A stretch of DNA of 64,000 bases from Candidatus Rokuibacteriota bacterium. GTDB lineage: Bacteria; Methylomirabilota; Methylomirabilia; Rokubacteriales; CSP1-6. Each line of letters opens with the position of its first letter. Within the stretch, counting starts at the first letter, position 1. Positions 1 to 64,000 of the stretch are shown here, piece after piece. Made by a program: the position numbers and the translations under genes. The stretch spans positions 230-64,229 of the forward strand of contig QHTE01000068.1 in the NCBI GenBank assembly GCA_003220685.1. The letters are read 5' to 3'. Below the pieces are notes generated by a model. That model was not told the DNA's origin, ran no database searches, and saw nothing but the letters and a program-made list of their open reading frames with translations.

Positions 1-452
1 AGAAGGTCGTGCACGCGTTCCGCGTGGCGCGCGCCCGCGCCGGACGGGAGACCAAGCTCGGCGGCGATCTCTGCTTCGGGTTCTCGTTCTACATCGCCGA
101 CAGCGTCGAGCAGGGGATCAAGGAGGCGACGCCGTTCTTCGAGGAGAACATCAAGATGTTCGCCCCGCTCGGGTTCGTACCGGGGCTGACACCCGAGCAG
201 ATCGAGGCCGTCGCCGACCCCAAGCGCGCGCGTCGGGCCGGGTTGCCCACCCTGCGCAACGCGCTGAAGGCGGGCACGTGGCTGATCGGCCCGCCGGAGC
301 AGATCACGGAGCAGCTCAAGGAGATCGAGCACAAGTATCCCGGGCTCGAAGTGATCAACGTCGGCCAGCCCGTCGGAACTCCGGAGGCGGTGATTCTCGA
401 GCAGCTCGAGCGCTTCGCGGCGGAGGTGATGCCGGCGTTCAAGCGCAAGTAG
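1..452 (+). CDS. LLM-class (luciferase-like) flavin/F420-dependent oxidoreductase, C-terminal part; the 5' end is outside the window
   Basis: Track ORF 9..452 stays open to the window edge. The C-terminal layout (GTWLIGPPEQITEQLKE..YPGLEVINVG..LERFAAEVMPAF) is typical of luciferase-like monooxygenases. Codon position 3 is strongly G/C. Confidence 0.7.
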   Translation, partial: KVVHAFRVARARAGRETKLGGDLCFGFSFYIADSVEQGIKEATPFFEENIKMFAPLGFVPGLTPEQIEAVADPKRARRAGLPTLRNALKAGTWLIGPPEQITEQLKEIEHKYPGLEVINVGQPVGTPEAVILEQLERFAAEVMPAFKRK

Positions 453-494
453 GCGAGGATGGCGCGCCGGGTGACCGGCGCGCCACGCGCGGGT

Positions 495-965
495 CTACGC
501 CGGCGCCGGCAGCCTGAATCCCTGCCGCGCCAGCAGCTTCCAGCTGCCGTTCTGCTTTTGCCACACTTGGAGCGCGCCGATCCGCGTGGTCGTCGCCTTG
601 CCGTCGAGCTCGGATTCGGCCAGGTAGATGTGGCGCGCGATGGCCGCATCGCCGACGACGGCCACCTTGAGCTCGGGAAATGCGAGTGACTTGACCACCT
701 GCTTGCGGGTCATCACGCCGTTGATGAATTGCTCCTTGGTCTCGACCCGGCCGTCCGAATGGCCGTAGCTGATCTGCGCGGCCGCGACCTGCTCCAGCCG
801 GGTCTTTTCCGCTCCGAGCAAGGCCTTCCTCAAGATTTCGACGTTCTCAGTGACCGCCGCCTCGTCGGCAGCGGCGTCGGCACTGGTGAAGCCGCCGAGC
901 AAGAGACCGGGAGCGGCCAGAGCGACTGCGCCTGCAACCGCCATGTCACGACGCGAGACGTCCAT
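495..965 (-). CDS. Exported NTF2-like (SnoaL/DUF4440-type) protein
   Basis: This is the lower part of track ORF 495..2036. The ATG at 965 opens MDVSRRDMAVAGAVALAAPG.., a twin-arginine-like signal, followed by about 125 aa with an NTF2-like pattern. The rest of the 513-aa ORF is antisense to gene 1101..1928 and is rejected. Confidence 0.65.
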   Translation of the reverse strand: MDVSRRDMAVAGAVALAAPGLLLGGFTSADAAADEAAVTENVEILRKALLGAEKTRLEQVAAAQISYGHSDGRVETKEQFINGVMTRKQVVKSLAFPELKVAVVGDAAIARHIYLAESELDGKATTTRIGALQVWQKQNGSWKLLARQGFRLPAPA

Positions 966-1100
966 GGGTGCCCTCCTCGAGGCCGGGTCTAACCCGATTT
1001 CGTCGAAGCGTACTCTCGTCCGGTGGCGCTTGACAAGGCACTCCGGTGCTGAGATAGGAGGAGCGCAGCGCGCTCCCAAAGCGGGTAGGAGGAGGAGACG

Positions 1101-1928
1101 ATGGACGCCGGGACCGGAAAGATCGCCTGTGGCCCGATCTGCTTCGCCCTGCAGTATCGCGACATCGACGGAGGAGCGCCGCAGCGCCAGGGCGCGGGAG
1201 GCAACGGCGGAAACCACCCCGATCAGGGTGTCTGCGTCCAGGTGCTCGGGGTCGTCGAGGGCGCCGAGCGAGAGCTGCTCCGGTTCGAGTGCTTCGACAA
1301 CCACCCGCACTATCATTATGATCCGGCCAACACCAACGTCCGGATCATGCTCGATCCCACGGTTACCGGCAATCCGCTCCGGTGGACGATGACCCAGCTG
1401 CGCCGCAAGCTGCCGGCGATGCTCGGCCGCGCCGGCTACGAGCAGATCGCCCTGCAGATCGACCCCTCCGAGCTCCTGCCCGTGCTGGACGAGGTCGAGG
1501 CCAGGGCGTGCGAGATGGCCGTCCGCCGGCGCCGCACCGTGCGCCACAACCGGGGGACGGACGTGTTCGAGGCCGGCAACATCCGGTTCGGCCTGGAGAT
1601 GCGCGTGGCCGGTCAGGGAGACGGCGGCATCGCCATCCACGTTCTCGGCGATATCGCCGGCCAGGAGGTCGAGCTGCTCGCGTTCGACTGCTTCCGAATC
1701 TACCCGCACTATCACTACGGGCCGATGTACAAGAACGAGCGCATCTATCTGGACAAGGCGCTGGTGCCCGATCCGTTCAAGTGGGCGCTCGATCAGTTCA
1801 AGGGCGGACGGCTCCCGGCGATGCTGACGCGCGCCGGCTATCCGACGGTGGCGGCCGCGCTCGACGAGGGGCTCGTGGCCGAGAAGCTCGTCGAGGTGGA
1901 GGCGCGGGGGCGGGCGATGCTCGCCTAG
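1101..1928 (+). CDS. Hypothetical protein made of two homologous halves, each with a CF-x3-PHYHY motif
   Basis: AGGAGGAGGAG lies 4 nt upstream of the ATG at 1101. The two halves align by eye: ..ELLRFECFDNHPHYHYDP..NPLRWTMTQLRRKLPAMLGRAGY.. versus ..ELLAFDCFRIYPHYHYGP..DPFKWALDQFKGGRLPAMLTRAGY... GC3 is high. I do not recognise the family. Confidence 0.8.
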   Translation: MDAGTGKIACGPICFALQYRDIDGGAPQRQGAGGNGGNHPDQGVCVQVLGVVEGAERELLRFECFDNHPHYHYDPANTNVRIMLDPTVTGNPLRWTMTQLRRKLPAMLGRAGYEQIALQIDPSELLPVLDEVEARACEMAVRRRRTVRHNRGTDVFEAGNIRFGLEMRVAGQGDGGIAIHVLGDIAGQEVELLAFDCFRIYPHYHYGPMYKNERIYLDKALVPDPFKWALDQFKGGRLPAMLTRAGYPTVAAALDEGLVAEKLVEVEARGRAMLA

Positions 1929-1938
1929 GCAGCTCGCC

Positions 1939-2832
1939 TCAGGCGAGGTGCTTCTTGAAGAAGGCGATCGTCCGCTCCCAGGCCAGCTTGGCCGCCGCTT
2001 CGTTGTAGCGCGGCGTCGAGTTGTTGTGGAAGCCATGCTGGGTTCCGGGATAGATGTGCATCTCGTACTGAACCCCGCTCGCCTTCAGCGCCGCCTCGTA
2101 CGCCGGCCACAGTGCGTTGACGCGCTCGTCGCTCTCCGCGTACTGGATCAGCAGCGGTGCCTTGATCTCCGCCACTCGTACCGTCTCGGCCGCCGCGCCG
2201 TAGAACGGGACGGCCGCCTTCAGTTCTGCGCCGAGCACGACCGCCAGGAAGTTGGTCGTGCTGCCACCCCAGCAGAAGCCCGTGACGCCCAGCTTGCCGG
2301 TCGACAGCGCATGCGCTTTCAGGAAACGCGCGCTGTTGACCATGTCCGTGCGGAGCTTGCCCTGGTCGAGGCCGGCCTGCAGCGTGCGGCCGTCGTCGTC
2401 GTTCCCGGGATACCCGCCGACGGGTGACAGCCCGTCGGGGGCGAGCGCCAGGAACCCCTCGGTCGCGGCTCGGCGCGCCACGTCCTCGATGTACGGGTTG
2501 AGGCCGCGGTTCTCGTGAATCACCAGGACGGCGGGGAATGGCCCTTGCGAGCCCGGCTGCACCAGATACCCGCGCATCGTGCCAGACGTCCCACCCGGCG
2601 ACGGATAGGTCACGTACCGCGCCTTGATTCGGGGATCGGTGAAGGAGATCGTCTGCGCGAGCGCGTACCGGGGCAACAGCGCCTGCGCCATCGCGAGCGC
2701 CGACACACCGCCGATGGTCAGCGCGCCGGCCCGCTGCAGGAACTCGCGCCGGTCGATGCTCCCGTGGCAGTACTCGTCGTAGAGATCGAAGACGCGCTGG
2801 TCGATCTCGAGCTGGGTCAGCGCCGGCACCAT
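1939..2832 (-). CDS. Dienelactone hydrolase family protein with a Tat-type signal
   Basis: Track ORF 1939..2865. The start is set at the internal ATG 2832 (MVPALTQ..), which is preceded by GAGGAG. The Tat motif is DRREFLQRAGALTIGG. Family motifs are present: VIHENRGLNPYIEDVARR, GVTGFCWGG, HGF. Confidence 0.85.
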   Translation of the reverse strand: MVPALTQLEIDQRVFDLYDEYCHGSIDRREFLQRAGALTIGGVSALAMAQALLPRYALAQTISFTDPRIKARYVTYPSPGGTSGTMRGYLVQPGSQGPFPAVLVIHENRGLNPYIEDVARRAATEGFLALAPDGLSPVGGYPGNDDDGRTLQAGLDQGKLRTDMVNSARFLKAHALSTGKLGVTGFCWGGSTTNFLAVVLGAELKAAVPFYGAAAETVRVAEIKAPLLIQYAESDERVNALWPAYEAALKASGVQYEMHIYPGTQHGFHNNSTPRYNEAAAKLAWERTIAFFKKHLA

Positions 2833-2852
2833 GATGTTCTCCTCTGCTCCCG

Positions 2853-4166
2853 TCACTCGATGCAACTCAGGCTCGTGAAGCCGTAATGGTCGTCATAGCG
2901 CCAGGGCGGCGGTAACGGCCCGGCCGTCGGGAGCGCCGCGCCATCGACGCCGCCGTGAAGCCCGATCGTCGAGCCGCGCCGCACGATCTTCGTCGGCAGC
3001 CCGATCACCCGCGCGACGGCCGGCGCCTCGGGTACGGCCAGGGTGACGTTCTTGAAGAAGCTCGTGCTCACGATCGCGTCGGCCTCGGGCAGCGGCTCGA
3101 GCATGGTCGGCGCGCCGTCGGTCGCGTCGTCCTCGCTGGTGAGGAACACGGTCTTGATGCCCAGGCGCTCGCAGGCCTGGATACTGCGGACCACTTCGAT
3201 GAACTCGTTGCCGCCCGCGTCCCACGTCACGACCGCGCCGTCGGCGCCGAGCTGCTGGGCGAGCTTGGCCGTCTGGTTGGCCATCAGCTGCTTCTCGGTC
3301 TGCGTGGTCCACTCGGTCCTGAGCGAGATGACGCCGAGGAAATTCCAGTCACGGCCGTGGCGGCGGTAGAGGTCGAGGAGCAGCGGATTGTTGGCGACGG
3401 TCCACGACATCGCGAACGCGGTGCGATAGGGGCCGGTGAGCGCGCCGTCGAGGATCTCGTTCGGGTGCAGATACCAGGGCGGCGTGAGCTGGGTCAGGCC
3501 GTACGTCGCCGTGCAAAACGCCGAGGGCGAGCCCGACATCGCCTGCGGTGAGTGCACGCACCAGATGTAGATCACCTTCGGGAGCTTCGGGTCGACCGGC
3601 GTCAGCTCGAAGATCTGGTACTCGGGCGGCGCGAGCGCGCGCACCGCTTCGCCGAGCTGATCGGCAACGGTGAGGGCGGCCTTGTGCACGGCGTAGTTCT
3701 TCACCTCTTCGTTCAGGGTGGAATCGGGCTCGACGACCAGACAGAGGTGCAGAAGCTTCTGATAGGGGTACATCTCGCCGTAGTGGCCGGACATGTCGAG
3801 GTACGTCTCGACGAAGTCGCCGCCGGCGTCGTGCCAGTTGACGCTCGATACCTCGACCACGCCCATGCCGGCCAGGCGATGCGTGCGCCCCTCGCCGACC
3901 GTGGCGATCTCGCGCCCACAGATCCCGGGATAGCAGACGCCGGGCCCCTCGACCTTGATGCGCGGCTCGATCACGTCGCGCACCGGCCAGATCCGCACCG
4001 ATTCGCCGGGCTTCGCGATCTCGAGCTCGGCGCTGGCGATCCGCGGATCCTGGCGCACCGCGGCGAGCACGGCGTCGCAGTCCACCGTGAGCCGGCCCGC
4101 GTCGTAGCGCGTCGCTCGGCCAAAGGTGATGTCCGTGACCGGGAAGGTGCCCATCTCAAGACGCAT
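2853..4166 (-). CDS. grdE: Glycine/sarcosine/betaine reductase component B alpha/beta proprotein-like (GrdE family)
   Basis: The N-terminus [16 protein letters not shown].. and the block AKPGESVRIWPVRDVIEPRIKVEG match my recollection of GrdE. Its start overlaps the stop of the upstream grdB-like gene by 11 nt (ATGCGTCTTGA). The symbol denotes the family only. Confidence 0.75.
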   Translation of the reverse strand: MRLEMGTFPVTDITFGRATRYDAGRLTVDCDAVLAAVRQDPRIASAELEIAKPGESVRIWPVRDVIEPRIKVEGPGVCYPGICGREIATVGEGRTHRLAGMGVVEVSSVNWHDAGGDFVETYLDMSGHYGEMYPYQKLLHLCLVVEPDSTLNEEVKNYAVHKAALTVADQLGEAVRALAPPEYQIFELTPVDPKLPKVIYIWCVHSPQAMSGSPSAFCTATYGLTQLTPPWYLHPNEILDGALTGPYRTAFAMSWTVANNPLLLDLYRRHGRDWNFLGVISLRTEWTTQTEKQLMANQTAKLAQQLGADGAVVTWDAGGNEFIEVVRSIQACERLGIKTVFLTSEDDATDGAPTMLEPLPEADAIVSTSFFKNVTLAVPEAPAVARVIGLPTKIVRRGSTIGLHGGVDGAALPTAGPLPPPWRYDDHYGFTSLSCIE

Positions 4167-5499
4167 GCGCGGCCTCCTTACCGGACGCCATCGGGTCGAA
4201 GAGCGTCGGGCCGGGCACGGCGATCGTCAGCGTCTGCAGCGCGGTGGTCACGATGCGCATGCCGAAGGCGTAGTCCTTCTCCGGGCTCAAGGTCGGGTCG
4301 CCGCACACGTGCTCGATGCGCGCGCCGCGGATCACGCGGTTCGCGCCGGTCGTGAGGGCGAAGTTGTAGATAGCCGAGATCATGCCGACCGGGATTCCGA
4401 CTCGCTCGATCTCCTTGGCGATCGTTGCGCCGCAACGATTGCAGGTCCCTCAGGTGGCGACGAGCAGAGCGCCATCGACGCCGCCGGCCTTGAGGTCCGC
4501 GGCGATACTGCGGCCGTGTCCCGCCGAGACCGCCACCGGCGTGCTCACGCCGGGCAGCGCATAGATGTGCTCGTGCACGCGGCCGACCTTGCCCTGGCGC
4601 TCGAGATCGCGCAGGAACGAGAGCGGCAGGATGTAATTCGGATTGCTGTTGACGATGTGGTTGAAGTAGCCGGCGTGGTACGCCTCCCACTCGGCCGGCG
4701 AGAGCGATTCGAGCTCGGCCACCGTGTGCCGGTGATAGCGCACGGCGTTCGCCGAGACCTGCCGGTCCGGATTGCCCTTCCGCACGAGGCCGCCGGTGGT
4801 GACCATCGCGATGCGGGCGCGCGCGAGATCGGCGATCGGCGGCGCGGGCGAGACGCGCTCGGGCGGCGCGTACGGCACCTCCGAGCGATAGGGCCGGCCG
4901 TGGAGCTTGTCGAGCAGCATGTCGAGCGCGCGCTGATAGCCCGGGCGTCCGCGGTCGTGCACCCGCCGCGTCCCGCGGCGCATGTAGCCCTCCGCCTCCG
5001 AGGGCCCCAGCGTCTGGCCTCGACCCAGGCGGCGCGCGAGCGGCGCCAGCGCGTCGAGCGCGGCCTGCATCGACGTCGTCGATGCGCCCGTCGGGACGAT
5101 GTAGATCCCGCGCCGAGCGTTCGAGGCGCCCGGGTTCTCCGGATGCATCGCCGTGATCGCCGGGATGCCGCGGCTCTGCGCGACCTTGCACGCGAGCGCG
5201 CAGGCCAGGCCGTAGCGCCCGGAGCCGAACGCCGGGCCGGCCACCAGCACGTCGGGCTTGAGGCGGTCGAGCTCGGCGCCGATCGCGCGCGCGGCGTCCG
5301 CCTCGTTCTCGCTGGCGAAGTTGTCGCCGCAGACGAGGGTCGCCTCGACGCGCGCGTCGTCGCCCAGCGCTTTCTCGAGGACACGGCCGGGACCGACGGC
5401 GCCGGCTCGCACCGAGACACCGACATGCGCCTGGTCCTCGCCGCCGATGCCCCCGAAGAACTGGTTCACGTAGTGCACGATGCGAAGCGGACCGCTCAT
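4156..5499 (-). CDS. grdB: GrdB-type selenoprotein (glycine/sarcosine/betaine reductase component B, Sec-containing subunit); in-frame UGA at 4450-4452 read as selenocysteine
   Basis: Track ORFs 4450..5499 and 4156..4383 are in the same frame. Translating through the TGA gives ..[49 protein letters not shown].., the conserved GrdB Sec motif (T-U-GTC-x-RCGAT..KEIER.GIP). The N-terminus is [19 protein letters not shown] hairpin follows the UGA. Confidence 0.85.
4418..4442 (-). promoter_or_regulatory. SECIS-like stem-loop downstream of the UGA in the grdB-like gene
   Basis: The minus-strand RNA reads GCAAUCGUUGC-GGC-GCAACGAUCGC. That is an 11-bp stem with one A.C mismatch and a G-rich apical loop. 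It starts 8 nt after the UGA. Confidence 0.6.
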
Positions 5500-5543
5500 G
5501 GTGTCATCCCTCCCGAACCAGCCTGTCGGTGGGGATTCTGTCG

Positions 5544-5549
5544 TATCCT
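5544..5549 (+). promoter_or_regulatory. Candidate -10 hexamer (TATCCT) 6 nt upstream of the aroC ATG; leaderless-type arrangement
   Basis: The sequence reads TATCCT-cgacgc-ATG(5556). There is no Shine-Dalgarno. The same geometry recurs at six other genes. Confidence 0.35.
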
Positions 5550-5555
5550 CGACGC

Positions 5556-6632
5556 ATGGGCAACACCTGGGGGCAGCTGTTTCGCGTGACGACGTGGGGG
5601 GAGTCGCACGGCGGCGCCACCGGCGCGATCGTCGACGGCTGCCCTCCGCGGCTGCCCCTGTCGGAAGCGGACATCCAGCCGGATCTCGACCGCCGCGCGC
5701 CCGGCCAGAGCGCGCTCGTGTCGCAGCGCAAGGAGTCCGACACGGTGCAGATCCTGTCCGGCGTCTTCGAGGGCCAGACCCTCGGCACGCCGATCAGTCT
5801 CCTGATCCCGAACGAGGACATGCGGCCGGGCGACTACCGTGAGGTCCGCGAGAAGTACCGGCCGAGCCACGCCGATTACACCTACGACGCGAAGTACGGG
5901 GTGCGCGACTGGCGCGGCGGCGGCCGGACGAGCGCCCGGGAGACCGCCGGCCGCGTGGCGGCCGCCGCCATCGCGCGCAAGCTGCTCGCCGTGCGCTTCA
6001 ACGTGACGGTGGTGGCGTGGGTCTCGAAAGTCGGGCGGCTCGTCGCGGAGTGCGACCACGAAAAGGTGACCCGCGAGCAGGTCGACACGACGCCGATCCG
6101 CTGTCCCGACCTCGTCGTCGCCGAGCGGATGATCGCGGCCGTCGAGGCCGCGCGCAAGGACGGCAACTCGCTCGGCGGCATCGTCACCTGCGCCGTGCGC
6201 GGCTGTCCGCCCGGCTGGGGCGAGCCGGTGTTCGATCGGCTCGAGGCCGATCTGGCGAAGGCGGTGATGAGCCTGCCGGCGAGCAAAGGGTTCGAGATCG
6301 GCTCGGGCTTCGCCGGCACCGACCTCACGGGTGCCGAGCACAACGACGAGTTCTACATGGAGAGCGGACGGGTCCGCACGCGCACCAACCGCTCGGGCGG
6401 CGTGCAGGGCGGCATCACGAACGGCGAGACGATCTACTTCCGTGTGGCGTTCAAGCCGACGGCCACGATCATGCGCGAGCAACACACCGTGGACATCTAT
6501 CACGAGGTGACGACCATCCAGGGCCGCGGCCGCCACGACCCGTGCGTGCTCCCGCGCGCGGTGCCCATGGTCGAGGCGATGACTGCGCTGGTGATCGTGG
6601 ACCACGCGCTGCGCCAGCAGGCGGTGACGTAG
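5556..6632 (+). CDS. aroC: Chorismate synthase
   Basis: [21 protein letters not shown].. with the canonical blocks (RPGHADY-like [24 protein letters not shown]). The start is set at the internal ATG 5556 of track ORF 5529..6632. Confidence 0.95.
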
Positions 6633-6643
6633 CCCGCGCGAAT

Positions 6644-6668
6644 CAGGGGGGCGGAAGCCGCCCCCCTG
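6644..6668. terminator. Bidirectional intrinsic-terminator-like hairpin between convergent genes
   Basis: CAGGGGGGCGG-aag-CCGCCCCCCTG forms a perfect 11-bp stem. It lies between the aroC stop (6632) and the stop of the minus-strand gene (6687). Confidence 0.6.
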
Positions 6669-6686
6669 ACCGACGCTTCGCTTGGT

Positions 6687-8471
6687 CTAGTCCTTGTCGT
6701 CCCGCTCCTTATCCCGGTCCCTGTCCCCGTCGTTGCCCTGCCCGGGAGGATTGGGGCCGCAGATCTTCCAGATCACGCCGGTCCCGGGAATCTGGACGAG
6801 CGGACCGTCGCCGGCAACCTTGAAGCCCGCGTCCGGGTCCGACTGCCCGAAGTCACGCACCGCGCCGTAGTCGACGAGGTACGCGCAGTCATCGGGTCCG
6901 AACTTCAGGTCCACCGGGCGGTTGATTCCCCTGATTCCAGACACAAACGCCTGTTCGAACGTCTTGTTGAAGGCAAACCGCTGAAGCGTGAGCTTGAGCG
7001 GCTCACCGGGTTTGCTGAAGTTGATGAGCTGAACGTCGTGCCCCTCTTCGGGCGTGCCGTTGGCCTTCGAGAACCCGAAGTCCCCCTCGCGGCCGGCCAG
7101 AGCTGCACCGCGCTTGACTGGACCGTGGACGAACGAGTTAGGCACGAAGTCGAGCCCGACGATCGCGACGTCCGAGGCCTCGAGGGCTAGAGGCACCGTG
7201 ATCGGCTGGGGCGGGAACGCGAGCACGGGTTGCACGGGCTTACCGACGACGGCGGCCGCATTGTCGTCGCCCGGGCCTCCCACGGGATTGAACACCGCCT
7301 GAGTCGAATCCAGGAAGCCGAACCGATCCGGCCAGCCGTGGTAGTCCGGGCTGCCGTCGGGATTCTGTTGCGCGAGGTGGAGGCGGTCCGGGGAGTTGTT
7401 GGTGGGCCGCGCGCCCCGCTCGTCTTCACCGTTCTCGGTCACGAACAGTCCGCCCTTCAAGGCATGGTCACGAGGCGCGAAGCGAATGCCGTAGGGGTTA
7501 CGGTACCCCCACGAGAAGGGCTGGATATTGTCCTGCGGATTCCTCGCGTTGAGCGGCGCTCTCAAGATGGCGCCGTCGCACACCCCGGAATGCGCCGCCC
7601 CCGTGTAGGCGGCGACGATCCCTCCGGGGTTCTGGACGCCAAACGGCGAGTACCCGCTCGTCTTGATCCCACCGCCGGAGTCGAACACATTGTTGCTGAG
7701 CTTGATGTCCTGACACGGGATATCGTGCTGGTTCGCGCCGCCGCCGTTGTCGCGGCCGACCACGCCCGAATTGGTCGTCGATCCCTGCGACCAGTAGATC
7801 CAGCCGTCCTTGAAGGTGATCTGCTCGGCCGGATGGTCGCCGGTCGGCAGACCGGAGATGAACTCGGTCACCTGTCCGTTCTCGGGGTTGACGATCACGA
7901 TGCGTGAGCTGTTGTTGTTTTGACCATTGGGGTTGGTTGCGCGGATGGCCTGGTTCGAGTCGGTGGCGAAGAGCCGCCCGCCTCGGAAGCCGTGCTCGAA
8001 CGCGATGTCGATCGCCGGACCATGGGGCAGGAGGCCGCCGCCGCTGGCCGTGGGCTTGGCGAGAGGGCCACCAGGGCGCTGCTGACCGCTTTCGTTGAAG
8101 ACCAGGATGCCGGGAGTGAAGGGATTGGCCGGCGAGAACACGCCACCGAGTAGCGGATTCGTCTCGTCGTTGCACATTCGGGTCTGGGGCGAGCCGCTGG
8201 GCAGGCCGTGTCCGGATTCGAGGACGAACACTTCGAACCGCTGCGAGTTGCCACGGAACGCGACGGCAGTCGGGAAGTTCAGGCCGCTCTTGAAAACCGA
8301 GACCGTGAAGCCGGGCGGTACGACGATGTCCTCGCCGTTTCCCGGATTGAAGAAGACGTCCTCTCCGGGACAGAGAGGATTGGCCGCGGCCGCTGCGAAG
8401 GTGGGCTGGGAAAGCAACGCTAGAGCGACGGCCACGAGCAACCAGCTGAAAGGGCCGACTTTGCTGTGCAT
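6687..8471 (-). CDS. Secreted beta-propeller protein (glucose/sorbosone dehydrogenase-like) with an acidic/basic low-complexity C-terminal tail
   Basis: The start is at internal ATG 8471 (MHSKVGPFSWLLVAVALALLSQPTFAAAA, a signal peptide), preceded by AAGGAG. The body is rich in G/N/P-repeated propeller-like strands. The C-terminus is ..GNDGDRDRDKERDDKD. Confidence 0.7.
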   Translation of the reverse strand: MHSKVGPFSWLLVAVALALLSQPTFAAAAANPLCPGEDVFFNPGNGEDIVVPPGFTVSVFKSGLNFPTAVAFRGNSQRFEVFVLESGHGLPSGSPQTRMCNDETNPLLGGVFSPANPFTPGILVFNESGQQRPGGPLAKPTASGGGLLPHGPAIDIAFEHGFRGGRLFATDSNQAIRATNPNGQNNNSSRIVIVNPENGQVTEFISGLPTGDHPAEQITFKDGWIYWSQGSTTNSGVVGRDNGGGANQHDIPCQDIKLSNNVFDSGGGIKTSGYSPFGVQNPGGIVAAYTGAAHSGVCDGAILRAPLNARNPQDNIQPFSWGYRNPYGIRFAPRDHALKGGLFVTENGEDERGARPTNNSPDRLHLAQQNPDGSPDYHGWPDRFGFLDSTQAVFNPVGGPGDDNAAAVVGKPVQPVLAFPPQPITVPLALEASDVAIVGLDFVPNSFVHGPVKRGAALAGREGDFGFSKANGTPEEGHDVQLINFSKPGEPLKLTLQRFAFNKTFEQAFVSGIRGINRPVDLKFGPDDCAYLVDYGAVRDFGQSDPDAGFKVAGDGPLVQIPGTGVIWKICGPNPPGQGNDGDRDRDKERDDKD

Positions 8472-8472
8472 G

Positions 8473-9978
8473 TCAACTCCTTGTGAGTTGTGCGCATCCT
8501 CTTCCACCGAGCACCCCGCGTGTCTCGTTGGTGGAGAGCAGGGGGCGGGAGGCGCGCGCGACTGGGTGTGACTGCAAGTGGCGGCCATGGGACTCCTCTC
8601 TGTTGGGGGGGCCTAATACTCGCGCGAGCCAACCGCGAACGCAAGCGGGAAGCTGGTCGGCACGGCGGAACGGCGGCGCGTCGAAGTCGGCGAGGAGCTC
8701 GGCGACGAGCGTCTCGAGCGAGAACACCTCGTCGATCCGTCCGGCCAGCGCCGGCTGCGCGGCGAGGGCGACGTCCTTGAGATGGCGGCGCTCCTTGACC
8801 GCGACGGCGGACCAGTCGTCGACGAGCGCCTGCGCGCTGGCGCGATCGGTGTCGCGCGCGATCAGCCGGGCCAGGCGCTCGGAGAAGACGAGACCCTGCA
8901 GCGATTCCAGATTGGCTTTCATGCGCTCGGGATCCACTACGAGGCCGGCGGCGATCCGCTCGAGCGCGTCCAGCGCGCTGCCGGCCGCGTCGACCAGCTC
9001 GGGAACGGTCACGAGCTCGGCCTGCCAGCCGCCGAGCGCGCGCTCGTGCTCCCCGACCGAGCTGGAGAGCAGGGTCGTCAGCAGCCCTGGCGCGCGGGCC
9101 GCCGCGGTCAGAGCCTGAAGACAGGCGACGGGGTTGCGCTTGTGGGGCATCGCGCTCGAGCCGCCGACGCCTTTCACGGGAGCGGACTCGAGCATCTCGC
9201 CGACTTCGGCCTGCGAGAGCAGCGCCACGTCGCGCGCGATCTTGCCGACGGTGGTCGTGACGAGCGCGAGCTCGGTCAGGAGCCGCGTGAGCTCATCGCG
9301 GTGGTCGTGCCACGCTCGCGCCTCGTGCAGGTGCAGGCGCATCGCGAGACCGTTGCGCACCATCGCGCGCTTGGCGCCGATCGCGTCCAGGGTGCCGACC
9401 GCGCCGCCGAGCTGGATGCAGAGCGCCCGCTCGCGCGCCTCGGCCAGGCGCAGGCGGCAGCGGTGGAGCGCGGCCGCCCACCGAGCAATCTTCAGCCCGG
9501 CCGTGATCGGCGTGGCGGGCTGCATCAAGGTACGGCCGAGCATCACAGCGCCGGCGTGGCGGCGCGCGTGGCCGACCAGCCGGCCCGCCGACGCCGCCAG
9601 GACGCCGTCGGCGTCGGTGAGACACGGCTTCAGGCACAGGACCAGCGCGGTGTCGAGCACGTCCTGGCTCGTCGAGCCGTAGTGCACGAACGCCGCCGCG
9701 CGCGCGTCGACCTTGGCGACGTGCTCGGTGAGCGCTCGGACGAGCGGCACCGCGAGCGAGCCCGAGCGCTTGGCCTCGGCGGCGAGCGCGTCGGGCGCCG
9801 GGCGCAGGTCGGCGCAGACCCGGGCGATGATGTGCGCGGCCTCCGGCGGCACGATGCCGGCGTCGGCCTCGGCGGCGGCCAGCGCGCGCTCGAAATCGAG
9901 CATCGCGCGGACGAACGCCTCGGCGGACAGCGCCTGGGTGAATGCGTCGCGCGCGAAGCCGCGGCCGACGATGTTCAC
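8473..9978 (-). CDS. pcaB: 3-carboxy-cis,cis-muconate cycloisomerase (class II fumarase/aspartase family)
   Basis: The signature GSSAMPHKRNP is present, and the gene lies directly downstream of pcaHG. The last ~50 codons have poor GC3 and may be non-native read-through. Confidence 0.85.
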   Translation of the reverse strand: MNIVGRGFARDAFTQALSAEAFVRAMLDFERALAAAEADAGIVPPEAAHIIARVCADLRPAPDALAAEAKRSGSLAVPLVRALTEHVAKVDARAAAFVHYGSTSQDVLDTALVLCLKPCLTDADGVLAASAGRLVGHARRHAGAVMLGRTLMQPATPITAGLKIARWAAALHRCRLRLAEARERALCIQLGGAVGTLDAIGAKRAMVRNGLAMRLHLHEARAWHDHRDELTRLLTELALVTTTVGKIARDVALLSQAEVGEMLESAPVKGVGGSSAMPHKRNPVACLQALTAAARAPGLLTTLLSSSVGEHERALGGWQAELVTVPELVDAAGSALDALERIAAGLVVDPERMKANLESLQGLVFSERLARLIARDTDRASAQALVDDWSAVAVKERRHLKDVALAAQPALAGRIDEVFSLETLVAELLADFDAPPFRRADQLPACVRGWLARVLGPPNREESHGRHLQSHPVARASRPLLSTNETRGVLGGRGCAQLTRS

Positions 9979-9991
9979 GAGCGCTCGCGCG

Positions 9992-10540
9992 CTAGAGCTC
10001 GATGAACACCGCTTCGCCGGCGCCCCGCAGGCGGACGTCCCAGCGATAGATCCTCGGATCGCGGGGATCGCGAATCGCGATCAGCGTGCGCAGCCGCTCG
10101 GGATCGCCGATCGCGCGGGCCAGCGGATCGTCCTTCACCACTTCGAGCGGGGCGAGGAACACGCGCGTGTGCAGGGCACGGAGGAGCCCGCGGGCGAAGA
10201 TCGCGACGCTGATCTGGGGCGCGTACGTTTCCCCGCCGGGCCCCTTGAAGGAGCCGGGCATGACGGTCTCGATCGCGTAGCGGCCGCCGGGGTCCGTCGA
10301 GACGCGGCCGTAGCCGTACGGTCTGGCTCCGTCGTCGCCCTTGGGAAATTGGCCGGCCGGGTCGGCCTGCCAGGTCTCGAAGAGGGCGTCATAGATCGGC
10401 GCGCCCGCGCCGTCGAACAAATACCCGGTGAGCGTGATGCGCTCGCCGCGGCCGGGGAAGAGCACCGTGCCGCCGTCCTTCCACAAGAGCTCGCGCGCGA
10501 AGAACGGGCCGACCGTCTGCGAGGGGGTGGGCTTCGTCAT
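9992..10540 (-). CDS. pcaG: Protocatechuate 3,4-dioxygenase alpha subunit
   Basis: This is the lower part of track ORF 9992..10915 from ATG 10540 (MTKPTPSQTVGPFF..). Supporting blocks are ..FETWQAD.., ..APQISVAIFARGLLRALHTRVF.. and ..YRWDVRLRGAGEAVFIEL. Confidence 0.9.
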   Translation of the reverse strand: MTKPTPSQTVGPFFARELLWKDGGTVLFPGRGERITLTGYLFDGAGAPIYDALFETWQADPAGQFPKGDDGARPYGYGRVSTDPGGRYAIETVMPGSFKGPGGETYAPQISVAIFARGLLRALHTRVFLAPLEVVKDDPLARAIGDPERLRTLIAIRDPRDPRIYRWDVRLRGAGEAVFIEL

Positions 10541-10542
10541 CG

Positions 10543-11187
10543 CTACACTCCCATCGGCGTCGCGCGCGGTCCGCGCAGCACCATGTCCCAGCGGTAGCCG
10601 AGCGCGACGCCCTCGATGCCGTGCTCGAGATCGAGCTCGGCGATGAGCCGCTTGCGGCCGGCCTCGGGCACGCTCTGGAAGATCGGATCGATGGCCAGCA
10701 GGGGGTCGCCGGGGAAGAACATCTGCGTGATGAGCCGCTGCGCGTACGCGCTGCCGAGGTTCTGCCACGGATACGCGCCGGGCTTGATCGTGACGATACG
10801 ATACCGGCCGTCGTCGTCCGTGAGCACCTGCCCCTTGCCGAGGAAGTTGGGATCGAGCGGCGCGTCGTGGTCGTCCACCGGGTGCGGATAGCGTCCGGAG
10901 GCGTTGGCCTGCCACACCTCGACGAGCGACCGTCGCACCGGCCGGCCGTCCTCGTCGAGCACGCGGCCGACGAGTATCATCTTCTCGCCGAGCGGCGCGC
11001 TCCGGCCCCAGGTCGTCAGATCGGCCTCGCTGTCTTTCACGAACTGTCTCGGGAACGCCGGCCCCGTCGCCTCGAGCGGACTCGGCGAGACGCGCACCAG
11101 CGGCTGCGACGGCGCGCGCAGGCGCGTGCTCTTGTAGTCCGGGTAGAGGTAGGGTGGGTGGACGTCATCGGTGCGTGTCTCGGGCAT
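10543..11187 (-). CDS. pcaH: Protocatechuate 3,4-dioxygenase beta subunit homologue that lacks the W-R-P-x-H-I-H-F iron-ligand segment
   Basis: The blocks VEVWQANASGRYPHP..APLDPNF..IKPGAYPWQN are followed directly by LGSAYAQRLITQMFFPGDPL. About 13-15 residues, including both His ligands, are absent. The length is 214 aa against the usual ~235-240. Confidence 0.8.
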   Translation of the reverse strand: MPETRTDDVHPPYLYPDYKSTRLRAPSQPLVRVSPSPLEATGPAFPRQFVKDSEADLTTWGRSAPLGEKMILVGRVLDEDGRPVRRSLVEVWQANASGRYPHPVDDHDAPLDPNFLGKGQVLTDDDGRYRIVTIKPGAYPWQNLGSAYAQRLITQMFFPGDPLLAIDPIFQSVPEAGRKRLIAELDLEHGIEGVALGYRWDMVLRGPRATPMGV

Positions 11188-11238
11188 CAGCGTCTCCCCT
11201 TCGAGGATTCGGCGGCCGCCGGCCGGTAGAGTCTACTC

Positions 11239-11267
11239 CGGACAATCGTCTTGGCTCCAGGTATAAG
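11239..11267 (+). promoter_or_regulatory. Candidate sigma70-type promoter for the amidohydrolase gene (CGGACA-N17-TATAAG)
   Basis: This is the pcaH/amidohydrolase divergent intergenic region. The -10-like TATAAG is at 11262-11267. An 11-bp palindrome GTAGAGTCTAC lies at 11226-11236, just upstream of the -35. Confidence 0.35.
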
Positions 11268-11311
11268 GTGGACTAAAGTGGCGCATCCGGCAGTCCCGGA
11301 GGGGAGAGGAC

Positions 11312-12781
11312 ATGAGCGCGAACGGGCACCTGACGGCGGTAGAGATCCGGTCTCGCCTCGACCATCCGATCGTCGACGGAGACGGCCACTGGGTCGAGTT
11401 CGATCCGGTATTCAGCGAGCGAATGCGCAAGGTAGGCGGCGACCGGGCCGCGGACGGATTCAACGCCGCGATGAAGACCACGCAGGACGCCCTGAGCATG
11501 TCGCTCGCCGAGCGGCGGCGCCGGCGGCTGGCCCAGCCGGGCTTCTGGACGCGCCAGGCGGCCAACACCCTCGATCGCGCGACCGCGATGATGCCACGCT
11601 TGCTCTACGAGCGCCTCGACGAGTTCGGCTGCGACTTCGCGATCATCTATCCGACCGCGGGCCTGCGCGTGCCGCGCATCGGGGACGACGCCACCCGGCG
11701 CGCGGTGGTGCGCGCTCACAACATCGTCACCGCGGATTACTTCCGCAACCTGAGCGACCGGATGACCCCCGCCGCGATCATTCCGATGCACACGCCGGAC
11801 GAGGCGATCGAGGAGCTCGAGTTCGTCACGAGGGAGCTCGGCTCGAAGGTCGGCATGTTCGGCAGCGGCATGTCGCGCAAGGTGGCCTCGACCCCGCAGA
11901 GCGATCCCGACGGCACGCGTCTCGCGGTCTGGTACGACGTGCTCGCGCTGGACAGCGACCACAACTACGATCCGGTCTGGGCGAAGTGTCGCGAGCTCGG
12001 CATCGCGCCGACCTTCCACAGCGCGGGCAGCAACCAGGGCCTGCGCAACTCGCCGTCGAACTTCGTCTACAACCACATCGGGCATTTCGCGGCGGCCGGC
12101 CACGCGGTCTCCAAGGCCATCTTCCTGGGCGGCGTGACGCGGCGGTTCCCGGAGCTGCGCTTCGCCTTCCTCGAGGGCGGTGTGGGCTGGGCCTGCCAGC
12201 TGTTCGGCGACCTGATGGAGCACTGGGATCGGCGCAACCGCCGGGCGCTGGAGAACATGGACCCGCGCAAGCTCGACCGCGCCCTGCTGATGAGCCTCGC
12301 CGAGAAGTACGGCGATCCCGACGTCGCGGAGGCCTTGCGCAAGCGCGACGGCTGGCCGGACCACGACGCCGGCCTGACGGGCGGCGTCGAGGACCTCGAC
12401 GACTTCTCCGCCTGCAAGATCACCAGGAAGCAGGACTGGATCGACCTCTACGCCAAGCCGTTCTTCTTCGGCTGCGAGGCCGACGACCGGGCCACCGCGT
12501 GGGCGTTCAGCAAGAACAATCCGTTCGGCTCCAAGCTCAACGCGATCTACAGCTCGGACATCGGCCACTTCGACGTGATCGACATGCGCACCCCGCTGCC
12601 GGAGGCGTACGAGCTCGTCGAAGAGGGCTGCATCACCCCGGACAATTTCCGTGATTTCGTCTTCGCGAACACCGTGCACCTCTGGGGCACGCAAAATCCA
12701 AAGTTCTTCGAGGGGACGACGGTGGCCAAGGCGGCCGCGGCGGAGCTGGCGCGCGGGCAGGCGTTCGTGACAGTCAACTAG
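11312..12781 (+). CDS. Amidohydrolase-2 family protein (ACMSD/LigW-like metal-dependent hydrolase/decarboxylase)
   Basis: The N-terminus reads IVDGDGHWVEF.. and later blocks are ..FHSAG.. and ..SSDIGHFD.. GAGAGGAC precedes the ATG. GC3 is high. Confidence 0.8.
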   Translation: MSANGHLTAVEIRSRLDHPIVDGDGHWVEFDPVFSERMRKVGGDRAADGFNAAMKTTQDALSMSLAERRRRRLAQPGFWTRQAANTLDRATAMMPRLLYERLDEFGCDFAIIYPTAGLRVPRIGDDATRRAVVRAHNIVTADYFRNLSDRMTPAAIIPMHTPDEAIEELEFVTRELGSKVGMFGSGMSRKVASTPQSDPDGTRLAVWYDVLALDSDHNYDPVWAKCRELGIAPTFHSAGSNQGLRNSPSNFVYNHIGHFAAAGHAVSKAIFLGGVTRRFPELRFAFLEGGVGWACQLFGDLMEHWDRRNRRALENMDPRKLDRALLMSLAEKYGDPDVAEALRKRDGWPDHDAGLTGGVEDLDDFSACKITRKQDWIDLYAKPFFFGCEADDRATAWAFSKNNPFGSKLNAIYSSDIGHFDVIDMRTPLPEAYELVEEGCITPDNFRDFVFANTVHLWGTQNPKFFEGTTVAKAAAAELARGQAFVTVN

Positions 12782-12814
12782 ACGGCGTGCATCGGGTACG
12801 GCCGGCGCCCCGGC

Positions 12815-13030
12815 TCAGTGCTTGAGGGCTCCGGCCGTCAACCCCTCGACGAACTCTCGCTGGAACACGAAGTAGAGCACGAGCACCGGCACCGAGAACA
12901 GCACGAGCGAGGCCGCCAGGATCGGGTAGTTACCGTAGAACTCGCTCGAGAGCAGCGCGTAGATCCCCGTCGGCAGGGTCCGCATTCGCCCCTCGGTGAT
13001 GAACGTCAGCGCGAACAGGAACTCGTTCCA
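12815..13030 (-). pseudogene. C-terminal ~70-codon fragment of a carbohydrate-type ABC transporter permease
   Basis: WNEFLFALTFITEGRMRTLPTGIYALL..YPILAASLVLFSVPVLVLYFVFQREFVEGLTAGALKH is a typical MalG-type C-terminus. Homology stops at about 13030. The rest of the gene is missing. Confidence 0.7.
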
Positions 13031-13036
13031 GTTCTC

Positions 13037-13621
13037 ATGATCGGGTGCGTCGTCCCACGGCCGATCGCGTGGGTCTCGAGCGTGGACGCCGCCGGCGTCC
13101 CCAATCTGGCCCCGTTCAGCTACTTCATGGCGATCACCCACGACCCGCCGACGGTCGCGTTCTCGTCCTCACCACGCGCGACGGCCGGCGGCGGGCGCGG
13201 CAAGAAGGACACCTTGCGTAACGTCGAGACGACGCGCGAGTTCGTTGTGAACGTGGTCGACGACCCACTGGCCGAGCAGATGAACGTGACCTCCGGCGAC
13301 TACGCGCCGGAGATCGATGAGTTCACGCTGGCCGGGTTGGCGTCGGCGCCGAGCGCGAGGGTAAGAGTCCCACGGGTGGCGGCGGCGCCAATCAACATGG
13401 AGTGCCGCGTCGTGCAGATCATCCCGATCGGCAATCTCCCGAGCAATCTCGTGATCGGGGAGGTCGTGCACCTGCACATTCGGGACGACGTCTACGATCC
13501 GGCGAGCGGGCGGCTTGACATGCACCGGCTGCGCCCGGTGGGACGCCTTGCGGGCCATCTGTACACCCACGTCCACGAGATCTTCGAGATGAAGCGCCCG
13601 GCGGTCGATTACAAGGGCTGA
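13037..13621 (+). CDS. Flavin reductase family protein (FMN-binding split barrel), apparently N-terminally truncated
   Basis: The sequence reads ..MIGCVVPRPIAWVSSVDAAGVPNLAPFSYF..KDTLRNVETTREFVVNVV..RPVGRLAGHLY... Family members normally have about 25 more N-terminal residues. Homology begins exactly where the permease fragment ends. Confidence 0.6.
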   Translation: MIGCVVPRPIAWVSSVDAAGVPNLAPFSYFMAITHDPPTVAFSSSPRATAGGGRGKKDTLRNVETTREFVVNVVDDPLAEQMNVTSGDYAPEIDEFTLAGLASAPSARVRVPRVAAAPINMECRVVQIIPIGNLPSNLVIGEVVHLHIRDDVYDPASGRLDMHRLRPVGRLAGHLYTHVHEIFEMKRPAVDYKG

Positions 13622-13689
13622 GTCTGCCTTGACAGCTCGCTCGGCGCTGGGCTAGATGTAGCCCTCAGAGCGCGCCGCCTCGCGGCGCC

Positions 13690-14124
13690 TCACCGGAGGT
13701 GGCCAACTCGCTGGCCTCGGTCGGGATTCGCACGCGCGTCCGCCCCGTGGAGCGCGCCACGTTCTTCGAGGTCTGGAAAGCCAAGAAGCCGGCGGCGATG
13801 ATCCTGGCGGCCCCGGCGGCCCTCGGCAATGCGGCGACCCGCCTGGAGGCATTCGTCATCAGCGGCGCGACGTACGCCTATGGCGGCTATCCCGACATCG
13901 ACGACCTGTTCGTGCAGCAGGCGCGCGAGCGCGACCGCAAGCGGCGGGAGACCTTGCTGTACCAGATCCAGAAGCTGATGCACGAGCGCGTGATGCACGC
14001 GCCGATCTTCGAGCCCGCCACGTTGCACGGCATCGGCCCGCGGCTCGAAGAGTCGGCGGTCGGTCTGAACCCGCTCCTCTACTTCGCCGCGCCCTATGAG
14101 GAGATGCGGCTGAGGAGGCAGTGA
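13690..14124 (+). pseudogene. C-terminal ~140-codon fragment of a family-5 ABC solute-binding protein (paralogue of 47021..48562)
   Basis: ..SVGIRTRVRPVERATFFEVWKAKK..GNAATRLEAFVI..DIDDLFVQQARERDRKRRETLLYQIQKLMHERVMHAPIFE.. aligns residue-for-residue with the C-terminus of the intact SBP at 47021..48562. No N-terminal ~370 codons are present. Confidence 0.75.
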
Positions 14125-14138
14125 CAAGGAGGTTTGCC

Positions 14139-15662
14139 ATGAGCAGCGCCAAGCTTCCGACTCCTGACGAGCTCAAAGCCGTCGGCCGTCAATTGGGGAT
14201 GAGCCTCTCCGACACCGACGTCGCGTTCTTCCTGGAGACCATGGGCGGAACCCTCGGGGCCTATCACGCGATCGAGGCGATGGCCGACCCGATGCCGCCC
14301 GTGAAGTACCCGCGCACACCCGGTTATCGCCCGGAGGGTGCGGCGAACAAATACAACGCCTGGTACTACAAGAGCGACGTGCAGGGCGCGCCCTCGGGCA
14401 AGCTGCGCGGCAAGCGCATCGCGCTGAAGGACAACGTGTGCCTGGCCGGCGTGCCCATGATGAACGGCGCTTCCACCTTGGAAGGCTACGTTCCCGACGT
14501 CGATGCCACCATCGTGACGCGCATGCTCGACGCGGGCGGCACGATCGTGGGCAAGGTGCACTGCGAATACTTCTGCTTCTCCGGCGGCAGCCACACGAGT
14601 GCGGCGGGCCCCGTGCAGAATCCGCGTCGCCCGGGTTACTCGGCGGGCGGCTCGTCCTCGGGCAGCGCGGCGGTGGTGGCGGCGGGAGAAGTCGACATGG
14701 CGATCGGCGGCGACCAGGGCGGCTCGATCCGCATCCCGGCGGCGTACTGCGGCGTCTATGGCCTGAAGCCGACGCACGGGCTCGTGCCGTATACCGGGAT
14801 CTTTCCCATCGAGACGACGCTCGATCATACGGGCCCGATGACGGCGACCGTGGCCGACAACGCGCTGCTGCTCGAAGTGCTGGCCGGGCCCGATGGGCTC
14901 GATCCGCGCCAGGTGAACGTCAAGACGGCGGCCTACACCAACGCGCTGACCGGTGACGCGCGAGGCATGAAGATCGCGGTCGTGAAGGAAGGCTTCGGCC
15001 ACGCGAACTCGGAGGCGGACGTCGACGCGCTGGTGCGCAGAGGGGCCGTGACGTTCAAGCAGCTCGGCGCGCAGGTCGACGAGGTGTCGATCCCGCTGCA
15101 CCTGGCCGGCCCCGCCATCTGGACGCCGATCGCCGTCGAGGGCGCGACCTGGCAGATGCTGAACGGCAACGGGTTCGGCTTCAACTGGAAGGGACTTTAC
15201 GTGACGAGCCTCATCGACGCGCACTCGGCCTGGCGGCAGCGGGCCGACGAGTTCTCCGACACCTTGAAGACCACGATCCTGTTCGGGCAGTACGCGCTGA
15301 ACAAGTATCGTGGACATTACTACGCGAAGTCGCAGAACCTGGCGCGCTCGCTGCGCACCGCATACGACGCGGTGCTGAAGGATTACGACCTGTTGCTGAT
15401 GCCGACGCTGCCGTTGAAGGCGACGCCCCTGCCGTCGCCGGGAGCGCCGCGCATGGAGATCATCCAGCGGGCTTTCGAAATGCTGGCGAACACCGCGCCC
15501 TTCGACGTCACCGGACATCCGGCTATGAGCGTGCCCTGCGGGCTCAGCGACGGGCTGCCGGCCGGGATGATGCTGATCGCGAAGCACTGGGACGAGGCGG
15601 CGATCTACCGAGCCGCGTCGGCCTTCGAGAAGGCGGGAGGTCCTCGCGGTCAGGCCACGTGA
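14139..15662 (+). CDS. Amidase (amidase-signature family)
   Basis: AAGGAGG precedes ATG 14139. The signature blocks GGSSSGSAAVVAAG and [23 protein letters not shown] are present. Confidence 0.9.
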   Translation: MSSAKLPTPDELKAVGRQLGMSLSDTDVAFFLETMGGTLGAYHAIEAMADPMPPVKYPRTPGYRPEGAANKYNAWYYKSDVQGAPSGKLRGKRIALKDNVCLAGVPMMNGASTLEGYVPDVDATIVTRMLDAGGTIVGKVHCEYFCFSGGSHTSAAGPVQNPRRPGYSAGGSSSGSAAVVAAGEVDMAIGGDQGGSIRIPAAYCGVYGLKPTHGLVPYTGIFPIETTLDHTGPMTATVADNALLLEVLAGPDGLDPRQVNVKTAAYTNALTGDARGMKIAVVKEGFGHANSEADVDALVRRGAVTFKQLGAQVDEVSIPLHLAGPAIWTPIAVEGATWQMLNGNGFGFNWKGLYVTSLIDAHSAWRQRADEFSDTLKTTILFGQYALNKYRGHYYAKSQNLARSLRTAYDAVLKDYDLLLMPTLPLKATPLPSPGAPRMEIIQRAFEMLANTAPFDVTGHPAMSVPCGLSDGLPAGMMLIAKHWDEAAIYRAASAFEKAGGPRGQAT

Positions 15663-15934
15663 AAGCGCTCTGATTCAGGGGGCTTCGACCAGAGCTCCCC
15701 GGCTCCCTTCATCGCCACGGCGCGCTCCGGGCTGGCTCGCCAGCGATCGTAGATGTCGTTGCTCGTCCACACGACGAGCGTGGTGATTTTCGTCGCGTCG
15801 CTGGTCGAGTACAAGGTGTGGCGGCTAACGAAGCCCGGCGCGCCGCTCTGTGCCAGGCCGTTGCGGTCCAGGAGCTTTTTGGCCTCGTCGACCTTATCGG
15901 CTTTCGCCCAGTGATGGGTCAGCACGCCTATCAT
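15650..15934 (-). CDS. Antibiotic-biosynthesis-monooxygenase (ABM/Dabb) domain protein
   Basis: The start is at internal ATG 15934 (MIGVLTHHWAKADKVDEAKKLL..VVWTSNDIYDRW..). The product is about 94 aa with a ferredoxin-like fold pattern. Confidence 0.65.
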   Translation of the reverse strand: MIGVLTHHWAKADKVDEAKKLLDRNGLAQSGAPGFVSRHTLYSTSDATKITTLVVWTSNDIYDRWRASPERAVAMKGAGELWSKPPESERFHVA

Positions 15935-15990
15935 GAGTTTGCCACCTTCCGTTCTGACGGCGCCTCGCGGTCGGCCATCCGACGCGGAGG

Positions 15991-16593
15991 TTAGAACCCC
16001 GCGACGTAGGGCAGCTTCCGCGCCGTCGTCTCGATCGCCGCGCCCGCCTCCAGCAGCACCGCCGTCGAGTCCCACGTGCCCCCCACGAGCTGATTGCGCG
16101 GCCCGTCGGGGATGGTCGCCTTGACCGTGCGGTCGCCGAAGCGCACCTCTTGCTTCTCCACGTCCACCGTCATCGGCGACTGCGGCGAGCGGCCGATCTC
16201 ACGCTGGAGCCACTCCAGATCCTCCTGCGAGGCGCGCAGGCACGGAATGCCGAGCATCACGCAGTTGCCGAAGAAGATCTCGCCGAACGACCCGCCGACG
16301 ATGGCGGCGATGCCCCAGCGCATCAGCGCCTGCGGCGCGTGCTCCCGCGACGAGCCACAGCCGAAGTTCTGACCGACGACCAGCACCGACGCGCCCTTGT
16401 ACACGGGGGAATTGAACGGGTGCTCGGGGTTCTGCTTGCGCGCGTCCTCGAACGCGTGCTGCCCCATCGTCTCGAACGTGACTTCCTTCAAGAAGCGCGC
16501 GGGGATGATGCGGTCCGTGTCGATGTCGTTGCCGGGCAGGGGGATGCCGCGGCCCGTGATCTGACGACGCGTGTAATCGGTGGCCGCGCTCAT
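15991..16593 (-). CDS. leuD: 3-isopropylmalate dehydratase small subunit
   Basis: The blocks ..[28 protein letters not shown].. are present. The ATGA overlap with the leuC stop suggests translational coupling. Confidence 0.92.
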
Positions 16594-17993
16594 TTCAGGA
16601 TCTCTCTCACGTCGGCGACGGCGCCGGTGATCGCGGCGGCCGCGACCATGGCGGGGCTCATCAACAAGGTACGCCCGGTCGGACTCCCTTGCCGGCCGAT
16701 GAAGTTGCGGTTGCTCGACGACGCGCTCATCTCGCGACCGACCAGCTGATCCGGATTCATGCCCAGGCACATCGAGCAGCCGGCCTTGCGCCACTGGAAG
16801 CCCGCGGCCTGGAAGATCTCGTGCAGTCCCTCGGCCTCGGCCGCCTTCGCGACCTGCTGGGAGCCCGGCACGATCAGCGCGCGCACGCCCTTGGCCACCT
16901 TGCCCTTCTTCGCCACCTCGGCCGCGATGCGCAGGTCGGAAAGGCGGCCGTTGGTGCACGAGCCGACGAACGCGACGTCGATCTTCGCGCCCTTGATCGG
17001 CTGGCCGGCCTGGAAGCTCATGTGGGCGAGCGCTTCGCGGAAGGTCGAGCGATCGGACTCGGGCGCCGACTCGGGGGCGGGAATCCGCTGGCTCACCCCC
17101 ACCGACATGCCCGGGTTGATGCCCCAGGTCACCATCGGCTCGATAGCGCCGCCGTCCAGCCGCGCAACGTCGTCGAACGACGCGCCCGGCGCGCTCGCCA
17201 CCGATTTCCACCACGCGGCGGCCTTGTCGAACGCCGCACCAGCCGGCGCGTACTGCCGGCCGCGCAGGTAGTCGATCGTCGTCTGGTCGGGGTTGACGTA
17301 GCCGCAGCGCGCCCCGCCCTCGATCGACATGTTGCAAACGGTCAGGCGCTCCTCCATCGTCATGCGATCGATCACCGGCCCGGCGTATTCGTACGCGTAA
17401 CCGACTCCGCCTTTTACTCCCAGGCGGTTGATAATCGCCAGGATCACATCCTTCGCATACACGCCCTTCGCGAGCGCGCCGTCCACGCGCACCTGCCGGA
17501 GCTTCGGCCTGGCCATCGCGAGGCACTGCGTGGCCAGCACGTCGCGCACCTGCGTGGTGCCGATGCCGAAGGCGATGGCCCCGACGGCGCCGTGAGTCGA
17601 GGTGTGGCTGTCGCCGCACGCGATCGTCATGCCCGGCTGCGTCAGGCCGAGCTCGGGGCCGATCACGTGCACGATGCCCTGCTTGCCCGTTGACATGTCG
17701 AAGAGCGGCAGGCTGAAGTCCTTCATGTTGCGGATCATGTGGACCGCCATCTCCTCCGCCAGCGGGTCGGCGTAGGGGCGGGTCTGGTCGGTCGTCGGGA
17801 TGATGTGGTCGAGCGTGCCGAAGGTGCGCTCGGGCATGCGCACCTTGAGCTTCGAATCGCGCAGCATCTGAAACGCCTGCGGCGTCGTCACCTCGTGGAT
17901 CAGGTGCAGGCCGATCAGGAGCTGGGTCTGCCCGGACGGCAAGGTCCGGACGGTGTGCGCGTCCCACACTTTGTCGAGCAACGTCTTGGCCAT
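16590..17993 (-). CDS. leuC: 3-isopropylmalate dehydratase large subunit
   Basis: [62 protein letters not shown] are the aconitase-family Cys ligands and blocks. Confidence 0.95.
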
Positions 17994-18051
17994 GCGACTC
18001 CTCCTCTGAACTGACGGCGCGTATGCTGCCTCAGGCCAACCATGTAGTCCA

Positions 18052-18080
18052 GTGAAACGTTCTGTAGCGAATGGTAAGCT
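18052..18080 (+). promoter_or_regulatory. Candidate promoter for the LysR gene (GTGAAA-N17-TAAGCT), with the -10 7 nt upstream of the ATG (leaderless type)
   Basis: This is a relatively AT-rich divergent region between leuC and the LysR gene. TAAGCT at 18075-18080 is followed by ctgcttc and then ATG at 18088. Confidence 0.35.
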
Positions 18081-18087
18081 CTGCTTC

Positions 18088-18999
18088 ATGGTCGACGCCG
18101 CGCTCTTTCCCGCGCTCGAGACGCTCCTGGCCGTGGCGCGCACGGGCTCGGTGGGCGCGGCGGCGCGCCAGCGCCGAATCACCTCGTCGGCGGTGAGCCA
18201 GCAGATCCGGAAGCTCGAGACGCACTTCGGTATCAAGCTCTTCGAGCGGGCGGGCCGCGGCGTGCGTCTGACGGCCACCGGCGAGACGGCGCTGCCCGTC
18301 GTGCGCGAGCTCTGGAGCGGCGCCGAGTCGGCCTTCGGCCAGCTCGCGGAGCTCGCCGGGCGTCCGGCCACCACCTTGCGCGTCGCGGCCAGCGACTATC
18401 TCGGCAAGGGGCTCCTGGCCCCGGTGCTGCGCGACCTGCTCGACGAGGATCCGCCGATGCGCTTCGAGATCGTCACCACCCACTCGCGCGCGGGCGTGCG
18501 GCTCGTGGCCGAGGGCGACGTCGACCTCGCGGTGGTCACGGGGCAGGAGACGCCGCGCGGCCTGGAGGAGCAGCATCTGTTCGATCAGCCCTTCGTGTGG
18601 GTGGGGCCGCGGCGCGGTCGCGACCGCACGCCGCTGACCGTGCGGCTGCGCCGCGAGCCCGTCCTGCGCCTGGCCGCCGAGAGCCGGGGCCGCGCGCTGC
18701 TCGATCAGTACTTCGCGGACGAGCGCATCCGGCCCGTGTCGACCATCGACGTGCCGAGCGTCTCGCTGCTGCTCTCCTACGTCTCGGGCGGGCTCGGCAT
18801 CGGGCTGGTGCCGGCGCTGGCGCTCGCCGAGGCGCCGGCCGACCGCGTCGTGAGCGCGCCCGCGCGCGTGCCGGCGCTGCCGGTCTCGTTGATCTGGCGC
18901 CCGAGCGCGCGCCGTCAGCCCGCGCTCGCGCGGCTCGCGTCGCTCCTGGCCGGCGCCGGCGCGCGCGCGGGAGCACGTCTGGCGCGACGCTCGCGCTGA
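18088..18999 (+). CDS. LysR family transcriptional regulator
   Basis: The N-terminal wHTH reads ..[44 protein letters not shown]... The start is set at ATG 18088 inside track ORF 18052..18999. Confidence 0.88.
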
Positions 19000-19107
19000 C
19001 CGCGGCCCATTGCGGCCCGCAGTATCCTGGGCGTATGCTGTGATTCCTCGGTCCGATGACCGGCCACAAACTTCATCATTCATTGGCGCGCAACACGGAG
19101 GCGTAAC

Positions 19108-19767
19108 ATGGCACTGCGGATCAACAGCGAAGCACCCAACTTCACCGCCGATACGACCCAGGGGAAGATCAACTTCCACGACTGGATCGGGAACGGCTGG
19201 GTCATTCTCTTCTCGCACCCCAAGGATTTCACGCCGGTGTGCACGACCGAGCTCGGCTACATGGCTGGTCTGAAGCCGGAGTTCGACAAGCGGAACTGCA
19301 AGATCATCGGGCTCAGCGTCGACCCGGTCGGCGACCATCAGCGCTGGGCGAAGGACATCGAGGACACGTCGGGTCACGCCGTGACATATCCGATGATCGG
19401 CGATCCCGAGCTGAAGATCGCGATGGCCTACGACATGCTGCCGGAGGGCGCCGGCACGACGTCGCAGGGCCGGACCCCGGCCGACAACGCGACGGTGCGG
19501 TCGGTGTTCGTCATTGGACCCGACAAGAAGGTCAAGGCGATGCTGACCTACCCGATGTCGACGGGCCGTAACTTCGACGAGGTGCTCCGGCTCCTCGACT
19601 CCTGCCAGCTCACCTCGAAGCACAAGGTGGCCACGCCGGTGAACTGGAAGCAGGGACAGGACGTCATCATCGTCACCGCGGTCTCGGACGACGAGGCGAA
19701 GAAGACCTACCCGGCTGGCTTCAAGACGGTGAAGCCGTACCTGCGCACCGTCGCCCAGCCGAAGTAG
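19108..19767 (+). CDS. Peroxiredoxin, 1-Cys (Prx6-like)
   Basis: ..WVILFSHPKDFTPVCTTELG.. contains the peroxidatic Cys motif. GGAGG precedes the ATG. Confidence 0.92.
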   Translation: MALRINSEAPNFTADTTQGKINFHDWIGNGWVILFSHPKDFTPVCTTELGYMAGLKPEFDKRNCKIIGLSVDPVGDHQRWAKDIEDTSGHAVTYPMIGDPELKIAMAYDMLPEGAGTTSQGRTPADNATVRSVFVIGPDKKVKAMLTYPMSTGRNFDEVLRLLDSCQLTSKHKVATPVNWKQGQDVIIVTAVSDDEAKKTYPAGFKTVKPYLRTVAQPK

Positions 19768-19782
19768 TCGCCGTCCCACGTT

Positions 19783-19815
19783 CGGCCGGTGGCTTTGGTC
19801 ATGAGCCACCGGCCG
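19783..19815 (+). terminator. Hairpin downstream of the peroxiredoxin gene
   Basis: CGGCCGGTGGCT-ttggtcatg-AGCCACCGGCCG forms a perfect 12-bp stem. It starts 16 nt after the stop codon. There is no clear U-tract. Confidence 0.5.
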
Positions 19816-19930
19816 GCTCTCGTCACGCGCCGTCGGCGCTCATTCCCGCACCGCGTAGGTCACCACCGGCTCGTCGAAGAACTGCGTGGGCGTCAGCTGA
19901 TCGCGCACGCCTCGCGCCCGGCGCTCTACG

Positions 19931-20212
19931 TCAGTCCCCGAGAAACTCGACCTCGAGCACGTCGCCGGGCCGCGCGCCCTTGACGAACACCGGGCCCGTG
20001 AGCGGGTGGATGGCGCCCGCTTCCATCTTCGCCATGTCGGCCTCGGCGGTGCCGGGGCCGAGCTGGCCGTCGACGCCGTCGCGCGTGGCCAGGACGACTT
20101 CCTCGCCCTCGGCCACGGTGACGAGCGGCGGAATGTCCGGATGGAAGCGATTGTGACCGGTCGTCGGCTGATCTCTCAGACGCTTGCCACGGTCGATCTC
20201 GACGCTCTTCAT
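19931..20212 (-). pseudogene. N-terminal 93-codon fragment of an acetamidase/formamidase (FmdA/AmdA) family gene
   Basis: MKSVEIDRGKRLRDQPTTGHNRFHPDIPPLVTVAEGEEVVLATRD..HPLTGPVFVKGARPGDVLEVEFLGD then reaches a stop. Intact family members are at least 300 aa. AGGAGA precedes the ATG. Confidence 0.7.
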
Positions 20213-20242
20213 GATGGTTCTCCTGTAGACTACGCGGCCATC

Positions 20243-21253
20243 ATGACCGACAAGCCCCCGCACGTCTACGTCATCCTCGGGAACGCCCAGTGGGACTTCG
20301 CCGATTGCCAGACCGCGCTGAGCCGCGTCCCCGCGCGCATGTTCTCGCTGCCCCAGACCGAAGTCGAGGACGAGATGATCGCGCGCACGCGCGACGCCGA
20401 CGCGCTGGTCGTCTCGTCCGCGCCGGTCACGCGCGGCGTGATGAGCGCGCTCGAGGGCCTGAAGGTCGTCGTGCGCACGGGCGTCGGGTACGACGTCATC
20501 GACGTGCCGGCCGCCACGGAGCTGGGCGTGATCGTCGTCAACATCCCCGACCTCTGGATCCGCGAGGTCGCGAACCACGCGCTCGCGCTGCTCCTGGCCT
20601 GGAACCGCGGGGTCGTCGTCATGGACCGGCAGGTGCGCGCCGGCGCGTGGAGCGGGCGAGTGCCCGGCAGCCACACCGGGGCGCTGCACGGCGAGACCGT
20701 GGGCATCGTTGGCCTCGGCAACATCGGCAGCGCCTTCGCGCGGCGCGTGGCCGCGCTCGAGACGAAGGTGATCGCGTGCGACCCCTACGTCGACGACGAG
20801 CGCTTCGCCGCGCTCGGCGTCGAGCGCGTCTCGCTCGAGACCCTGGCCGAGCGCGCCGACTACGTCTCCGTTCACACCCTGCTGAACGCCGAGACCCGCC
20901 ACCTGATCGGCGAAGCGTTCTTCACGCGCATGAAGCCGACGGCGATTTTGATCAACACGTCGCGCGGCCCGGTCGTTGACGAGCAGGCCCTGGCCCGCGC
21001 GCTGCGCGACAAGCGCCTGGCCGGTGCCGCCCTCGACGTGTGGGAGGAGGAGCCGGTGGCGGCGAGCAATCCGCTCCTGAAGATGGACAACGTCATCGCC
21101 ACCCCGCACGCTGCCTACTATTCATCGGCGGCGGTGGCGCAGATACCCGGGCGGTGCGGCGAGGAGGTGGCGCGCGTGCTCACGGGGCAGCGGGCGCGGA
21201 ACGTGGTGAATCCGGAGGTCTACGCGCCGGGGGCCGCACGCCGGGCCCGCTGA
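20243..21253 (+). CDS. D-isomer-specific 2-hydroxyacid dehydrogenase family protein
   Basis: The start is at internal ATG 20243 (MTDKPPHVYVILG..). The NAD motif GIVGLGNIGSAFARR is present, and ..NTSRGPVVDE.. and ..TPHAAYYS.. are typical of the family. Confidence 0.88.
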   Translation: MTDKPPHVYVILGNAQWDFADCQTALSRVPARMFSLPQTEVEDEMIARTRDADALVVSSAPVTRGVMSALEGLKVVVRTGVGYDVIDVPAATELGVIVVNIPDLWIREVANHALALLLAWNRGVVVMDRQVRAGAWSGRVPGSHTGALHGETVGIVGLGNIGSAFARRVAALETKVIACDPYVDDERFAALGVERVSLETLAERADYVSVHTLLNAETRHLIGEAFFTRMKPTAILINTSRGPVVDEQALARALRDKRLAGAALDVWEEEPVAASNPLLKMDNVIATPHAAYYSSAAVAQIPGRCGEEVARVLTGQRARNVVNPEVYAPGAARRAR

Positions 21254-21270
21254 GGGGAAGCGGGCCGGAG

Positions 21271-21402
21271 ATGAGACCACTCGCCAAGGTCGGGCTCGTC
21301 GGCGCCGGATGTATCGGCGCACTCTCGCTCGCCGTCGCGGCGGTGGCTTCGGTCTTCGCCTGTGTCGCGTTCGTCTGGTTTCGCGATTTTCACTCGCCCT
21401 GA
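21271..21402 (+). CDS. Possible small hydrophobic membrane peptide (43 aa)
   Basis: MRPLAKVGLVGAGCIGALSLAVAAVASVFACVAFVWFRDFHSP contains one predicted TM helix. GC3 is moderate. I recognise no homology. Confidence 0.3.
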   Translation: MRPLAKVGLVGAGCIGALSLAVAAVASVFACVAFVWFRDFHSP

Positions 21403-21486
21403 CACCGGGGGCCGCAGGTGTCCGCTGCCCGTCCAGTGTGCTACGCTTCGCGGGCGCGCCGGCGAGCGACGATACCCCACGCAGTG

Positions 21487-21534
21487 TGCGCTGCAGGCCG
21501 TCGCGGGGACTGGGGCCCCGCCGGCCGAGGCGCA
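21487..21534 (+). repeat. REP-like GC-rich palindromic element, copy A
   Basis: The sequence is TGCGCTGCAGGCCGTCGCGGGGACTGGGGCCCCGCCGGCCGAGGCGCA. It is intergenic, upstream of the HpcH-type aldolase gene, and shares the core with copies at 31057, 35457, 35520, 40944, 55701 and 61219. Confidence 0.85.
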
Positions 21535-21558
21535 CCTACTAACGAGCGAGGTGCAACA

Positions 21559-22326
21559 GTGCGGCCGAACAAGATCAAGCAGATGTGGCGCGACGGGAAG
21601 TTCGTCACCCTGGGCTGGCTCTCCGTGTCCCACGGCTTCACCGCCGAGGTGATGGCGCGCCAGGGCTTCGACGCCCTCTGCGTCGACATGCAGCACGGCA
21701 CGACCGACATGAACGACGTGTGGCCGATGCTGCAGGCGATCTCGCAGACCGACACGGTGCCGGTCGTGCGGGTGCCGTGGAACGACCCGCCGACGATCAT
21801 GAAGGCGCTCGACCTCGGCGCCTACGCGATCATCGTGCCGCTGATCAACACCGCCGAGGACGCGGCGAAGGCCGTGGCCGCGTGCCGCTATCCGCCTGTC
21901 GGCATGCGCTCGTCCGGCCCGGTACGCGCGGTGCACTACGGCGGGGCCGACTACCTCGCGAAAGCCAACGACGAGATCGTGGTGATGGCGATGATCGAGA
22001 CGAAGGAAGGCCTCGCCAACCTCGACAAGATCTGCGCCACCTCTGGGCTCGACGCCGTGTATATCGGTCCGTCGGACCTCTCGTTCGCGCTGGGGCTCGC
22101 GCCGCGCGGCGACAACCCCGACCCGACCCACATCGCGACCTGCGACAAGATCCGCGACGCGGCGCACAAGCACGGCATCAAGGCCGTCATGCACTGCGCG
22201 AGCGCGGCGTTCGCGGCCGGCGCGGTGAAGCGCGGCTTCGACATGGTCATGCTTACCTCGGACCTGGCGTCGATGGTCGCGGGCGCCCGCAAGCAGCTCG
22301 ACGATCTGAAGGCCGCGACGGCGTGA
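21559..22326 (+). CDS. HpcH/HpaI family aldolase
   Basis: The GTG start at 21559 is preceded by GAGGTG. The blocks ..VTLGWLSVSHGFTAEVMARQGFDALCVDMQHG..VRVPWND..MIETKEGL..GPSDLS.. are present. Confidence 0.82.
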   Translation: MRPNKIKQMWRDGKFVTLGWLSVSHGFTAEVMARQGFDALCVDMQHGTTDMNDVWPMLQAISQTDTVPVVRVPWNDPPTIMKALDLGAYAIIVPLINTAEDAAKAVAACRYPPVGMRSSGPVRAVHYGGADYLAKANDEIVVMAMIETKEGLANLDKICATSGLDAVYIGPSDLSFALGLAPRGDNPDPTHIATCDKIRDAAHKHGIKAVMHCASAAFAAGAVKRGFDMVMLTSDLASMVAGARKQLDDLKAATA

Positions 22327-22360
22327 TCCGCGTGCGACTCGGGCGTCGTCGGGATTCGCG

Positions 22361-23476
22361 ATGAGCGACGTCCCGGCGCGCCCGACGATGCTCGAGGTCG
22401 ATCTCGACGCCGCGGCGCACAACGTGCGGGCGGTGCGCCAGCTCGTCGGCCCGGAGCGCAAGATCTTCGCCGTCATCAAGGCGGGCGGCTACGGCTTCGG
22501 CGCCGCCGAGATGGGGGCCGTGTTCGCGCGCAGCGGCGCCGACTGGCTGGCGGTGGCCGATCTGGCCGAGGGCATCCGGCTGCGGCAGCGCGGGATCTCG
22601 ACGCCGATTCTCGTCTATCCGAACTCGCTGGCGGAAGCCGCCGCCGACGCGCTGGCCCACGATCTGGTTCCGACCCTGGTCGACCTCGACTCGGCCCGCG
22701 CCTACTCGAACGTGGCGAACGGCCCGTGCGATTTCTTCGTCAAGGTCGACGTCGGCCTCGAGCGCCTGGGGGTGCCGCCCGAGCAGGCGGTGAAGACGAT
22801 CCGCGCGATGCTCGACCTTCCGCACCTGCGCCTGGCCGGAATCTGCGGCCATCCCCACGCGGACGGCGGCGACGATTCCTCGTATGCCGACTGGCAGCTC
22901 GCGCGGTTCACTTCGGTGATCGACGAGCTGGAAGCTCAAGGGGTGCGAGTACCGGTGCGGCTCCTCGCCGCGACCCCGTTCGTGCTCCGCTTCCCGCATA
23001 CGTATCTCAACGCCGTCGATCCCGGCCGGATGCTCTACGGTGTCATCATGCCGGACGAGAAGCCACCGATTCCGCTTCGGCCGGCGCTGCGGGCCCTCAA
23101 GACCCACGTCATCGCGCTGAAGGAGCTGACGCCGCGCGAGCGCTTCGCCGATCGCGCGCCCTTTCCGGTGACGGCGCCGATGCGCCTGGGCGTGGTGCCG
23201 ATCGGCTCGGCTGACGGCATGCTGTGGCTCCACGACGGACGCGTGCTCGTCCGTGGCCGATTCGCGCCGCTCGTCAGCGCGCCGTCGCTCGAGCACACCC
23301 GGATCGACTTGACGGCGATTCCCGACGCGGTCGTCGGCGACGAGGTCGTCATCATCGGACGCCAGGGCGATCGCGAGATCACACCGGCCGAGGTCGCCAG
23401 GCGCCACGGCCTCGGGCTGCATCACGTGGCGACGACGGTCGGTCCGCGCGTCGCCCGTGTCTATCTCTCCGCCTGA
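22361..23476 (+). CDS. Alanine racemase family (PLP fold type III) protein
   Basis: ..IFAVIKAGGYGFGA.. contains the PLP-Lys block, and ..VPIGSADG.. and ..GDEVVIIGRQGD..ITPAEVA.. follow. The specific substrate is unknown. Confidence 0.8.
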   Translation: MSDVPARPTMLEVDLDAAAHNVRAVRQLVGPERKIFAVIKAGGYGFGAAEMGAVFARSGADWLAVADLAEGIRLRQRGISTPILVYPNSLAEAAADALAHDLVPTLVDLDSARAYSNVANGPCDFFVKVDVGLERLGVPPEQAVKTIRAMLDLPHLRLAGICGHPHADGGDDSSYADWQLARFTSVIDELEAQGVRVPVRLLAATPFVLRFPHTYLNAVDPGRMLYGVIMPDEKPPIPLRPALRALKTHVIALKELTPRERFADRAPFPVTAPMRLGVVPIGSADGMLWLHDGRVLVRGRFAPLVSAPSLEHTRIDLTAIPDAVVGDEVVIIGRQGDREITPAEVARRHGLGLHHVATTVGPRVARVYLSA

Positions 23477-23488
23477 CGGAGGACAACG

Positions 23489-24532
23489 ATGCGCTACCGC
23501 GTGTTCGGTCGGACAGGGCTGCGAGTGTCGGTCCTGGGCTTCGGCTGCTGGCCGATGGCCGGCGACCGCTATGGAGCGATCGAGGACGACGAGGCCGTCA
23601 AGGCCATCCACCGGGCGCTCGACCGCGGCGTGAACTGTGTGGACACCGCGCCGGCCTACGGCGGCGGACACTCCGAAGAAGTCGTGGCGCGTGCGCTCGA
23701 GAAGAGCCGCCGCGACGTGGTCCTCGTGACCAAATGCGGCGTCAAGCCGCCGCCGCCCGGCCAGCTCGGGCCGCTGCGCGACGCGAGCCGCGCCAACATC
23801 CTGCGTGAGATCGACCTGAGCCTGAAGCGGCTGCGCACCGACTGGGTCGACGTGCTCCTGGTCCACTGGCCCGATGCGAACACACCGTTCGAGGAGACGA
23901 TGCGCGCGCTCGAGGAGGTCGTGGCCTCCGGGCGCGCGCGCTTCGTCGGCGTGTCGAACTTCACTGGGGCCATGATGGCCGAGTGCCTGCGCACCTGGCG
24001 GATCGACGTCTCGCAGGTGGGCTATCACATGTTCGACCGGCGCCAGGAGCAGGAGACGTTTCCCACCTGCCTCGCTCACGGCATCGGCGTCATGGGTTAC
24101 GGCTCGCTCGGTCACGGTCTGCTCACCGGCGCCTTCACGACTGCGACGAATTTCGGCGAGGCGTCACGCGACTGGCGCGGCGGTGGGGTGGCGTTCGGCC
24201 AGCCGATCTTCCGCGGCGAAAACTTCAAGACCAACATCGGCGTGGTCGACCGTCTCCGCCGCGAGATCGCCGAGCCGCGCGGCGTGCCGCTGAGTCAGGT
24301 CGCGCTGGCCTGGGTGCTCGGCAATCCCGCGATCAGCACCGCGCTGGTCGGCGCGCGGACGCCGGCCGAGGTGGACGCAAACGACGCGGGCACCGAGCTC
24401 GATCTGACACCGGCCGAGCGCGCGAAGATCGAATCGATCCTCGCCGGCGCGGCCGGCCGGGTGAAGGAGTTCACGCCGCTGCGGCCGGCGATGGAGCCGT
24501 GGGGTGCCGAGATCCCGGCGGGATCGGCCTGA
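23489..24532 (+). CDS. Aldo/keto reductase
   Basis: GGAGGA precedes the ATG. The blocks ..LGFGCWPMAG..DTAPAYGGGHSEE..GVSNF..GYGSLGHGLLTG.. are present. Confidence 0.9.
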   Translation: MRYRVFGRTGLRVSVLGFGCWPMAGDRYGAIEDDEAVKAIHRALDRGVNCVDTAPAYGGGHSEEVVARALEKSRRDVVLVTKCGVKPPPPGQLGPLRDASRANILREIDLSLKRLRTDWVDVLLVHWPDANTPFEETMRALEEVVASGRARFVGVSNFTGAMMAECLRTWRIDVSQVGYHMFDRRQEQETFPTCLAHGIGVMGYGSLGHGLLTGAFTTATNFGEASRDWRGGGVAFGQPIFRGENFKTNIGVVDRLRREIAEPRGVPLSQVALAWVLGNPAISTALVGARTPAEVDANDAGTELDLTPAERAKIESILAGAAGRVKEFTPLRPAMEPWGAEIPAGSA

Positions 24533-24551
24533 GCGGGCCTGAGGCGGGCCG

Positions 24552-25433
24552 ATGAAGCTCGGGTTCTCGCTGCTCAACAACTGGGGTGTCGACGACCCAC
24601 AGGCGCTCGTCGATCTCGCGTGCCGCGCCGAGGAGGCGGGCATCGACTCGGTCTGGGTGCACGACCACGTGTTCAACGTGGGGCACGTGTTCGATCGGAT
24701 CGGCGGCAAGCCCTACTACGAGCCGCTGACCCTTCTGAGCTTCGTCGCGGCCCGGACGCGGCGCGTGCGCCTGGGCACCTCGGTGCTGGTGCTGCCGTAC
24801 CACAATCCGGTGAGGCTCGCGAAGGCGGCAGCGACGCTCGACGTGCTGAGCGGCGGCCGGCTGATCATGGGTGTAGGCGTGGGGCTCATCGAGGAGGAGA
24901 TTCGCGCGCTGGGGAGCCCCTACGCCGAGCGGGGCGCCTTCACGGACGAGGCCATCGCCGTGATGCGCGCCTTGTGGACCCAAGACGAGCCGAAGTTCGA
25001 AGGGAAGTACTCGCGCTTCGACGGCATGAAGTTCTCGCCCAAGCCGCTCCAGAAGCCGACGATTCCCATCGTGATCGGCGGCGTCAGTCGCCCGGCTATC
25101 CGGCGCGCGGCGCGGCTCGGCGACGGTTGGCAGCCGCTGGGAATGTTGCCCGAGGCGCTGGGGCAGGGGATCGCGACGCTCCGGGAGGAAGCGCGCGCCA
25201 CTGGTCGCGACGCCGCGAAGATCCCGGTATCGATCGCGATGTCGCTCGCGGCGGCTCGAGCTGGGCGGGATGCGTTGGGCACAAAGCCAGCCGAGATCTT
25301 GAAGAACGCTCGGGCCTACGCGAGCCTCGGCGTCGAGACGTTGATCATCTCGGCCAGCACGAGCGACCCGCGCGAGGCCCGATCCGCGCTCGAGATGATC
25401 GCCCGCGAAGTGGCGCCCGCCGCCGCCGGCTGA
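24552..25433 (+). CDS. LLM-class F420-dependent oxidoreductase
   Basis: MKLGFSLLN..AEEAGIDSVWVHDH..LGTSVLVLPYHNPVRLAK..DVLSGGRLIMGVGVG.. is a typical luciferase-like pattern. Confidence 0.88.
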   Translation: MKLGFSLLNNWGVDDPQALVDLACRAEEAGIDSVWVHDHVFNVGHVFDRIGGKPYYEPLTLLSFVAARTRRVRLGTSVLVLPYHNPVRLAKAAATLDVLSGGRLIMGVGVGLIEEEIRALGSPYAERGAFTDEAIAVMRALWTQDEPKFEGKYSRFDGMKFSPKPLQKPTIPIVIGGVSRPAIRRAARLGDGWQPLGMLPEALGQGIATLREEARATGRDAAKIPVSIAMSLAAARAGRDALGTKPAEILKNARAYASLGVETLIISASTSDPREARSALEMIAREVAPAAAG

Positions 25434-25439
25434 GCCGCG

Positions 25440-25600
25440 CTGCGCGTGAACGCCTCGGCGGGCGTCAAGCCACGATACCGACGTTTTGCCGGGACCGAAT
25501 GCAAGGGCGAGCGTCGGCGACGGCTCGAAGGCGCGGTCGAATTGGCCGGGCCCAGCCGTGAGCTGACCGCCTCGTCGCCCGCGGGAGCGACGCTTCGGTT
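25440..25600 (-). pseudogene. Probable remnant of the C-terminal HTH domain of an AraC-family regulator (frameshifted)
   Basis: Two minus-strand frames together read ..QFDRAFEPS.. and ..SPLHSVPAKRRYRGLTPAEAFTR.., resembling the ..HFSRAFKRRYG.TPAE.. end of AraC/XylS proteins. No N-terminal domain is present. It is squeezed between two plus-strand genes. Confidence 0.3.
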
Positions 25601-25690
25601 TCTCCTGGGGCGCACGCGCTTTTCTCACGGGCGGCGGCGGGACGAGCTCCGGGCCGTGGCGCACCCGCACGGCGGCGAGCTCACCTGGCT

Positions 25691-26107
25691 GTGAAGACGT
25701 TCGTCTACCACGTCCAGATCAATGTCGGCGAGCCGGGAGCGATCGCGTTCTATCGCGCGCTGTTCGCGTTTCTCGAATACCGGGTCATGGTCGCGACCGA
25801 CGACGTCCTCGGCGTCTCGAATGGGACGACGGACTTCTGGATGATCGCGGCGCCACCCGCGCGCCGCGTGGCCCGCTTCCATCGCAAGAATCCCGGCATC
25901 AATCACGTCTGCTTCGGCGTGCGCGAGCGCGGCGACGTGGATCGCTTCGTCGCGGAGTTCATGTGGCCGCGGGGAATCGCGGCGCTCTACGACTCGCCGC
26001 GGGAGTTTTCCGAGTACCGGCCGGGCTATTATGCGGTGTTCTTCGAGGATCCCGACCGGCTCAAGATCGAAGTCGCGCACGTGCCCGGCGTCACGGATCG
26101 GCGCTGA
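25691..26107 (+). CDS. VOC (glyoxalase/bleomycin-resistance/dioxygenase) family protein
   Basis: The start is GTG. The blocks ..VYHVQINVGEP..NHVCFGV..YAVFFEDPDRLKIEV.. are present. Confidence 0.75.
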   Translation: MKTFVYHVQINVGEPGAIAFYRALFAFLEYRVMVATDDVLGVSNGTTDFWMIAAPPARRVARFHRKNPGINHVCFGVRERGDVDRFVAEFMWPRGIAALYDSPREFSEYRPGYYAVFFEDPDRLKIEVAHVPGVTDRR

Positions 26108-26128
26108 ATCGGCGCTGAGCCCCTCGCG

Positions 26129-27913
26129 CTACGCGTCCCGGTACCAGAACGGCAGGTTCCAGAAGTCGAGGTCGAACGCGTTGTGCTCGATGCCCTTGAG
26201 ACGATTCGAGATCGCGGAGGCCTTGGCGCGGAGAACGATCGGGACGAGGATGCCGCTCCGGATCACAAGGTCGTTCATCCGAATGAACAGCGCCGCGCGC
26301 TTGAGCGGATCCACCTCGGTCTCAGCGGTCTTGAAGAGCCGGTCGTATTCCTCGTTGCGCCAGCGCCAGACGTTGAACTTCTGCCAGTTGTTCTCCTTCG
26401 ACGCGATCTCCCAGGACGTGAAGACGCGCATGAGGCGCTCGGGATCCGGCGGCCCCATCAGATAGGTGATGAGCTGCAGGTCGGCGTAGAAATGCGTGTA
26501 GGTGTCGGGATTGGCGGGATCCGACGAGTAGAACGACGAGGGCGTCACAGTCTTCAGCTCGATATCGATGCCGGCCTTGGCCGCCGCCTGCTTGATGACG
26601 GCCTGCATCTTCTGCGCTGCCGCGTTCGTGGCGGTCTGGAACACCACCTTGAGACGCTTGCCGTCGCGCGCGCGGATGCCGTCGGCGCCTCGCGCCCAGC
26701 CCCCGGCGTCGAGCAGCTGATTGGCCTTGTCGATGCTGAACTCCCAGCGCGTGTTCTTCGAGCGGAAGCGCTCGGGCGCGCTGATGAAATTGGCCGTGAC
26801 CTGCCCGGTGCGGCCGAGGATCTGCTCCTGGATCCCACCGCGATCCACGAGGAGGGCGAGCGCGTCCCGCACTGCGGGATCGGTGAGGAAGGGGTGCACG
26901 GTCTTCACGCTCGAGCGCTCGCCGTCGACCTCCGTCCACGGATCCGCCTGGTTGAGCTGCACGTGCGTGATGCGCCCGCCGAAGGCGATGAGGACCTTGC
27001 CCTTGCCGCCGTGCTCGAGCCGCTGGAGCACGTCGTCCTCGACGCCGCCGACCTCCGCCGCGTAGTCGTACTCGCCGGTCTGGAGCACGGCGCGCGCCGC
27101 CGAGACGGCGTCGCCGCCGCCCTTGATCTCCAGGGTGTCGAAGAACGGCCGGTTGGGGACGTGGTAGCTGGGATTGAGCTCGGCCTTGAGTAGATCGCCC
27201 GGCTTGAAATCGACGAAGCGGTACGGACCGGTGCCGACGGGCTTGAGGTTGTTCGGCGCCTCCCGTGACCTGGCGCCCTTGTAGGGCTCGAAGATGTGCC
27301 GGGGTAGGATGACACCGACCGTCAGCCAGTAGGGAGTCGGCTGCGTGAACGAGACTTTCACGGTGTAGGGATCGATCGCCTCGACCTGCTTCACGTTGCG
27401 AAAGACGCCGACGGTGGGGGCGCCCGTCGCGGGATCGGCCGCGTATTCCCAGTTGAAGACCACGTCCTGGGCGGTGAACGGCTTGCCGTCGTGCCATTGG
27501 ACCCCGCGCTTGAGCCACCAGGTCACCGACATGCCGTCCTTCGCCACGCCGCCGTTCGTGAGGCTCGGTACCTCGCGCGCCAGCACTGGCACCATCTCGC
27601 CGCGTGGGTCGAAATGAACGAGCGGCTCGTAGAACAAGCTGCCCGCGTTCCAGTCCTTGAGCCCGACGGCGAGCGTGGGATTCAACAGATTAGGCGCGTC
27701 CCACCAGAGTGCCTTGAGCTGACCGCCGCCGCCTCGCTTCGCGGGCGCGGCGGTCGTCCGTGTCTGCGCCTCGGCCAGCCCGGCGGCGACGAGCATCTCG
27801 CGCGCCAGCGGCGCGGCCAGGCTGAGACCCGCCATGGTCCCGACAAAGTCCCGCCGCGAGAGGTGTCCGGCGCGGACATCACGAAGCAGCTCGCGGACCT
27901 CGTGCTCGCTCAT
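26129..27913 (-). CDS. ABC transporter substrate-binding protein, family 5 (peptide/nickel/opine type), Tat signal
   Basis: The Tat motif is SRRDFVGTMAGLSLAAP. The length is 594 aa, and typical SBP-5 blocks are present (..WHDGKPFTAQDVVF.., ..GTGPYRFV..). Confidence 0.9.
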   Translation of the reverse strand: MSEHEVRELLRDVRAGHLSRRDFVGTMAGLSLAAPLAREMLVAAGLAEAQTRTTAAPAKRGGGGQLKALWWDAPNLLNPTLAVGLKDWNAGSLFYEPLVHFDPRGEMVPVLAREVPSLTNGGVAKDGMSVTWWLKRGVQWHDGKPFTAQDVVFNWEYAADPATGAPTVGVFRNVKQVEAIDPYTVKVSFTQPTPYWLTVGVILPRHIFEPYKGARSREAPNNLKPVGTGPYRFVDFKPGDLLKAELNPSYHVPNRPFFDTLEIKGGGDAVSAARAVLQTGEYDYAAEVGGVEDDVLQRLEHGGKGKVLIAFGGRITHVQLNQADPWTEVDGERSSVKTVHPFLTDPAVRDALALLVDRGGIQEQILGRTGQVTANFISAPERFRSKNTRWEFSIDKANQLLDAGGWARGADGIRARDGKRLKVVFQTATNAAAQKMQAVIKQAAAKAGIDIELKTVTPSSFYSSDPANPDTYTHFYADLQLITYLMGPPDPERLMRVFTSWEIASKENNWQKFNVWRWRNEEYDRLFKTAETEVDPLKRAALFIRMNDLVIRSGILVPIVLRAKASAISNRLKGIEHNAFDLDFWNLPFWYRDA

Positions 27914-27940
27914 CGGGCCCTCCTTCTGATGGCCGCCGGT

Positions 27941-28960
27941 TCAGCTCGCCGCCGGAGGACGTCGCGCGAACCAGGGCTGGGCGCCCTCGAGCTGAGCGCC
28001 CAGACGAAAGAGCGTCGCTTCGTCGCCGAAGCGCGCGGCGAACTGCACGCCGATCGGCAGACCCGAGCGGGACCAGGCCAGAGGCACCGACACCGCGGGG
28101 TTCCCGGCCGAGTTGAAGAGCGAGGTGAAGCCGATCGTCGCGCGGTTCTTCACCCGCTACGACCTGCTGCTCTCGCCGACGATGTGCCGGCCGCCGTACC
28201 CCCTCGGCATCCTCGATCTCATGACCGACGACGTCGAGCGATACACGCAGGCCATCCTCGGCTCGACTCGGCCGATGCGATGAACGACGCCGATCGACCG
28301 CGCGTAGTCGGCCGCGCGGGCCTTGTGCCCGTCCACGGCGCGCGCCCAGGTGAGACGCTCGACGTCGCCCGCGGCCAGCTCGCGGCCGAGCGCGGCGCGG
28401 ATATTGGCGCTGACGATGATGAGCGTCGCCTCGCCGAGCGCTCGGGCGTCGACGTCCGGCGTCGCCTCTTCCACCTGATGGCCGAGCCGCTCGCAGAGCC
28501 GCCCGGCCGCGACGGCGGCCTCGGCGCACTCCGCGTCGACGGGCTGCCCGTTCCACGGCCTGGTCGTGATCGCGATGCGCAGACGCCCGGGATCGCGCCC
28601 GACCTCTTCGAGAAACGGCCGCGTGGGAGGCGGCGCCCAGTACGGGTCGCCGATATCGGGCCCGGACGTCGCGTCGAGCAGCGCCGCGCTGTCTCGCACG
28701 GTTCGCGTCACCGCGTGACCGACCGAGGCGCCGCCCCAGCCTTCGCCAGCGTCCGGCCCCATCGGATTGCGCGCGCGCGTCGGCTTGAGGCCGAAGAGGC
28801 CACAACAGGAGGCCGGGATCCTGATCGATCCGCCGCCGTCCGTGGCGTGCGCCATGGGGACGACGCCGGCCGCGGCGGCGGCCGCCGAGCCGCCGCTCGA
28901 GCCGCCGGGGCTGTGAGTCAGGCTCCACGGATTGCGGGTCGGGCCGAACAGGCGGGGAAC
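27941..28960 (-). pseudogene. Amidase-signature gene remnant: the N-terminal ~150 codons are missing and an internal segment is inverted
   Basis: The minus-strand frame reads ..[58 protein letters not shown], then breaks. The next expected block ([13 protein letters not shown]..) is encoded on the plus strand at 28140-28265. The C-terminus (..GFTSLFNSAGNPAVSVPL..) resumes on the minus strand in the same frame. Confidence 0.8.
28140..28267 (+). other. Inverted internal segment of the amidase remnant (about 128 bp), flanked by short imperfect inverted repeats
   Basis: Plus-strand translation from 28140 gives [42 protein letters not shown]. This is the amidase block that belongs between the two minus-strand parts. 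The flanks are GCCGATCGTC (28130-28139) and GACTCGGC (28265-28272), which are inverted repeats. Confidence 0.75.
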
Positions 28961-28995
28961 AGCGCGCTGCCGAAGCTGAAAGATCTGGGCGCGCA

Positions 28996-29308
28996 CTAGA
29001 TGAGATCCATGACTCCGGGCATCGGTGTCCTCCGCTGTGGCTCTCGCGCGGGTGCGCCAGCGCGATCTGCCCGACCTCGGACGACCACGCCGCGTCCAGC
29101 GCAGCGCGGTCGTCGAACCAGAGCTCGGCGACACCGTCCCACGGCTCGCGGCCCTCGTGCGACGTCGAGCCGGTGATCAGGCACACGCGATATTTTCTGA
29201 GATTCGGCAGCTTCTTCCCGTAGGCCACATGCTCGTCGAGCCACCAGCGATGGAAGCGCTCGCGGTCCAGCTCGACGGGCGTCGCAGCAGCACCATCGCC
29301 TTGATCAT
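28996..29308 (-). pseudogene. EthD-family protein gene with at least one frameshift
   Basis: ATG 29308 overlaps the SDR stop (ATGA) and opens MIKAMVLLRR. The rest of the domain ([42 protein letters not shown]..) is in another frame. The shift is at a CCC run near 29277-29279. The 3' end is uncertain. Confidence 0.6.
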
Positions 29309-30063
29309 TGCGCCAGCGCGCCGCCATCGATGACCAGCTCGCTGCCCGTCATGTACGCCGAGTCGTCCGACGCGAGATAGAGCACCAGCTTCACGACGTC
29401 GTCGACGGTGCCCATCCGACCGAGCGGGACGCGCTCCAGACGCCGGCGGAGCACCTCCGGGTCGGGCATCGCGCTGTGGAGCATCTCCGTGTCGATCGGC
29501 CCGGGGTGCACCGAGTTGCAGCGGATGCGGTCCTTCGCGTGCTGGCTCGCCGTCACCTTGGTGAAGATGCGGATCGCGCCCTTGCTGGCCGCGTAGGCCG
29601 GCTCCTGGTGCAAGGATTGGCCGATGCCGGCCACCGACGAGATGTTCACGATCGAGCCGCCGCCCGCGCGGCGCATCGCGGGGATCGCGTATTTCGTCCC
29701 GAGGAAGACGCCCCTGGCGTTCACGGCCATCACTCGATCCCACTCGGCAACCGTGCGATCTTCGATCGCGACCCGCGGGATCACGATCGCTGCGTTGTTG
29801 ACGAGGATATCGAGGCGCCCATGGCGGCCGGTCGCGAGGCCGACGGCGTTTTGCCAATCCACTTCGTTCGTGACGTCCAGATGAACGTACGAGGCCTCGC
29901 CGCCGCCGGCGCGAATGGCGGCCTCGACCTTCTTGCCCTCGGCGTCGAGGATGTCGCCGAACACTACCTTCGCGCCCTCACGCGCGAACGTCTGCGCCTC
30001 CGTGGCACCTTGGCCCCGCGCTCCGCCGCTGATCAGCGCGACCTTTCCGTCCAGCTTTCCCAT
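29305..30063 (-). CDS. SDR family oxidoreductase
   Basis: The blocks ..KVALISGGARGQGA.., ..NNAA.. and ..YAASKGA.. are present, and the C-terminus ..GSELVIDGG.. fits the family. Confidence 0.9.
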   Translation of the reverse strand: MGKLDGKVALISGGARGQGATEAQTFAREGAKVVFGDILDAEGKKVEAAIRAGGGEASYVHLDVTNEVDWQNAVGLATGRHGRLDILVNNAAIVIPRVAIEDRTVAEWDRVMAVNARGVFLGTKYAIPAMRRAGGGSIVNISSVAGIGQSLHQEPAYAASKGAIRIFTKVTASQHAKDRIRCNSVHPGPIDTEMLHSAMPDPEVLRRRLERVPLGRMGTVDDVVKLVLYLASDDSAYMTGSELVIDGGALAQ

Positions 30064-30109
30064 CTTCTATCTCCTGATTTGTAGTCGTACCACGTCCGGC
30101 GCCGCGCGT

Positions 30110-31021
30110 TCAGCGTGGAGGCGCCGGGTGCGTGGCGACCCAGTGCCTGGCGATGTCGAGACGACGCGTGAACCACACGCCGTTGTGGCGGGCCATGTAA
30201 TCAAGCGCGCGCTCGAGCCCCGCGGCGCGCGATGGATGACCGATGAGCCTGAGATGCAGGCCGAGCGACATCATCTTCGGCTGCGTCCGGCCCTCGCGGT
30301 AGAGCACGTCGAAGCCGTCCTTGACGAACGTGAAGTAGTCGTCGGCGGTGAAGAAGCCGCCGCGGCCAAACTTCGAGTCGTTGGCCGTCAAGCTGTACGG
30401 CACGATCAGATGCGGCCGGTCGTGCACCCGCACCCAGTACGGCAGCTCGTCGTTGTAGGCATCCGAGTCGTAGAGGAAGCCGCCTTCCTCGACCAGGAGG
30501 CGCCGCGTGTTCACGCTGGGCCCGGAGCGGCAATACCAGCCGAGCGGCCGCTCGCCGACGGTCTTCTTCATCGACTCCACGGCCTTGCGGATGTGCTCGC
30601 GCTCGTCCGCTTCGGTGAGCTCCCAGTGCTTGATCCAGCGCCAGCCATGTGAGCAGACGTCGAAGCCGGATTCGCGGACTGCCGCGGCCACCGCCGGGTT
30701 GCGCTCGAGCGCGAGGGCGCAGCCGAACACCGTCAGCGGCAGCCCGCGCTCCTGGAAAATGCGCAGCACGCGCCAGAAGCCGACGCGGCTGCCGTACTCG
30801 AACATCCCCTCGGCCGCGAGATCGCGCCCCTTCACCCCGTAGTCGGACACGCCGGCTTCGGTCAGGGTGGCCTCGGAGAAGCCGTCGTCGTGAACGTTGT
30901 ACTCGGAGCCTTCCTCGTAGTTGATGACGAAGTTCACCGCGATTCGCGCCTCGCCCGGCCAGTGCGGATGCGGAGGCTTGCCGGCGTAGCCGATCAGGTC
31001 GCGCGGATAGGGAGTGGACAT
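30110..31021 (-). CDS. puuE: PuuE-type allantoinase / polysaccharide deacetylase family protein
   Basis: The start is at internal ATG 31021. MSTPYPRDLIGYAGKPPHPHWPGEARIAVNFVINYEEGSE..FEYGSRVGFWR..HGWRWI.. matches the urate-catabolism PuuE pattern as I recall it. The substrate is not proven. Confidence 0.75.
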   Translation of the reverse strand: MSTPYPRDLIGYAGKPPHPHWPGEARIAVNFVINYEEGSEYNVHDDGFSEATLTEAGVSDYGVKGRDLAAEGMFEYGSRVGFWRVLRIFQERGLPLTVFGCALALERNPAVAAAVRESGFDVCSHGWRWIKHWELTEADEREHIRKAVESMKKTVGERPLGWYCRSGPSVNTRRLLVEEGGFLYDSDAYNDELPYWVRVHDRPHLIVPYSLTANDSKFGRGGFFTADDYFTFVKDGFDVLYREGRTQPKMMSLGLHLRLIGHPSRAAGLERALDYMARHNGVWFTRRLDIARHWVATHPAPPR

Positions 31022-31056
31022 TGGCGGGATTCTAGAACATCTTGAGGGCAAAGTTT

Positions 31057-31104
31057 TGCGCTGCAGGCCGTCGCGGGGCTGGGCCCCCGCCGGCCGAGGC
31101 GCGA
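31057..31104 (+). repeat. REP-like GC-rich palindromic element, copy B
   Basis: The sequence is TGCGCTGCAGGCCGTCGCGGGGCTGGGCCCCCGCCGGCCGAGGCGCGA. It lies in the divergent intergenic region between the puuE-like gene and the amidohydrolase gene. Confidence 0.85.
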
Positions 31105-31127
31105 CCAGAAGCCTGGAGGGCAGCCCG

Positions 31128-32270
31128 ATGGCCCCGGCCGTGATCCTCTCGTCCGACTCGCACGTGTTCGAGCCGCCGGATCTCTGGATGAAGCGCATCG
31201 ACCACACCTTTCGGGACCGGGCACCCCGGATCGAGCGTATCGACGGCGCCGACCAGATCGTGATCGAGGCCGACCACATCCTCTCCGGCATCGGGCTCAT
31301 CTCGAACGCCGGCGCGCGATTCGAGGCGCCCGAGACCATCTCCGGACAGGGCCTCTTCGACGACGTGCCGCGCGGCGGCTACGACCCCGAGCAGCACCTG
31401 GCCGACATGCGGCTCGACGGCGTGTCGGGCGAGGTGCTCTACCCCTCGCAGGGCCTCTTCTACTTCCGGGTGGCGGACGCGGCGCTGATGTCGGCGATCT
31501 TCCACGCCTACAACGAGTGGCTCGCCGAGTTCTGCAAGACCGATCCCGCACGGCTCAAGGGCATCGCGATGATCAACCTGGACGACGTCCAGGACGGCAT
31601 CCGCGAGCTCGAGCGCGCCGCGCGTCTGGGCCTCGCCGGCGCGATGATCACCGAGTATCCGCTCGAGCACCGGCGCTACGACCAGCCGGAGTACGAGCCG
31701 TTCTGGGCCGCGGCGCAGGCGCTCGGCATGCCGCTGAGCCTGCACACGGCCACGCGGCGTCAGGGGAAGATCCGCGGGGCGGGCGAGAAGACCTTGCGCG
31801 ACGCGAGCAGCCGCTCGACGAAGGCGTTCTACCCGGCGCTCTCGATGTGCGACATGATCTTCTCGGGTGTCTTCGAGCGCTATCCGCGGCTGACGGTGGC
31901 CATCGTCGAGTTCGAGCTCTCGTGGGCGCCGCACATCCTGACGTCGATGGACTACACCTATCGCGAGCGCCACGGCGAGGCGATCTATCGCTTCAAGGAC
32001 GGCATGAAGCCGAGCGACTTCTTCCATCGCAACGTCGTGCTGAGCTTCCAGGAGGACGCGATCGGTATCCGCCTGCGCGACATGATCGGCGTCGACAACA
32101 TGATGTGGGGCTCGGACTATCCGCACAGCGAATCCACGTTCCCCCAGTCGCGCAAGATCCTGGCAGAGATCCTCGCGGGCGTGCCCGAGGACGAGCAGGC
32201 GAAGATCGTCGGCGGCAACACCGCGCGCGTGTACCGGTTCGACGTGACGGAGGCGGCCGCCGATGCTTGA
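31128..32270 (+). CDS. Amidohydrolase-2 family protein
   Basis: The start is at internal ATG 31128 (MAPAVILSSDSHVFEPPDLW..), preceded by GGAGGG. The blocks ..LHTATRRQ.. and ..WGSDYPHSEST.. are present. Confidence 0.85.
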   Translation: MAPAVILSSDSHVFEPPDLWMKRIDHTFRDRAPRIERIDGADQIVIEADHILSGIGLISNAGARFEAPETISGQGLFDDVPRGGYDPEQHLADMRLDGVSGEVLYPSQGLFYFRVADAALMSAIFHAYNEWLAEFCKTDPARLKGIAMINLDDVQDGIRELERAARLGLAGAMITEYPLEHRRYDQPEYEPFWAAAQALGMPLSLHTATRRQGKIRGAGEKTLRDASSRSTKAFYPALSMCDMIFSGVFERYPRLTVAIVEFELSWAPHILTSMDYTYRERHGEAIYRFKDGMKPSDFFHRNVVLSFQEDAIGIRLRDMIGVDNMMWGSDYPHSESTFPQSRKILAEILAGVPEDEQAKIVGGNTARVYRFDVTEAAADA

Positions 32271-33630
32271 GGAGCCGACGTCTCTTCGCGTCGAGGACCC
32301 GGGCGTCCGCGCGCTGTTCACCGAGGCCGCGCGCTTCCAGTCGTGGCTCGACGTGGAAGCGGCGCTCGCCCAGGCGCAGGCCGAGCTCGGCATCATTCCC
32401 GCGAGAGCCGCGCGCGAGATCGCCGCCAAGGCGCACCTGAAGTACCTCGACCTCGCCGCCGTCCGGGCCGGCCTCGCGAAGACCGGCCATCCGCTGGTGC
32501 CCCTGGTCTGGGAGCTCGATCGCGCGTGCGAGGGCGACGCGGGCGGCTACGTGCACTGGGGCGCGACGACGCAGAACATCACGCAGACCGGCCAGCTTCT
32601 GCAGGTGCGCCGCGCCCACGAGATCTTCCTGCGCCAGCTCGCGAGCGTGCTGACCCACCTGGCCGGCCTGGCCGAGCGCACGAAGGACGCGCTGCTCCCA
32701 GGACGCACGCACGGCCAGCACGCGGTGCCGGCGACGTTCGGCTTCAAGGTGGCGGTCTGGATCGACGAGCTCTGCCGCCACGTCGCGCGCTTGCGCGCGT
32801 GCGAGGAGCGCGTGTTCGTCGCGATGCTGGGCGGCGGGGCCGGCACGCTCGCCTCGCTGGGCGAGCTCGGCCTGGCGACCCAGGAGAAGATGGCCGCGCG
32901 GCTCGGGATGCGCCCGATGACGGTGCCCGCCCGCACGATCGGCGACCATCAGGCGGAGTACGTCACGCTGCTCGGCCTGCTCGCCGCCACGGCCGGCAAG
33001 ATCGGGCGCGAGATCTACACCCTGATGAAGCAGGAGTTCGGCGAGGTCGAGGAGCCCGTGCCGCCCGGCACCGTGGGCAGCAGCACGATGCCCCAGAAGC
33101 GCAATCCGAAGCTCTCGCAGGACATCATCGCCGCGGCGGCGCAGGTCCGCGCACTCGTGCCGCTGGCGCTGGACGCCATGCAGACCGAGCACGAGGCGGA
33201 CCGGACCACGAGCATCATGATGAGCCGGGCGCTCGTGCAGGCCTGCGAGCTCACGGGCGACATGCTCCAGCGGATGATCGCGCTCTTCGACGGCCTCCAG
33301 GTCTTCCCCGCGCGGATGCGCGAGAACCTCGACCTCTCGGGCGGGCTGATCATGGCCGAGGCGCTCATGCTCGAGCTCGGCAAGCAGATCGGACGCCAGC
33401 GGGCCCACGACGCCGTGTACGACGCCGCGCAGGCCTCCGTCACTCAGTCGCGCCCGTTCCGCGAGCTACTGGCCGCGGATCCGCACGTCAGCGCCCGGCT
33501 CACGTCGTCCCAGGTGGACGCGCTGCTCGATCCGGCGCGCTACACCGGGCTCTGCCGCCAGTTCGCCGAGCGCGGCGCCGTTCAGGCGCGCGAGGTGGCC
33601 GCGACGATCGGGCGCCGGGCTGGTGCCTGA
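32263..33630 (+). CDS. Class II fumarase/aspartase-family lyase (adenylosuccinate lyase / carboxymuconate cycloisomerase-like)
   Basis: The signature GSSTMPQKRNP is present, along with ..HWGATTQNI.. and ..GRTHGQHAVP.. It overlaps the upstream gene by 8 nt. Confidence 0.85.
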   Translation: MLEEPTSLRVEDPGVRALFTEAARFQSWLDVEAALAQAQAELGIIPARAAREIAAKAHLKYLDLAAVRAGLAKTGHPLVPLVWELDRACEGDAGGYVHWGATTQNITQTGQLLQVRRAHEIFLRQLASVLTHLAGLAERTKDALLPGRTHGQHAVPATFGFKVAVWIDELCRHVARLRACEERVFVAMLGGGAGTLASLGELGLATQEKMAARLGMRPMTVPARTIGDHQAEYVTLLGLLAATAGKIGREIYTLMKQEFGEVEEPVPPGTVGSSTMPQKRNPKLSQDIIAAAAQVRALVPLALDAMQTEHEADRTTSIMMSRALVQACELTGDMLQRMIALFDGLQVFPARMRENLDLSGGLIMAEALMLELGKQIGRQRAHDAVYDAAQASVTQSRPFRELLAADPHVSARLTSSQVDALLDPARYTGLCRQFAERGAVQAREVAATIGRRAGA

Positions 33631-33684
33631 AGGATTCGGGCTGTCTAACCGCGCCCCCTTCTCGAGCTCATGGTGTCCCCGGAC

Positions 33685-34650
33685 TTAGTGCGGCAGCCCC
33701 AGGACGATCTGGGCGTTGTGGTGCAGGATCTGGTCGACGTCCTCGGGCGGCATGCTCGACTCGCGCAGATAGAAGAAGTTCTGCCGGTACGTCTCGAACG
33801 CGAGCAGGACGGGATAGTCGCTGCCGGCCACGAGGTGATCGGCGCCGAAGGCCTTCCAGGCGCAGAGCAGCGCGGCCTGCGAGCCGTGGCCGACGATGTC
33901 GTAGTAGAAGCGCCGCGCGGTCACGCTCGGGCGCTCCGGCAGGTCGGGGTGCTGTCGCGGCGCCTGATTGTCGAGGCGCTGGAGCAGCATCGGGATGATG
34001 CCGCCGAGGTGTGGGACCACGTACTTGATGTTCGGGAAGCGCTCGGGGATGCGGCGCGCGATCAGGTGCAGCACGATCGCCGCGTCCTCGAGCGATGCGC
34101 CGACCGACACGGTGAAGCCGTAGTCGTTGATCAGCGGCGAGCAGATGCCGTTCTGGATCGGGTGGTAATTCAGCACGGCCCGGCGGCGGTTCATCTCCTG
34201 GTAGAGCGGCTCGAACTCCGCCTCGGCCGTCGAGCGGTCGAAGCACGAGCACGTCATCGATACGCCGAGCATGCCGAGCCGATCCAGCCCGCGCTCCATC
34301 TCGCGCAGCGACGCGTCGATGTGGGGGAGGGGCAAGGACACCACCGCGTTGAAGCGGCCCGGATACTTCCGCGCGAGGTCCGCGTAGGCGTCGTTGATGA
34401 GACGCGCCGCGGCGACGGCGTCGGCTTCCTTCTCGGCGTAGGGCGGGCTCGCGGCTGGCGAGAGCACCTGCAGCTCTACCTCGGCCTCTTCCATCTGTTG
34501 CAGACGCGTCTGAATCCCGGCGAGATCGTCGTTGCGTATCGGTCGTGCCGTGGTCGGCCGCGCCGCCTCGGGCAGACTTCGACCGCCGATCCGCAGGAGC
34601 AGGTCGTTGTACTCCTTCGGGAAGTAGTGGGCGTGGATGTCGACGATCAT
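33685..34650 (-). CDS. Amidohydrolase-2 family protein (ACMSD-like)
   Basis: This is the lower part of track ORF 33685..35325 from ATG 34650 (MIVDIHAHYFPKEY..). The blocks ..VPHLGG.. and ..AGSDYP.. are present. Confidence 0.85.
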   Translation of the reverse strand: MIVDIHAHYFPKEYNDLLLRIGGRSLPEAARPTTARPIRNDDLAGIQTRLQQMEEAEVELQVLSPAASPPYAEKEADAVAAARLINDAYADLARKYPGRFNAVVSLPLPHIDASLREMERGLDRLGMLGVSMTCSCFDRSTAEAEFEPLYQEMNRRRAVLNYHPIQNGICSPLINDYGFTVSVGASLEDAAIVLHLIARRIPERFPNIKYVVPHLGGIIPMLLQRLDNQAPRQHPDLPERPSVTARRFYYDIVGHGSQAALLCAWKAFGADHLVAGSDYPVLLAFETYRQNFFYLRESSMPPEDVDQILHHNAQIVLGLPH

Positions 34651-34667
34651 CGCTGGCTCCCTCGAGA

Positions 34668-35438
34668 TCAGACGGCGGTGTAGCCGCCGTCGATGAGCAG
34701 GTCGCTGCCCGTCATGAACGCCGAGGCGTCGCTCGCCAGATAGACCGCGGCGCGCGCGATCTCCGCGGGCAAGCCGAGCCGGCCGAGCAGGTGCTTGGGG
34801 CCCATCATCCGGCGCGCCTCGTCCATGTCCTTCCACCGCCGCAGCATGCGGCGGGTCTCGATCGCGCCCGGCGAGATCGTGTTGGCGCGGATGCCCTGCG
34901 AGGCGTGGTCGGCGGCGAGCACCTTCGCGAGCTGGATCAGCGCGCCCTTGGTCGCGCAGTACGCCGGGCGTCCGGGAGAAGCGACGCGGCCGAGCTGCGA
35001 GGCGATCAGGATGATGCTGCCGCCGCGGCGCGCGATCATCGCGGGGATCGCCGCCTTCACCATCAGGAAAGCGCCGGTGAGGTTGATACGGATCACGCGA
35101 TCCCAGGTCGCTTCGTCCATCTCGAGCACGGTCGCGGTTTGGTCGCTGTCGGCCGCGCCGTACATCAGGACGTCGAGTCCGCCGAAGCGCTGGACCGTGG
35201 CGGTAACGGCGTCGCGGCAGCTGGCGCCGTCGGTGACGTCCAGACGCACCGGCAACGCCTGGCCGCCGCCGGCCTCGATCTCGCCCGCCGTGCTCTTGGC
35301 GCCCGGCTCCTCGACGTCGGCGCACGCGACCCTGGCGCCGGCCGCCGCGTAGGCGAGCGCGGTCGCGCGCCCGATCCCGTTGGCGGCGCCGACCACGATC
35401 GCGATCTTCTTCTCGAGCGTGAACGCCGGATCGATCAT
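34668..35438 (-). CDS. SDR family oxidoreductase
   Basis: The blocks ..KIAIVVGAANGIGRA.. and ..YCATKGA.. are present. The start is set at ATG 35438 (MIDPAF..), 6 nt after GGAGGA; ATG 35450 is the alternative. The upstream part of the track ORF runs through the REP repeats. Confidence 0.85.
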   Translation of the reverse strand: MIDPAFTLEKKIAIVVGAANGIGRATALAYAAAGARVACADVEEPGAKSTAGEIEAGGGQALPVRLDVTDGASCRDAVTATVQRFGGLDVLMYGAADSDQTATVLEMDEATWDRVIRINLTGAFLMVKAAIPAMIARRGGSIILIASQLGRVASPGRPAYCATKGALIQLAKVLAADHASQGIRANTISPGAIETRRMLRRWKDMDEARRMMGPKHLLGRLGLPAEIARAAVYLASDASAFMTGSDLLIDGGYTAV

Positions 35439-35450
35439 CAGGTCCTCCAT

Positions 35451-35576
35451 CTGACCGCGCGCCTCCGCCGGCGGGGCCCTAGCCCCGCGACGGCCTGCGG
35501 CGCGCAAAGCCATCTGACAGCGCGCCTCCGTCGGCGGGGCCCCAGCCCCGCGACGGCCTGCGGCGCGCAAAGCCAC
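35451..35576 (-). repeat. Tandem pair of REP-like elements (two 63-bp units, cores 35457-35505 and 35520-35568)
   Basis: Units 35451-35513 and 35514-35576 differ at 4 positions. Each contains GCGCGCCTCCG(C/T)CGGCGGGGCCC(T/C)AGCCCCGCGACGGCCTGCGGCGCGC, the reverse complement of the copy A/B/D core. Confidence 0.9.
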
Positions 35577-35643
35577 GACCGGCGCGTCGGCCGGCGCCAC
35601 AGTGTACGATAGCGCGCATCATCTCGCCGGGAGGACGCAAGCG

Positions 35644-36537
35644 ATGCTGCCGACGCACGGACGCTACGAGTACTCGAACATCACGAAGCGGCCCGACTAT
35701 GCCTGGCCCGGGGGCCGTCGCCTGGCCGTCTACGTGGCGCTCAACATCGAGGCCTTCAGCTTCGGCGCCGGTAAGGGCGCCGCCATCGCGCCGCCGGACC
35801 AGGCGCAGAGCCACAGCGTCTACAGCTGGCGCGACTACGGCAACCGCGTGGGCATCTGGCGCCTGTTCGAGCTGCTCGACGAGCTCGGCCTTCCCGCCGA
35901 GGCCCAGATGAACACGGCCGTCTACGAGATGGCGCCGGACATCCCCGAGCGGCTGCGCAAGCGCGGAGACGAGATCCTCGGGCACGGCGTCACGAACTCC
36001 GAGGAGCAGGGACATCTCGACGAGGACCAGGAGCGCGCGCTGATCGAGAGCGTGACGGGCACGATCGCGCGGCATGAAGGTACCCGGCCCATCGGGTGGA
36101 TGAGCCCGTGGCTCTCGAACAGCGCCGTCACGATGGATCTCCTGCAGGAGGCGGGCTACCGCTACGCGATGGACTGGACGATGGACGACCAGCCGATCTG
36201 GATCAAGACCCGCAAGGGCCGCATCCTCGCGATGCCGTACCCGATCGAGGTGAACGACACGCGCGGGATCGTCTGGTATCACTACACCGCGGACGAGTTC
36301 GCCGACCTGATCGTCGACCAGTTCGACGAGATGCTCGAGCAATCGGCCCGCCAGCCGCTCGTGTGCCCGATCTCGCTCCATCCGTTCGTCACCGGGCGGC
36401 CGTATCGCATCCGCCGGCTCCGCCACGCGCTCCAGCACATCCTCGGGCGGCCGGACCGCGTGTGGCTGACGCGTCCGCGCGACATCTGCGCCCACGTCGA
36501 GTCGCTCCCGGAGGGAGTCGTCCCCGGCAGTCGGTGA
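35644..36537 (+). CDS. Polysaccharide deacetylase family protein
   Basis: The start is at internal ATG 35644 (MLPTHGRYEYS..), preceded by GGGAGGA. The blocks ..RLAVYVALNIEAF.., ..GHGVTN.. and ..SLHPFVTGRPYR.. are present. Confidence 0.82.
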   Translation: MLPTHGRYEYSNITKRPDYAWPGGRRLAVYVALNIEAFSFGAGKGAAIAPPDQAQSHSVYSWRDYGNRVGIWRLFELLDELGLPAEAQMNTAVYEMAPDIPERLRKRGDEILGHGVTNSEEQGHLDEDQERALIESVTGTIARHEGTRPIGWMSPWLSNSAVTMDLLQEAGYRYAMDWTMDDQPIWIKTRKGRILAMPYPIEVNDTRGIVWYHYTADEFADLIVDQFDEMLEQSARQPLVCPISLHPFVTGRPYRIRRLRHALQHILGRPDRVWLTRPRDICAHVESLPEGVVPGSR

Positions 36538-36611
36538 CCGCGAGCGCACAGCGTGGTCTCCCGGGCACTAGGGAAGTGAGACCAAGGTCGAGTCTGTGCT
36601 CGTCGCGCGAC

Positions 36612-37406
36612 CTACGGCGCAGGCTTCTGGAAGTGCGGGAGCCCGGTATGCGCGGTGAGGCCGCCGTCGGCGACGATGGCCGCGCCCGTGATGAAGGACG
36701 CCTCGTCGGAGGCCAGGAACAGCACGGTGCTCGCAATCTCGTCGGCCTCGCCGACGCGGCCGATCGGATGGGCCTCGGCGTACACGCGCCGTAGCTCGTC
36801 GGCGCGGTCTTTCCCGAGGATCTGGGTGGCGCGCGTGTCGATGAAGCCCGGACAGACGCAGTTGACGCGGATATTGTGCCGCGCGTTCTCGATCGCGGCC
36901 GAGCGGGTCAGGTTGATCACGCCCGCCTTCGCGGCGTTATAGGACGAAAGCCCGTAGTCGCCGGCCGTGCCGGAGATCGACGCGGTATTGACGATCACGC
37001 CCTTGCCCTGGGCGCGCATGATCGGCAGGCAGTGCTTCATGCCGAGGAAGGCGCTGGTCAAGGTGACGGCGATGACGCGGTTCCAGCTCTCGAGGGAGAT
37101 TTCGTCGAGCGGCGCCGGCTCGGCCAGGCCCGCGTTGTTCATCATGATGTCGAGCCGGCCGAACGTGTCGACGGCCAGGCGAATTGTGCGCTCCACGGCC
37201 GCCGGATCCGACGCATCCATCTTGACGGCGGCGGCACGCCCGCCGCTCGCGGCGATGCTCGACCCGACCGCCTCGGCGCGCGTGCCGCTCAGATCGGCAA
37301 CGACCACCGCGGCGCCTTCGCCGGCGAAGCGCCGCGCGGTCGCGGCGCCGATCCCCGAGCCGCCCGCGGTGACGATCGCGACTCGACCCGCGAATCGAAC
37401 GGGCAT
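36612..37406 (-). CDS. SDR family oxidoreductase
   Basis: The blocks ..RVAIVTAGGSGIGAA.., ..NNAG.. and ..YNAAKAGV.. are present. Confidence 0.9.
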   Translation of the reverse strand: MPVRFAGRVAIVTAGGSGIGAATARRFAGEGAAVVVADLSGTRAEAVGSSIAASGGRAAAVKMDASDPAAVERTIRLAVDTFGRLDIMMNNAGLAEPAPLDEISLESWNRVIAVTLTSAFLGMKHCLPIMRAQGKGVIVNTASISGTAGDYGLSSYNAAKAGVINLTRSAAIENARHNIRVNCVCPGFIDTRATQILGKDRADELRRVYAEAHPIGRVGEADEIASTVLFLASDEASFITGAAIVADGGLTAHTGLPHFQKPAP

Positions 37407-37416
37407 CGCGAGCGAC

Positions 37417-38505
37417 CTAGCCGACTCGGTAACGGCGCACAGCGGTGTCGTCGAGCTCGAGCCCGAGGCCTGACCCCTGCGGCGCCACGAGCTCGCCCCT
37501 CTCGATCCGTGGCATCGCTCTGAGGATGCCCGCCGAGCGCGGCACGTACTCGACCATGTGTCCGTTCGCGACGGCCGCGAGCAGGTGCACCTGGATCTCC
37601 GGCACCACGTGACCGCAGACCGGGACGCGATGCGCCTGCGCGAGCCCGGCGATCTTCCGCCAGGGCGTGACGCCGCCTACGCGCGCCAGGTCCAGGATGA
37701 CGACGTCGACGGCGCGCGCCTCGAGTAAAGTCCGGAATGCGTCGAGGTGATAGAGATGCTCGCCGGCGGCGATCGGCACCTCGAGCCGTCGGCGGAGATC
37801 GGCGAGCCCGGCGACGTCCGAGTGATGGACGGGGTCCTCGAGCCAGGCGATGCCGGCGTCCTGCAAGACGCGACCGGTCCGGCGTGCCTGGGCCACCGTC
37901 CAGCTTTCGACGGCGTCGACCATGATGCGCACATCCGGCCCGACGGCGTCGCGCACGGCCTGGACGCGCCGCGCCTCCATCTCGGGCGCCGCTTCCTTGC
38001 CGAGCCGCAGCTTCACCGCGCCGAATCCGTTGGCTACGTGCTGCTTCGCCGACGCCGCGAGCTCTCCGGGGGAGAGGCTGACCCACAGGCCGTCGCTCGC
38101 GTAGGTTGGAAGGCGATCGCGGAAGCCGCCGAGGAGACGATAGAGCGGCTGGCCGAGCGTCTTGCCGTTGGCGTCCCACACGGCGATGTCGAGCGGCGCG
38201 AGCGCGCAGTGCAGCAGGCCGCCGGGCCCGACCCAGTCTCCGCGCCGCGCGAGCTTGCCCCAGGCGGCCTCCGGCTCGAGCACGCTCATGCCGATCAGGT
38301 GCTCGCCGAGCTCGCGCGCCGCGGCGCCGATCGCGGTCATCAGATCGGGCCGGGGATAGACGACGTAGCCGATGCCTTCGGTGCCGTCTGCCGTCGTGAC
38401 GCGGGCCAGCACGTGCCAGTTCGCGTCGACCGCCCGCCCGCCGGCGATGTACGGACGATCGACGGGTACCCGCACGACCTCGACCGCGACCTGCGAGATC
38501 TTCAC
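37417..38505 (-). CDS. Enolase-superfamily enzyme (mandelate racemase/muconate lactonizing enzyme family)
   Basis: The blocks ..GIGYVVY.., ..KLRLGK.., ..IMVDAVESW.., ..WLEDPV.. and ..IAAGEH.. are present. Confidence 0.88.
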   Translation of the reverse strand: MKISQVAVEVVRVPVDRPYIAGGRAVDANWHVLARVTTADGTEGIGYVVYPRPDLMTAIGAAARELGEHLIGMSVLEPEAAWGKLARRGDWVGPGGLLHCALAPLDIAVWDANGKTLGQPLYRLLGGFRDRLPTYASDGLWVSLSPGELAASAKQHVANGFGAVKLRLGKEAAPEMEARRVQAVRDAVGPDVRIMVDAVESWTVAQARRTGRVLQDAGIAWLEDPVHHSDVAGLADLRRRLEVPIAAGEHLYHLDAFRTLLEARAVDVVILDLARVGGVTPWRKIAGLAQAHRVPVCGHVVPEIQVHLLAAVANGHMVEYVPRSAGILRAMPRIERGELVAPQGSGLGLELDDTAVRRYRVG

Positions 38506-38512
38506 GTCGGCC

Positions 38513-39145
38513 TCAGAGCGAGAGGATGCGCTCGCTGACGATGTAGCGCTTGTTGTAGGTGTACGGCCGCACTTCCGGCTTCCAGCGCCCGATGTCCGAG
38601 GTGTCGTTCCAGAGCTTCGACATCGGCAGCGTGGTGTTCTCGACCTCGTAGGCGCAGAGGTAGCCCGGCTCGCCGGCCTCCGACGTGCGGTAGCGGACCG
38701 CGTTGACGGAGCCGGGCAGCTTGAGCAGGAGCGGCAGGTGCTCGTTGTCGTAGAGGTCGTTGAAGAGGGCCTCGCGATGACGCTCGACGTCCATCATCAC
38801 CCAGAACACGTACGGCGTTTTCCCGGTGAGCGCGGAGTTGCCGCCGACCCATTCGTACCTGGTCGGGTGCCGGTTCAGGGTGTGCGGACGGATCTCTCCG
38901 GGCCACCGTCCGGCCTCGCCCGCCTTCTTCCACGCTGCGCTGTCCAAGACGTCGAGCCCGTCGAGCTCGTACGCCGCGAGGTAGCGTGGCTCGGTCGGCG
39001 AGGGCTGCCGATAGCGCGCGGCGCGGCGGACGCCGGGCACCCCGCGCAGATTCGGGGCGTGCTCGCGGTCGTAGACCTCGTTGAAGGTGGCCTCGTGGTC
39101 GTGCGCGACGTCCATCCGGACCAGGAACAGACCGTGATTGCTCAT
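38513..39145 (-). CDS. Hypothetical protein with two tandem ferredoxin-like (EthD/DUF4286-like) halves
   Basis: The halves align: MDVAHDHEATFNEVYDREHAPNLRGVPGVRRAARY..RYLAAYELD..GRWPGEIRPHTLN versus MDVERHREALFNDLYDNEHLPLLLKLPGSVNAVRY..GYLCAYEVE..GRWKPEVRPYTYN. Confidence 0.75.
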   Translation of the reverse strand: MSNHGLFLVRMDVAHDHEATFNEVYDREHAPNLRGVPGVRRAARYRQPSPTEPRYLAAYELDGLDVLDSAAWKKAGEAGRWPGEIRPHTLNRHPTRYEWVGGNSALTGKTPYVFWVMMDVERHREALFNDLYDNEHLPLLLKLPGSVNAVRYRTSEAGEPGYLCAYEVENTTLPMSKLWNDTSDIGRWKPEVRPYTYNKRYIVSERILSL

Positions 39146-39177
39146 GAAAACCCTCCTGGCGCGTTAGCATAGCTCAC

Positions 39178-40083
39178 ATGCGCAGGGTGGGTCTGGCGCT
39201 CGTCACCGTGCTCCTGGCCGCCGTGATGGCGGCCGAGGCTCAGGATCTCGAGCCGAGGGCCTATTCCAACGCGCCCGTCGGGATGAATTTTCTGATCCTC
39301 GGCTACGGTTACACGACCGGCGACGTGGCCCTGGACGCGTCGGCGCCCATCCAAGACGGGAAGATCACGGTCCACAGCGCGGTTCTCGCCTACGCGCGCT
39401 CACTGGATGTGTGGGGTCGAGCAGGGAAGCTCGACCTGGTTCTGCCGCACGCCTGGTTGTCGGGGTCCGCCAAGTTCTCCGGACGTCCAGTGTCGACAGA
39501 GGTCTCCGGTCTGGGGGATCCGCAAGTCCGCTTTTCGTACCTCTTCTACGGGGCGCCGGCACTCACTCTGGACCAGTTCGCCGACTATCAACCCGACCTC
39601 ATCCTCGGCGCCAGCCTTGCGGTGCGGGCCCCGCTGGGCCAGTACGACTCCGACAGGCTCGTGAACATCGGGACCAATCGCTGGTCGTTCAAGCCCGAGA
39701 TCGGCATCTCGAAGACGCTCGGGCCGATGACCCTGGAGCTGGACACGAGCGCGACCTTCTACACGGACAACGACAATTTCTTCAGGGGCCGAAGGCTCCA
39801 GCGCGATCCGCTATACGCCGTGCAGGGGCACGTCATCTACCACACGAGCTTCGGGGTGTGGGCCGCCCTGGACGCGACCTACTACGGGGGCGGCCGCACG
39901 ACGATCGATGGCGTGGAGGGCGAGTCGCTGCAAGACGTTCGCGTCGGTGGGACGCTCGCGATCCCGGTCAACCGTTACAACTCGATCAAGATCTCGGTGA
40001 GCACCGGCGCCTACGCGCGCCTCGGTGGCAACTTCACGACGGCCGCCATCGCCTGGCAGTTCCGCTGGGGCGGCGGTCTCTAG
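39178..40083 (+). CDS. Outer-membrane beta-barrel protein (MetA-pathway-of-phenol-degradation-like transporter family)
   Basis: The signal peptide is MRRVGLALVTVLLAAVMAAEA, followed by QDLEPRAYSNAPVGMNFL... The pattern of alternating amphipathic strands is present, and the C-terminus ..WQFRWGGGL fits. Confidence 0.8.
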   Translation: MRRVGLALVTVLLAAVMAAEAQDLEPRAYSNAPVGMNFLILGYGYTTGDVALDASAPIQDGKITVHSAVLAYARSLDVWGRAGKLDLVLPHAWLSGSAKFSGRPVSTEVSGLGDPQVRFSYLFYGAPALTLDQFADYQPDLILGASLAVRAPLGQYDSDRLVNIGTNRWSFKPEIGISKTLGPMTLELDTSATFYTDNDNFFRGRRLQRDPLYAVQGHVIYHTSFGVWAALDATYYGGGRTTIDGVEGESLQDVRVGGTLAIPVNRYNSIKISVSTGAYARLGGNFTTAAIAWQFRWGGGL

Positions 40084-40128
40084 TCGGCCTGACGGCCACG
40101 GCGTGCCGCGTCGCCGCGTGCCGGCTCG

Positions 40129-40589
40129 CTAGCTCGCCCAGGGCAGGACGAGCGGCTTGATCTCGCGAAACGCCCGCATGTTCTGGATCGCGTCGTTGAT
40201 GCGGTCCAGGGGATAGCGCGTGGTCAGCATCGCCTCGAAGTCGTAGCGCGAGCTCGTGCGGCGCACGGGCTCGAGGGCCTTCCAGAACTGGCCGATGTCG
40301 GCCGATTGTGCGCGCCGAGCACGGTCGCCTGCTTGCGCACGAAGAGCGCGGCCTGCACCGTGCCCATCATCTCGTGGCCCAGCACGATCGGCAGCTGCGC
40401 CGGCGCCAGCGCCTGGGTCATGCCGTCCCACTGGTGGACGTCCGAGCCGCAGATCGAGGCGACGTCCACGCGCACGAGCAAGGCGCCGGGCTCGAGCTCG
40501 TCTTCGCGAGGCACCGGCAGCTCGCGGATCTCGATGGGCTTGCCGTACTCGGCGTCGACGGCGGCGCGTGCGGTCTTGGGCAGGCTCAT
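40129..40589 (-). pseudogene. Zn-dependent alcohol dehydrogenase (MDR) remnant lacking the central nucleotide-binding domain
   Basis: The N-terminal 78 codons (..VASICGSDVHQWDG..LGHEMMGTV) and the C-terminal ~56 codons (DIGQFWKALE..LTTRYPLDRINDAIQNM..IKPLVLP) are in different frames and lie only about 460 bp apart. The direct repeat GGCCGAT-gtc-GGCCGAT is at 40290-40306. Confidence 0.75.
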
Positions 40590-40669
40590 GGCGATCCTCC
40601 TGGATCGAAGCTGCGAGCGCGAGTATATGGATGTTCGCGATCCGTGACCCGATTGGGTAGGATGGCAAC

Positions 40670-40858
40670 ATGCCAGCCCCGACGAGCGAGTGTAAGCACG
40701 GATTGAAGCACGGGTGCGCCTACTGTCACGTCACGAGACCGGCAGCGTCACCACCCGCTCCCGCGAAGAAGAAGACGCGGGCGACAGCCCTGTCGGAGAA
40801 GATGAACGATCGCATGACGGCCCTGAAGCGTCGGCTGCGCGAGATTCGAGGCGAATAG
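40670..40858 (+). CDS. Possible small basic protein with a C-x7-C-x2-C-H cluster (62 aa)
   Basis: The sequence is MPAPTSECKHGLKHGCAYCHVTRP..KKKTRATALSEKMNDRMTALKRRLREIRGE. TAGGAT lies 6 nt upstream of the ATG. I recognise no family. Confidence 0.4.
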   Translation: MPAPTSECKHGLKHGCAYCHVTRPAASPPAPAKKKTRATALSEKMNDRMTALKRRLREIRGE

Positions 40859-40943
40859 GGCCGAGATTCGCGGCGAACCGGGTCCCGAGGGGGGCGTCTC
40901 GGGATTTTGGGGGCGTTCCCGCGCTGGTGCATAGTGGTGGAGG

Positions 40944-40994
40944 TGCGCGCTGCAGGCCGTCGCGGGGCTGGGGCCCTGCCGGCCCAGGCGCGCC
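40944..40994 (+). repeat. REP-like GC-rich palindromic element, copy D
   Basis: The sequence is TGCGCGCTGCAGGCCGTCGCGGGGCTGGGGCCCTGCCGGCCCAGGCGCGCC. It lies 19 nt upstream of the ATG of the transglycosylase-like gene. Confidence 0.85.
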
Positions 40995-41012
40995 TCCGAT
41001 CAAGACACCCCT

Positions 41013-41885
41013 ATGCCACAGACGCGCACCGTCAGAGCACCGGTCCGCGCGGCCAGGACCACGTCCCGCAGGGCGCGACCGCGCCCGTCGCGATTTCCGC
41101 GCATTCACTCGATCTTGCAGTTCCTCCGCCGTGCGCTCCTGGTGTTCCTGGCGCTGCCGCTGGCCGTCCGCATCATCGTCGCGACGGTGCTGATCATCCT
41201 GGTGTGGTCGGCGGTGAACTGGGCGTATCAGGTGATCCGCAAGCCGACCGAGCTGTTCTTCCCGGTGAGCGGGCGCCTCTTCAAGACGCCTTCGGAGACC
41301 TGGCGCCAGTACGCGCCGCTCTTTCGCGAGCATTCCACTGCGGTGATGACGCCCGATCTCCTGGCGGCGCTGGCTCAGGTCGAAGGTGCGGGCAACCCGG
41401 TGGCGCGGACGTACTGGCGGTGGCAGCTCTCCTGGCACCCGTTCGAGGTGTACCGGCCGGCGTCGAGCGCGGTCGGCATGTATCAGATCACCGATCCGAC
41501 CTTCCTCGAGGCGCGGCGCTACTGCATCCACGACCACGAGGTCGTGGCGGAGGGGCGGTGGTACGAGTGGCGTTCGTGCTGGTTCAACGGCGTCTACACA
41601 CGCGTCGTGCCCAGCCACGCCGTCGAGATGACGTCCGCGCTCCTGGACCGGAGCGTCTCGAGCACGGTGGCGCGGCAGCACGTCACCACCGCCACGCTCC
41701 AGCAGAAGCAGGACCTCGCGGCCGTGATCCACCTCTGCGGCGCCGGACCGGGCGACGCCTACGCGCGCCGCGGGTTCACGCTCACACCCGGGCAGAAGTG
41801 CGGCGACCACGACGTCAAGGGCTATCTCGGCGCGGTGAACACGATGAAGCGGCAGTTCGCCCGGATGGCCGACGCCGGGCGCTGA
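41013..41885 (+). CDS. Membrane-anchored lytic transglycosylase (SLT-like) domain protein
   Basis: The N-terminus is Arg-rich and is followed by a TM segment (LLVFLALPLAVRIIVATVLIILVW). The blocks ..ALAQVEGAGNP.. and ..SSAVGMYQITDPTF.. resemble the SLT catalytic E and GxMQ motifs. Confidence 0.7.
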   Translation: MPQTRTVRAPVRAARTTSRRARPRPSRFPRIHSILQFLRRALLVFLALPLAVRIIVATVLIILVWSAVNWAYQVIRKPTELFFPVSGRLFKTPSETWRQYAPLFREHSTAVMTPDLLAALAQVEGAGNPVARTYWRWQLSWHPFEVYRPASSAVGMYQITDPTFLEARRYCIHDHEVVAEGRWYEWRSCWFNGVYTRVVPSHAVEMTSALLDRSVSSTVARQHVTTATLQQKQDLAAVIHLCGAGPGDAYARRGFTLTPGQKCGDHDVKGYLGAVNTMKRQFARMADAGR

Positions 41886-42725
41886 TCAGCCTCGCATCGC
41901 CGCGGCGTAGGCGTCCAGGCGCGGCATCACTGTGTCGCGGCCCTCCGACGGGACGCCGAAGATCGCGCGCTCCACGCCGGCGGCTTCGAGCGCGTCGAGC
42001 GCCGGCCTCTTCGGCGGCGCGAAGAAGATCGAAACGGGCGCCGACTTCGGATCGCGGCCCGCCTTCTTCAAACGCTCGCGCAGCGCGGGGATCTTCTCGA
42101 CGGGGCTCGTGTGCGGGCGCATGATCGGCATCCACCCGTCGCCGAACTCCACGACGCGATCGAACGTCGTCGCCCCGTCGCCGCCGATGATGATGGGCGG
42201 GTGCGGCTTCTGGATCGGCTTGGGATCGGCCCAGATCTTGTCGAAGTTCACGAACTCGCCGTGGAACTCGGCCTCTTTCTTGGTCCAGATCTCCTTCATC
42301 GCCAGCACGCGCTCGCGCAGGAGCCGCCAGCGGCTCTTCCACGCGGTCCCGTGATTCAGCATTTCCTCTTGATTCCAGCCGCCCCCAATTCCGAACAGCA
42401 CGCGGCCGTTTGAGAGCCGATCGAGCGTCGCGACTTCCTTGGCCATCGTGATCGGATCGCGCTCGATGACTAGGCAGATGCCGGTGCCGAGCCTGAGCCG
42501 CCTGGTCGCCGCACCCGCCGCCATGAGCGCGACGAACGGGTCGTACGACGACCAGTAGTCTCTCGGGAGCTCGCCGCCGCCGGGCCACGGGCTACGCCGG
42601 CTCGCGGGAATGTGCGTGTGCTCGGGGAACCACACCGATTCGAAGCCGCGCTCCTCGAGCGCCCGCGCGAGATCGTCCGGTGCCATCGCGTACTCGGTCG
42701 GGAACATCACGACGCCGTAGTGCAT
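41886..42725 (-). CDS. LLM-class F420-dependent oxidoreductase
   Basis: The start is at internal ATG 42725 (MHYGVVMFPTEYAM..), preceded by GGGAGG. The blocks ..FESVWFPEHTHIP.. and ..LSNGRVLFGIGGGW.. are present. Confidence 0.88.
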   Translation of the reverse strand: MHYGVVMFPTEYAMAPDDLARALEERGFESVWFPEHTHIPASRRSPWPGGGELPRDYWSSYDPFVALMAAGAATRRLRLGTGICLVIERDPITMAKEVATLDRLSNGRVLFGIGGGWNQEEMLNHGTAWKSRWRLLRERVLAMKEIWTKKEAEFHGEFVNFDKIWADPKPIQKPHPPIIIGGDGATTFDRVVEFGDGWMPIMRPHTSPVEKIPALRERLKKAGRDPKSAPVSIFFAPPKRPALDALEAAGVERAIFGVPSEGRDTVMPRLDAYAAAMRG

Positions 42726-42760
42726 GAAGACCTCCCTGGGTTCGAGGTAGCATACGCCTG

Positions 42761-43855
42761 GTGACACCACCTCGGCACGTCATCGTCTGCGGCGCCGGCG
42801 TCGTCGGCGCCTCGATCGCCTACTTCCTGGCCCGACGCGGGATCGCCGTGACCGTGCTCGAGCGCTCCGGGGTGGCGTGCGCCGCGTCGGGCAAGTCCGG
42901 CGGGTTCCTGGCGCTCGACTGGTGCGACGGCTCGCCGCTCGGGCCCCTGGCCCGCGCGAGCTTCGCCCTCCACGCGGAGCTGGCCAAGGAGCTCGGCGCC
43001 GACTACGGCTACCGCCGCATGGATACGTTCATGCTGGCCGCGCGCGAGACGGGAACCGTGGCGGGCGGTCATCGCGTCGCGGCCCCGCGCTGGCTCGACG
43101 GCGCCGGGGTCGTCACGGCGGCGCTCGGCTCCACGGAGACGACCGCTCAGGTCACCCCGGCGCGTTTCACCGGGGCTCTGCTCGACGCCGCGCGGGCGCG
43201 CGGAGCTACGCTTCGGATCGCTCTCGTCGAGGACGTCGCGCGCCGCGACGCCACGGCCTCGGGTGTCGTCACGGCCGAGGGCGAGACGGTCCAGGGCGAC
43301 GCCGTCGTGCTCGCGATGGGGCCCTGGACCGGTCGGCTCGCGGGTCGGCTGCGGCTGCCCGGGATCTACGGACTCAAGGGCTATAGCGTGACCCTCGCCG
43401 CGCCGGACGTGCCGGCCCACGCGCTCTTCGTCGACTACCGCACCGCCGACGGCCGCGCGCTGGAGCCGGAGATCTTTCCGCGGCCCGAAGGCGAGGTCTA
43501 CGTGTGCGGCATGGCCGACCCCGCGCCGCTGCCGGAATCGCCCGAGCTGGTGGAGGTGAACGACGGCTCGTGCGCGGTCCTGGCTCGCGCCGCCGGTCGC
43601 GTCTCGACGACGCTGGCGGACGCGCGCATCGTGCGTCGCCAGGCGTGCTACCGGCCGGTGACCGACGACGGGCTTCCGCTGATCGGCCGCGTGCCCGGTC
43701 TGCGGGGCGCGTACGTCGCGACCGGCCACGGACCGTGGGGAATTCTCAACGCGCCCGCCACCGGTCTGGCGATGGCCGAGCTCGTCGCCGAGGACGCGCC
43801 CTCGCTCGTCGACCTGCGCGCGTTCGATCCGGCGCGGCTACGCGCCGCCCGGTGA
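42761..43855 (+). CDS. FAD-dependent oxidoreductase (DAO family)
   Basis: The start is GTG. The dinucleotide motif VIVCGAGVVGASIAYFLARRG is present. TAGCAT lies 7 nt upstream of the start. Confidence 0.85.
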   Translation: MTPPRHVIVCGAGVVGASIAYFLARRGIAVTVLERSGVACAASGKSGGFLALDWCDGSPLGPLARASFALHAELAKELGADYGYRRMDTFMLAARETGTVAGGHRVAAPRWLDGAGVVTAALGSTETTAQVTPARFTGALLDAARARGATLRIALVEDVARRDATASGVVTAEGETVQGDAVVLAMGPWTGRLAGRLRLPGIYGLKGYSVTLAAPDVPAHALFVDYRTADGRALEPEIFPRPEGEVYVCGMADPAPLPESPELVEVNDGSCAVLARAAGRVSTTLADARIVRRQACYRPVTDDGLPLIGRVPGLRGAYVATGHGPWGILNAPATGLAMAELVAEDAPSLVDLRAFDPARLRAAR

Positions 43856-43873
43856 TATAGTCCGGCCACGATC

Positions 43874-45103
43874 ATGAGCGGCTTCCTGCTCGCCGACGTG
43901 CGCGTCATCGACGCGGCAAGCTTCATCGCCGGGCCCGTCGCGACCACGATCATGGCCGACCTCGGCGCCGACGTGATCAAGATCGAGCCGCCCGAGGGCG
44001 ATCCGTACCGCCATCGCACGGCCGGGCCCGGCGTGGCCGAGAGCCCCTACAACTATCGCTGGATCATCGACAACCGCACCAAGCGCGGCCTCGCGCTGGA
44101 CCTGCGCCAGCCCGCTGGCCAAGCCGTCGTCCATCGGCTGGTCGCGCGCGCCGACGTGTTCGTCACCAACACGCCGCTCGATTCCCGCGCGCGGCTCGGC
44201 ATTCGCTGGACGGATCTGGCGCCGCTCAACCCGCGGCTCGTCTACGCGTCGATGACGGCGTACGGCGAGCGGGGCGAGGAGGCGCCGCGCACCGGCTTCG
44301 ACGCGACGGCCTTATGGGCGCGCACGGGCCTGATGGACCTCGTGCGGCCCTCGCCCGACTCGCCGCCGGCGCGCTCGCTGCCGGGGATGGGAGACCATCC
44401 GACCGGCGTGAGCCTCTTCGCGGCGATCATGACGGCGCTCTATCGGCGCGATCGGACCGGCCAGGGCACGATGGTGTCGACCTCGCTGCTGGCCAACGGC
44501 CTCTGGTGGAACGCGACGCAGATCCAGGCCGCGCTCTGCGGCGCGCGCGTCGAGCCCCGGCCGCCGCGCGAGGAGCCGGCGACCGCGCTCGCGAACCTCT
44601 ATCGCTGCGCCGACAACCGCTGGTTCCTGCTGAACGTGCTCAACGACGATCGGGACTGGCCCCATCTCTTGAAGGCGCTCGAGCGCCCCGACCTTGGGGA
44701 CGACGCGCGCTTCGCCACCACGCCGGCCCGGCGCGCGAACGCTCGCGCGCTGGTTCCGATCTTCGACTCGATCTTCGCGAAGCGGCCGTGGGCCGAGTGG
44801 CGCGCGATCCTGAATCAGCATCGGCTCACGTTCGGCGAGGTGGGCACCGTGGACGATGCGCGCAGCGATCCGCAGATGGTCGCCAGCGGCGCCCTGGTGC
44901 CGCTCGACGATCCACGGGCGGGCGCGTCGCTCACCGTGGCGAGCCCGCTGTGGCTCGAGGACGTCCCTAAGGTCGCGCCCCGATATCCGCCCGAGCTCGG
45001 CGAGCACTCGAGCGAGATCCTCCGCGAGCTCGGCTACGGCGAGGCTGAGATCGACACGCTGATCGCCTCACGCGTCGTCGTGCAGGGCAAAGGCGCGGCC
45101 TGA
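43874..45103 (+). CDS. CaiB/BaiF family CoA-transferase
   Basis: ..VRVIDAASFIAGPVATTIMADLGADVIKIEPP.. is the family III CoA-transferase N-terminal block. Confidence 0.9.
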   Translation: MSGFLLADVRVIDAASFIAGPVATTIMADLGADVIKIEPPEGDPYRHRTAGPGVAESPYNYRWIIDNRTKRGLALDLRQPAGQAVVHRLVARADVFVTNTPLDSRARLGIRWTDLAPLNPRLVYASMTAYGERGEEAPRTGFDATALWARTGLMDLVRPSPDSPPARSLPGMGDHPTGVSLFAAIMTALYRRDRTGQGTMVSTSLLANGLWWNATQIQAALCGARVEPRPPREEPATALANLYRCADNRWFLLNVLNDDRDWPHLLKALERPDLGDDARFATTPARRANARALVPIFDSIFAKRPWAEWRAILNQHRLTFGEVGTVDDARSDPQMVASGALVPLDDPRAGASLTVASPLWLEDVPKVAPRYPPELGEHSSEILRELGYGEAEIDTLIASRVVVQGKGAA

Positions 45104-45114
45104 AGCTGCCCCGG

Positions 45115-45789
45115 CTAGCCTTCGCGGAGCCGCGCGAGCAACCCTGGAAGCTTTTCCAGCGATCCCAGTGTGTATTCCGCCATCACGGATTCGGCGAGCG
45201 TATAGCGCGGAATCAGGCACACCGGGAGACCCGCCGAGCGAGCGGCGGTGACGCCGACCGATGAGTCCTCCACCACCAGGCAGTCCGGCTTCACCGCCGA
45301 CCTCAGGGACCGCAGCCGACTGAACGCGACCTCGTAGCACTGTGGGTCCGGCTTGCCGCGCTCGACGTCATCGCCGCCGACCACGAAGCTCACTAGGCCC
45401 GAGAGCCCGTAGTGCTCGACCGTCAAGGCGATGGTCGCCCGCGCTGATGAAGAGACGATTGCGGCCACCGCGCCGTGGTCGGACACGCTGGCCAGCGCCT
45501 CCCGAGCGCCGGGGAGCAAGCAGACGCCTGCCGGAAAGAAGTCGACGTAGTGCTTCTCGCGCAGCGAGCTGAGCTCCTGCAGCGGAGCGGTTCGTTCGTC
45601 GACACCCAGAGCATCACGTCTGGCCGCGAGGATTTCTCGCATCCGGCGACCAAAGAAGGGACCGGTCCGCCTGAGCGCCTCGTCCCAATCCATGCCGAAC
45701 GCGCCGAAGGCGCGACGGCTTGCCTCTCGATGGCAACCGCCGGCATCGATCAGCGTTTCGTCGAGGTCGAAGAAGACGCCACTCAGCAT
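45115..45789 (-). CDS. HAD family hydrolase
   Basis: MLSGVFFDLDETLID contains the DxD motif I. The blocks ..IVSSS.. and ..VVEDSSVG.. are present. The start is set at ATG 45789; the alternative is 45822. Confidence 0.8.
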   Translation of the reverse strand: MLSGVFFDLDETLIDAGGCHREASRRAFGAFGMDWDEALRRTGPFFGRRMREILAARRDALGVDERTAPLQELSSLREKHYVDFFPAGVCLLPGAREALASVSDHGAVAAIVSSSARATIALTVEHYGLSGLVSFVVGGDDVERGKPDPQCYEVAFSRLRSLRSAVKPDCLVVEDSSVGVTAARSAGLPVCLIPRYTLAESVMAEYTLGSLEKLPGLLARLREG

Positions 45790-45802
45790 CGCGGCGGCGC
45801 GC

Positions 45803-46960
45803 TCAGCCGAGCCGGACCCCATACTTCTCTAGCGTGTCCTGGCGCAGCTCGAGCCCGAGCCCCGGCGTGTCGGGCACGGCCATGAAGCCGTCGACGATCT
45901 TCGGCCGCTCGCGGAACAGCTCGAACCAGAGCGGGTCGCGCGTCGGATCGGCGAACGATTCGAGGATGAAGCCGGTCGGGCTCGCGGCGACGGCGTGGAC
46001 GTGGATCTGCGGGTCGTGGTGGGCGGCGAGCGGCACCTGGTAGAGCTCGGCCATCACCGCCGCCTTGCGCCAGACCGTGAGCCCGCCTGCCCACGTCGAG
46101 TCGATGATCAGATAGTCGACGAGACCCTCGGCCACCATCGTGCGCAAGCCGAAGGGCGTGAACTCCGTCTCGCCCGCGGAGATCGGCACGTCTACCTCGG
46201 CCTTCAGGCGGCGCAGCGCATGGCGCTCGTCGTACCAGGGCATCGGATCCTCGAGCCAGAAGATGTTGTACGGCTCGCAGAGCCGAGTCGCGCGCACGGC
46301 ACTCGGCAGATCCCAGCCCTGATTCGCGTCGAGCATGATGGCCACGTCGTCGCCGACCGCCTTGCGGATCACGCCGACGCGCTCGGCGTCGGCCTCGGGC
46401 GAGAGACCCGCGACCTTGACCTTCACGGTGCGATAGCCGTGCTCGAGATAGAGCGCGGCCTCGCGCCGGAGATCGTCGGGGCGCTCGCCGTCGCGATAGT
46501 AGAAGCCCGTCACGTACGCGGGTACCCGCGAGCGGAGCGCCCCGCCGAGCAGGGCGTGAACCGGCCGGCCCGTCGCCTTGCCCATGAGGTCCCACAGCGC
46601 GATGTCGATGGCGCTGATCGCGGTCACGAGCTGGCGGCGCTGGTGCGCCAGGGTCGGGATCCCGCGCACGCTCGTATAGGTCAGCGCGAAGAGATCCTGC
46701 CAGACGCGCTCGACACTGAAGGGATCCTGGCCGACGACGAGGGGCGTGACGCGCTCGAGGATCTGGCCGACGGCCTTCATGGCCTCCGGACCGCCTTGAG
46801 ACAGGAAAGGCCCGTGAGCCTCGCCGATGCCGACGAGGCCGGAATCGGTCGTCAGCTTCACGATCAGCTCGCTGACCCGGCTGATCGTCGACGTCGAGGT
46901 GCGGACCGGCTGCGGCAGCGGTGCGGACAGGAAGTACGTGTCGAGCGCTTTGACCTTCAT
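45803..46960 (-). CDS. Enolase-superfamily enzyme (mandelate racemase/muconate lactonizing enzyme family)
   Basis: The start is at internal ATG 46960 (MKVKALDTYF..), preceded by GGAGGGA. The blocks ..GIGEAHG.., ..VKVKVAG.., ..IMLDANQGW.., ..WLEDP.. and ..ISAGE.. are present. Confidence 0.88.
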   Translation of the reverse strand: MKVKALDTYFLSAPLPQPVRTSTSTISRVSELIVKLTTDSGLVGIGEAHGPFLSQGGPEAMKAVGQILERVTPLVVGQDPFSVERVWQDLFALTYTSVRGIPTLAHQRRQLVTAISAIDIALWDLMGKATGRPVHALLGGALRSRVPAYVTGFYYRDGERPDDLRREAALYLEHGYRTVKVKVAGLSPEADAERVGVIRKAVGDDVAIMLDANQGWDLPSAVRATRLCEPYNIFWLEDPMPWYDERHALRRLKAEVDVPISAGETEFTPFGLRTMVAEGLVDYLIIDSTWAGGLTVWRKAAVMAELYQVPLAAHHDPQIHVHAVAASPTGFILESFADPTRDPLWFELFRERPKIVDGFMAVPDTPGLGLELRQDTLEKYGVRLG

Positions 46961-47020
46961 CTCGTTCCCTCCGCGGCGATGATACCCTAGCTCGACTGTT
47001 CGAACCCTCACGGAGGCGCG

Positions 47021-48562
47021 ATGAAATCATTCGTGATCCGACTCGTGGTCGTCACCTCGGGCCTGCTCTTCGCCGCCGCCGGAGAGCCCGCTCTCGCCGC
47101 TCCCGACGGCACGATGACCTGGGGCGTTCACGTCACCCTGGCCGCGCGCTGGCTCGATCCGAGCGACACCGAGGCGTTCATCACGCCGTTCATGGTGTTG
47201 TACGCGCTGCACGACGCGCTGGTGAAGCCGATGCCCGGCGGCGACAACACGCCGAGCCTCGCCGAGTCGTGGGCCGCGTCGAAGGACGGCCTCACCTACG
47301 AGTTCGTTTTGCGAAAGGGCGTGAAGTTCCACAACGGTGACGCGGTCACGGCCGAGGACGTCAAGTACTCCTTCGAGCGCTATCACGGCGCGGCGGCCAA
47401 GCTGCTGAAGGATCGCGTGCGCGAGATCCAGGTCGTCGATCCTTCCCGCGTTCGATTCGTACTGAAAGAGCCGTGGCCCGATTTCATGACCTTCTACGGG
47501 ACTTCCGCCACCGGGGCGGCGTGGATCGTGCCCAAGAAATACGTCGAGAAAGTCGGCGAGGACGGCTTCAAGAAGGCGCCGATCGGCGCCGGACCCTACA
47601 AGTTCGTGAGCTTCAACCCGGGCGTCGATCTCGTGATGGAGGCCTTCGAGGGCTACTGGCGCAAGGTGCCGAGCGTGAAGCGGCTCGTGTTCCGGAGCAT
47701 GCCCGACGAGACCACGCGCGGCGCGGCGCTCAAGGCCGGCGACGTCGACATCGTCTATCTCCTGAGCGGTCCCGTGGCGGCCGAGATCAAGCGCTCGCCG
47801 GGGCTGCGCCTGGCCGCCGCGGTGCCGCCGGGCGTCGTGTTCCTCGATCTGCCGGAGCAGTGGGAGCCGAAGTCACCCTGGGCCGACCGGCGCGTGCGGC
47901 TGGCGGCGAGCCACGCCCTCGATCGAAGCGTGTTGAATCAGGCTGAGACGCTCGGGCTCTCGCGGCCGACCGGCGGGCTCGTCCCGCGCGTGCTCGAGTT
48001 CGCGAAGTCGTTCGAGCCTCCCGCCTACGACCCGGCGCGTGCCAGAAAGCTCCTCGCCGAGGCCGGCTATTCCTCGGGCTTCGACGCGGGTGACCTCACG
48101 CCGTTCCCGCCCTTCTTCTCGTTGGCCGAGGCGATCGGGAACTACCTGCAAGAGGTCGGCATCCGCACGCGGGTGCGCACGATGGAGCGCGCCGCGTTCC
48201 TCACGGCGTGGCGCGAGCACAAGATCAAGGGCGTCATCATGGGGCTCGGCGCGCCGGCCGGCAACGCGGCCACGCGCATCGAGGCCTACGTGATCAAAAC
48301 CGGCATCTACACCTCGGGCGTGGTGCCGGAGATCGAGGATCTCTACGCGCGCCAGGCCCGCGAGCTGGACCGGAAGAAGCGCGAGTCGATGCTGCACCAG
48401 ATCCAGCAGATCATGCACGACCGGGCCGTGCACGTGCCGATCTACGAGGTGGCATTCCTGTGGGGCATCGGGCCGCGCGTCGACGAAGCGTGCGTCGACC
48501 ACATCAAAGGCTTTGCCTACTCGGCGCCATATGAGGATCTGAAGCTGAAGCCGGGCCGCTGA
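47021..48562 (+). CDS. ABC transporter substrate-binding protein, family 5, Sec signal
   Basis: The signal peptide is MKSFVIRLVVVTSGLLFAAAGEPALA. SBP-5 blocks are present (..FHNGDAVTAEDVKYSF.., ..GAGPYKFV..). Confidence 0.9.
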   Translation: MKSFVIRLVVVTSGLLFAAAGEPALAAPDGTMTWGVHVTLAARWLDPSDTEAFITPFMVLYALHDALVKPMPGGDNTPSLAESWAASKDGLTYEFVLRKGVKFHNGDAVTAEDVKYSFERYHGAAAKLLKDRVREIQVVDPSRVRFVLKEPWPDFMTFYGTSATGAAWIVPKKYVEKVGEDGFKKAPIGAGPYKFVSFNPGVDLVMEAFEGYWRKVPSVKRLVFRSMPDETTRGAALKAGDVDIVYLLSGPVAAEIKRSPGLRLAAAVPPGVVFLDLPEQWEPKSPWADRRVRLAASHALDRSVLNQAETLGLSRPTGGLVPRVLEFAKSFEPPAYDPARARKLLAEAGYSSGFDAGDLTPFPPFFSLAEAIGNYLQEVGIRTRVRTMERAAFLTAWREHKIKGVIMGLGAPAGNAATRIEAYVIKTGIYTSGVVPEIEDLYARQARELDRKKRESMLHQIQQIMHDRAVHVPIYEVAFLWGIGPRVDEACVDHIKGFAYSAPYEDLKLKPGR

Positions 48563-48635
48563 GCCGCGCGGCGGCGCGCGCCGGAGCTCGCGGCGGGGGA
48601 CTACGCGTCAGCGGGTGTGAGGCGGCCCCCCTCGA

Positions 48636-49925
48636 TCACGAGCTCGCACCGCCGGCTTCGCACGCCGCGAGCCTCGCCGCGTAGAAGCGTTGCTCGCGCG
48701 CGTTGTCGGTAAGCTCGAGCGCGCGGCGATATTCCGCGGCTGCCTCGGCCGAGCGCCCGAGACGGCGGAGGAAGTCGGCGCGCGCGGCCGGCAGCAGGTG
48801 ATAGGAGGAGAGCGACGCGGCGTCGATGCCGTCGAGGGCCACGAGCCCGGCGGCCGGCCCGCGCGCGAGGCCGATCGCGACCGCGCGGTTCAGCTCCACC
48901 ACCGGCGACGGCGCGATCTCGGCGAGCGCGCGATAATGCGTCACGATCGCCTCCCAGTCCGTCGCCTCCCACGACGCGGCGCGCGCGTGGCAGGCGGCGA
49001 TCGCGGCCTGGAGCTGATAGGGGCCGGCGTGCGATAGCGGGCCCCCGCGGCCGAGCAGCGCCAGGCCGCGCGCGATCCGGGGCTGGTCCCAGCGCGATCG
49101 GTCCTGATCCGCGAGCAGCACCAGGTTGCCGTCGGCGTCGGCGCGCGTCGCCGCGCGCGAGGTCTGCAGCTCCATCAGTGCGAGGAGCCCGAGCACCTCG
49201 GGCTCCTCTGGCATCAGCTCGGCGATCATGCGGCCGAGGCGGACGGCCTCCTGGCAGAGATCGTGACGCACGAGCGCGTCGCCGCTGTGCGCCGCGTAGC
49301 CCTCGTTGAAGATCAGATAGACCACGGCGAGCACGGCCGGGAGCCGCGCGGCCAGCTCCGCGCCCTCGGGCACCTCATAGGGCAGGGCGCGGTCGCGGAT
49401 GGTGCGCTTGGCGCGCACGAGGCGCTGCGCGATCGTCGGCTCGGGCACGAGAAACGCGCGTGCGATCTCGGTGGTCGAGAGTCCGCCGACCAGCCTCAGG
49501 GTGAGCGCCACGCGGCTGTCGGCCGGCAGACCCGGATGACAGCAAGTGAAGATCAGCCGAAGCCGGTCGTCGGCGATCGTCTCGGGATCCCTCACGTCGG
49601 GAATCTCGTCGCCCGCGCCGAGCGCGCCCTCGTAGGCGAGCGCCTCGGCCTTGGCTCCCGCCCGGCGGGCGTGACGGAGACGGTCGATCGCGCGCCGGCG
49701 CGCCGTCGTAAGGAGCCAGCCGCCCGGCCGATCCGGCGCGCCGGTCACGGGCCAGCGGTCGAGCGCTTGCTCGAACGCCTCCTGGACGATCTCCTCGGCC
49801 AGGTCGATGTCGCGCACCATCCGCAGCACCGACGCGACGACGCGCCCGTACTCCTCGCGGAACGCCTCCGCGACGCGCGCATGAGCGTCGGAATCCGGCG
49901 TCTGCCCGTGACCGCTCGCCGTCAC
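48636..49925 (-). CDS. ECF-like RNA polymerase sigma factor with a long C-terminal helical-repeat domain (the type found next to YciI proteins)
   Basis: Region 2 reads ..DLAEEIVQEAFEQALDRWP... Region 4 reads ..LRLVGGLSTTEIARAFLVPEPTIAQRLVRAK... The C-terminal extension is about 230 aa. Confidence 0.82.
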   Translation of the reverse strand: MTASGHGQTPDSDAHARVAEAFREEYGRVVASVLRMVRDIDLAEEIVQEAFEQALDRWPVTGAPDRPGGWLLTTARRRAIDRLRHARRAGAKAEALAYEGALGAGDEIPDVRDPETIADDRLRLIFTCCHPGLPADSRVALTLRLVGGLSTTEIARAFLVPEPTIAQRLVRAKRTIRDRALPYEVPEGAELAARLPAVLAVVYLIFNEGYAAHSGDALVRHDLCQEAVRLGRMIAELMPEEPEVLGLLALMELQTSRAATRADADGNLVLLADQDRSRWDQPRIARGLALLGRGGPLSHAGPYQLQAAIAACHARAASWEATDWEAIVTHYRALAEIAPSPVVELNRAVAIGLARGPAAGLVALDGIDAASLSSYHLLPAARADFLRRLGRSAEAAAEYRRALELTDNAREQRFYAARLAACEAGGASS

Positions 49926-49981
49926 GAGCAGAGATGTTACCTGATGCTCGAGCCCCCGCGGCCGCTACGGCAGGGCTTCGC

Positions 49982-50326
49982 TCACATCGGCCAGACGGGC
50001 CGGATGTCGATCGAGCCGCCCTCGCGGAGCGGAATCTTCTTCGCCCACTCGATCGCCTCGGACTTGGAGTCGCACTCGATCAGGTAGAAGCCGCCCAAGA
50101 CTTCCTTGGTCTCGGTGAACGGGCCGTCCGTGACCTGACCCTGGCCGGCCTTGAACCGGATGCGGCTCGCGTCCTCGTCGCCACGCAGGCGCTCGCCGTG
50201 GACCATCTTCTTGGCGGCCATGAGCTCCTCGCCGAACCGCTGGTGGCCCTTCAGCACGGCCTCCATCTCGGCCTTCTGCGGCGGCGGCGCGTTCTTGTCG
50301 GAATTGATGAGCAGCATGTAGCGCAT
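49982..50326 (-). CDS. YciI family protein
   Basis: The start is at internal ATG 50326 (MRYMLLINSD..), preceded by AAGGAGG. The hallmark ..DGPFTETKEVLGGFYLIE.. is present. Confidence 0.88.
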   Translation of the reverse strand: MRYMLLINSDKNAPPPQKAEMEAVLKGHQRFGEELMAAKKMVHGERLRGDEDASRIRFKAGQGQVTDGPFTETKEVLGGFYLIECDSKSEAIEWAKKIPLREGGSIDIRPVWPM

Positions 50327-50448
50327 AGGTCCTCCTTGGTATGATCGCCCGGCTCGAAGCCGCCCGGCGGTCCTCATCTATACGACGCCGATGACCGCCT
50401 GGAATCGACACTGGCCCATCAGACCCGTTCCGCTGGTAGGATACGCGC

Positions 50449-51393
50449 ATGCCGCCCGCCGTCGACCGGGTCCGCGTCACGACCGTCGTCGACAATTACA
50501 TCGACAACCTGCGGCAGGACGAGGCGATCGCCCGCCGCTACAGCGCCTTCGTGGCCGGTAAGATGCCGGATCTGCGGGCCGAGCACGGCCTGGCCCACCT
50601 GGTCGAGGCGACCCGGGGCGCCGAGCGGTTCACGATGGCCCTCGACTTCGGGCTCACCGCCGACACGATGAACCACAACTTCCGCGAGTTGGCGCTCGAT
50701 CCGGGCGCGATCGATGCACTCGCCCTCTCTCACGGCCATCGCGACCACTGGGGCGGGTTGACCGGCTTCTTGCACGGGTGGCGGCGGCGCCTCCGCCGAG
50801 ACCTGGCCTTCTACGGCGGCGTCGATCACTTCAGTCCCCGCTGGCAGCAGCGGGGCGAGCGCCGCGTCTACAGCGGCCGCCTGTCGCGCGACGAGATCGA
50901 GCGATACGGGATCGACGTGCGGCTCGTCGCCAAGCCGACGCCGATCGTCGAGGGCCTCTGGCTCTCGGGCGAGATGCACGGGGCCGAGGACTGGGAGACC
51001 ATCCCGTCGAACCTGCGCGTGGAAGAGGAAGGCGGCGAGCTGGTCCAGGACACGTTCATCGGCGAGCAGACCCTGGTGGCCAACGTGCGCGATCGCGGGC
51101 TCGTCGTGGTCACCTCGTGCTCGCATCGCGGCATCGTCGGCATCTGCCGCAACGCCGCCCGCTTCACCGGCGTCCCGCGCGTGCACGCGGTCATCGGCGG
51201 CTTCCACCTGAGCGGCCTCGACGAGGCCCGCATCACGCGCGTGGTCGACGCGTTTCGCGACCTCGAGGTGGAGCACGTGATCCCGCAGCACTGCACCGGG
51301 ATCGAGGCCATCTGCGCGATCGTGCAGCGGCTGCCGGGCCGGTTCACCGCCAGCTCGGTCGGCACGACGTTCGAGTTCACGGCCCCCAACTAA
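50449..51393 (+). CDS. MBL-fold metallo-hydrolase
   Basis: ..ALALSHGHRDHWGG.. contains the HxHxDH motif. TAGGAT lies 6 nt upstream of the ATG. Confidence 0.85.
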   Translation: MPPAVDRVRVTTVVDNYIDNLRQDEAIARRYSAFVAGKMPDLRAEHGLAHLVEATRGAERFTMALDFGLTADTMNHNFRELALDPGAIDALALSHGHRDHWGGLTGFLHGWRRRLRRDLAFYGGVDHFSPRWQQRGERRVYSGRLSRDEIERYGIDVRLVAKPTPIVEGLWLSGEMHGAEDWETIPSNLRVEEEGGELVQDTFIGEQTLVANVRDRGLVVVTSCSHRGIVGICRNAARFTGVPRVHAVIGGFHLSGLDEARITRVVDAFRDLEVEHVIPQHCTGIEAICAIVQRLPGRFTASSVGTTFEFTAPN

Positions 51394-51430
51394 CGGTCAC
51401 CGGCGCCAGCGCGCCACGGGAGGGATCGAG

Positions 51431-51859
51431 ATGAGCGAGCCCAAGCAGCTGTTCAGCGCGAGCCTCGCGAAGGACGCCGTCTACAAGTCCGGCCTCCGGA
51501 GCTTCATGGAATACCGCGACCTCGGCATCGAGCCCGCGACGCACGGGAAGTTCCGCGCCCATACCATCCGGATCAAGAAGGAATCGGCCGGCAACCACGA
51601 CCTGCACACGACGGGCCTCCACCAGCACCTCTGCGACTTCCAGATGTTCTACGTGCTGAACGGCTGGATCAAGTTCGTCTACGAGGATCACGGCGAGCAT
51701 ACCTTCACGAAGGGTGACTGCATCCTGCAGCCGCCGGGCATCGTGCACAACGAGCTCGACTGCTCCGACGACCTCGAGGTCCTCGAGATTTATTCGCCGG
51801 CCGTCCACGAGACCCGGGTCGTCCGTCAGATGCCGGAGGCGGTCGCCGCCGCGCGCTGA
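51431..51859 (+). CDS. Cupin domain protein
   Basis: ..HQHLCDFQMFYVLNGWIKFVYEDHGEHTFTKGDCILQPPGIVHNE.. is a cupin motif. GGGAGGG precedes the ATG. Confidence 0.8.
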   Translation: MSEPKQLFSASLAKDAVYKSGLRSFMEYRDLGIEPATHGKFRAHTIRIKKESAGNHDLHTTGLHQHLCDFQMFYVLNGWIKFVYEDHGEHTFTKGDCILQPPGIVHNELDCSDDLEVLEIYSPAVHETRVVRQMPEAVAAAR

Positions 51860-51888
51860 GCGCGCCGGCGAGGCCCGAAAGGACGAAC

Positions 51889-52260
51889 ATGCCGAAAGTG
51901 TGGCGGGTGTACAGCGGCTCGGACGGCAAGTCGCACCTCGCCGAGGTGCCGCTCGCGATGAAGCCGTTCTCCGACGTCGAAGGTGCCCACGGCGAGGGGA
52001 CGCCCATGCAGCCGGCGAGCGGCATCGCGTTTCGCGTGGCGCCGCCGGGCTACGTGCTCAGCTGGCACTGTGCCCCGCGGCGCCAGTACTCGATCTCGCT
52101 CTCGGGCACCGCGGAGATCGAGGTGGGTGACGGCACGATCGCGCGGGTCGGTCCGGGCGACGTGATCCTGGCCGAAGATCTCACGGGTCAAGGCCACGTC
52201 ACCCGCGTCGTCGGCGACCAGCCCCGGATGTACGCGATCGTGCCGCTGACCGACGGGTAG
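51889..52260 (+). CDS. Cupin-like small protein
   Basis: The blocks ..SWHCAPRRQYSISLSGTAEIEVGDGTIARVGPGDVILAED..GQGH.. are present. The product is 123 aa. AAAGGA precedes the ATG. Confidence 0.7.
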   Translation: MPKVWRVYSGSDGKSHLAEVPLAMKPFSDVEGAHGEGTPMQPASGIAFRVAPPGYVLSWHCAPRRQYSISLSGTAEIEVGDGTIARVGPGDVILAEDLTGQGHVTRVVGDQPRMYAIVPLTDG

Positions 52261-52342
52261 CAGCCGCGGCCGCGAGGGCTCCGATTCCCCGCGTGTCAGC
52301 GGGCGTTGCCTGGCTTCCCGATCAGCACGCCGTTGATGTCGA

Positions 52343-53794
52343 TCAGTTCCCGATGATCTTCGCGGCGTCCCCGGTGAGCCGCACGATGTGCAGCCCCGTG
52401 TTGGCGCGGTCGGCCAGGTAGACGTAGCCGCGCTCGTCGGCCTCGACGTTGTTGGTCTGGATCGCGACCTTGCAGCTGCGGGTCGGCTCGGTCACGCAGC
52501 GCTCGGCCGTCCGCTCCGTCGTCGCCGGGATGTAGAACGCGGCGTCGCGCGGCGCGTACGGGTTGCGGATGTCCACGGCGCGCACGCCCGCGTTGAAGTA
52601 GGCCACGAAGACCAGCTTCTTGTAGAAGATCGGCGCGAACGACTCGCTGCTCGAGTGCGGGCCGAAGCGCCCGCCCCGCTTGCAGAAGCCGCCGCGCGAC
52701 TCGGGCACCTGGAAGGTCGCCACCGAGAACGGCCGCGTCTCGGTCGTGATGTCGACCAGGAACGTGGCGTGACGGAACTCGCGGCACTCGTTCGCGATCG
52801 CCTCCGACACGAGCACGACGAAGTCGCGCACGTTGCCCTTCGTGTTGCTGGCCCAGTCGGCGATCGTCATCCCCAGCACCGGGAACGCCGTGTGGCCGCC
52901 CCAGTTGGGCGACATGGAGAGCCGGCTCACCTCGGGCGCGCTGAGATTCGCTTGTGTCGGCTCCTTCGGCCCGGTCAGGAGCTTCTGGCGATCGACGATC
53001 TGCAAGATCCCGTCGGCGCTGGTGCCGTACGCGAAGTAGACGCGATTGCCGAGCGCGATCGGCCCGTGCGCGCCGGGCGGTACGGGCGAGGCGCTCGAGC
53101 CGGGCTCCTGGCCGGCCAGGCCGAAGTCGCGCACGAAGATGGGCTTCGCCGGATCGCTGAGATCGTAGATCTTCGTCATGCGCGCGGTGCGCCAGCCCGA
53201 GGGGCCGGCCTGCAGCGGATCGGTCTTGGCCAGATCGCCGGAGACGAGATAGGCGGTGCCGGTGTCGCATTCCCAGAAGTTCTTGTGCGTGGAGGTGAGG
53301 CCGGAGACCACGGTGCTCGCCTTGCGCGGCTTCGCCGGGTCGCTCACGTCCCAGACCTCGTGGCCGGAGTTGGGGACCGCGTTGCCGAACGTCCGCAGTA
53401 GATACGTCTTGCCCTGACGGTCGCAGACGCGCGCCATCTGCGCGCCGCCCTGCTCGGAGCCGCCGGTCGGGCCGGGGATGTGCGCCAGATAGCGCGGCCG
53501 CGCCGGATCGGTCACGTCGACGATCGAGGTGCCGTTGTCTTCATCCGCGCCGGTCAAGGGATTACGCGCCTTGCCGCCGTGATGGCCGACGTAGGCGATG
53601 AAGCGGCCGCCCTGCTTGTGGATCGTCGGCTGGTAGGCCGAGCGCCCCTGGAGATCGTCGTGACCGACCAGCTCCATGTCGCGCGCTTCGGCGCCGTGAC
53701 CGCGCGGCGCTTGCGACGACGCGGGCCCGGCAGCAAGCGAGATCAGTGCGAGCCCCAGGACGATCACCGAAAGACGCGCTGTCAGGGAGGTCAT
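52343..53794 (-). CDS. Secreted LVIVD-repeat beta-propeller protein
   Basis: The signal peptide is MTSLTARLSVIVLGLALISLAAGPASS. The repeat motifs are VDVTDPARP, WDVSDPAKP, IYDLSDPAKP, GVRAVDIRNP and GLHIVRL. Confidence 0.8.
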   Translation of the reverse strand: MTSLTARLSVIVLGLALISLAAGPASSQAPRGHGAEARDMELVGHDDLQGRSAYQPTIHKQGGRFIAYVGHHGGKARNPLTGADEDNGTSIVDVTDPARPRYLAHIPGPTGGSEQGGAQMARVCDRQGKTYLLRTFGNAVPNSGHEVWDVSDPAKPRKASTVVSGLTSTHKNFWECDTGTAYLVSGDLAKTDPLQAGPSGWRTARMTKIYDLSDPAKPIFVRDFGLAGQEPGSSASPVPPGAHGPIALGNRVYFAYGTSADGILQIVDRQKLLTGPKEPTQANLSAPEVSRLSMSPNWGGHTAFPVLGMTIADWASNTKGNVRDFVVLVSEAIANECREFRHATFLVDITTETRPFSVATFQVPESRGGFCKRGGRFGPHSSSESFAPIFYKKLVFVAYFNAGVRAVDIRNPYAPRDAAFYIPATTERTAERCVTEPTRSCKVAIQTNNVEADERGYVYLADRANTGLHIVRLTGDAAKIIGN

Positions 53795-53841
53795 GGCCGG
53801 CTCCTTTCAGCGGGATGATAGCGCGTATTCATCGGCTGACG

Positions 53842-53871
53842 TTGAGGTCACCCGCGGCGATGACTTAGAGT
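53842..53871 (+). promoter_or_regulatory. Candidate promoter (TTGAGG-N18-TAGAGT) with the -10 6 nt upstream of the Uma2 gene ATG (leaderless type)
   Basis: TTGAGG is at 53842-53847. TAGAGT at 53866-53871 is followed by cgaggc and then ATG at 53878. There is no Shine-Dalgarno. Confidence 0.4.
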
Positions 53872-53877
53872 CGAGGC

Positions 53878-54453
53878 ATGGGGCAGGCTCCGCTAACGGT
53901 CCGGCGCTGGAAGCGGGTCGAGTATGACCGGCTGGTTGATCTTGGAGCGTTCGAGGGCGAGCCACTCGAGCTCCTCGGCGGCCAGCTCATCGTCGCGGAG
54001 CCGAAGGCCGCGTATCACAGCTCCGCGGTGACCGCCGCTGACTATGCGCTGAGGGCGGCCCTTCCGTCGGGCTGGATTGTGCGAAATCAGCAGCCCGTGT
54101 CGCTCGACGACGAATCTGAGCCTGAGCCCGATCTGGTCGTCGTGCCAGGGCGGCCGGGCGACTATCGCGACGCCCACCCCGAGCGCCCGGCGCTTGCGAT
54201 CGAGGTGGCGCATTCGAGCCTCTATTTCGACCGAGAGCACAAAGGCAGCCTCTACGCGCGGGCAGGGATCGAGGACTACTGGATCGTCAACCTGGTCGAC
54301 GGGGTCCTCGAGATCTACCGCGATCCGAGCCACGACCCGGCGGCGATCTACGGCTGGCGCTATCGCTCCGTCACCACCTTGGCGGCGCCCGCCGCCGCCG
54401 TTCCCCTCGCCTTCCCGTCGAGCCCCATCGCCGTCGCCGACCTGTTGCCCTAG
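53878..54453 (+). CDS. Uma2 family (DUF820) putative endonuclease
   Basis: The blocks ..YDRLVDLGAF..ELLGGQLIV.., ..EPEPDLVVV.., ..PALAIEV..S.. and ..K..LYARAGIEDYWIVNL.. are present. Confidence 0.85.
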   Translation: MGQAPLTVRRWKRVEYDRLVDLGAFEGEPLELLGGQLIVAEPKAAYHSSAVTAADYALRAALPSGWIVRNQQPVSLDDESEPEPDLVVVPGRPGDYRDAHPERPALAIEVAHSSLYFDREHKGSLYARAGIEDYWIVNLVDGVLEIYRDPSHDPAAIYGWRYRSVTTLAAPAAAVPLAFPSSPIAVADLLP

Positions 54454-54474
54454 ATCGCGCCCGGCGCGATGGCT

Positions 54475-55662
54475 TTAGATCGCGCCCCCGGCGCGTAGCT
54501 TCGCGATGTCGTCCTTCGTGTAGCCGAGGCCCGCGAGCACCTCGTCGGTGTGCTGGCCCAGGCGCGGCGGCGGGGTCTCGATGCTCGGGCCGCCGTCGGC
54601 GAACTTGAACGCGGCCATCGGCACGGTCACCGGCCCTTCGATGCCTTCGATCTTCTCGTGGCGGTGCAAGACGCCCCGCGTGGCGAGCTGTGGATCGTTC
54701 AGCGACTCCGAGAGGCGCCGCACGCGACCGGCCGGGACGTGGCTGCCCTGGAGGTATTGCTCCCACTCGTCGGCGGTCCGCTGCGCGATGATCTTCTGGA
54801 GCTCCTCGGTCTGCTTCTCGTAGAGCGCCTCGCGCTCGTCGTGGCTCGACTGCGCGGCGAGGTCCGGGCGGCCGACGGCGCGGAAGAGACGCTCGTGCTG
54901 GCCGCGGTTGCCGGCGGCGATCATCAGCGGCGCGTCCTTGGCCGCGTAGAGCTGGCTGCTGGCGCGGTCCATGCGATTGCCCTTGGGCTTGGGCTCGCTC
55001 CCGGTGCGCAGGTAGGACGTGATGTATGAGCCCATCAGCATCATCGACACGTCGAGCATCGAGCTGTCGATGTACTGGCCGCGCCCCGTGCGCTCGCGCT
55101 GGAAGAGCGCGGCCGAGATCGCGAACGCGCACATCGTGCCAGTGGCGTAGTCGATGACGGGCGCGCCGGTCTTGATCGGGTTCACGTCCGGCGTGCCGGT
55201 CATCGCCATCATTCCCGACGTGGCCTGGATCAGCTGGTCGTAGGCGGTCTGCACCCCGCGCGGCCCCTCCTGGCCGAACGCGGTCATCGAGCAGTAGATC
55301 AGCCGCGGGTTGAGCGGCCAGAGATCGCTCCAGCCGAGCCCCAGGGCGGGGAAGGCGCCCGAGCGCCAGTTCTCCACCAGCACGTCGGCGTCCTTCACGA
55401 GCTTCTTCAAGATCTCGCGTCCCTCCTCGTGCTTCAAGTTCAGGGTGATCGCGCGCTTGTTAGAGGCCTGCGTGAGGAAGCCCGTCCCCATCTGTTGGCG
55501 GTTGAGGGCGCGGTCGCCCCCCGAGTCGCGGCTCTGGTCGTAGTCGATCGGATGCTCGACCTTGATGACGTCCGCGCCGAGCAGCGCCAGCTGGTAAGCG
55601 GCAAACGGCCCGGCGAGCACATGGGTGATATCGATGATCTTGATGCCCTCGTATGGCCTCAT
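54475..55662 (-). CDS. CaiB/BaiF family CoA-transferase
   Basis: MRPYEGIKIIDITHVLAGPFAAYQLALLGADVIKVEHP.. is the family III CoA-transferase N-terminal block. Confidence 0.9.
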   Translation of the reverse strand: MRPYEGIKIIDITHVLAGPFAAYQLALLGADVIKVEHPIDYDQSRDSGGDRALNRQQMGTGFLTQASNKRAITLNLKHEEGREILKKLVKDADVLVENWRSGAFPALGLGWSDLWPLNPRLIYCSMTAFGQEGPRGVQTAYDQLIQATSGMMAMTGTPDVNPIKTGAPVIDYATGTMCAFAISAALFQRERTGRGQYIDSSMLDVSMMLMGSYITSYLRTGSEPKPKGNRMDRASSQLYAAKDAPLMIAAGNRGQHERLFRAVGRPDLAAQSSHDEREALYEKQTEELQKIIAQRTADEWEQYLQGSHVPAGRVRRLSESLNDPQLATRGVLHRHEKIEGIEGPVTVPMAAFKFADGGPSIETPPPRLGQHTDEVLAGLGYTKDDIAKLRAGGAI

Positions 55663-55700
55663 GGGTCCTCCCGCGTGGTGTGCGCTATTCTACTTTGAGT

Positions 55701-55741
55701 GGCGCCTCGCCGGCGGAGGAGTCCCGACGGCCTGCAGCGCG
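55701..55741 (-). repeat. Degenerate REP-like element, copy F
   Basis: GGCGCCTCGCCGGCGGAGGAGTCCCGACGGCCTGCAGCGCG shares both arms (GGCGC..CGCCGGCGG / CGACGGCCTGCAGCGC) with the family. Its centre is diverged. Confidence 0.55.
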
Positions 55742-55808
55742 AACTGCTTTGCGGGAGGATTTCGATGAGCGCGCCCGCAACAAGGTCGGCCTGCTCAAGC
55801 TGCGCGCG

Positions 55809-55994
55809 ATGTACCAGGCCGAGAGCTGGCCCGACTGGGTGGACCAGGACGACGACGACGCGCTGTGCCCGATCGTCGGCAAGCCGGAGGACATCCACAT
55901 CGTCGTCACGGGCGGCCCCGGCAAGCACTCGGCCTTCGTCCCGACCTTCGGCACGTCGAAGTCGGTGACGCGGAAGATCGAGATCCGCGCCTAG
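55809..55994 (+). CDS. Hypothetical small protein; true start uncertain (coding signal extends upstream to about 55764)
   Basis: The frame ..DERARNKVGLLKLRAMYQAESWPDWVDQDDDDALCPIVGKPEDIHIVVTGGPGKHSAFVPTFG..KIEIRA has very high GC3. The first in-frame ATG is 55809. A perfect GGGAGGA + ATG (55765) lies one nucleotide out of frame. Confidence 0.4.
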   Translation: MYQAESWPDWVDQDDDDALCPIVGKPEDIHIVVTGGPGKHSAFVPTFGTSKSVTRKIEIRA

Positions 55995-56536
55995 ACCTTC
56001 AGCACCTCGGCGCCCGGCGCGGCCTCGAGCTCGCAGGCGTTGACCGTCATCGCCAGCATGGCGTAGTAGCCGATCGCGCCGGTGAGCTGGATGAAGCCGT
56101 CGTTGCCGAACCGGCCGATCAGCGCCTTCACGGTGGCCTCGTCGACCCGGTGCTTGCGCATCAGCTGGCGCGTGAACTCGACGATCTGCGCGTCCTCGGC
56201 CGGAATGCCGCGGCTGTCATTTTCGCGGATCGCGGTGATGGTCGACTCCGGCACGCCGAGCCGCCGGGCGCCGCCCGTCTGCGCGCCCCAGACGTAGACG
56301 GCCTCGAGCTCGCGCGCGACCGTCATGGCGGCGAGCACGCGCACGCGCAGGTCGAGCGAGCCCTCGAACCGCACGTAGGCGCCCAGATGCGCGAGCCGGC
56401 CCGCCAGCTCGGGCGAATGCAGGAACATCGTGAACGGCCCCTGCAAGGCACCGCGGCTCGCGACGATCGAGTCGACGATCGCCTGGTCCTTCGCGGCGAC
56501 CTGGTTCTTGCTGGTGATCGGTGTCAGCCTTGCCAT
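55991..56536 (-). CDS. Carboxymuconolactone decarboxylase (CMD/AhpD-like) family protein
   Basis: The product is 181 aa. The pattern ..LQGPFTMFLHSPELAGRLAHLG..VARELEAVYVWGAQ..GYYAMLAMTVNA.. is typical of two-CMD-repeat proteins. Confidence 0.75.
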   Translation of the reverse strand: MARLTPITSKNQVAAKDQAIVDSIVASRGALQGPFTMFLHSPELAGRLAHLGAYVRFEGSLDLRVRVLAAMTVARELEAVYVWGAQTGGARRLGVPESTITAIRENDSRGIPAEDAQIVEFTRQLMRKHRVDEATVKALIGRFGNDGFIQLTGAIGYYAMLAMTVNACELEAAPGAEVLKV

Positions 56537-56546
56537 GCATTCCTCC

Positions 56547-58916
56547 TCAAGCGATTCCAGCTTCTCGGAGCAGCGTGTAGACCCGGTGCGGCGTCAGCAC
56601 CGGATTCGTGACGTCGAGGCGTCCCTCGAACGCGTCCGCAACCGCGTTGGCGATCGCCGCGGTCGGCGGCCCGGTGGCGCCCTCGCCGACCCCGCGCACG
56701 CCGAGCGGGTTGTGGTCGGTCGCGAAGCGCAGGTGCTCGATGACGAGCGGCGGCATGTCCTCCGCCCGCGGGATAGGGTAGTCCATCAGCGTGTTCGTGA
56801 GGAGCTGGCCGTCGTCGCCGTGGACGACGTGCTCGCCGAGCACGACGCCCAGGCCCTGGGCGAAGCCGCCCACGATCTGGCCGTCGACGATCACCGGATG
56901 GAGCTGGCGGCCGCAGTCGTGCACGATCGCGTAACGGAGGATCGCGACGCGGCCGGTCTCGACGTCGACCTCGACCGCCGCTGCGTGCACGCCGCTCGCC
57001 CACGTCACGGTCGGCGGCGAGTAGAATTTCGTGGCCCAGAGCCCCGGACCGCCGAGCTCGACGAGCCCTCGATCGGTCAGCGCCGCGCGAGCGACCTGGG
57101 CGAGCGGAATCGCGCGCCCTGGCGCGCCGACCACGAAGGCGCGCCCGTCCTCGATGCGCACGTCGTCGGGCGCGCACTCGAGCAGGCCGGCGGCGACGCG
57201 ACACGCCTTGACCTTCACCTCGGCGGCGGCGACGGCCACGGCATTGCCGGTGTTCACGGCGACCCGGCTGGCGCCGGTCCCGTAGCCGAAGGGCACCAGT
57301 GTGGTGTCGCCGCCGCGGACGCGGATGTCGTCGAACGCGACCCCGAGGTACTCCGCGCATACCTGGGCGAACACGGTCTCGTGACCCTGGCCCGAGCCCG
57401 ACACGCCGATCAGCACCTCGACGTGCCCGTGCTCGTCGACCTTGACCGTCGCCCATTCGCCGGGGCGCACGCTGCCGCCGGCCTCGAGATACGCGGCGAT
57501 CCCGAGGCCGATGCGCCGTCCCTGCGCGCGCAGCTCCGCCTGCCGCTTGCGCCAGCCCGAGTAGTCGAGGAGATCGAGCACGCGCCGGAGCTCGAGCGGG
57601 TAGTCGCCGCCGTCGTAGCTCACGGCGACGCCGTCCCGGTACACGAGGCCCGGCCGATACGGCATCTCGTGCGGCGCGATCTGATTTCGCGCACGAACTT
57701 CGGCGGGATCGAGGCCGAGCCGGGCCGCGAGACGATCGAGCAGGCGCTCGACGACCAGGATTGCCTCGGGCCGGCCGGCGCCGCGATAGGGGGCGCTCGG
57801 CGTCTTGTTGGTGACAACCGCGAAGCCTTCGGCGCGGAAGGCCGGCACCCGGTATTGCGAGGGCAGGTGGTTGATCGTGTTCGTCGGCTCGTGGACCGAG
57901 AAGTAGTGATACGCGCCGACGTCCTTCACGATTCGAGCCTCGAGGCCGAGAATGCGCCCGTCGCGTGTCGCCGCGAGCCGCGCGTGATGGGCCTGCTGTC
58001 GCGCCTGGTGCGAGCTCGACAGAAACTCCGTGCGCGTCTGGATCCATTTCACGGGTCGGCCGAGATGGTGGGCGAGCATGGGGACGAGCAGGTCCTCGGG
58101 ATAGATGCCTTCCTTCGGACCGAAGCCGCCGCCGGTGTCCGGCGCGATCACCCGGATGCTCTCGGCCGGAAGTCTCAGGCGCGCCGCGACGGCGCCGCGG
58201 AGGTGATAAGGGCCCTGGTGCGCCGCCCACAGGGTCAGGCTCCCGATGGCCGGATCGAAGACGGCGCAGAGACCTCGCGTCTCGATCGCCATCGAGGTCA
58301 CGCGGCCGTGCGCGGGATGATCTTCGACGACCACATCGGCCTCGGCGAACGCGCGGTCGACGTCGCCGATCACCTTCACGACCTGGCCGACGACGTTGCT
58401 CGCGCCGTCGTGGACCGACGGCGACGTGGGGAGCATGGCAGCCTCGGCGTCGACCACGGCGGGCTGCGGCTCGTACTCCACCCGAACGAGCGCTGCCGCG
58501 TCAGCCGCTCGGTACGGGTCGGGCCCGACCACCGCGGCAATCGGCTCGCCGACATACCGGACCTCGCCGCGGGCGAGCGGCCTCTGCGGCCGCGGCGTGT
58601 CGAGACGGACGTAGGGATTCGTGCGATCGGCGCGCGCGGCGGGGAGTGGGTCAGCCAGCCCGGGTAGATCGTCGGCGAGAAAGACCGAGACGGCCCCTTG
58701 CGTGCGCGCGGCCTCGACGTCCACGCCGGCGAGTCGCGCCCGGGCGTGGGTCGAGCGCACCAGTATCAGATGCAGGAGACCCGGCGGGGCGATGTCATCG
58801 ATGAACCGGCCCCGTCCGGTGATCAGCCGCTCGTCTTCCTTGCGCCGGGGAGATTGACCGATCACGGAAGACAGGATGATACATGGTGTCGGCGTAGGGC
58901 CGCCACGCGATCTCAC
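56547..58916 (-). CDS. Xanthine dehydrogenase/aldehyde oxidase family molybdopterin-binding large subunit
   Basis: The blocks ..IGQSPRRKEDERLITGRGRFIDDI.., ..GGGFG.K.. and ..GVGEG.. are present. The length is 789 aa. The true start may be GTG 58865. No FeS or FAD subunit genes are adjacent. Confidence 0.88.
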   Translation of the reverse strand: MRSRGGPTPTPCIILSSVIGQSPRRKEDERLITGRGRFIDDIAPPGLLHLILVRSTHARARLAGVDVEAARTQGAVSVFLADDLPGLADPLPAARADRTNPYVRLDTPRPQRPLARGEVRYVGEPIAAVVGPDPYRAADAAALVRVEYEPQPAVVDAEAAMLPTSPSVHDGASNVVGQVVKVIGDVDRAFAEADVVVEDHPAHGRVTSMAIETRGLCAVFDPAIGSLTLWAAHQGPYHLRGAVAARLRLPAESIRVIAPDTGGGFGPKEGIYPEDLLVPMLAHHLGRPVKWIQTRTEFLSSSHQARQQAHHARLAATRDGRILGLEARIVKDVGAYHYFSVHEPTNTINHLPSQYRVPAFRAEGFAVVTNKTPSAPYRGAGRPEAILVVERLLDRLAARLGLDPAEVRARNQIAPHEMPYRPGLVYRDGVAVSYDGGDYPLELRRVLDLLDYSGWRKRQAELRAQGRRIGLGIAAYLEAGGSVRPGEWATVKVDEHGHVEVLIGVSGSGQGHETVFAQVCAEYLGVAFDDIRVRGGDTTLVPFGYGTGASRVAVNTGNAVAVAAAEVKVKACRVAAGLLECAPDDVRIEDGRAFVVGAPGRAIPLAQVARAALTDRGLVELGGPGLWATKFYSPPTVTWASGVHAAAVEVDVETGRVAILRYAIVHDCGRQLHPVIVDGQIVGGFAQGLGVVLGEHVVHGDDGQLLTNTLMDYPIPRAEDMPPLVIEHLRFATDHNPLGVRGVGEGATGPPTAAIANAVADAFEGRLDVTNPVLTPHRVYTLLREAGIA

Positions 58917-58985
58917 CAGTGGGCCCGGCGAGGTCGCGCGGCGGCCGCTGAGGGCTACGGAGAACGCTAGCGACGCCCCGTCGCT

Positions 58986-59603
58986 TCAGTGCCGATCACG
59001 CTCCACTTTGATCTGGCCACGAATCTCGCCCGAGTTGTATTTTGTGGCGACCCCTCCCGCGTTGGCCGAATGCACGTTCGCGTAGGTCACGCCGGCCCGA
59101 ATCGCCGCCACGAACTCGGCGAACTCGGCGTCGGTCGAGCCAGCCCCCGTAGGCGAGGCCTCGATGCCCTGGGCGTTGGCGCTATTGGCCACGTTGGCCT
59201 TCGTCAAGATGCCCGTCACCGTTCCCGACTGTGGGCAGGTCGGTGCGTGCCCGGTGGGGTCCATATTGAAGCTGGTCTGACAGAGGAAGACCACGATGCC
59301 GCCGTTGACGCGACGCTGCCCGATGTGGATGTGAGACTGCCGCACGTCGCCCTCGAGCCCGGAATAGCTCAAGGTGTACGTGATACTGGTGCCGTCGGCG
59401 CTGATCTCGCCGCGGAAGCTGCCGCTCGCGGGGGTCGAGATCGCCGGTACCTCATGGAACCCGCGAAGCGTGGCGCTCAGATTGAAGCCGTCATCTCTGT
59501 CGCGGTCATCCTTCCCGTCGCCGGCCGTTGCCAGGAGGGAGGGCCCGAGCACCACCAGGAGACCAACAAGGGCGACGAACAGGCTGATCACACATCGCTT
59601 CAT
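58986..59603 (-). CDS. Secreted CHRD domain protein
   Basis: The start is at internal ATG 59603 (MKRCVISLFVALVGLLVVLG, a signal peptide), preceded by GGGAGGA. The blocks ..LRGFHEVP..SGSFRGEI.., ..SHIHIGQ.. and ..YANVHS....GEIRGQI are present. Confidence 0.8.
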   Translation of the reverse strand: MKRCVISLFVALVGLLVVLGPSLLATAGDGKDDRDRDDGFNLSATLRGFHEVPAISTPASGSFRGEISADGTSITYTLSYSGLEGDVRQSHIHIGQRRVNGGIVVFLCQTSFNMDPTGHAPTCPQSGTVTGILTKANVANSANAQGIEASPTGAGSTDAEFAEFVAAIRAGVTYANVHSANAGGVATKYNSGEIRGQIKVERDRH

Positions 59604-59708
59604 CTCGTGTCCTCCCACCTTCGGGTTCAGGCGACGGCCAGTGAGACACCTTATGCGATACGCTCATAACCCCTTCGAGAGGTTCCCGGTTCCCGACGGT
59701 TTGTGACG

Positions 59709-60209
59709 TTATCGTTGAGCGCCGGTTTTCTTCCGGTACTCGGCGATGTGGCGCTCGAGGTCGCCGAGCTCCTCGCACGGGATCAGGCAAATCTTGCGGA
59801 GGGCCGCGAGGTGCTCCTCGGCGCGGGCGAGATCGCCGACCATCAAGTACGCTTCGCCGGCATACTCGTGGGCGCCGCGGTGTCGCGGATTGAGCTCGAG
59901 CGCCCGCTTGTAGTGCTGGAACGCTCGGTCGAGCTGTCCGAGGTTCCGATACGAATATCCGAGATAATTCTGTAGGTCCGCGTTGTCGGGATCGCGAAGC
60001 GCCGCCTTGGTGAACCGCCCGGCCGCCTCGCGCCAGTCCTCGCGGTCGAGCGCCGCCTTGCCGGCCGCGTAATCCGGATCGCTCGCGGCGGCCTCCGGCT
60101 TGGTCTCCGACGGCTCCCCGAACGCAGGCGGTGGCATCGTGACCGCGGCGATCAGCGCGGCCGCCGCTACGCTCCAGCGGCGCAGCCGACGCGCCGGCCG
60201 GCGTGTCAT
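59709..60209 (-). CDS. Exported tetratricopeptide-repeat protein
   Basis: The N-terminus is Arg-rich signal-like (MTRRPARRLRRWSVAAAALIAAV). The TPR pattern reads ..NYLGYSYRNLGQLDRAFQHYKRALELNP..AHEYAGEAYLMVGD... The ATG overlaps the upstream stop (TGATG). Confidence 0.78.
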   Translation of the reverse strand: MTRRPARRLRRWSVAAAALIAAVTMPPPAFGEPSETKPEAAASDPDYAAGKAALDREDWREAAGRFTKAALRDPDNADLQNYLGYSYRNLGQLDRAFQHYKRALELNPRHRGAHEYAGEAYLMVGDLARAEEHLAALRKICLIPCEELGDLERHIAEYRKKTGAQR

Positions 60210-61198
60210 CACACCGGCCCGTTCGGGGCGACCAGGATCTTGCCGCTGCGCTCGCCGCGCTGGGCATGGGCGACCGCTTCCTTGATATCCTCGATGGGGT
60301 AGATCATCTCGATCGGCGCCGACAGGTTGCCCTTGGCGACCTGCTGCCCGAGATCGGCATAGATCGCCCGGATCTGGTCGAGCGACCGCGTGGCCAGCCC
60401 GCGACCCAGGATGAAGCCGACAAGAGACAGGCCACCCGAGATCAGCGCGCTGCGAGACATGACCGGGTCCTCGCTCGTCATCGAACCGTAATTACAGACC
60501 ACGCCCCCCTCGGCCAGACATGCCGAGAGTCGTGCGGTCGCCCGGCCGGACACGGCGTCGAGGCCGAGCCGGATCGGCGCGCCGTGCGTCTGAGTCTTGA
60601 CCACCTCGGCCAGATCCGGCCCGTCGATGACGCAGACGTCGGCGCCGAGGGCCTTGAGCTCGCCGAACAGGGATTCGCGCCGCACCACGTTCACCGTCTT
60701 CACGCCTCGCGGGCGCGCCAGCCGGATCACGAGCCGACCGACGGCCGAGTTGGCGACGTTCTGGATGACCCAGTCTCCGGGCTTCAGGGGCACGATGTCA
60801 GTGAGCAGCAGGAGCGCGGTCGCCGGATTGATCCGCAGCATCGCCGCTTGCTGGATGTCGATCCCGTCCGACACGGCGATGACGTCCTCGCCCTTGACGC
60901 GCCGCTCCTGGGTCCAGTTCTCCCGTTGCAGATTGATCACGAGGTCGCCGACCTTGACGTGCGTCACGCCCGCGCCGACCGCGGTGACGCGTCCGATGCA
61001 TTCGGCGCCGGGCGTGGCCGGCAGCTCCGGCTTGAGGCGGTAGGTACCCCGGCAGAACGAGATGTCGGCGGGGTTGATCGGAAACGCCAGAACCTCGAAG
61101 ACGACCTCGCCCGCGGCCGGCGCGCCGACATCCGGGACGTCCGCGCAGCGCAGGCCGTCTTCAGGCTGGCCGTAGCGGTCGAGCAGAATCTGTTTCAT
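60209..61198 (-). CDS. MDR-family NAD(P)H-dependent oxidoreductase (quinone oxidoreductase / enoyl reductase-like)
   Basis: The blocks ..FPINPADISFCRGTY.., ..GAECIGRV.. and ..NVANSAVGRLVIRLA.. are present. AAGGAG precedes the ATG. Confidence 0.85.
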   Translation of the reverse strand: MKQILLDRYGQPEDGLRCADVPDVGAPAAGEVVFEVLAFPINPADISFCRGTYRLKPELPATPGAECIGRVTAVGAGVTHVKVGDLVINLQRENWTQERRVKGEDVIAVSDGIDIQQAAMLRINPATALLLLTDIVPLKPGDWVIQNVANSAVGRLVIRLARPRGVKTVNVVRRESLFGELKALGADVCVIDGPDLAEVVKTQTHGAPIRLGLDAVSGRATARLSACLAEGGVVCNYGSMTSEDPVMSRSALISGGLSLVGFILGRGLATRSLDQIRAIYADLGQQVAKGNLSAPIEMIYPIEDIKEAVAHAQRGERSGKILVAPNGPV

Positions 61199-62042
61199 GC
61201 CCTCGCTCCTTGTTCAGAGGCGCGCCTCGGCCGGCGGGGCCCCAGCCCCGCGACCAGCCGAGCCAGCTGCAGAGGGCGCGTCCCATGATCAGCTCCTTGT
61301 CCCTCGCCGTCAGCCACGGCAGCTCTTCGGTGAACATGGTGACGCACTGTTTCCACGAGCACGGCATCCGCGTGATGTCGGTCCCCCAGAACATGCGATC
61401 GGGGCCGAAGGCGTCGTAGAGCTTCCGGATGTGGCCGTGGATGTCGCGGTAGGGATAGGGCTGCGCCGAATAGCTCGGCGCTCCGGTCGCCTTCAGCGCG
61501 ACGTTGCGGTGCTTCGCCGCGGCGACGAGGTCCGGCAGATTCGACCAGGCCGCGTCGGGGCGCCCGAAGTGATCGATGATCAGCTTGAGCCCCGGATGGC
61601 GCTCGGCGATCTTGCCGATCACTTGCAGGAGCCCTGGCCCGAGCAGCGCGATCGGCATCCCCGCGCGTTCGGCCGCGGCCCAGAGCCAGTCGAGGCTTCC
61701 GTCGGTCAGCCACGTCTGCTGATGCGGCTGCAGCAGCGCGAAGCGCAGGCCGAGCATCCCGGGCTTGCCCTTCAAGCCGTCGATCGCCGAGCGGCTCTCG
61801 GGGCGGTCGAGCGGGAAGTTGGCGAGGATCGCCAGGCGGTTGGGATGCTGGCGCGCGGCCTCGACCGCCAGCGCGTTGGAGCTGGGATCCCACCCGGGCG
61901 GATGGATCACGGCCGCGTTGACGCCCCCCTCGTCCATCTCCTTGAGCACGTCGTCCGCCGTGTAGTCGGCGATCTGGCGATGGTTCGGATTCGTCGGCTT
62001 GTGGCCTTTCCAGATGTGGATCTGCGCGTCGACGATCAGCAT
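61161..62042 (-). CDS. Amidohydrolase family protein; the C-terminal ~30 codons are read through a REP element and into the next gene
   Basis: The blocks MLIVDAQIHIW.., ..IIDHFG.. and ..FWGTD.. are present. Homology appears to end near ..GRALCSWLGW. The ORF then continues through the repeat and overlaps the downstream start by 38 nt. Confidence 0.8.
   Translation of the reverse strand: MLIVDAQIHIWKGHKPTNPNHRQIADYTADDVLKEMDEGGVNAAVIHPPGWDPSSNALAVEAARQHPNRLAILANFPLDRPESRSAIDGLKGKPGMLGLRFALLQPHQQTWLTDGSLDWLWAAAERAGMPIALLGPGLLQVIGKIAERHPGLKLIIDHFGRPDAAWSNLPDLVAAAKHRNVALKATGAPSYSAQPYPYRDIHGHIRKLYDAFGPDRMFWGTDITRMPCSWKQCVTMFTEELPWLTARDKELIMGRALCSWLGWSRGWGPAGRGAPLNKERGHETDSARPLRPA
61219..61280 (-). 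repeat. REP-like element, copy E (one arm carries an insertion), lying inside the 3' end of an ORF
   Basis: GGCGCGCCTCGGCCGGCGGGGCCCCAGCCCCGCGAC matches the family. The other arm (..CAGCCGAGCCAGCTGCAGAGGGCGCG) is interrupted. It is translated as ..GWSRGWGPAGRGAP.. in the amidohydrolase ORF. Confidence 0.75.
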
Positions 62043-62067
62043 GCCTATTTCTCCTTCGTGCTGCTCC

Positions 62068-63339
62068 TCACGTCTTCTCGAAGTCGATCCGCTCGGCGAC
62101 CGGCAACCCCTGGAGGTAGCGGCGCAGGCAGTCGAGCCCCATCTCGGTCGCGCCCAGGCGTACCCACTCGCGGCCGCCGAGGATCCGGCTGCGCCGCGAC
62201 TCGGCGCCGTCGGCGGTCGCGATCGCTAGACAGATGGTGCCACCGAAGTCGATCCGGTCGGGGCCGTCGTCGAGCGCGATCAGCACCGCCAGCGCGTGGC
62301 TCGCGCCGGTCCGCCGGCGCGCGGCCTGCGCCACCGCCTCGGCCGTCTCGCGCGTGAGCTCGCCCTCGGGCGGATCTCCGTCGAGGCCGACCGCGGCGAA
62401 GATCTCGCCGAGGTCCCGCGCCACCACGCCGCGGCGGAAGACCTTCTCCGCGCCGGGCTGGTGCGCGAAGCGCGCGGCGATCTGCCCACTCGTGAACGTC
62501 TCGACGACGGCGAGCGAGCCCTGCCGCGCCGTCAGCGCCGAGAGGATGACCCCCTCCAGCGTCTGCTCGTCCTCGGCCATGATGAAGTTGCCGAGCCGCT
62601 TGCGCACCTCGCGCTCGACGGGCGCGAGCTTGACCCGGACGTCGTCCATGTCCCGGCCGCGAACGGTCAGCTTGGTCTCGAGTTGCGGGTAGTGAGCGCG
62701 GAAGCCGAGCTTCACGCTGCCGTCGGGCACGAGCTTGTCCACGTCGGTGAGCAGCGCGTCCACGTGGGATTCGCCGAGGCCGTAGGAGTGGAACCGCTTG
62801 AGGTGGATGGCCGTCTGCAGGCCGCTCTTGGCCAGCAGGCGCGGAATGATCTGCTCCTCGAGCATGCGCTTGAGCTCGCGCGGCACCCCGGGAGTGAAGA
62901 AGAAGCGCGCCCGGCCGATGTCGAGCGCGAAGCCGCAGGCGGTGCCGATCGGGTTGTCGATGACCTCGGCGGTCGTCGGCAGCATCGCCTGCTTCTTGTT
63001 GTTGGGCGGCATGACGCGGCTGCGGCGCCGGAAGAACTCCTCCATCGTCCGGAGCCACTCCTCGTTGAGGGCGAGCCCGACTCCCGCGGCCTGCGCCGCG
63101 ATCTCCTGGGAGAGATCGTCGATCGTGGGGCCGAGGCCGCCGTTGACGATGACCGCGTCGGCACGCTGGCCGGCCAGCCTGAACGCCAGCAGCAGATTCT
63201 CGCGATCGTCGCCGACCGTCGTCTCCCACTGGACCGCGAGGCCGACGTCCTCGAGCTTCTGCGTGATGTAGCTGAAGTTGGTGTTGACGATCTTGCCGGT
63301 GAGCACCTCGTCGCCGGTGCAGATGACCTCGATGCGCAT
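62068..63339 (-). CDS. cinA: CinA family protein (MoCF-binding domain plus NMN deamidase-type C-terminal domain)
   Basis: The blocks MRIEVICTGDEVLTGKIVNTNFSYI..VNGGLGPTIDDL..IDNPIGTACGF.. and the C-terminal ..ETFTSGQIAARF.. are present. Confidence 0.88.
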   Translation of the reverse strand: MRIEVICTGDEVLTGKIVNTNFSYITQKLEDVGLAVQWETTVGDDRENLLLAFRLAGQRADAVIVNGGLGPTIDDLSQEIAAQAAGVGLALNEEWLRTMEEFFRRRSRVMPPNNKKQAMLPTTAEVIDNPIGTACGFALDIGRARFFFTPGVPRELKRMLEEQIIPRLLAKSGLQTAIHLKRFHSYGLGESHVDALLTDVDKLVPDGSVKLGFRAHYPQLETKLTVRGRDMDDVRVKLAPVEREVRKRLGNFIMAEDEQTLEGVILSALTARQGSLAVVETFTSGQIAARFAHQPGAEKVFRRGVVARDLGEIFAAVGLDGDPPEGELTRETAEAVAQAARRRTGASHALAVLIALDDGPDRIDFGGTICLAIATADGAESRRSRILGGREWVRLGATEMGLDCLRRYLQGLPVAERIDFEKT

Positions 63340-63351
63340 GGGCGAGTCGTC

Positions 63352-64000
63352 CTAGTGGAGGACCTTCAGCAGTGCGTCGACCACCGCCTGGGGCTCCTCG
63401 CGCGGCATGAAATGACCGACGCCGGGTACGACGCGCCGCTCGGTTCCCGCCGGAAATCGTGAGAGCTCGGCCTCGGAGCGCCGGGCCGAGCTCACCGTGT
63501 CGTCGCCGCCGTGCAGGATCACGGTGGGCACGGTGATCGCCGGGCTCTCGGCGAGGCGCCGCTCGATCGCGTCCAGGCGCCCATCGCCTGGCGCGTTGCC
63601 GTGACGGTGGCGGTAGGAGTGGATCACCACCGCCACGAAGTCGGGATTGTCGAACGAAAGCGCCGTGCGATCGAACGTCGCCTGATCGAAGCGCCAGGTC
63701 GGCGACCATTCTTCCCAGAGCAGGCGGCAGATGTCGCGGCGGTTCTGCTCGAGACCGCGCCGCCCGCGCTCGGTGTTGAAGTACCACTGGTACCAGTACG
63801 CGCGCTCGGCCCGGGCCGGGGCGGGCGCCGTTGGCGTCACCGTATTCTGGACGTTGTAACCGCCGATCGTGACCAGCGCGCGCACGCGCTCGGGCGCCAG
63901 GATCGCCGCGATGCACGCGGCGCGACCGCCCCAGTCGTAGCCGGCCAGCGCTGCCGGCGCGAGGCCGAGCGCGGCCATGAACTCGAGCAGGTCTTGACCG
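63352..64000 (-). CDS. Alpha/beta hydrolase (epoxide hydrolase/haloalkane dehalogenase-like), C-terminal part; the 5' end is outside the window
   Basis: The blocks ..LAGYDWGGRAA.. (nucleophile elbow) and ..GVGHFMPREEP.. are present. The frame stays open to the window end. Confidence 0.8.
   Translation of the reverse strand, partial: GQDLLEFMAALGLAPAALAGYDWGGRAACIAAILAPERVRALVTIGGYNVQNTVTPTAPAPARAERAYWYQWYFNTERGRRGLEQNRRDICRLLWEEWSPTWRFDQATFDRTALSFDNPDFVAVVIHSYRHRHGNAPGDGRLDAIERRLAESPAITVPTVILHGGDDTVSSARRSEAELSRFPAGTERRVVPGVGHFMPREEPQAVVDALLKVLH

What the first reader, a model, noticed from the sequence alone, without database searches (positions are those of the whole stretch)
4156..5499. 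GrdB-type selenoprotein gene hidden by an in-frame UGA that the ORF track treats as a stop
Track ORFs 4450..5499 and 4156..4383 (minus strand) are in the same frame and are separated only by TGA at 4450-4452. Reading through gives ..[10 protein letters not shown]-[UGA][30 protein letters not shown]..TTGANRVI... This is the conserved selenocysteine neighbourhood of GrdB/GrdF/GrdH (..T-U-GTC-x-RCGAT..KEIER-x-GIP..). Conservation continues for about 95 codons after the UGA. An 11-bp stem with a G-rich loop (4418-4442) starts 8 nt after the UGA, where a bacterial SECIS belongs. Standard gene callers will report a truncated protein plus a 75-aa orphan.
Basis: partly seen in the sequence, partly recalled or inferred. 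Interest (0 to 1): 0.75.

Follow-up and report, generated by a model that had tools for sequence, protein, structure and literature searches.

The report
Selenocysteine GrdB-type reductase gene, split by callers
The two adjacent reading frames are one real gene for a selenocysteine-containing "protein B" subunit of a glycine/betaine-type reductase in a soil Rokubacteria genome; this is a well-known kind of hidden gene, but it belongs to an uncharacterised branch of the family whose substrate is unknown.

Summary
ORFs 4450..5499 and 4156..4383 (minus strand) share a frame and are split only by TGA 4450-4452. Reading through gives a 447-aa protein that matches Pfam GRDB and NCBIfam TIGR01918 end to end.

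Evidence that the TGA is a decoded Sec codon:
- TGA sits at this codon in all 97 family copies from 82 genomic loci, and in two independent near-identical assemblies.
- The 88 codons after it change almost only synonymously among close relatives.
- Rfam SECIS_4 hits 4412-4449 above its gathering score.
- The hairpin shows compensatory changes and is built from codons that are rare in this 69% GC genome.
- TGA is otherwise the ordinary stop (37 of 50 genes).

Public gene calls split the gene as predicted: 349 aa plus an orphan of about 75 aa.

It is not an orthologue of GrdB, GrdF, GrdH or PrdB. It fails all four equivalog cutoffs and the published glycine and sarcosine motifs. Its partner gene (2853..4166) lacks the Asn-Cys site that makes the pyruvoyl group, as in betaine GrdI and fluoroacetate FarE.

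The clade spans Rokubacteria, Binatia, Entotheonella and Dehalococcoidia. Many orthologous loci have grdB-grdE-grdC-grdA operons; the window has only B-E. Sec machinery, GrdA and GrdC could not be checked for this genome.

The parts
4156..5499 (-). Complete coding sequence of the GrdB-family selenoprotein B subunit. It is 447 aa, with Sec at residue 350 and the stop TGA at 4156-4158.
   Evidence: The translation has one internal TGA. Pfam PF07355 6e-114; NCBIfam TIGR01918 414 bits against a cutoff of 65, covering profile 1-430/431. Orthologues are 57-93% identical over residues 1-447 in 37 loci.
4450..4452 (-). UGA selenocysteine codon (residue 350), the first residue of the U-G-T-C-N-R-C (UxxCxxC) redox motif encoded at 4432-4452.
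   Evidence: TGA is at the aligned codon in 97/97 family copies in 82 loci, and in independent assemblies L082 and L083. TGA is otherwise the normal stop in 37/50 window genes.
4412..4449 (-). Bacterial SECIS element. The hairpin spans 4418-4442, with an 8-bp core stem (4432-4439 paired with 4421-4428) and the apical loop GGC at 4429-4431.
   Evidence: Rfam RF01990 SECIS_4 scores 39.9 bits, above the gathering score of 38. 91% of cells are paired, against 22-54% for slid controls, and 4 pairs show compensatory changes. The stem is built from the rare codons AAT (17%), CGT (5.8%) and GCA (2.8%).
4156..4449 (-). Post-UGA C-terminal segment (97 codons), which gene callers report as an orphan of about 75 aa starting at Met 4383.
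   Evidence: Synonymous/non-synonymous codon changes relative to the window are 16/0 (L001), 11/0 (L007), 25/4 (L010) and 33/17 (L031). An exhaustive search finds 167 clusters, nearly all 45-140-aa orphans starting at their residue 1-2.
2853..4166 (-). Partner subunit gene (GrdE/GrdG/GrdI family, 437 aa). Its ATG (4164-4166) overlaps the grdB-like stop by 11 nt, and an AAGGAGG Shine-Dalgarno sequence lies at 4173-4179 inside the grdB-like C-terminal coding region.
   Evidence: Pfam PF09338 276 bits. It falls below the GrdG (221 vs 780) and FarE (131 vs 675) cutoffs. It has TGPYRTAFAM where GrdE has SGNC(242)VSACDK.
5500..5514 (-). Translation start region of the grdB-like gene, with the GGGAGGGA Shine-Dalgarno-like motif at 5507-5514, 7 nt before ATG 5497-5499.
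   Evidence: Read directly from the sequence. The N-terminus MSGPLR(I/V)VHYVNQFF is shared by the homologues.
1939..2865 (-). YghX-type dienelactone hydrolase with a Tat-like signal. It follows the grdE-like gene on the same strand and is possibly co-transcribed, but it is not a conserved partner.
   Evidence: NCBIfam NF041440 405 bits (cutoff 460); Pfam DLH 1.5e-44. Its position relative to B-E varies among relatives: adjacent in L001 and L004, 7-8 kb away in L005 and L007, absent outside Rokubacteria.

Best explanation
Window 4156-5499 (minus strand) is a single gene. It encodes a 447-residue, selenocysteine-containing substrate-binding subunit ('protein B', GrdB superfamily) of a thioredoxin-dependent glycine/sarcosine/betaine-type reductase, in a Candidatus Rokubacteria (Methylomirabilota) genome.

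Shown:
- UGA 4450-4452 lies at the catalytic position of a conserved U-x-x-C-x-x-C motif.
- It is followed directly by a conserved, covarying SECIS hairpin.
- The downstream 97 codons evolve as coding sequence.
- The next gene (2853-4166), which is translationally coupled, encodes the GrdE-family partner subunit.

Inferred from established family chemistry (Andreesen 2004, as summarised in PMC13188914 and PMC10838667): SelB with Sec-tRNA reads the UGA with the help of the hairpin. The selenol attacks the alpha-carbon of an X-CH2-COO- substrate bound by the B/E heterodimer, releasing X. The carboxymethyl group passes to selenoprotein A (GrdA). GrdC then turns it into acetyl phosphate, with thioredoxin re-reducing the system.

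The partner subunit lacks the Asn-Cys self-cleavage site that creates the pyruvoyl (Schiff-base) group in GrdE and GrdG. The B subunit also fails the glycine and sarcosine motifs. The substrate is therefore most likely one that needs no imine activation: a quaternary ammonium (betaine-like) compound or another alpha-substituted acetate with a good leaving group. It is not glycine or sarcosine, and the exact substrate is unknown.

GrdA and GrdC are not in the window. They are presumed to be encoded elsewhere and shared, as in organisms that carry several protein-B pairs.

The confidence given (0.88) applies to the core claim of one gene, a true selenoprotein and a GrdB-superfamily protein B. 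I put the claim of a non-pyruvoyl subunit with a substrate other than glycine or sarcosine at about 0.6, and any particular substrate at below 0.3.
For: One gene, correct family:
- Full-length HMM matches.
- 37 orthologous loci align over residues 1-447.

Sec codon:
- 97/97 TGA.
- The same TGA in independent assemblies L082 (98-100% identical) and L083 (99.6% identical).
- TGA is the usual stop, so the genetic code is standard.

Translation past the UGA:
- Changes are concentrated at third codon positions, with 16/0 and 11/0 synonymous/non-synonymous changes in the closest relatives.
- The Shine-Dalgarno sequence and the start of the next gene lie inside or overlap the 3' end.

SECIS:
- Rfam hit above the gathering score.
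- Compensatory pairs U-A<->C-G at two positions, and CGU/ACG<->AGA/UCU in L077.
- Rare-codon construction of the stem, joint probability about 3e-4.

Partner and context:
- PF09338 gene adjacent.
- Orthologous operons are B-E-GrdC-GrdA, with GrdC passing its equivalog cutoff (604 vs 450) and GrdA carrying its own CFV-U motif.

Not glycine, sarcosine, betaine or proline type:
- Scores are 364<602, 408<800, 374<775 and 71<300, while control sequences pass.
- The Nobu et al. motifs fail (PMC9751293).

Non-pyruvoyl partner:
- [TSN]GPYRTAFA replaces SGNC in all 39 clade members examined.
- The literature states that GrdI and FarE likewise lack the processing cysteines (PMC10838667).

Sec use in the lineage:
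- GrdA with TGA occurs in Methylomirabilota loci L026, L036 and L037.
- A Prx-like gene in L081 has TGA at the active-site position.
- A review reports a Methylomirabilota MAG with 63 predicted selenoproteins (PMC13188914).
Against: - No selA, selB, selD or tRNA-Sec is present in the 64-kb window or in about 1.3 Mb of fetched flanks. Decoding capacity for this particular genome is therefore assumed.
- No GrdA, GrdC, GrdD, TrxA or TrxB is in the window, even at permissive thresholds. The window ends only 2.8 kb downstream of the grdE-like gene, and the one overlapping metagenome contig adds just 78 bp.
- The hairpin is not thermodynamically exceptional for its composition (z = -0.89).
- Part of the SECIS_4 score is not independent of protein homology, because the element lies in the conserved C-N-R-C-G-A-T coding region.
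- The substrate inference rests on the absence of a motif and on analogy with GrdI and FarE. No neighbouring transporter or enzyme is conserved that would point to a substrate.
- GrdD was not found in any orthologous operon, so the downstream chemistry may differ from the textbook scheme.
- One protein-level soil assembly (P0001) shows Cys at the position.
Confidence: 0.88

Rival explanations
1. The protein is simply a divergent canonical glycine reductase GrdB (substrate glycine), used for Stickland-type or reductive-glycine metabolism.
For: It belongs to the same superfamily and keeps the UxxCxxC motif. Orthologous operons contain bona fide GrdC and GrdA. JGI pipelines label the homologues 'glycine reductase'. 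Glycine reductases have been reported in Dehalococcoidia (PMC9751293).
Against: - TIGR01917 scores 364 bits against a cutoff of 602, while a control Clostridial GrdB scores 845.
- The published GrdB motif fails at GPxF[NF]AGRYG, AHGGxD, RV[IL]PxD and TxGNxTxV.
- The partner lacks Cys242 and the second processing Cys that are needed for the pyruvoyl group forming the Schiff base with glycine (PMC10838667).
Confidence: 0.1
2. It is a functional equivalent of betaine reductase GrdH/GrdI: glycine betaine is cleaved to trimethylamine plus acetyl phosphate.
For: The partner is of the non-pyruvoyl type, like GrdI. The B subunit shares His-Ala-Gly-(Phe/Tyr) with GrdH, where GrdB and GrdF have His-Gly-Gly. 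Lineages carrying the clade (soil, sponge symbionts, ocean Dehalococcoidia) live where betaine is abundant (my own knowledge). A formaldehyde-dehydrogenase-type gene sits upstream in Entotheonella and Binatia-like loci.
Against: - The GrdH model scores 374 against a cutoff of 775, lower than the GrdF model scores for the same protein.
- In the tree the clade is not sister to GrdH.
- The Asp of HAGFD is replaced by Phe/Tyr, and the Dehalococcoidia orthologues have HGGYY.
- No BCCT or OpuA-type betaine transporter is conserved nearby.
Confidence: 0.25
3. The TGA is a true stop. The locus is a truncated 349-aa protein or pseudogene followed by an unrelated small ORF.
For: This is how every public gene caller reads it. 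No Sec machinery was seen in the window.
Against: - The downstream frame is conserved across four phylum-level groups, with synonymous-dominated change.
- It completes the family profile to position 430/431 and carries the catalytic CxxC.
- TGA, never TAA or TAG, is found in 97/97 copies.
- The SECIS covaries.
- The orphan ORF's start is not conserved as a start: matches begin at query positions 10-40 in different clusters.
Confidence: 0.02
4. The TGA is an assembly or sequencing error for TGC/TGT, so the gene is a Cys homologue. Alternatively, UGA is read as Trp or Gly under an alternative genetic code.
For: One protein-level assembly (P0001, SRC/Plass) has Cys at this position. Distant family members with Cys exist (P0157, P0181, P0220, P0261). 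Some database entries show Trp here (P0138, P0156, P0207, P0268).
Against: - Two independent assemblies from different projects have TGA at the same position, as do all 97 genomic copies.
- TGA terminates 37 of 50 genes in the window, including this gene itself. This excludes codes 4 and 25.
- The Trp entries are best explained as gene calls made with the wrong code.
- The Cys-bearing homologues are at most 45% identical and lie outside the clade.
Confidence: 0.02

Closest known systems
Glycine reductase selenoprotein B, GrdB with proprotein GrdE (Clostridium sticklandii, Peptoclostridium acidaminophilum; TIGR01917)
   Same: Same superfamily and length. Sec sits at the same aligned position in UxxCxxC. 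The same type of in-frame SECIS is built on the C-x-R-C-G-A-T codons. A GrdE-family partner gene is adjacent. Orthologous loci pair with GrdA (CFVU) and GrdC.
   Different: About 41% identical. It scores below the equivalog cutoff (364 vs 602) and fails the glycine-specific motifs. The gene order is B then E, rather than E-(A)-B. The partner lacks the Asn-Cys242 cleavage site and so has no pyruvoyl group. No GrdD, GrdX, TrxA or TrxB is in the operon. The hosts are non-Firmicute lineages, and this window carries genes of aerobic metabolism.
Betaine reductase GrdH/GrdI (NF040795)
   Same: The partner subunit is an unprocessed, non-pyruvoyl protein. The B subunit shares the H-A-G-(F/Y) segment. 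It would draw on a shared GrdA/GrdC module.
   Different: It scores 374 against a cutoff of 775 and is not sister to GrdH in the tree. The conserved Asp after HAGF is replaced by Phe. The partner motif is GPYRTAFA, against GSFMPCSSK in GrdI.
Fluoroacetate reductase FarB/FarE of Cloacibacillus porcorum (NF053623; PMC10838667)
   Same: It is a protein-B pair that has diverged to a substrate needing no Schiff base. The E subunit lacks the processing cysteines. The pair depends on GrdA and GrdC encoded elsewhere.
   Different: The FarE model scores only 131 against a cutoff of 675. FarB is reported to lack the CxxC cysteines, whereas the window protein keeps U-GT-C-NR-C.
D-proline reductase PrdB/PrdA (TIGR04483)
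   Same: Homologous C-terminal Sec domain and UxxC motif.
   Different: PrdB is about 240 aa and lacks the N-terminal domain. It scores 71 against a cutoff of 300. PrdA is a pyruvoyl proprotein.
Rfam RF01990 SECIS_4
   Same: It matches all 38 model positions directly after the UGA, with the same 6-bp core stem and GGN loop.
   Different: The outer pair of the model is non-canonical here. In this clade the stem is extended to 8 bp by the AAU/AUC codons.

Membership tests
Selenoprotein B superfamily (Pfam PF07355 GRDB / NCBIfam TIGR01918) | Full-length profile match above the curated cutoff | tested here: met
   PF07355 scores 381 bits (cutoff 22). TIGR01918 scores 414 bits (cutoff 65), with residues 6-434 on profile 1-430/431.
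Selenoprotein B superfamily (Pfam PF07355 GRDB / NCBIfam TIGR01918) | In-frame UGA at the catalytic position of the UxxCxxC motif | tested here: met
   The motif is T-U-G-T-C-N-R-C. TGA is at this column in 97/97 family copies.
Selenoprotein B superfamily (Pfam PF07355 GRDB / NCBIfam TIGR01918) | Bacterial SECIS hairpin immediately 3' of the UGA | tested here: met
   Rfam SECIS_4 scores 39.9 against 38. Covariation supports the stem, as does its rare-codon construction. The folding z-score alone is not significant.
Selenoprotein B superfamily (Pfam PF07355 GRDB / NCBIfam TIGR01918) | Adjacent GrdE/GrdG/GrdI-family partner subunit | tested here: met
   A PF09338 gene at 2853-4166 overlaps the stop by 11 nt.
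Selenoprotein B superfamily (Pfam PF07355 GRDB / NCBIfam TIGR01918) | Host encodes Sec-decoding machinery (selA, selB, selC, selD) | not testable with these tools
   None is present in the window or in the fetched flanks. Support is indirect only: other TGA-containing genes in relatives and a review reporting 63 selenoproteins in a Methylomirabilota MAG.
Complete Grd reductase complex | GrdA (selenoprotein A), GrdC/GrdD (protein C) and the thioredoxin system are available | tested here: inconclusive
   They are absent from the 64-kb window. GrdC and GrdA are adjacent in 14-15 orthologous loci, including the Methylomirabilota locus L026. GrdD was not found in any orthologous locus.
Glycine-specific GrdB (TIGR01917) | Equivalog score at or above 602 bits | tested here: not met
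   364 bits. The control L059 scores 845 bits.
Glycine-specific GrdB (TIGR01917) | Nobu et al. GrdB motif (GPxF[NF]AGRYG ... AHGGxD[QTAP] ... RV[IL]PxD ... TxGNxTxV) | tested here: not met
   The window has [23 protein letters not shown] and LPGVSTPV. Twelve Firmicute-type controls match the motif (motif from PMC9751293).
Glycine-specific GrdB (TIGR01917) | Partner is a proprotein cleaved at Asn-Cys242 to give a pyruvoyl group | tested here: not met
   The aligned site reads TGPYRTAFAM, and no Cys is present in any clade member.
Sarcosine-specific GrdF (NF040794) | Score at or above 800 bits, plus the GrdF motif (IHGGYDR ... TTGTGT) | tested here: not met
   408 bits, and the motif is absent. 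The control L067 scores 827 bits.
Betaine-specific GrdH (NF040795) | Score at or above 775 bits | tested here: not met
   374 bits. The control L062 second copy scores 796 bits.
Betaine-specific GrdH (NF040795) | Partner (GrdI) is unprocessed and lacks the pyruvoyl-forming cysteines | tested here: met
   The window partner and GrdI both lack the NC site. The literature statement is in PMC10838667.
D-proline reductase PrdB (TIGR04483) | Score at or above 300 bits; protein of about 240 aa | tested here: not met
   71 bits, covering the C-terminal half only.
Fluoroacetate reductase FarE/FarB (NF053623) | FarE score at or above 675 bits; FarB lacks the CxxC cysteines | tested here: not met
   The partner scores 131 bits. 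The window B subunit retains C353 and C356.

The most novel reading that the evidence does not exclude
The clade to which this gene belongs may be a further, biochemically undescribed substrate class of selenium-dependent Grd-type reductases. The clade spans Rokubacteria, Binatia-like bacteria, Entotheonella/Tectomicrobia and marine Dehalococcoidia. It is defined by gene order B then E, the motifs YHAGYFN / LPGVSTPV in B, and an invariant GPYRTAFA in place of the pyruvoyl site in E. It would work without a pyruvoyl group and apparently without GrdD (operon B-E-C-A), in lineages that also carry oxygen-dependent metabolism. If so, a Stickland-type, acetyl-phosphate-yielding reductive cleavage of some abundant alpha-substituted acetate (a betaine-like osmolyte or similar) would be widespread in soils, sponges and the ocean interior, and is currently invisible because every copy is mis-called as a truncated protein.
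Probability: 0.4. Interest if true: 0.6.

Novelty: new member of a known kind. Interest (0 to 1): 0.33.

Why it matters
The core finding is ordinary: GrdB-family selenoproteins, their UGA codon and their in-frame SECIS have been textbook since the 1990s, and NCBI already labels a Rokubacteria homologue 'selenoprotein B'.

The practical point is annotation. Essentially every public copy of this gene is stored as a 349-aa fragment plus an orphan. The homology search returned thousands of homologues, and 167 representative clusters cover the orphan piece alone. Pathway inference for these uncultured phyla therefore misses or mislabels the enzyme.

The modest scientific value is at subfamily level. 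This is a coherent, widely distributed clade whose two subunits fail the tests for glycine, sarcosine, betaine, proline and fluoroacetate specificity. Its partner subunit cannot make the pyruvoyl cofactor. Identifying its substrate would add a reaction to carbon and nitrogen cycling in soil Rokubacteria, sponge symbionts and deep-ocean Dehalococcoidia.

Tried and rejected
1. Thermodynamic test of the hairpin: z = -0.89 against dinucleotide shuffles. It is uninformative in a 69% GC sequence, so I relied on covariation and codon usage instead.
2. tRNA-Sec search: ARAGORN on the window and on 42 related loci found none.
3. Sec and Grd genes in the window:
   - Pfam and NCBIfam annotation of most of the GC3-called genes across the window found none.
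   - tblastn with GrdA, GrdC, GrdD, TrxA, TrxB and GrdX, even at E = 0.01, found none in the window.
4. Extending the window leftwards: an exact 60-mer scan of metagenome contigs found one contig (L083) that adds only 78 bp.
5. Other read-through TGA candidates in the window: only the grdB site survives; the four others are adjacent genes that happen to share a frame.
6. Substrate clues from the neighbourhood: clustering all flanking ORFs of 39 orthologous loci showed only GrdC and GrdA recurring across phyla. The YghX hydrolase next to the pair is not conserved in position.
7. Solved structures: no PDB sequence relative for either subunit.
8. Structure prediction:
   - The 87%-identical proxy P0001 with a shallow alignment gave mean pLDDT 59, with the active-site and C-terminal regions below 50.
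   - No geometric conclusions were drawn and no fold search was run.
9. Literature: no paper in the library links Rokubacteria, Entotheonella or SAR202 to Grd-type reductases. The primary paper behind the '63 selenoproteins in a Methylomirabilota MAG' statement is not held.
10. P0001 as a Cys variant: it comes from a protein-level assembly without a contig and cannot be verified.


Full report
**Observation.** The sequence is as described. The ORF listing gives minus-strand ORFs 4450..5499 (349 aa) and 4156..4383 (75 aa). Translating 4156-5499(-) in one frame yields 447 codons interrupted only by TGA at 4450-4452, with the context ...[30 protein letters not shown].... The window is 69% GC with about 90% GC at third codon positions. 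A GC3-based scan for TGA codons flanked by coding-like sequence on both sides finds this site as the only genuine candidate in 64 kb. TGA is the ordinary stop of 37 of 50 genes here, including this gene's own terminator, so the genetic code is standard.

**Family.** With Cys substituted for the stop, the protein matches Pfam GRDB (381 bits). It also matches NCBIfam TIGR01918, 'glycine/betaine/sarcosine/D-proline family reductase selenoprotein B', at 414 bits (cutoff 65) over profile positions 1-430 of 431. The segment after the TGA is therefore needed to complete the family profile. The next gene, 2853-4166(-), is a PF09338 'Gly_reductase' protein of the GrdE/GrdG/GrdI family (276 bits). Its ATG overlaps the grdB-like stop by 11 nt, and a perfect AAGGAGG lies 6 nt upstream, inside the grdB-like C-terminal codons. 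Ribosomes are thus expected to traverse the post-UGA segment.

**Is the UGA decoded?**
- A genome scan returned 80 loci, and two more came from contig look-ups. The closest are Candidatus Rokubacteria/Methylomirabilota MAGs, at 85-93% amino-acid identity over residues 1-447.
- Across these 82 loci, all 97 GrdB-family copies have TGA at the aligned codon. None has TGC, TGT, TAA or TAG.
- Two independent assemblies of nearly the same genome carry the same TGA and an identical downstream 45 nt. They are an ENA contig (L082) and a JGI soil contig (L083, 99.6% identical over window 1-8695). This excludes a sequencing error.
- Over the 88 codons after the TGA, synonymous versus non-synonymous codon differences from the window are 16/0 (L001), 11/0 (L007), 25/4 (L010), 18/15 (Entotheonella L016) and 33/17 (Dehalococcoidia L031). 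Changes are concentrated at third positions. That is the signature of a translated frame.

**SECIS.**
- Rfam's SECIS_4 model hits 4412-4449(-), directly after the UGA, at 39.9 bits (gathering score 38). It is the only Rfam hit in the window.
- The hairpin 4418-4442 has an 8-bp core, a GGC loop and two outer pairs beyond an A.C mismatch.
- Its free energy is not exceptional for this composition (z = -0.89), so I used two other tests.
- Codon usage: the stem is built from the codons AAU-CGU-UGC / GCA-ACG-AUC. In this window AAT, CGT and GCA account for only 17%, 5.8% and 2.8% of their synonymous families, a joint probability of about 3e-4. This indicates selection on the RNA.
- Covariation: in an alignment of 68 family members, 91% of cells pair, against 22-54% when the 3' partners are slid by 1-3 columns. 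Four pairs show changes on both sides. The changes include U-A<->C-G at two positions, one of which involves a Thr->Ala replacement, and a triple CGU/ACG<->AGA/UCU swap in L077.
- Part of the Rfam score is not independent of protein homology, since the element lies in conserved codons. The covariation and the rare-codon evidence are independent of it.

**What gene callers do.** The homology search returned 2,840 proteins at E <= 1e-10. Nearly all of the best 120 are 348-349 aa and end at ...LLVAT. Annotated contigs show a 349-aa GRDB product followed by an unannotated 73-77-aa ORF. An exhaustive search with the 97-aa post-UGA segment found 167 representative clusters. Almost all are 45-140-aa orphans beginning at their first or second residue. 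A few long proteins span the site. They carry Cys (P0157, P0181, P0220, P0261), Gly, Thr or Asp, or 'W' (probably TGA called under code 4/25). All are at most 45% identical and lie outside this clade. One full-length entry with Cys at 87% identity (P0001) is a protein-level Plass assembly without a contig and cannot be checked.

**Which selenoprotein B?**
- The protein fails every substrate-specific model: GrdB 364 (cutoff 602), GrdF 408 (800), GrdH 374 (775) and PrdB 71 (300). Control sequences from Clostridial loci pass: GrdB 845, GrdF 827, GrdH 796.
- In a neighbour-joining tree it sits in a coherent clade containing Rokubacteria, Binatia-like MAGs, Entotheonella/Tectomicrobia and marine and groundwater Dehalococcoidia. 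This clade is separate from the Firmicute GrdB/F/H groups.
- Nobu et al. (PMC9751293) published diagnostic motifs for glycine-specific GrdB and sarcosine-specific GrdF. The window protein keeps the shared N-terminal elements and the UxxCxxC motif.
- At the specificity segments, however, it has [23 protein letters not shown] and LPGVSTPV. GrdB has GPAFNAGRYG, AHGGYD, RVLPVD and TVGNGTSV at the same segments.

**Partner subunit.** In GrdE and GrdG the aligned segment reads SGNC(242)VSACDK, the Asn-Cys self-cleavage site that generates the pyruvoyl group. GrdI has SGSFMPCSSK there. The window protein has TGPYRTAFAM, and [TSN]GPYRTAFA is essentially invariant in all 39 clade members across four phylum-level groups. 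PMC10838667, citing Bednarski et al. 2001, states that FarE, like betaine GrdI, lacks the two processing cysteines and is not a proprotein. The same paper explains that the carbonyl is needed only for substrates that form a Schiff base. By that logic the window enzyme acts on a substrate that needs no imine activation. This step is an inference.

**Context.** Clustering the flanking ORFs of 39 orthologous loci shows that only two families recur across phyla next to the B-E pair. They are a bona fide GrdC (604 bits, cutoff 450) and GrdA with its own C-F-V-U motif, giving a B-E-C-A operon. This operon occurs in the Binatia-like, Entotheonella and Dehalococcoidia loci and in one Methylomirabilota locus (L026, 91% identical GrdB).
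- GrdD, TrxA and TrxB were not detected in these operons, even at E = 0.01.
- The window and most close Rokubacteria loci have only B-E.
- Several relatives carry a second, E-then-B pair 4-5 kb away, plus GrdC (L081, L033, L034, L010, L012).
- The window ends 2.8 kb past the grdE-like gene, and I could not extend it. Whether this genome has GrdA and GrdC is therefore open.
- No sel genes or tRNA-Sec occur in the window or in any flank.
- Indirect support for Sec use in the lineage comes from three sources: GrdA with TGA in L026, L036 and L037; a Prx-like gene with TGA at the peroxidatic position in L081; and a review reporting a Methylomirabilota MAG with 63 predicted selenoproteins (PMC13188914).

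**Mechanism.**
- Shown: one gene; Sec codon plus SECIS; a coupled partner gene; clade-level divergence at the specificity motifs; loss of the pyruvoyl site.
- Inferred from family chemistry: SelB-dependent Sec insertion; nucleophilic attack of Sec350 on the alpha-carbon of an X-CH2-COO- substrate; transfer to GrdA; formation of acetyl phosphate by GrdC; re-reduction by thioredoxin.
- Open: the substrate is most probably betaine-like or another good-leaving-group acetate, not glycine or sarcosine.

**Verdict.** As a phenomenon this is already known, and NCBI already names a Rokubacteria homologue 'selenoprotein B' while still truncating it (P0094). I therefore rate it a new member of a known kind, with modest interest. 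The added value is the recognition of a widespread, uniformly mis-annotated, uncharacterised, non-pyruvoyl Grd subfamily. A low-confidence AlphaFold model (pLDDT 59) and the absence of any PDB relative mean that no structural argument could be made.

Noticed in passing
L081:2072-2704 (-): In a contig from a close relative (GrdB 88% identical), two adjacent 'AhpC-TSA' ORFs of 95 and 98 aa are one frame joined by TGA at ...EFFGAAFAPV-*-VANIQ..., the peroxidatic-Cys position. This is a candidate Prx-like selenoprotein that gene callers also split.
   Followed up: partly
L081:15430-18008; also L010, L012, L033, L034: A second GrdE-like/GrdB-like pair lies 4-5 kb from the first in several Rokubacteria. 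Its order is E then B, it is about 45% identical to the window protein, and it has TGA followed by G-T-S (UxxS) instead of UxxC. It is followed by a DsbA-like gene and GrdC. It also fails all substrate-specific models.
   Followed up: partly
L013, L014, L016-L018, L021, L024, L026, L040 (operons); L027, L029, L031, L032, L045: The orthologous operons are grdB-grdE-grdC-grdA with no detectable GrdD, TrxA or TrxB within 10 kb, even at E = 0.01. Protein C may work without its alpha subunit here, or GrdD may be encoded elsewhere.
   Followed up: partly
L024:8663-9982 (-), L022:7273-8391 (+), L021 upstream of grdB: A class-III alcohol / S-(hydroxymethyl)mycothiol (formaldehyde) dehydrogenase sits directly upstream of the operon in Entotheonella and a Binatia-like MAG. 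This is a weak hint of a link to methylated-amine metabolism.
   Followed up: no
window 8473-11187 (-): These genes encode protocatechuate 3,4-dioxygenase alpha and beta subunits and a Lyase_1-family enzyme (the pcaB-like position). The window also holds luciferase-like monooxygenases and a CODH-like Mo-hydroxylase (56547-58916). The organism therefore has oxygen-dependent metabolism, which is unusual company for a Stickland-type reductase.
   Followed up: partly
P0138, P0156, P0207, P0268 (database proteins): Some database entries show Trp at the Sec position, most likely because TGA was translated under genetic code 4 or 25 by a metagenome pipeline. P0207 (697 aa) is a fused GrdE-GrdB protein.
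   Followed up: no
P0001 (SRC, SRR5262245): This is the only full-length close homologue (87% identical) with Cys at the Sec position. It comes from a protein-level assembly, so it could be a real Cys variant or a read error that bridged the two ORFs.
   Followed up: partly
window 6687-8588 (-): A 633-aa protein with an N-terminal signal-like hydrophobic segment and a C-terminal Asp/Arg/Lys-rich tail has no Pfam match at E <= 1e-6. The gene is conserved next to aroC in L082.
   Followed up: no
window 28157-29134 (-): This ORF matches only the middle of the amidase profile (positions 109-305 of 445) and has Arg-rich ends. It may be a frameshifted or truncated amidase gene, or my ORF boundaries may be wrong.
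   Followed up: no
window 1101-1928 (+): This protein has two tandem DUF7700 domains (254 bits). It is convergent with the yghX-like gene, and a short GC-rich hairpin at 1933-1947 lies between the two gene ends.
   Followed up: no
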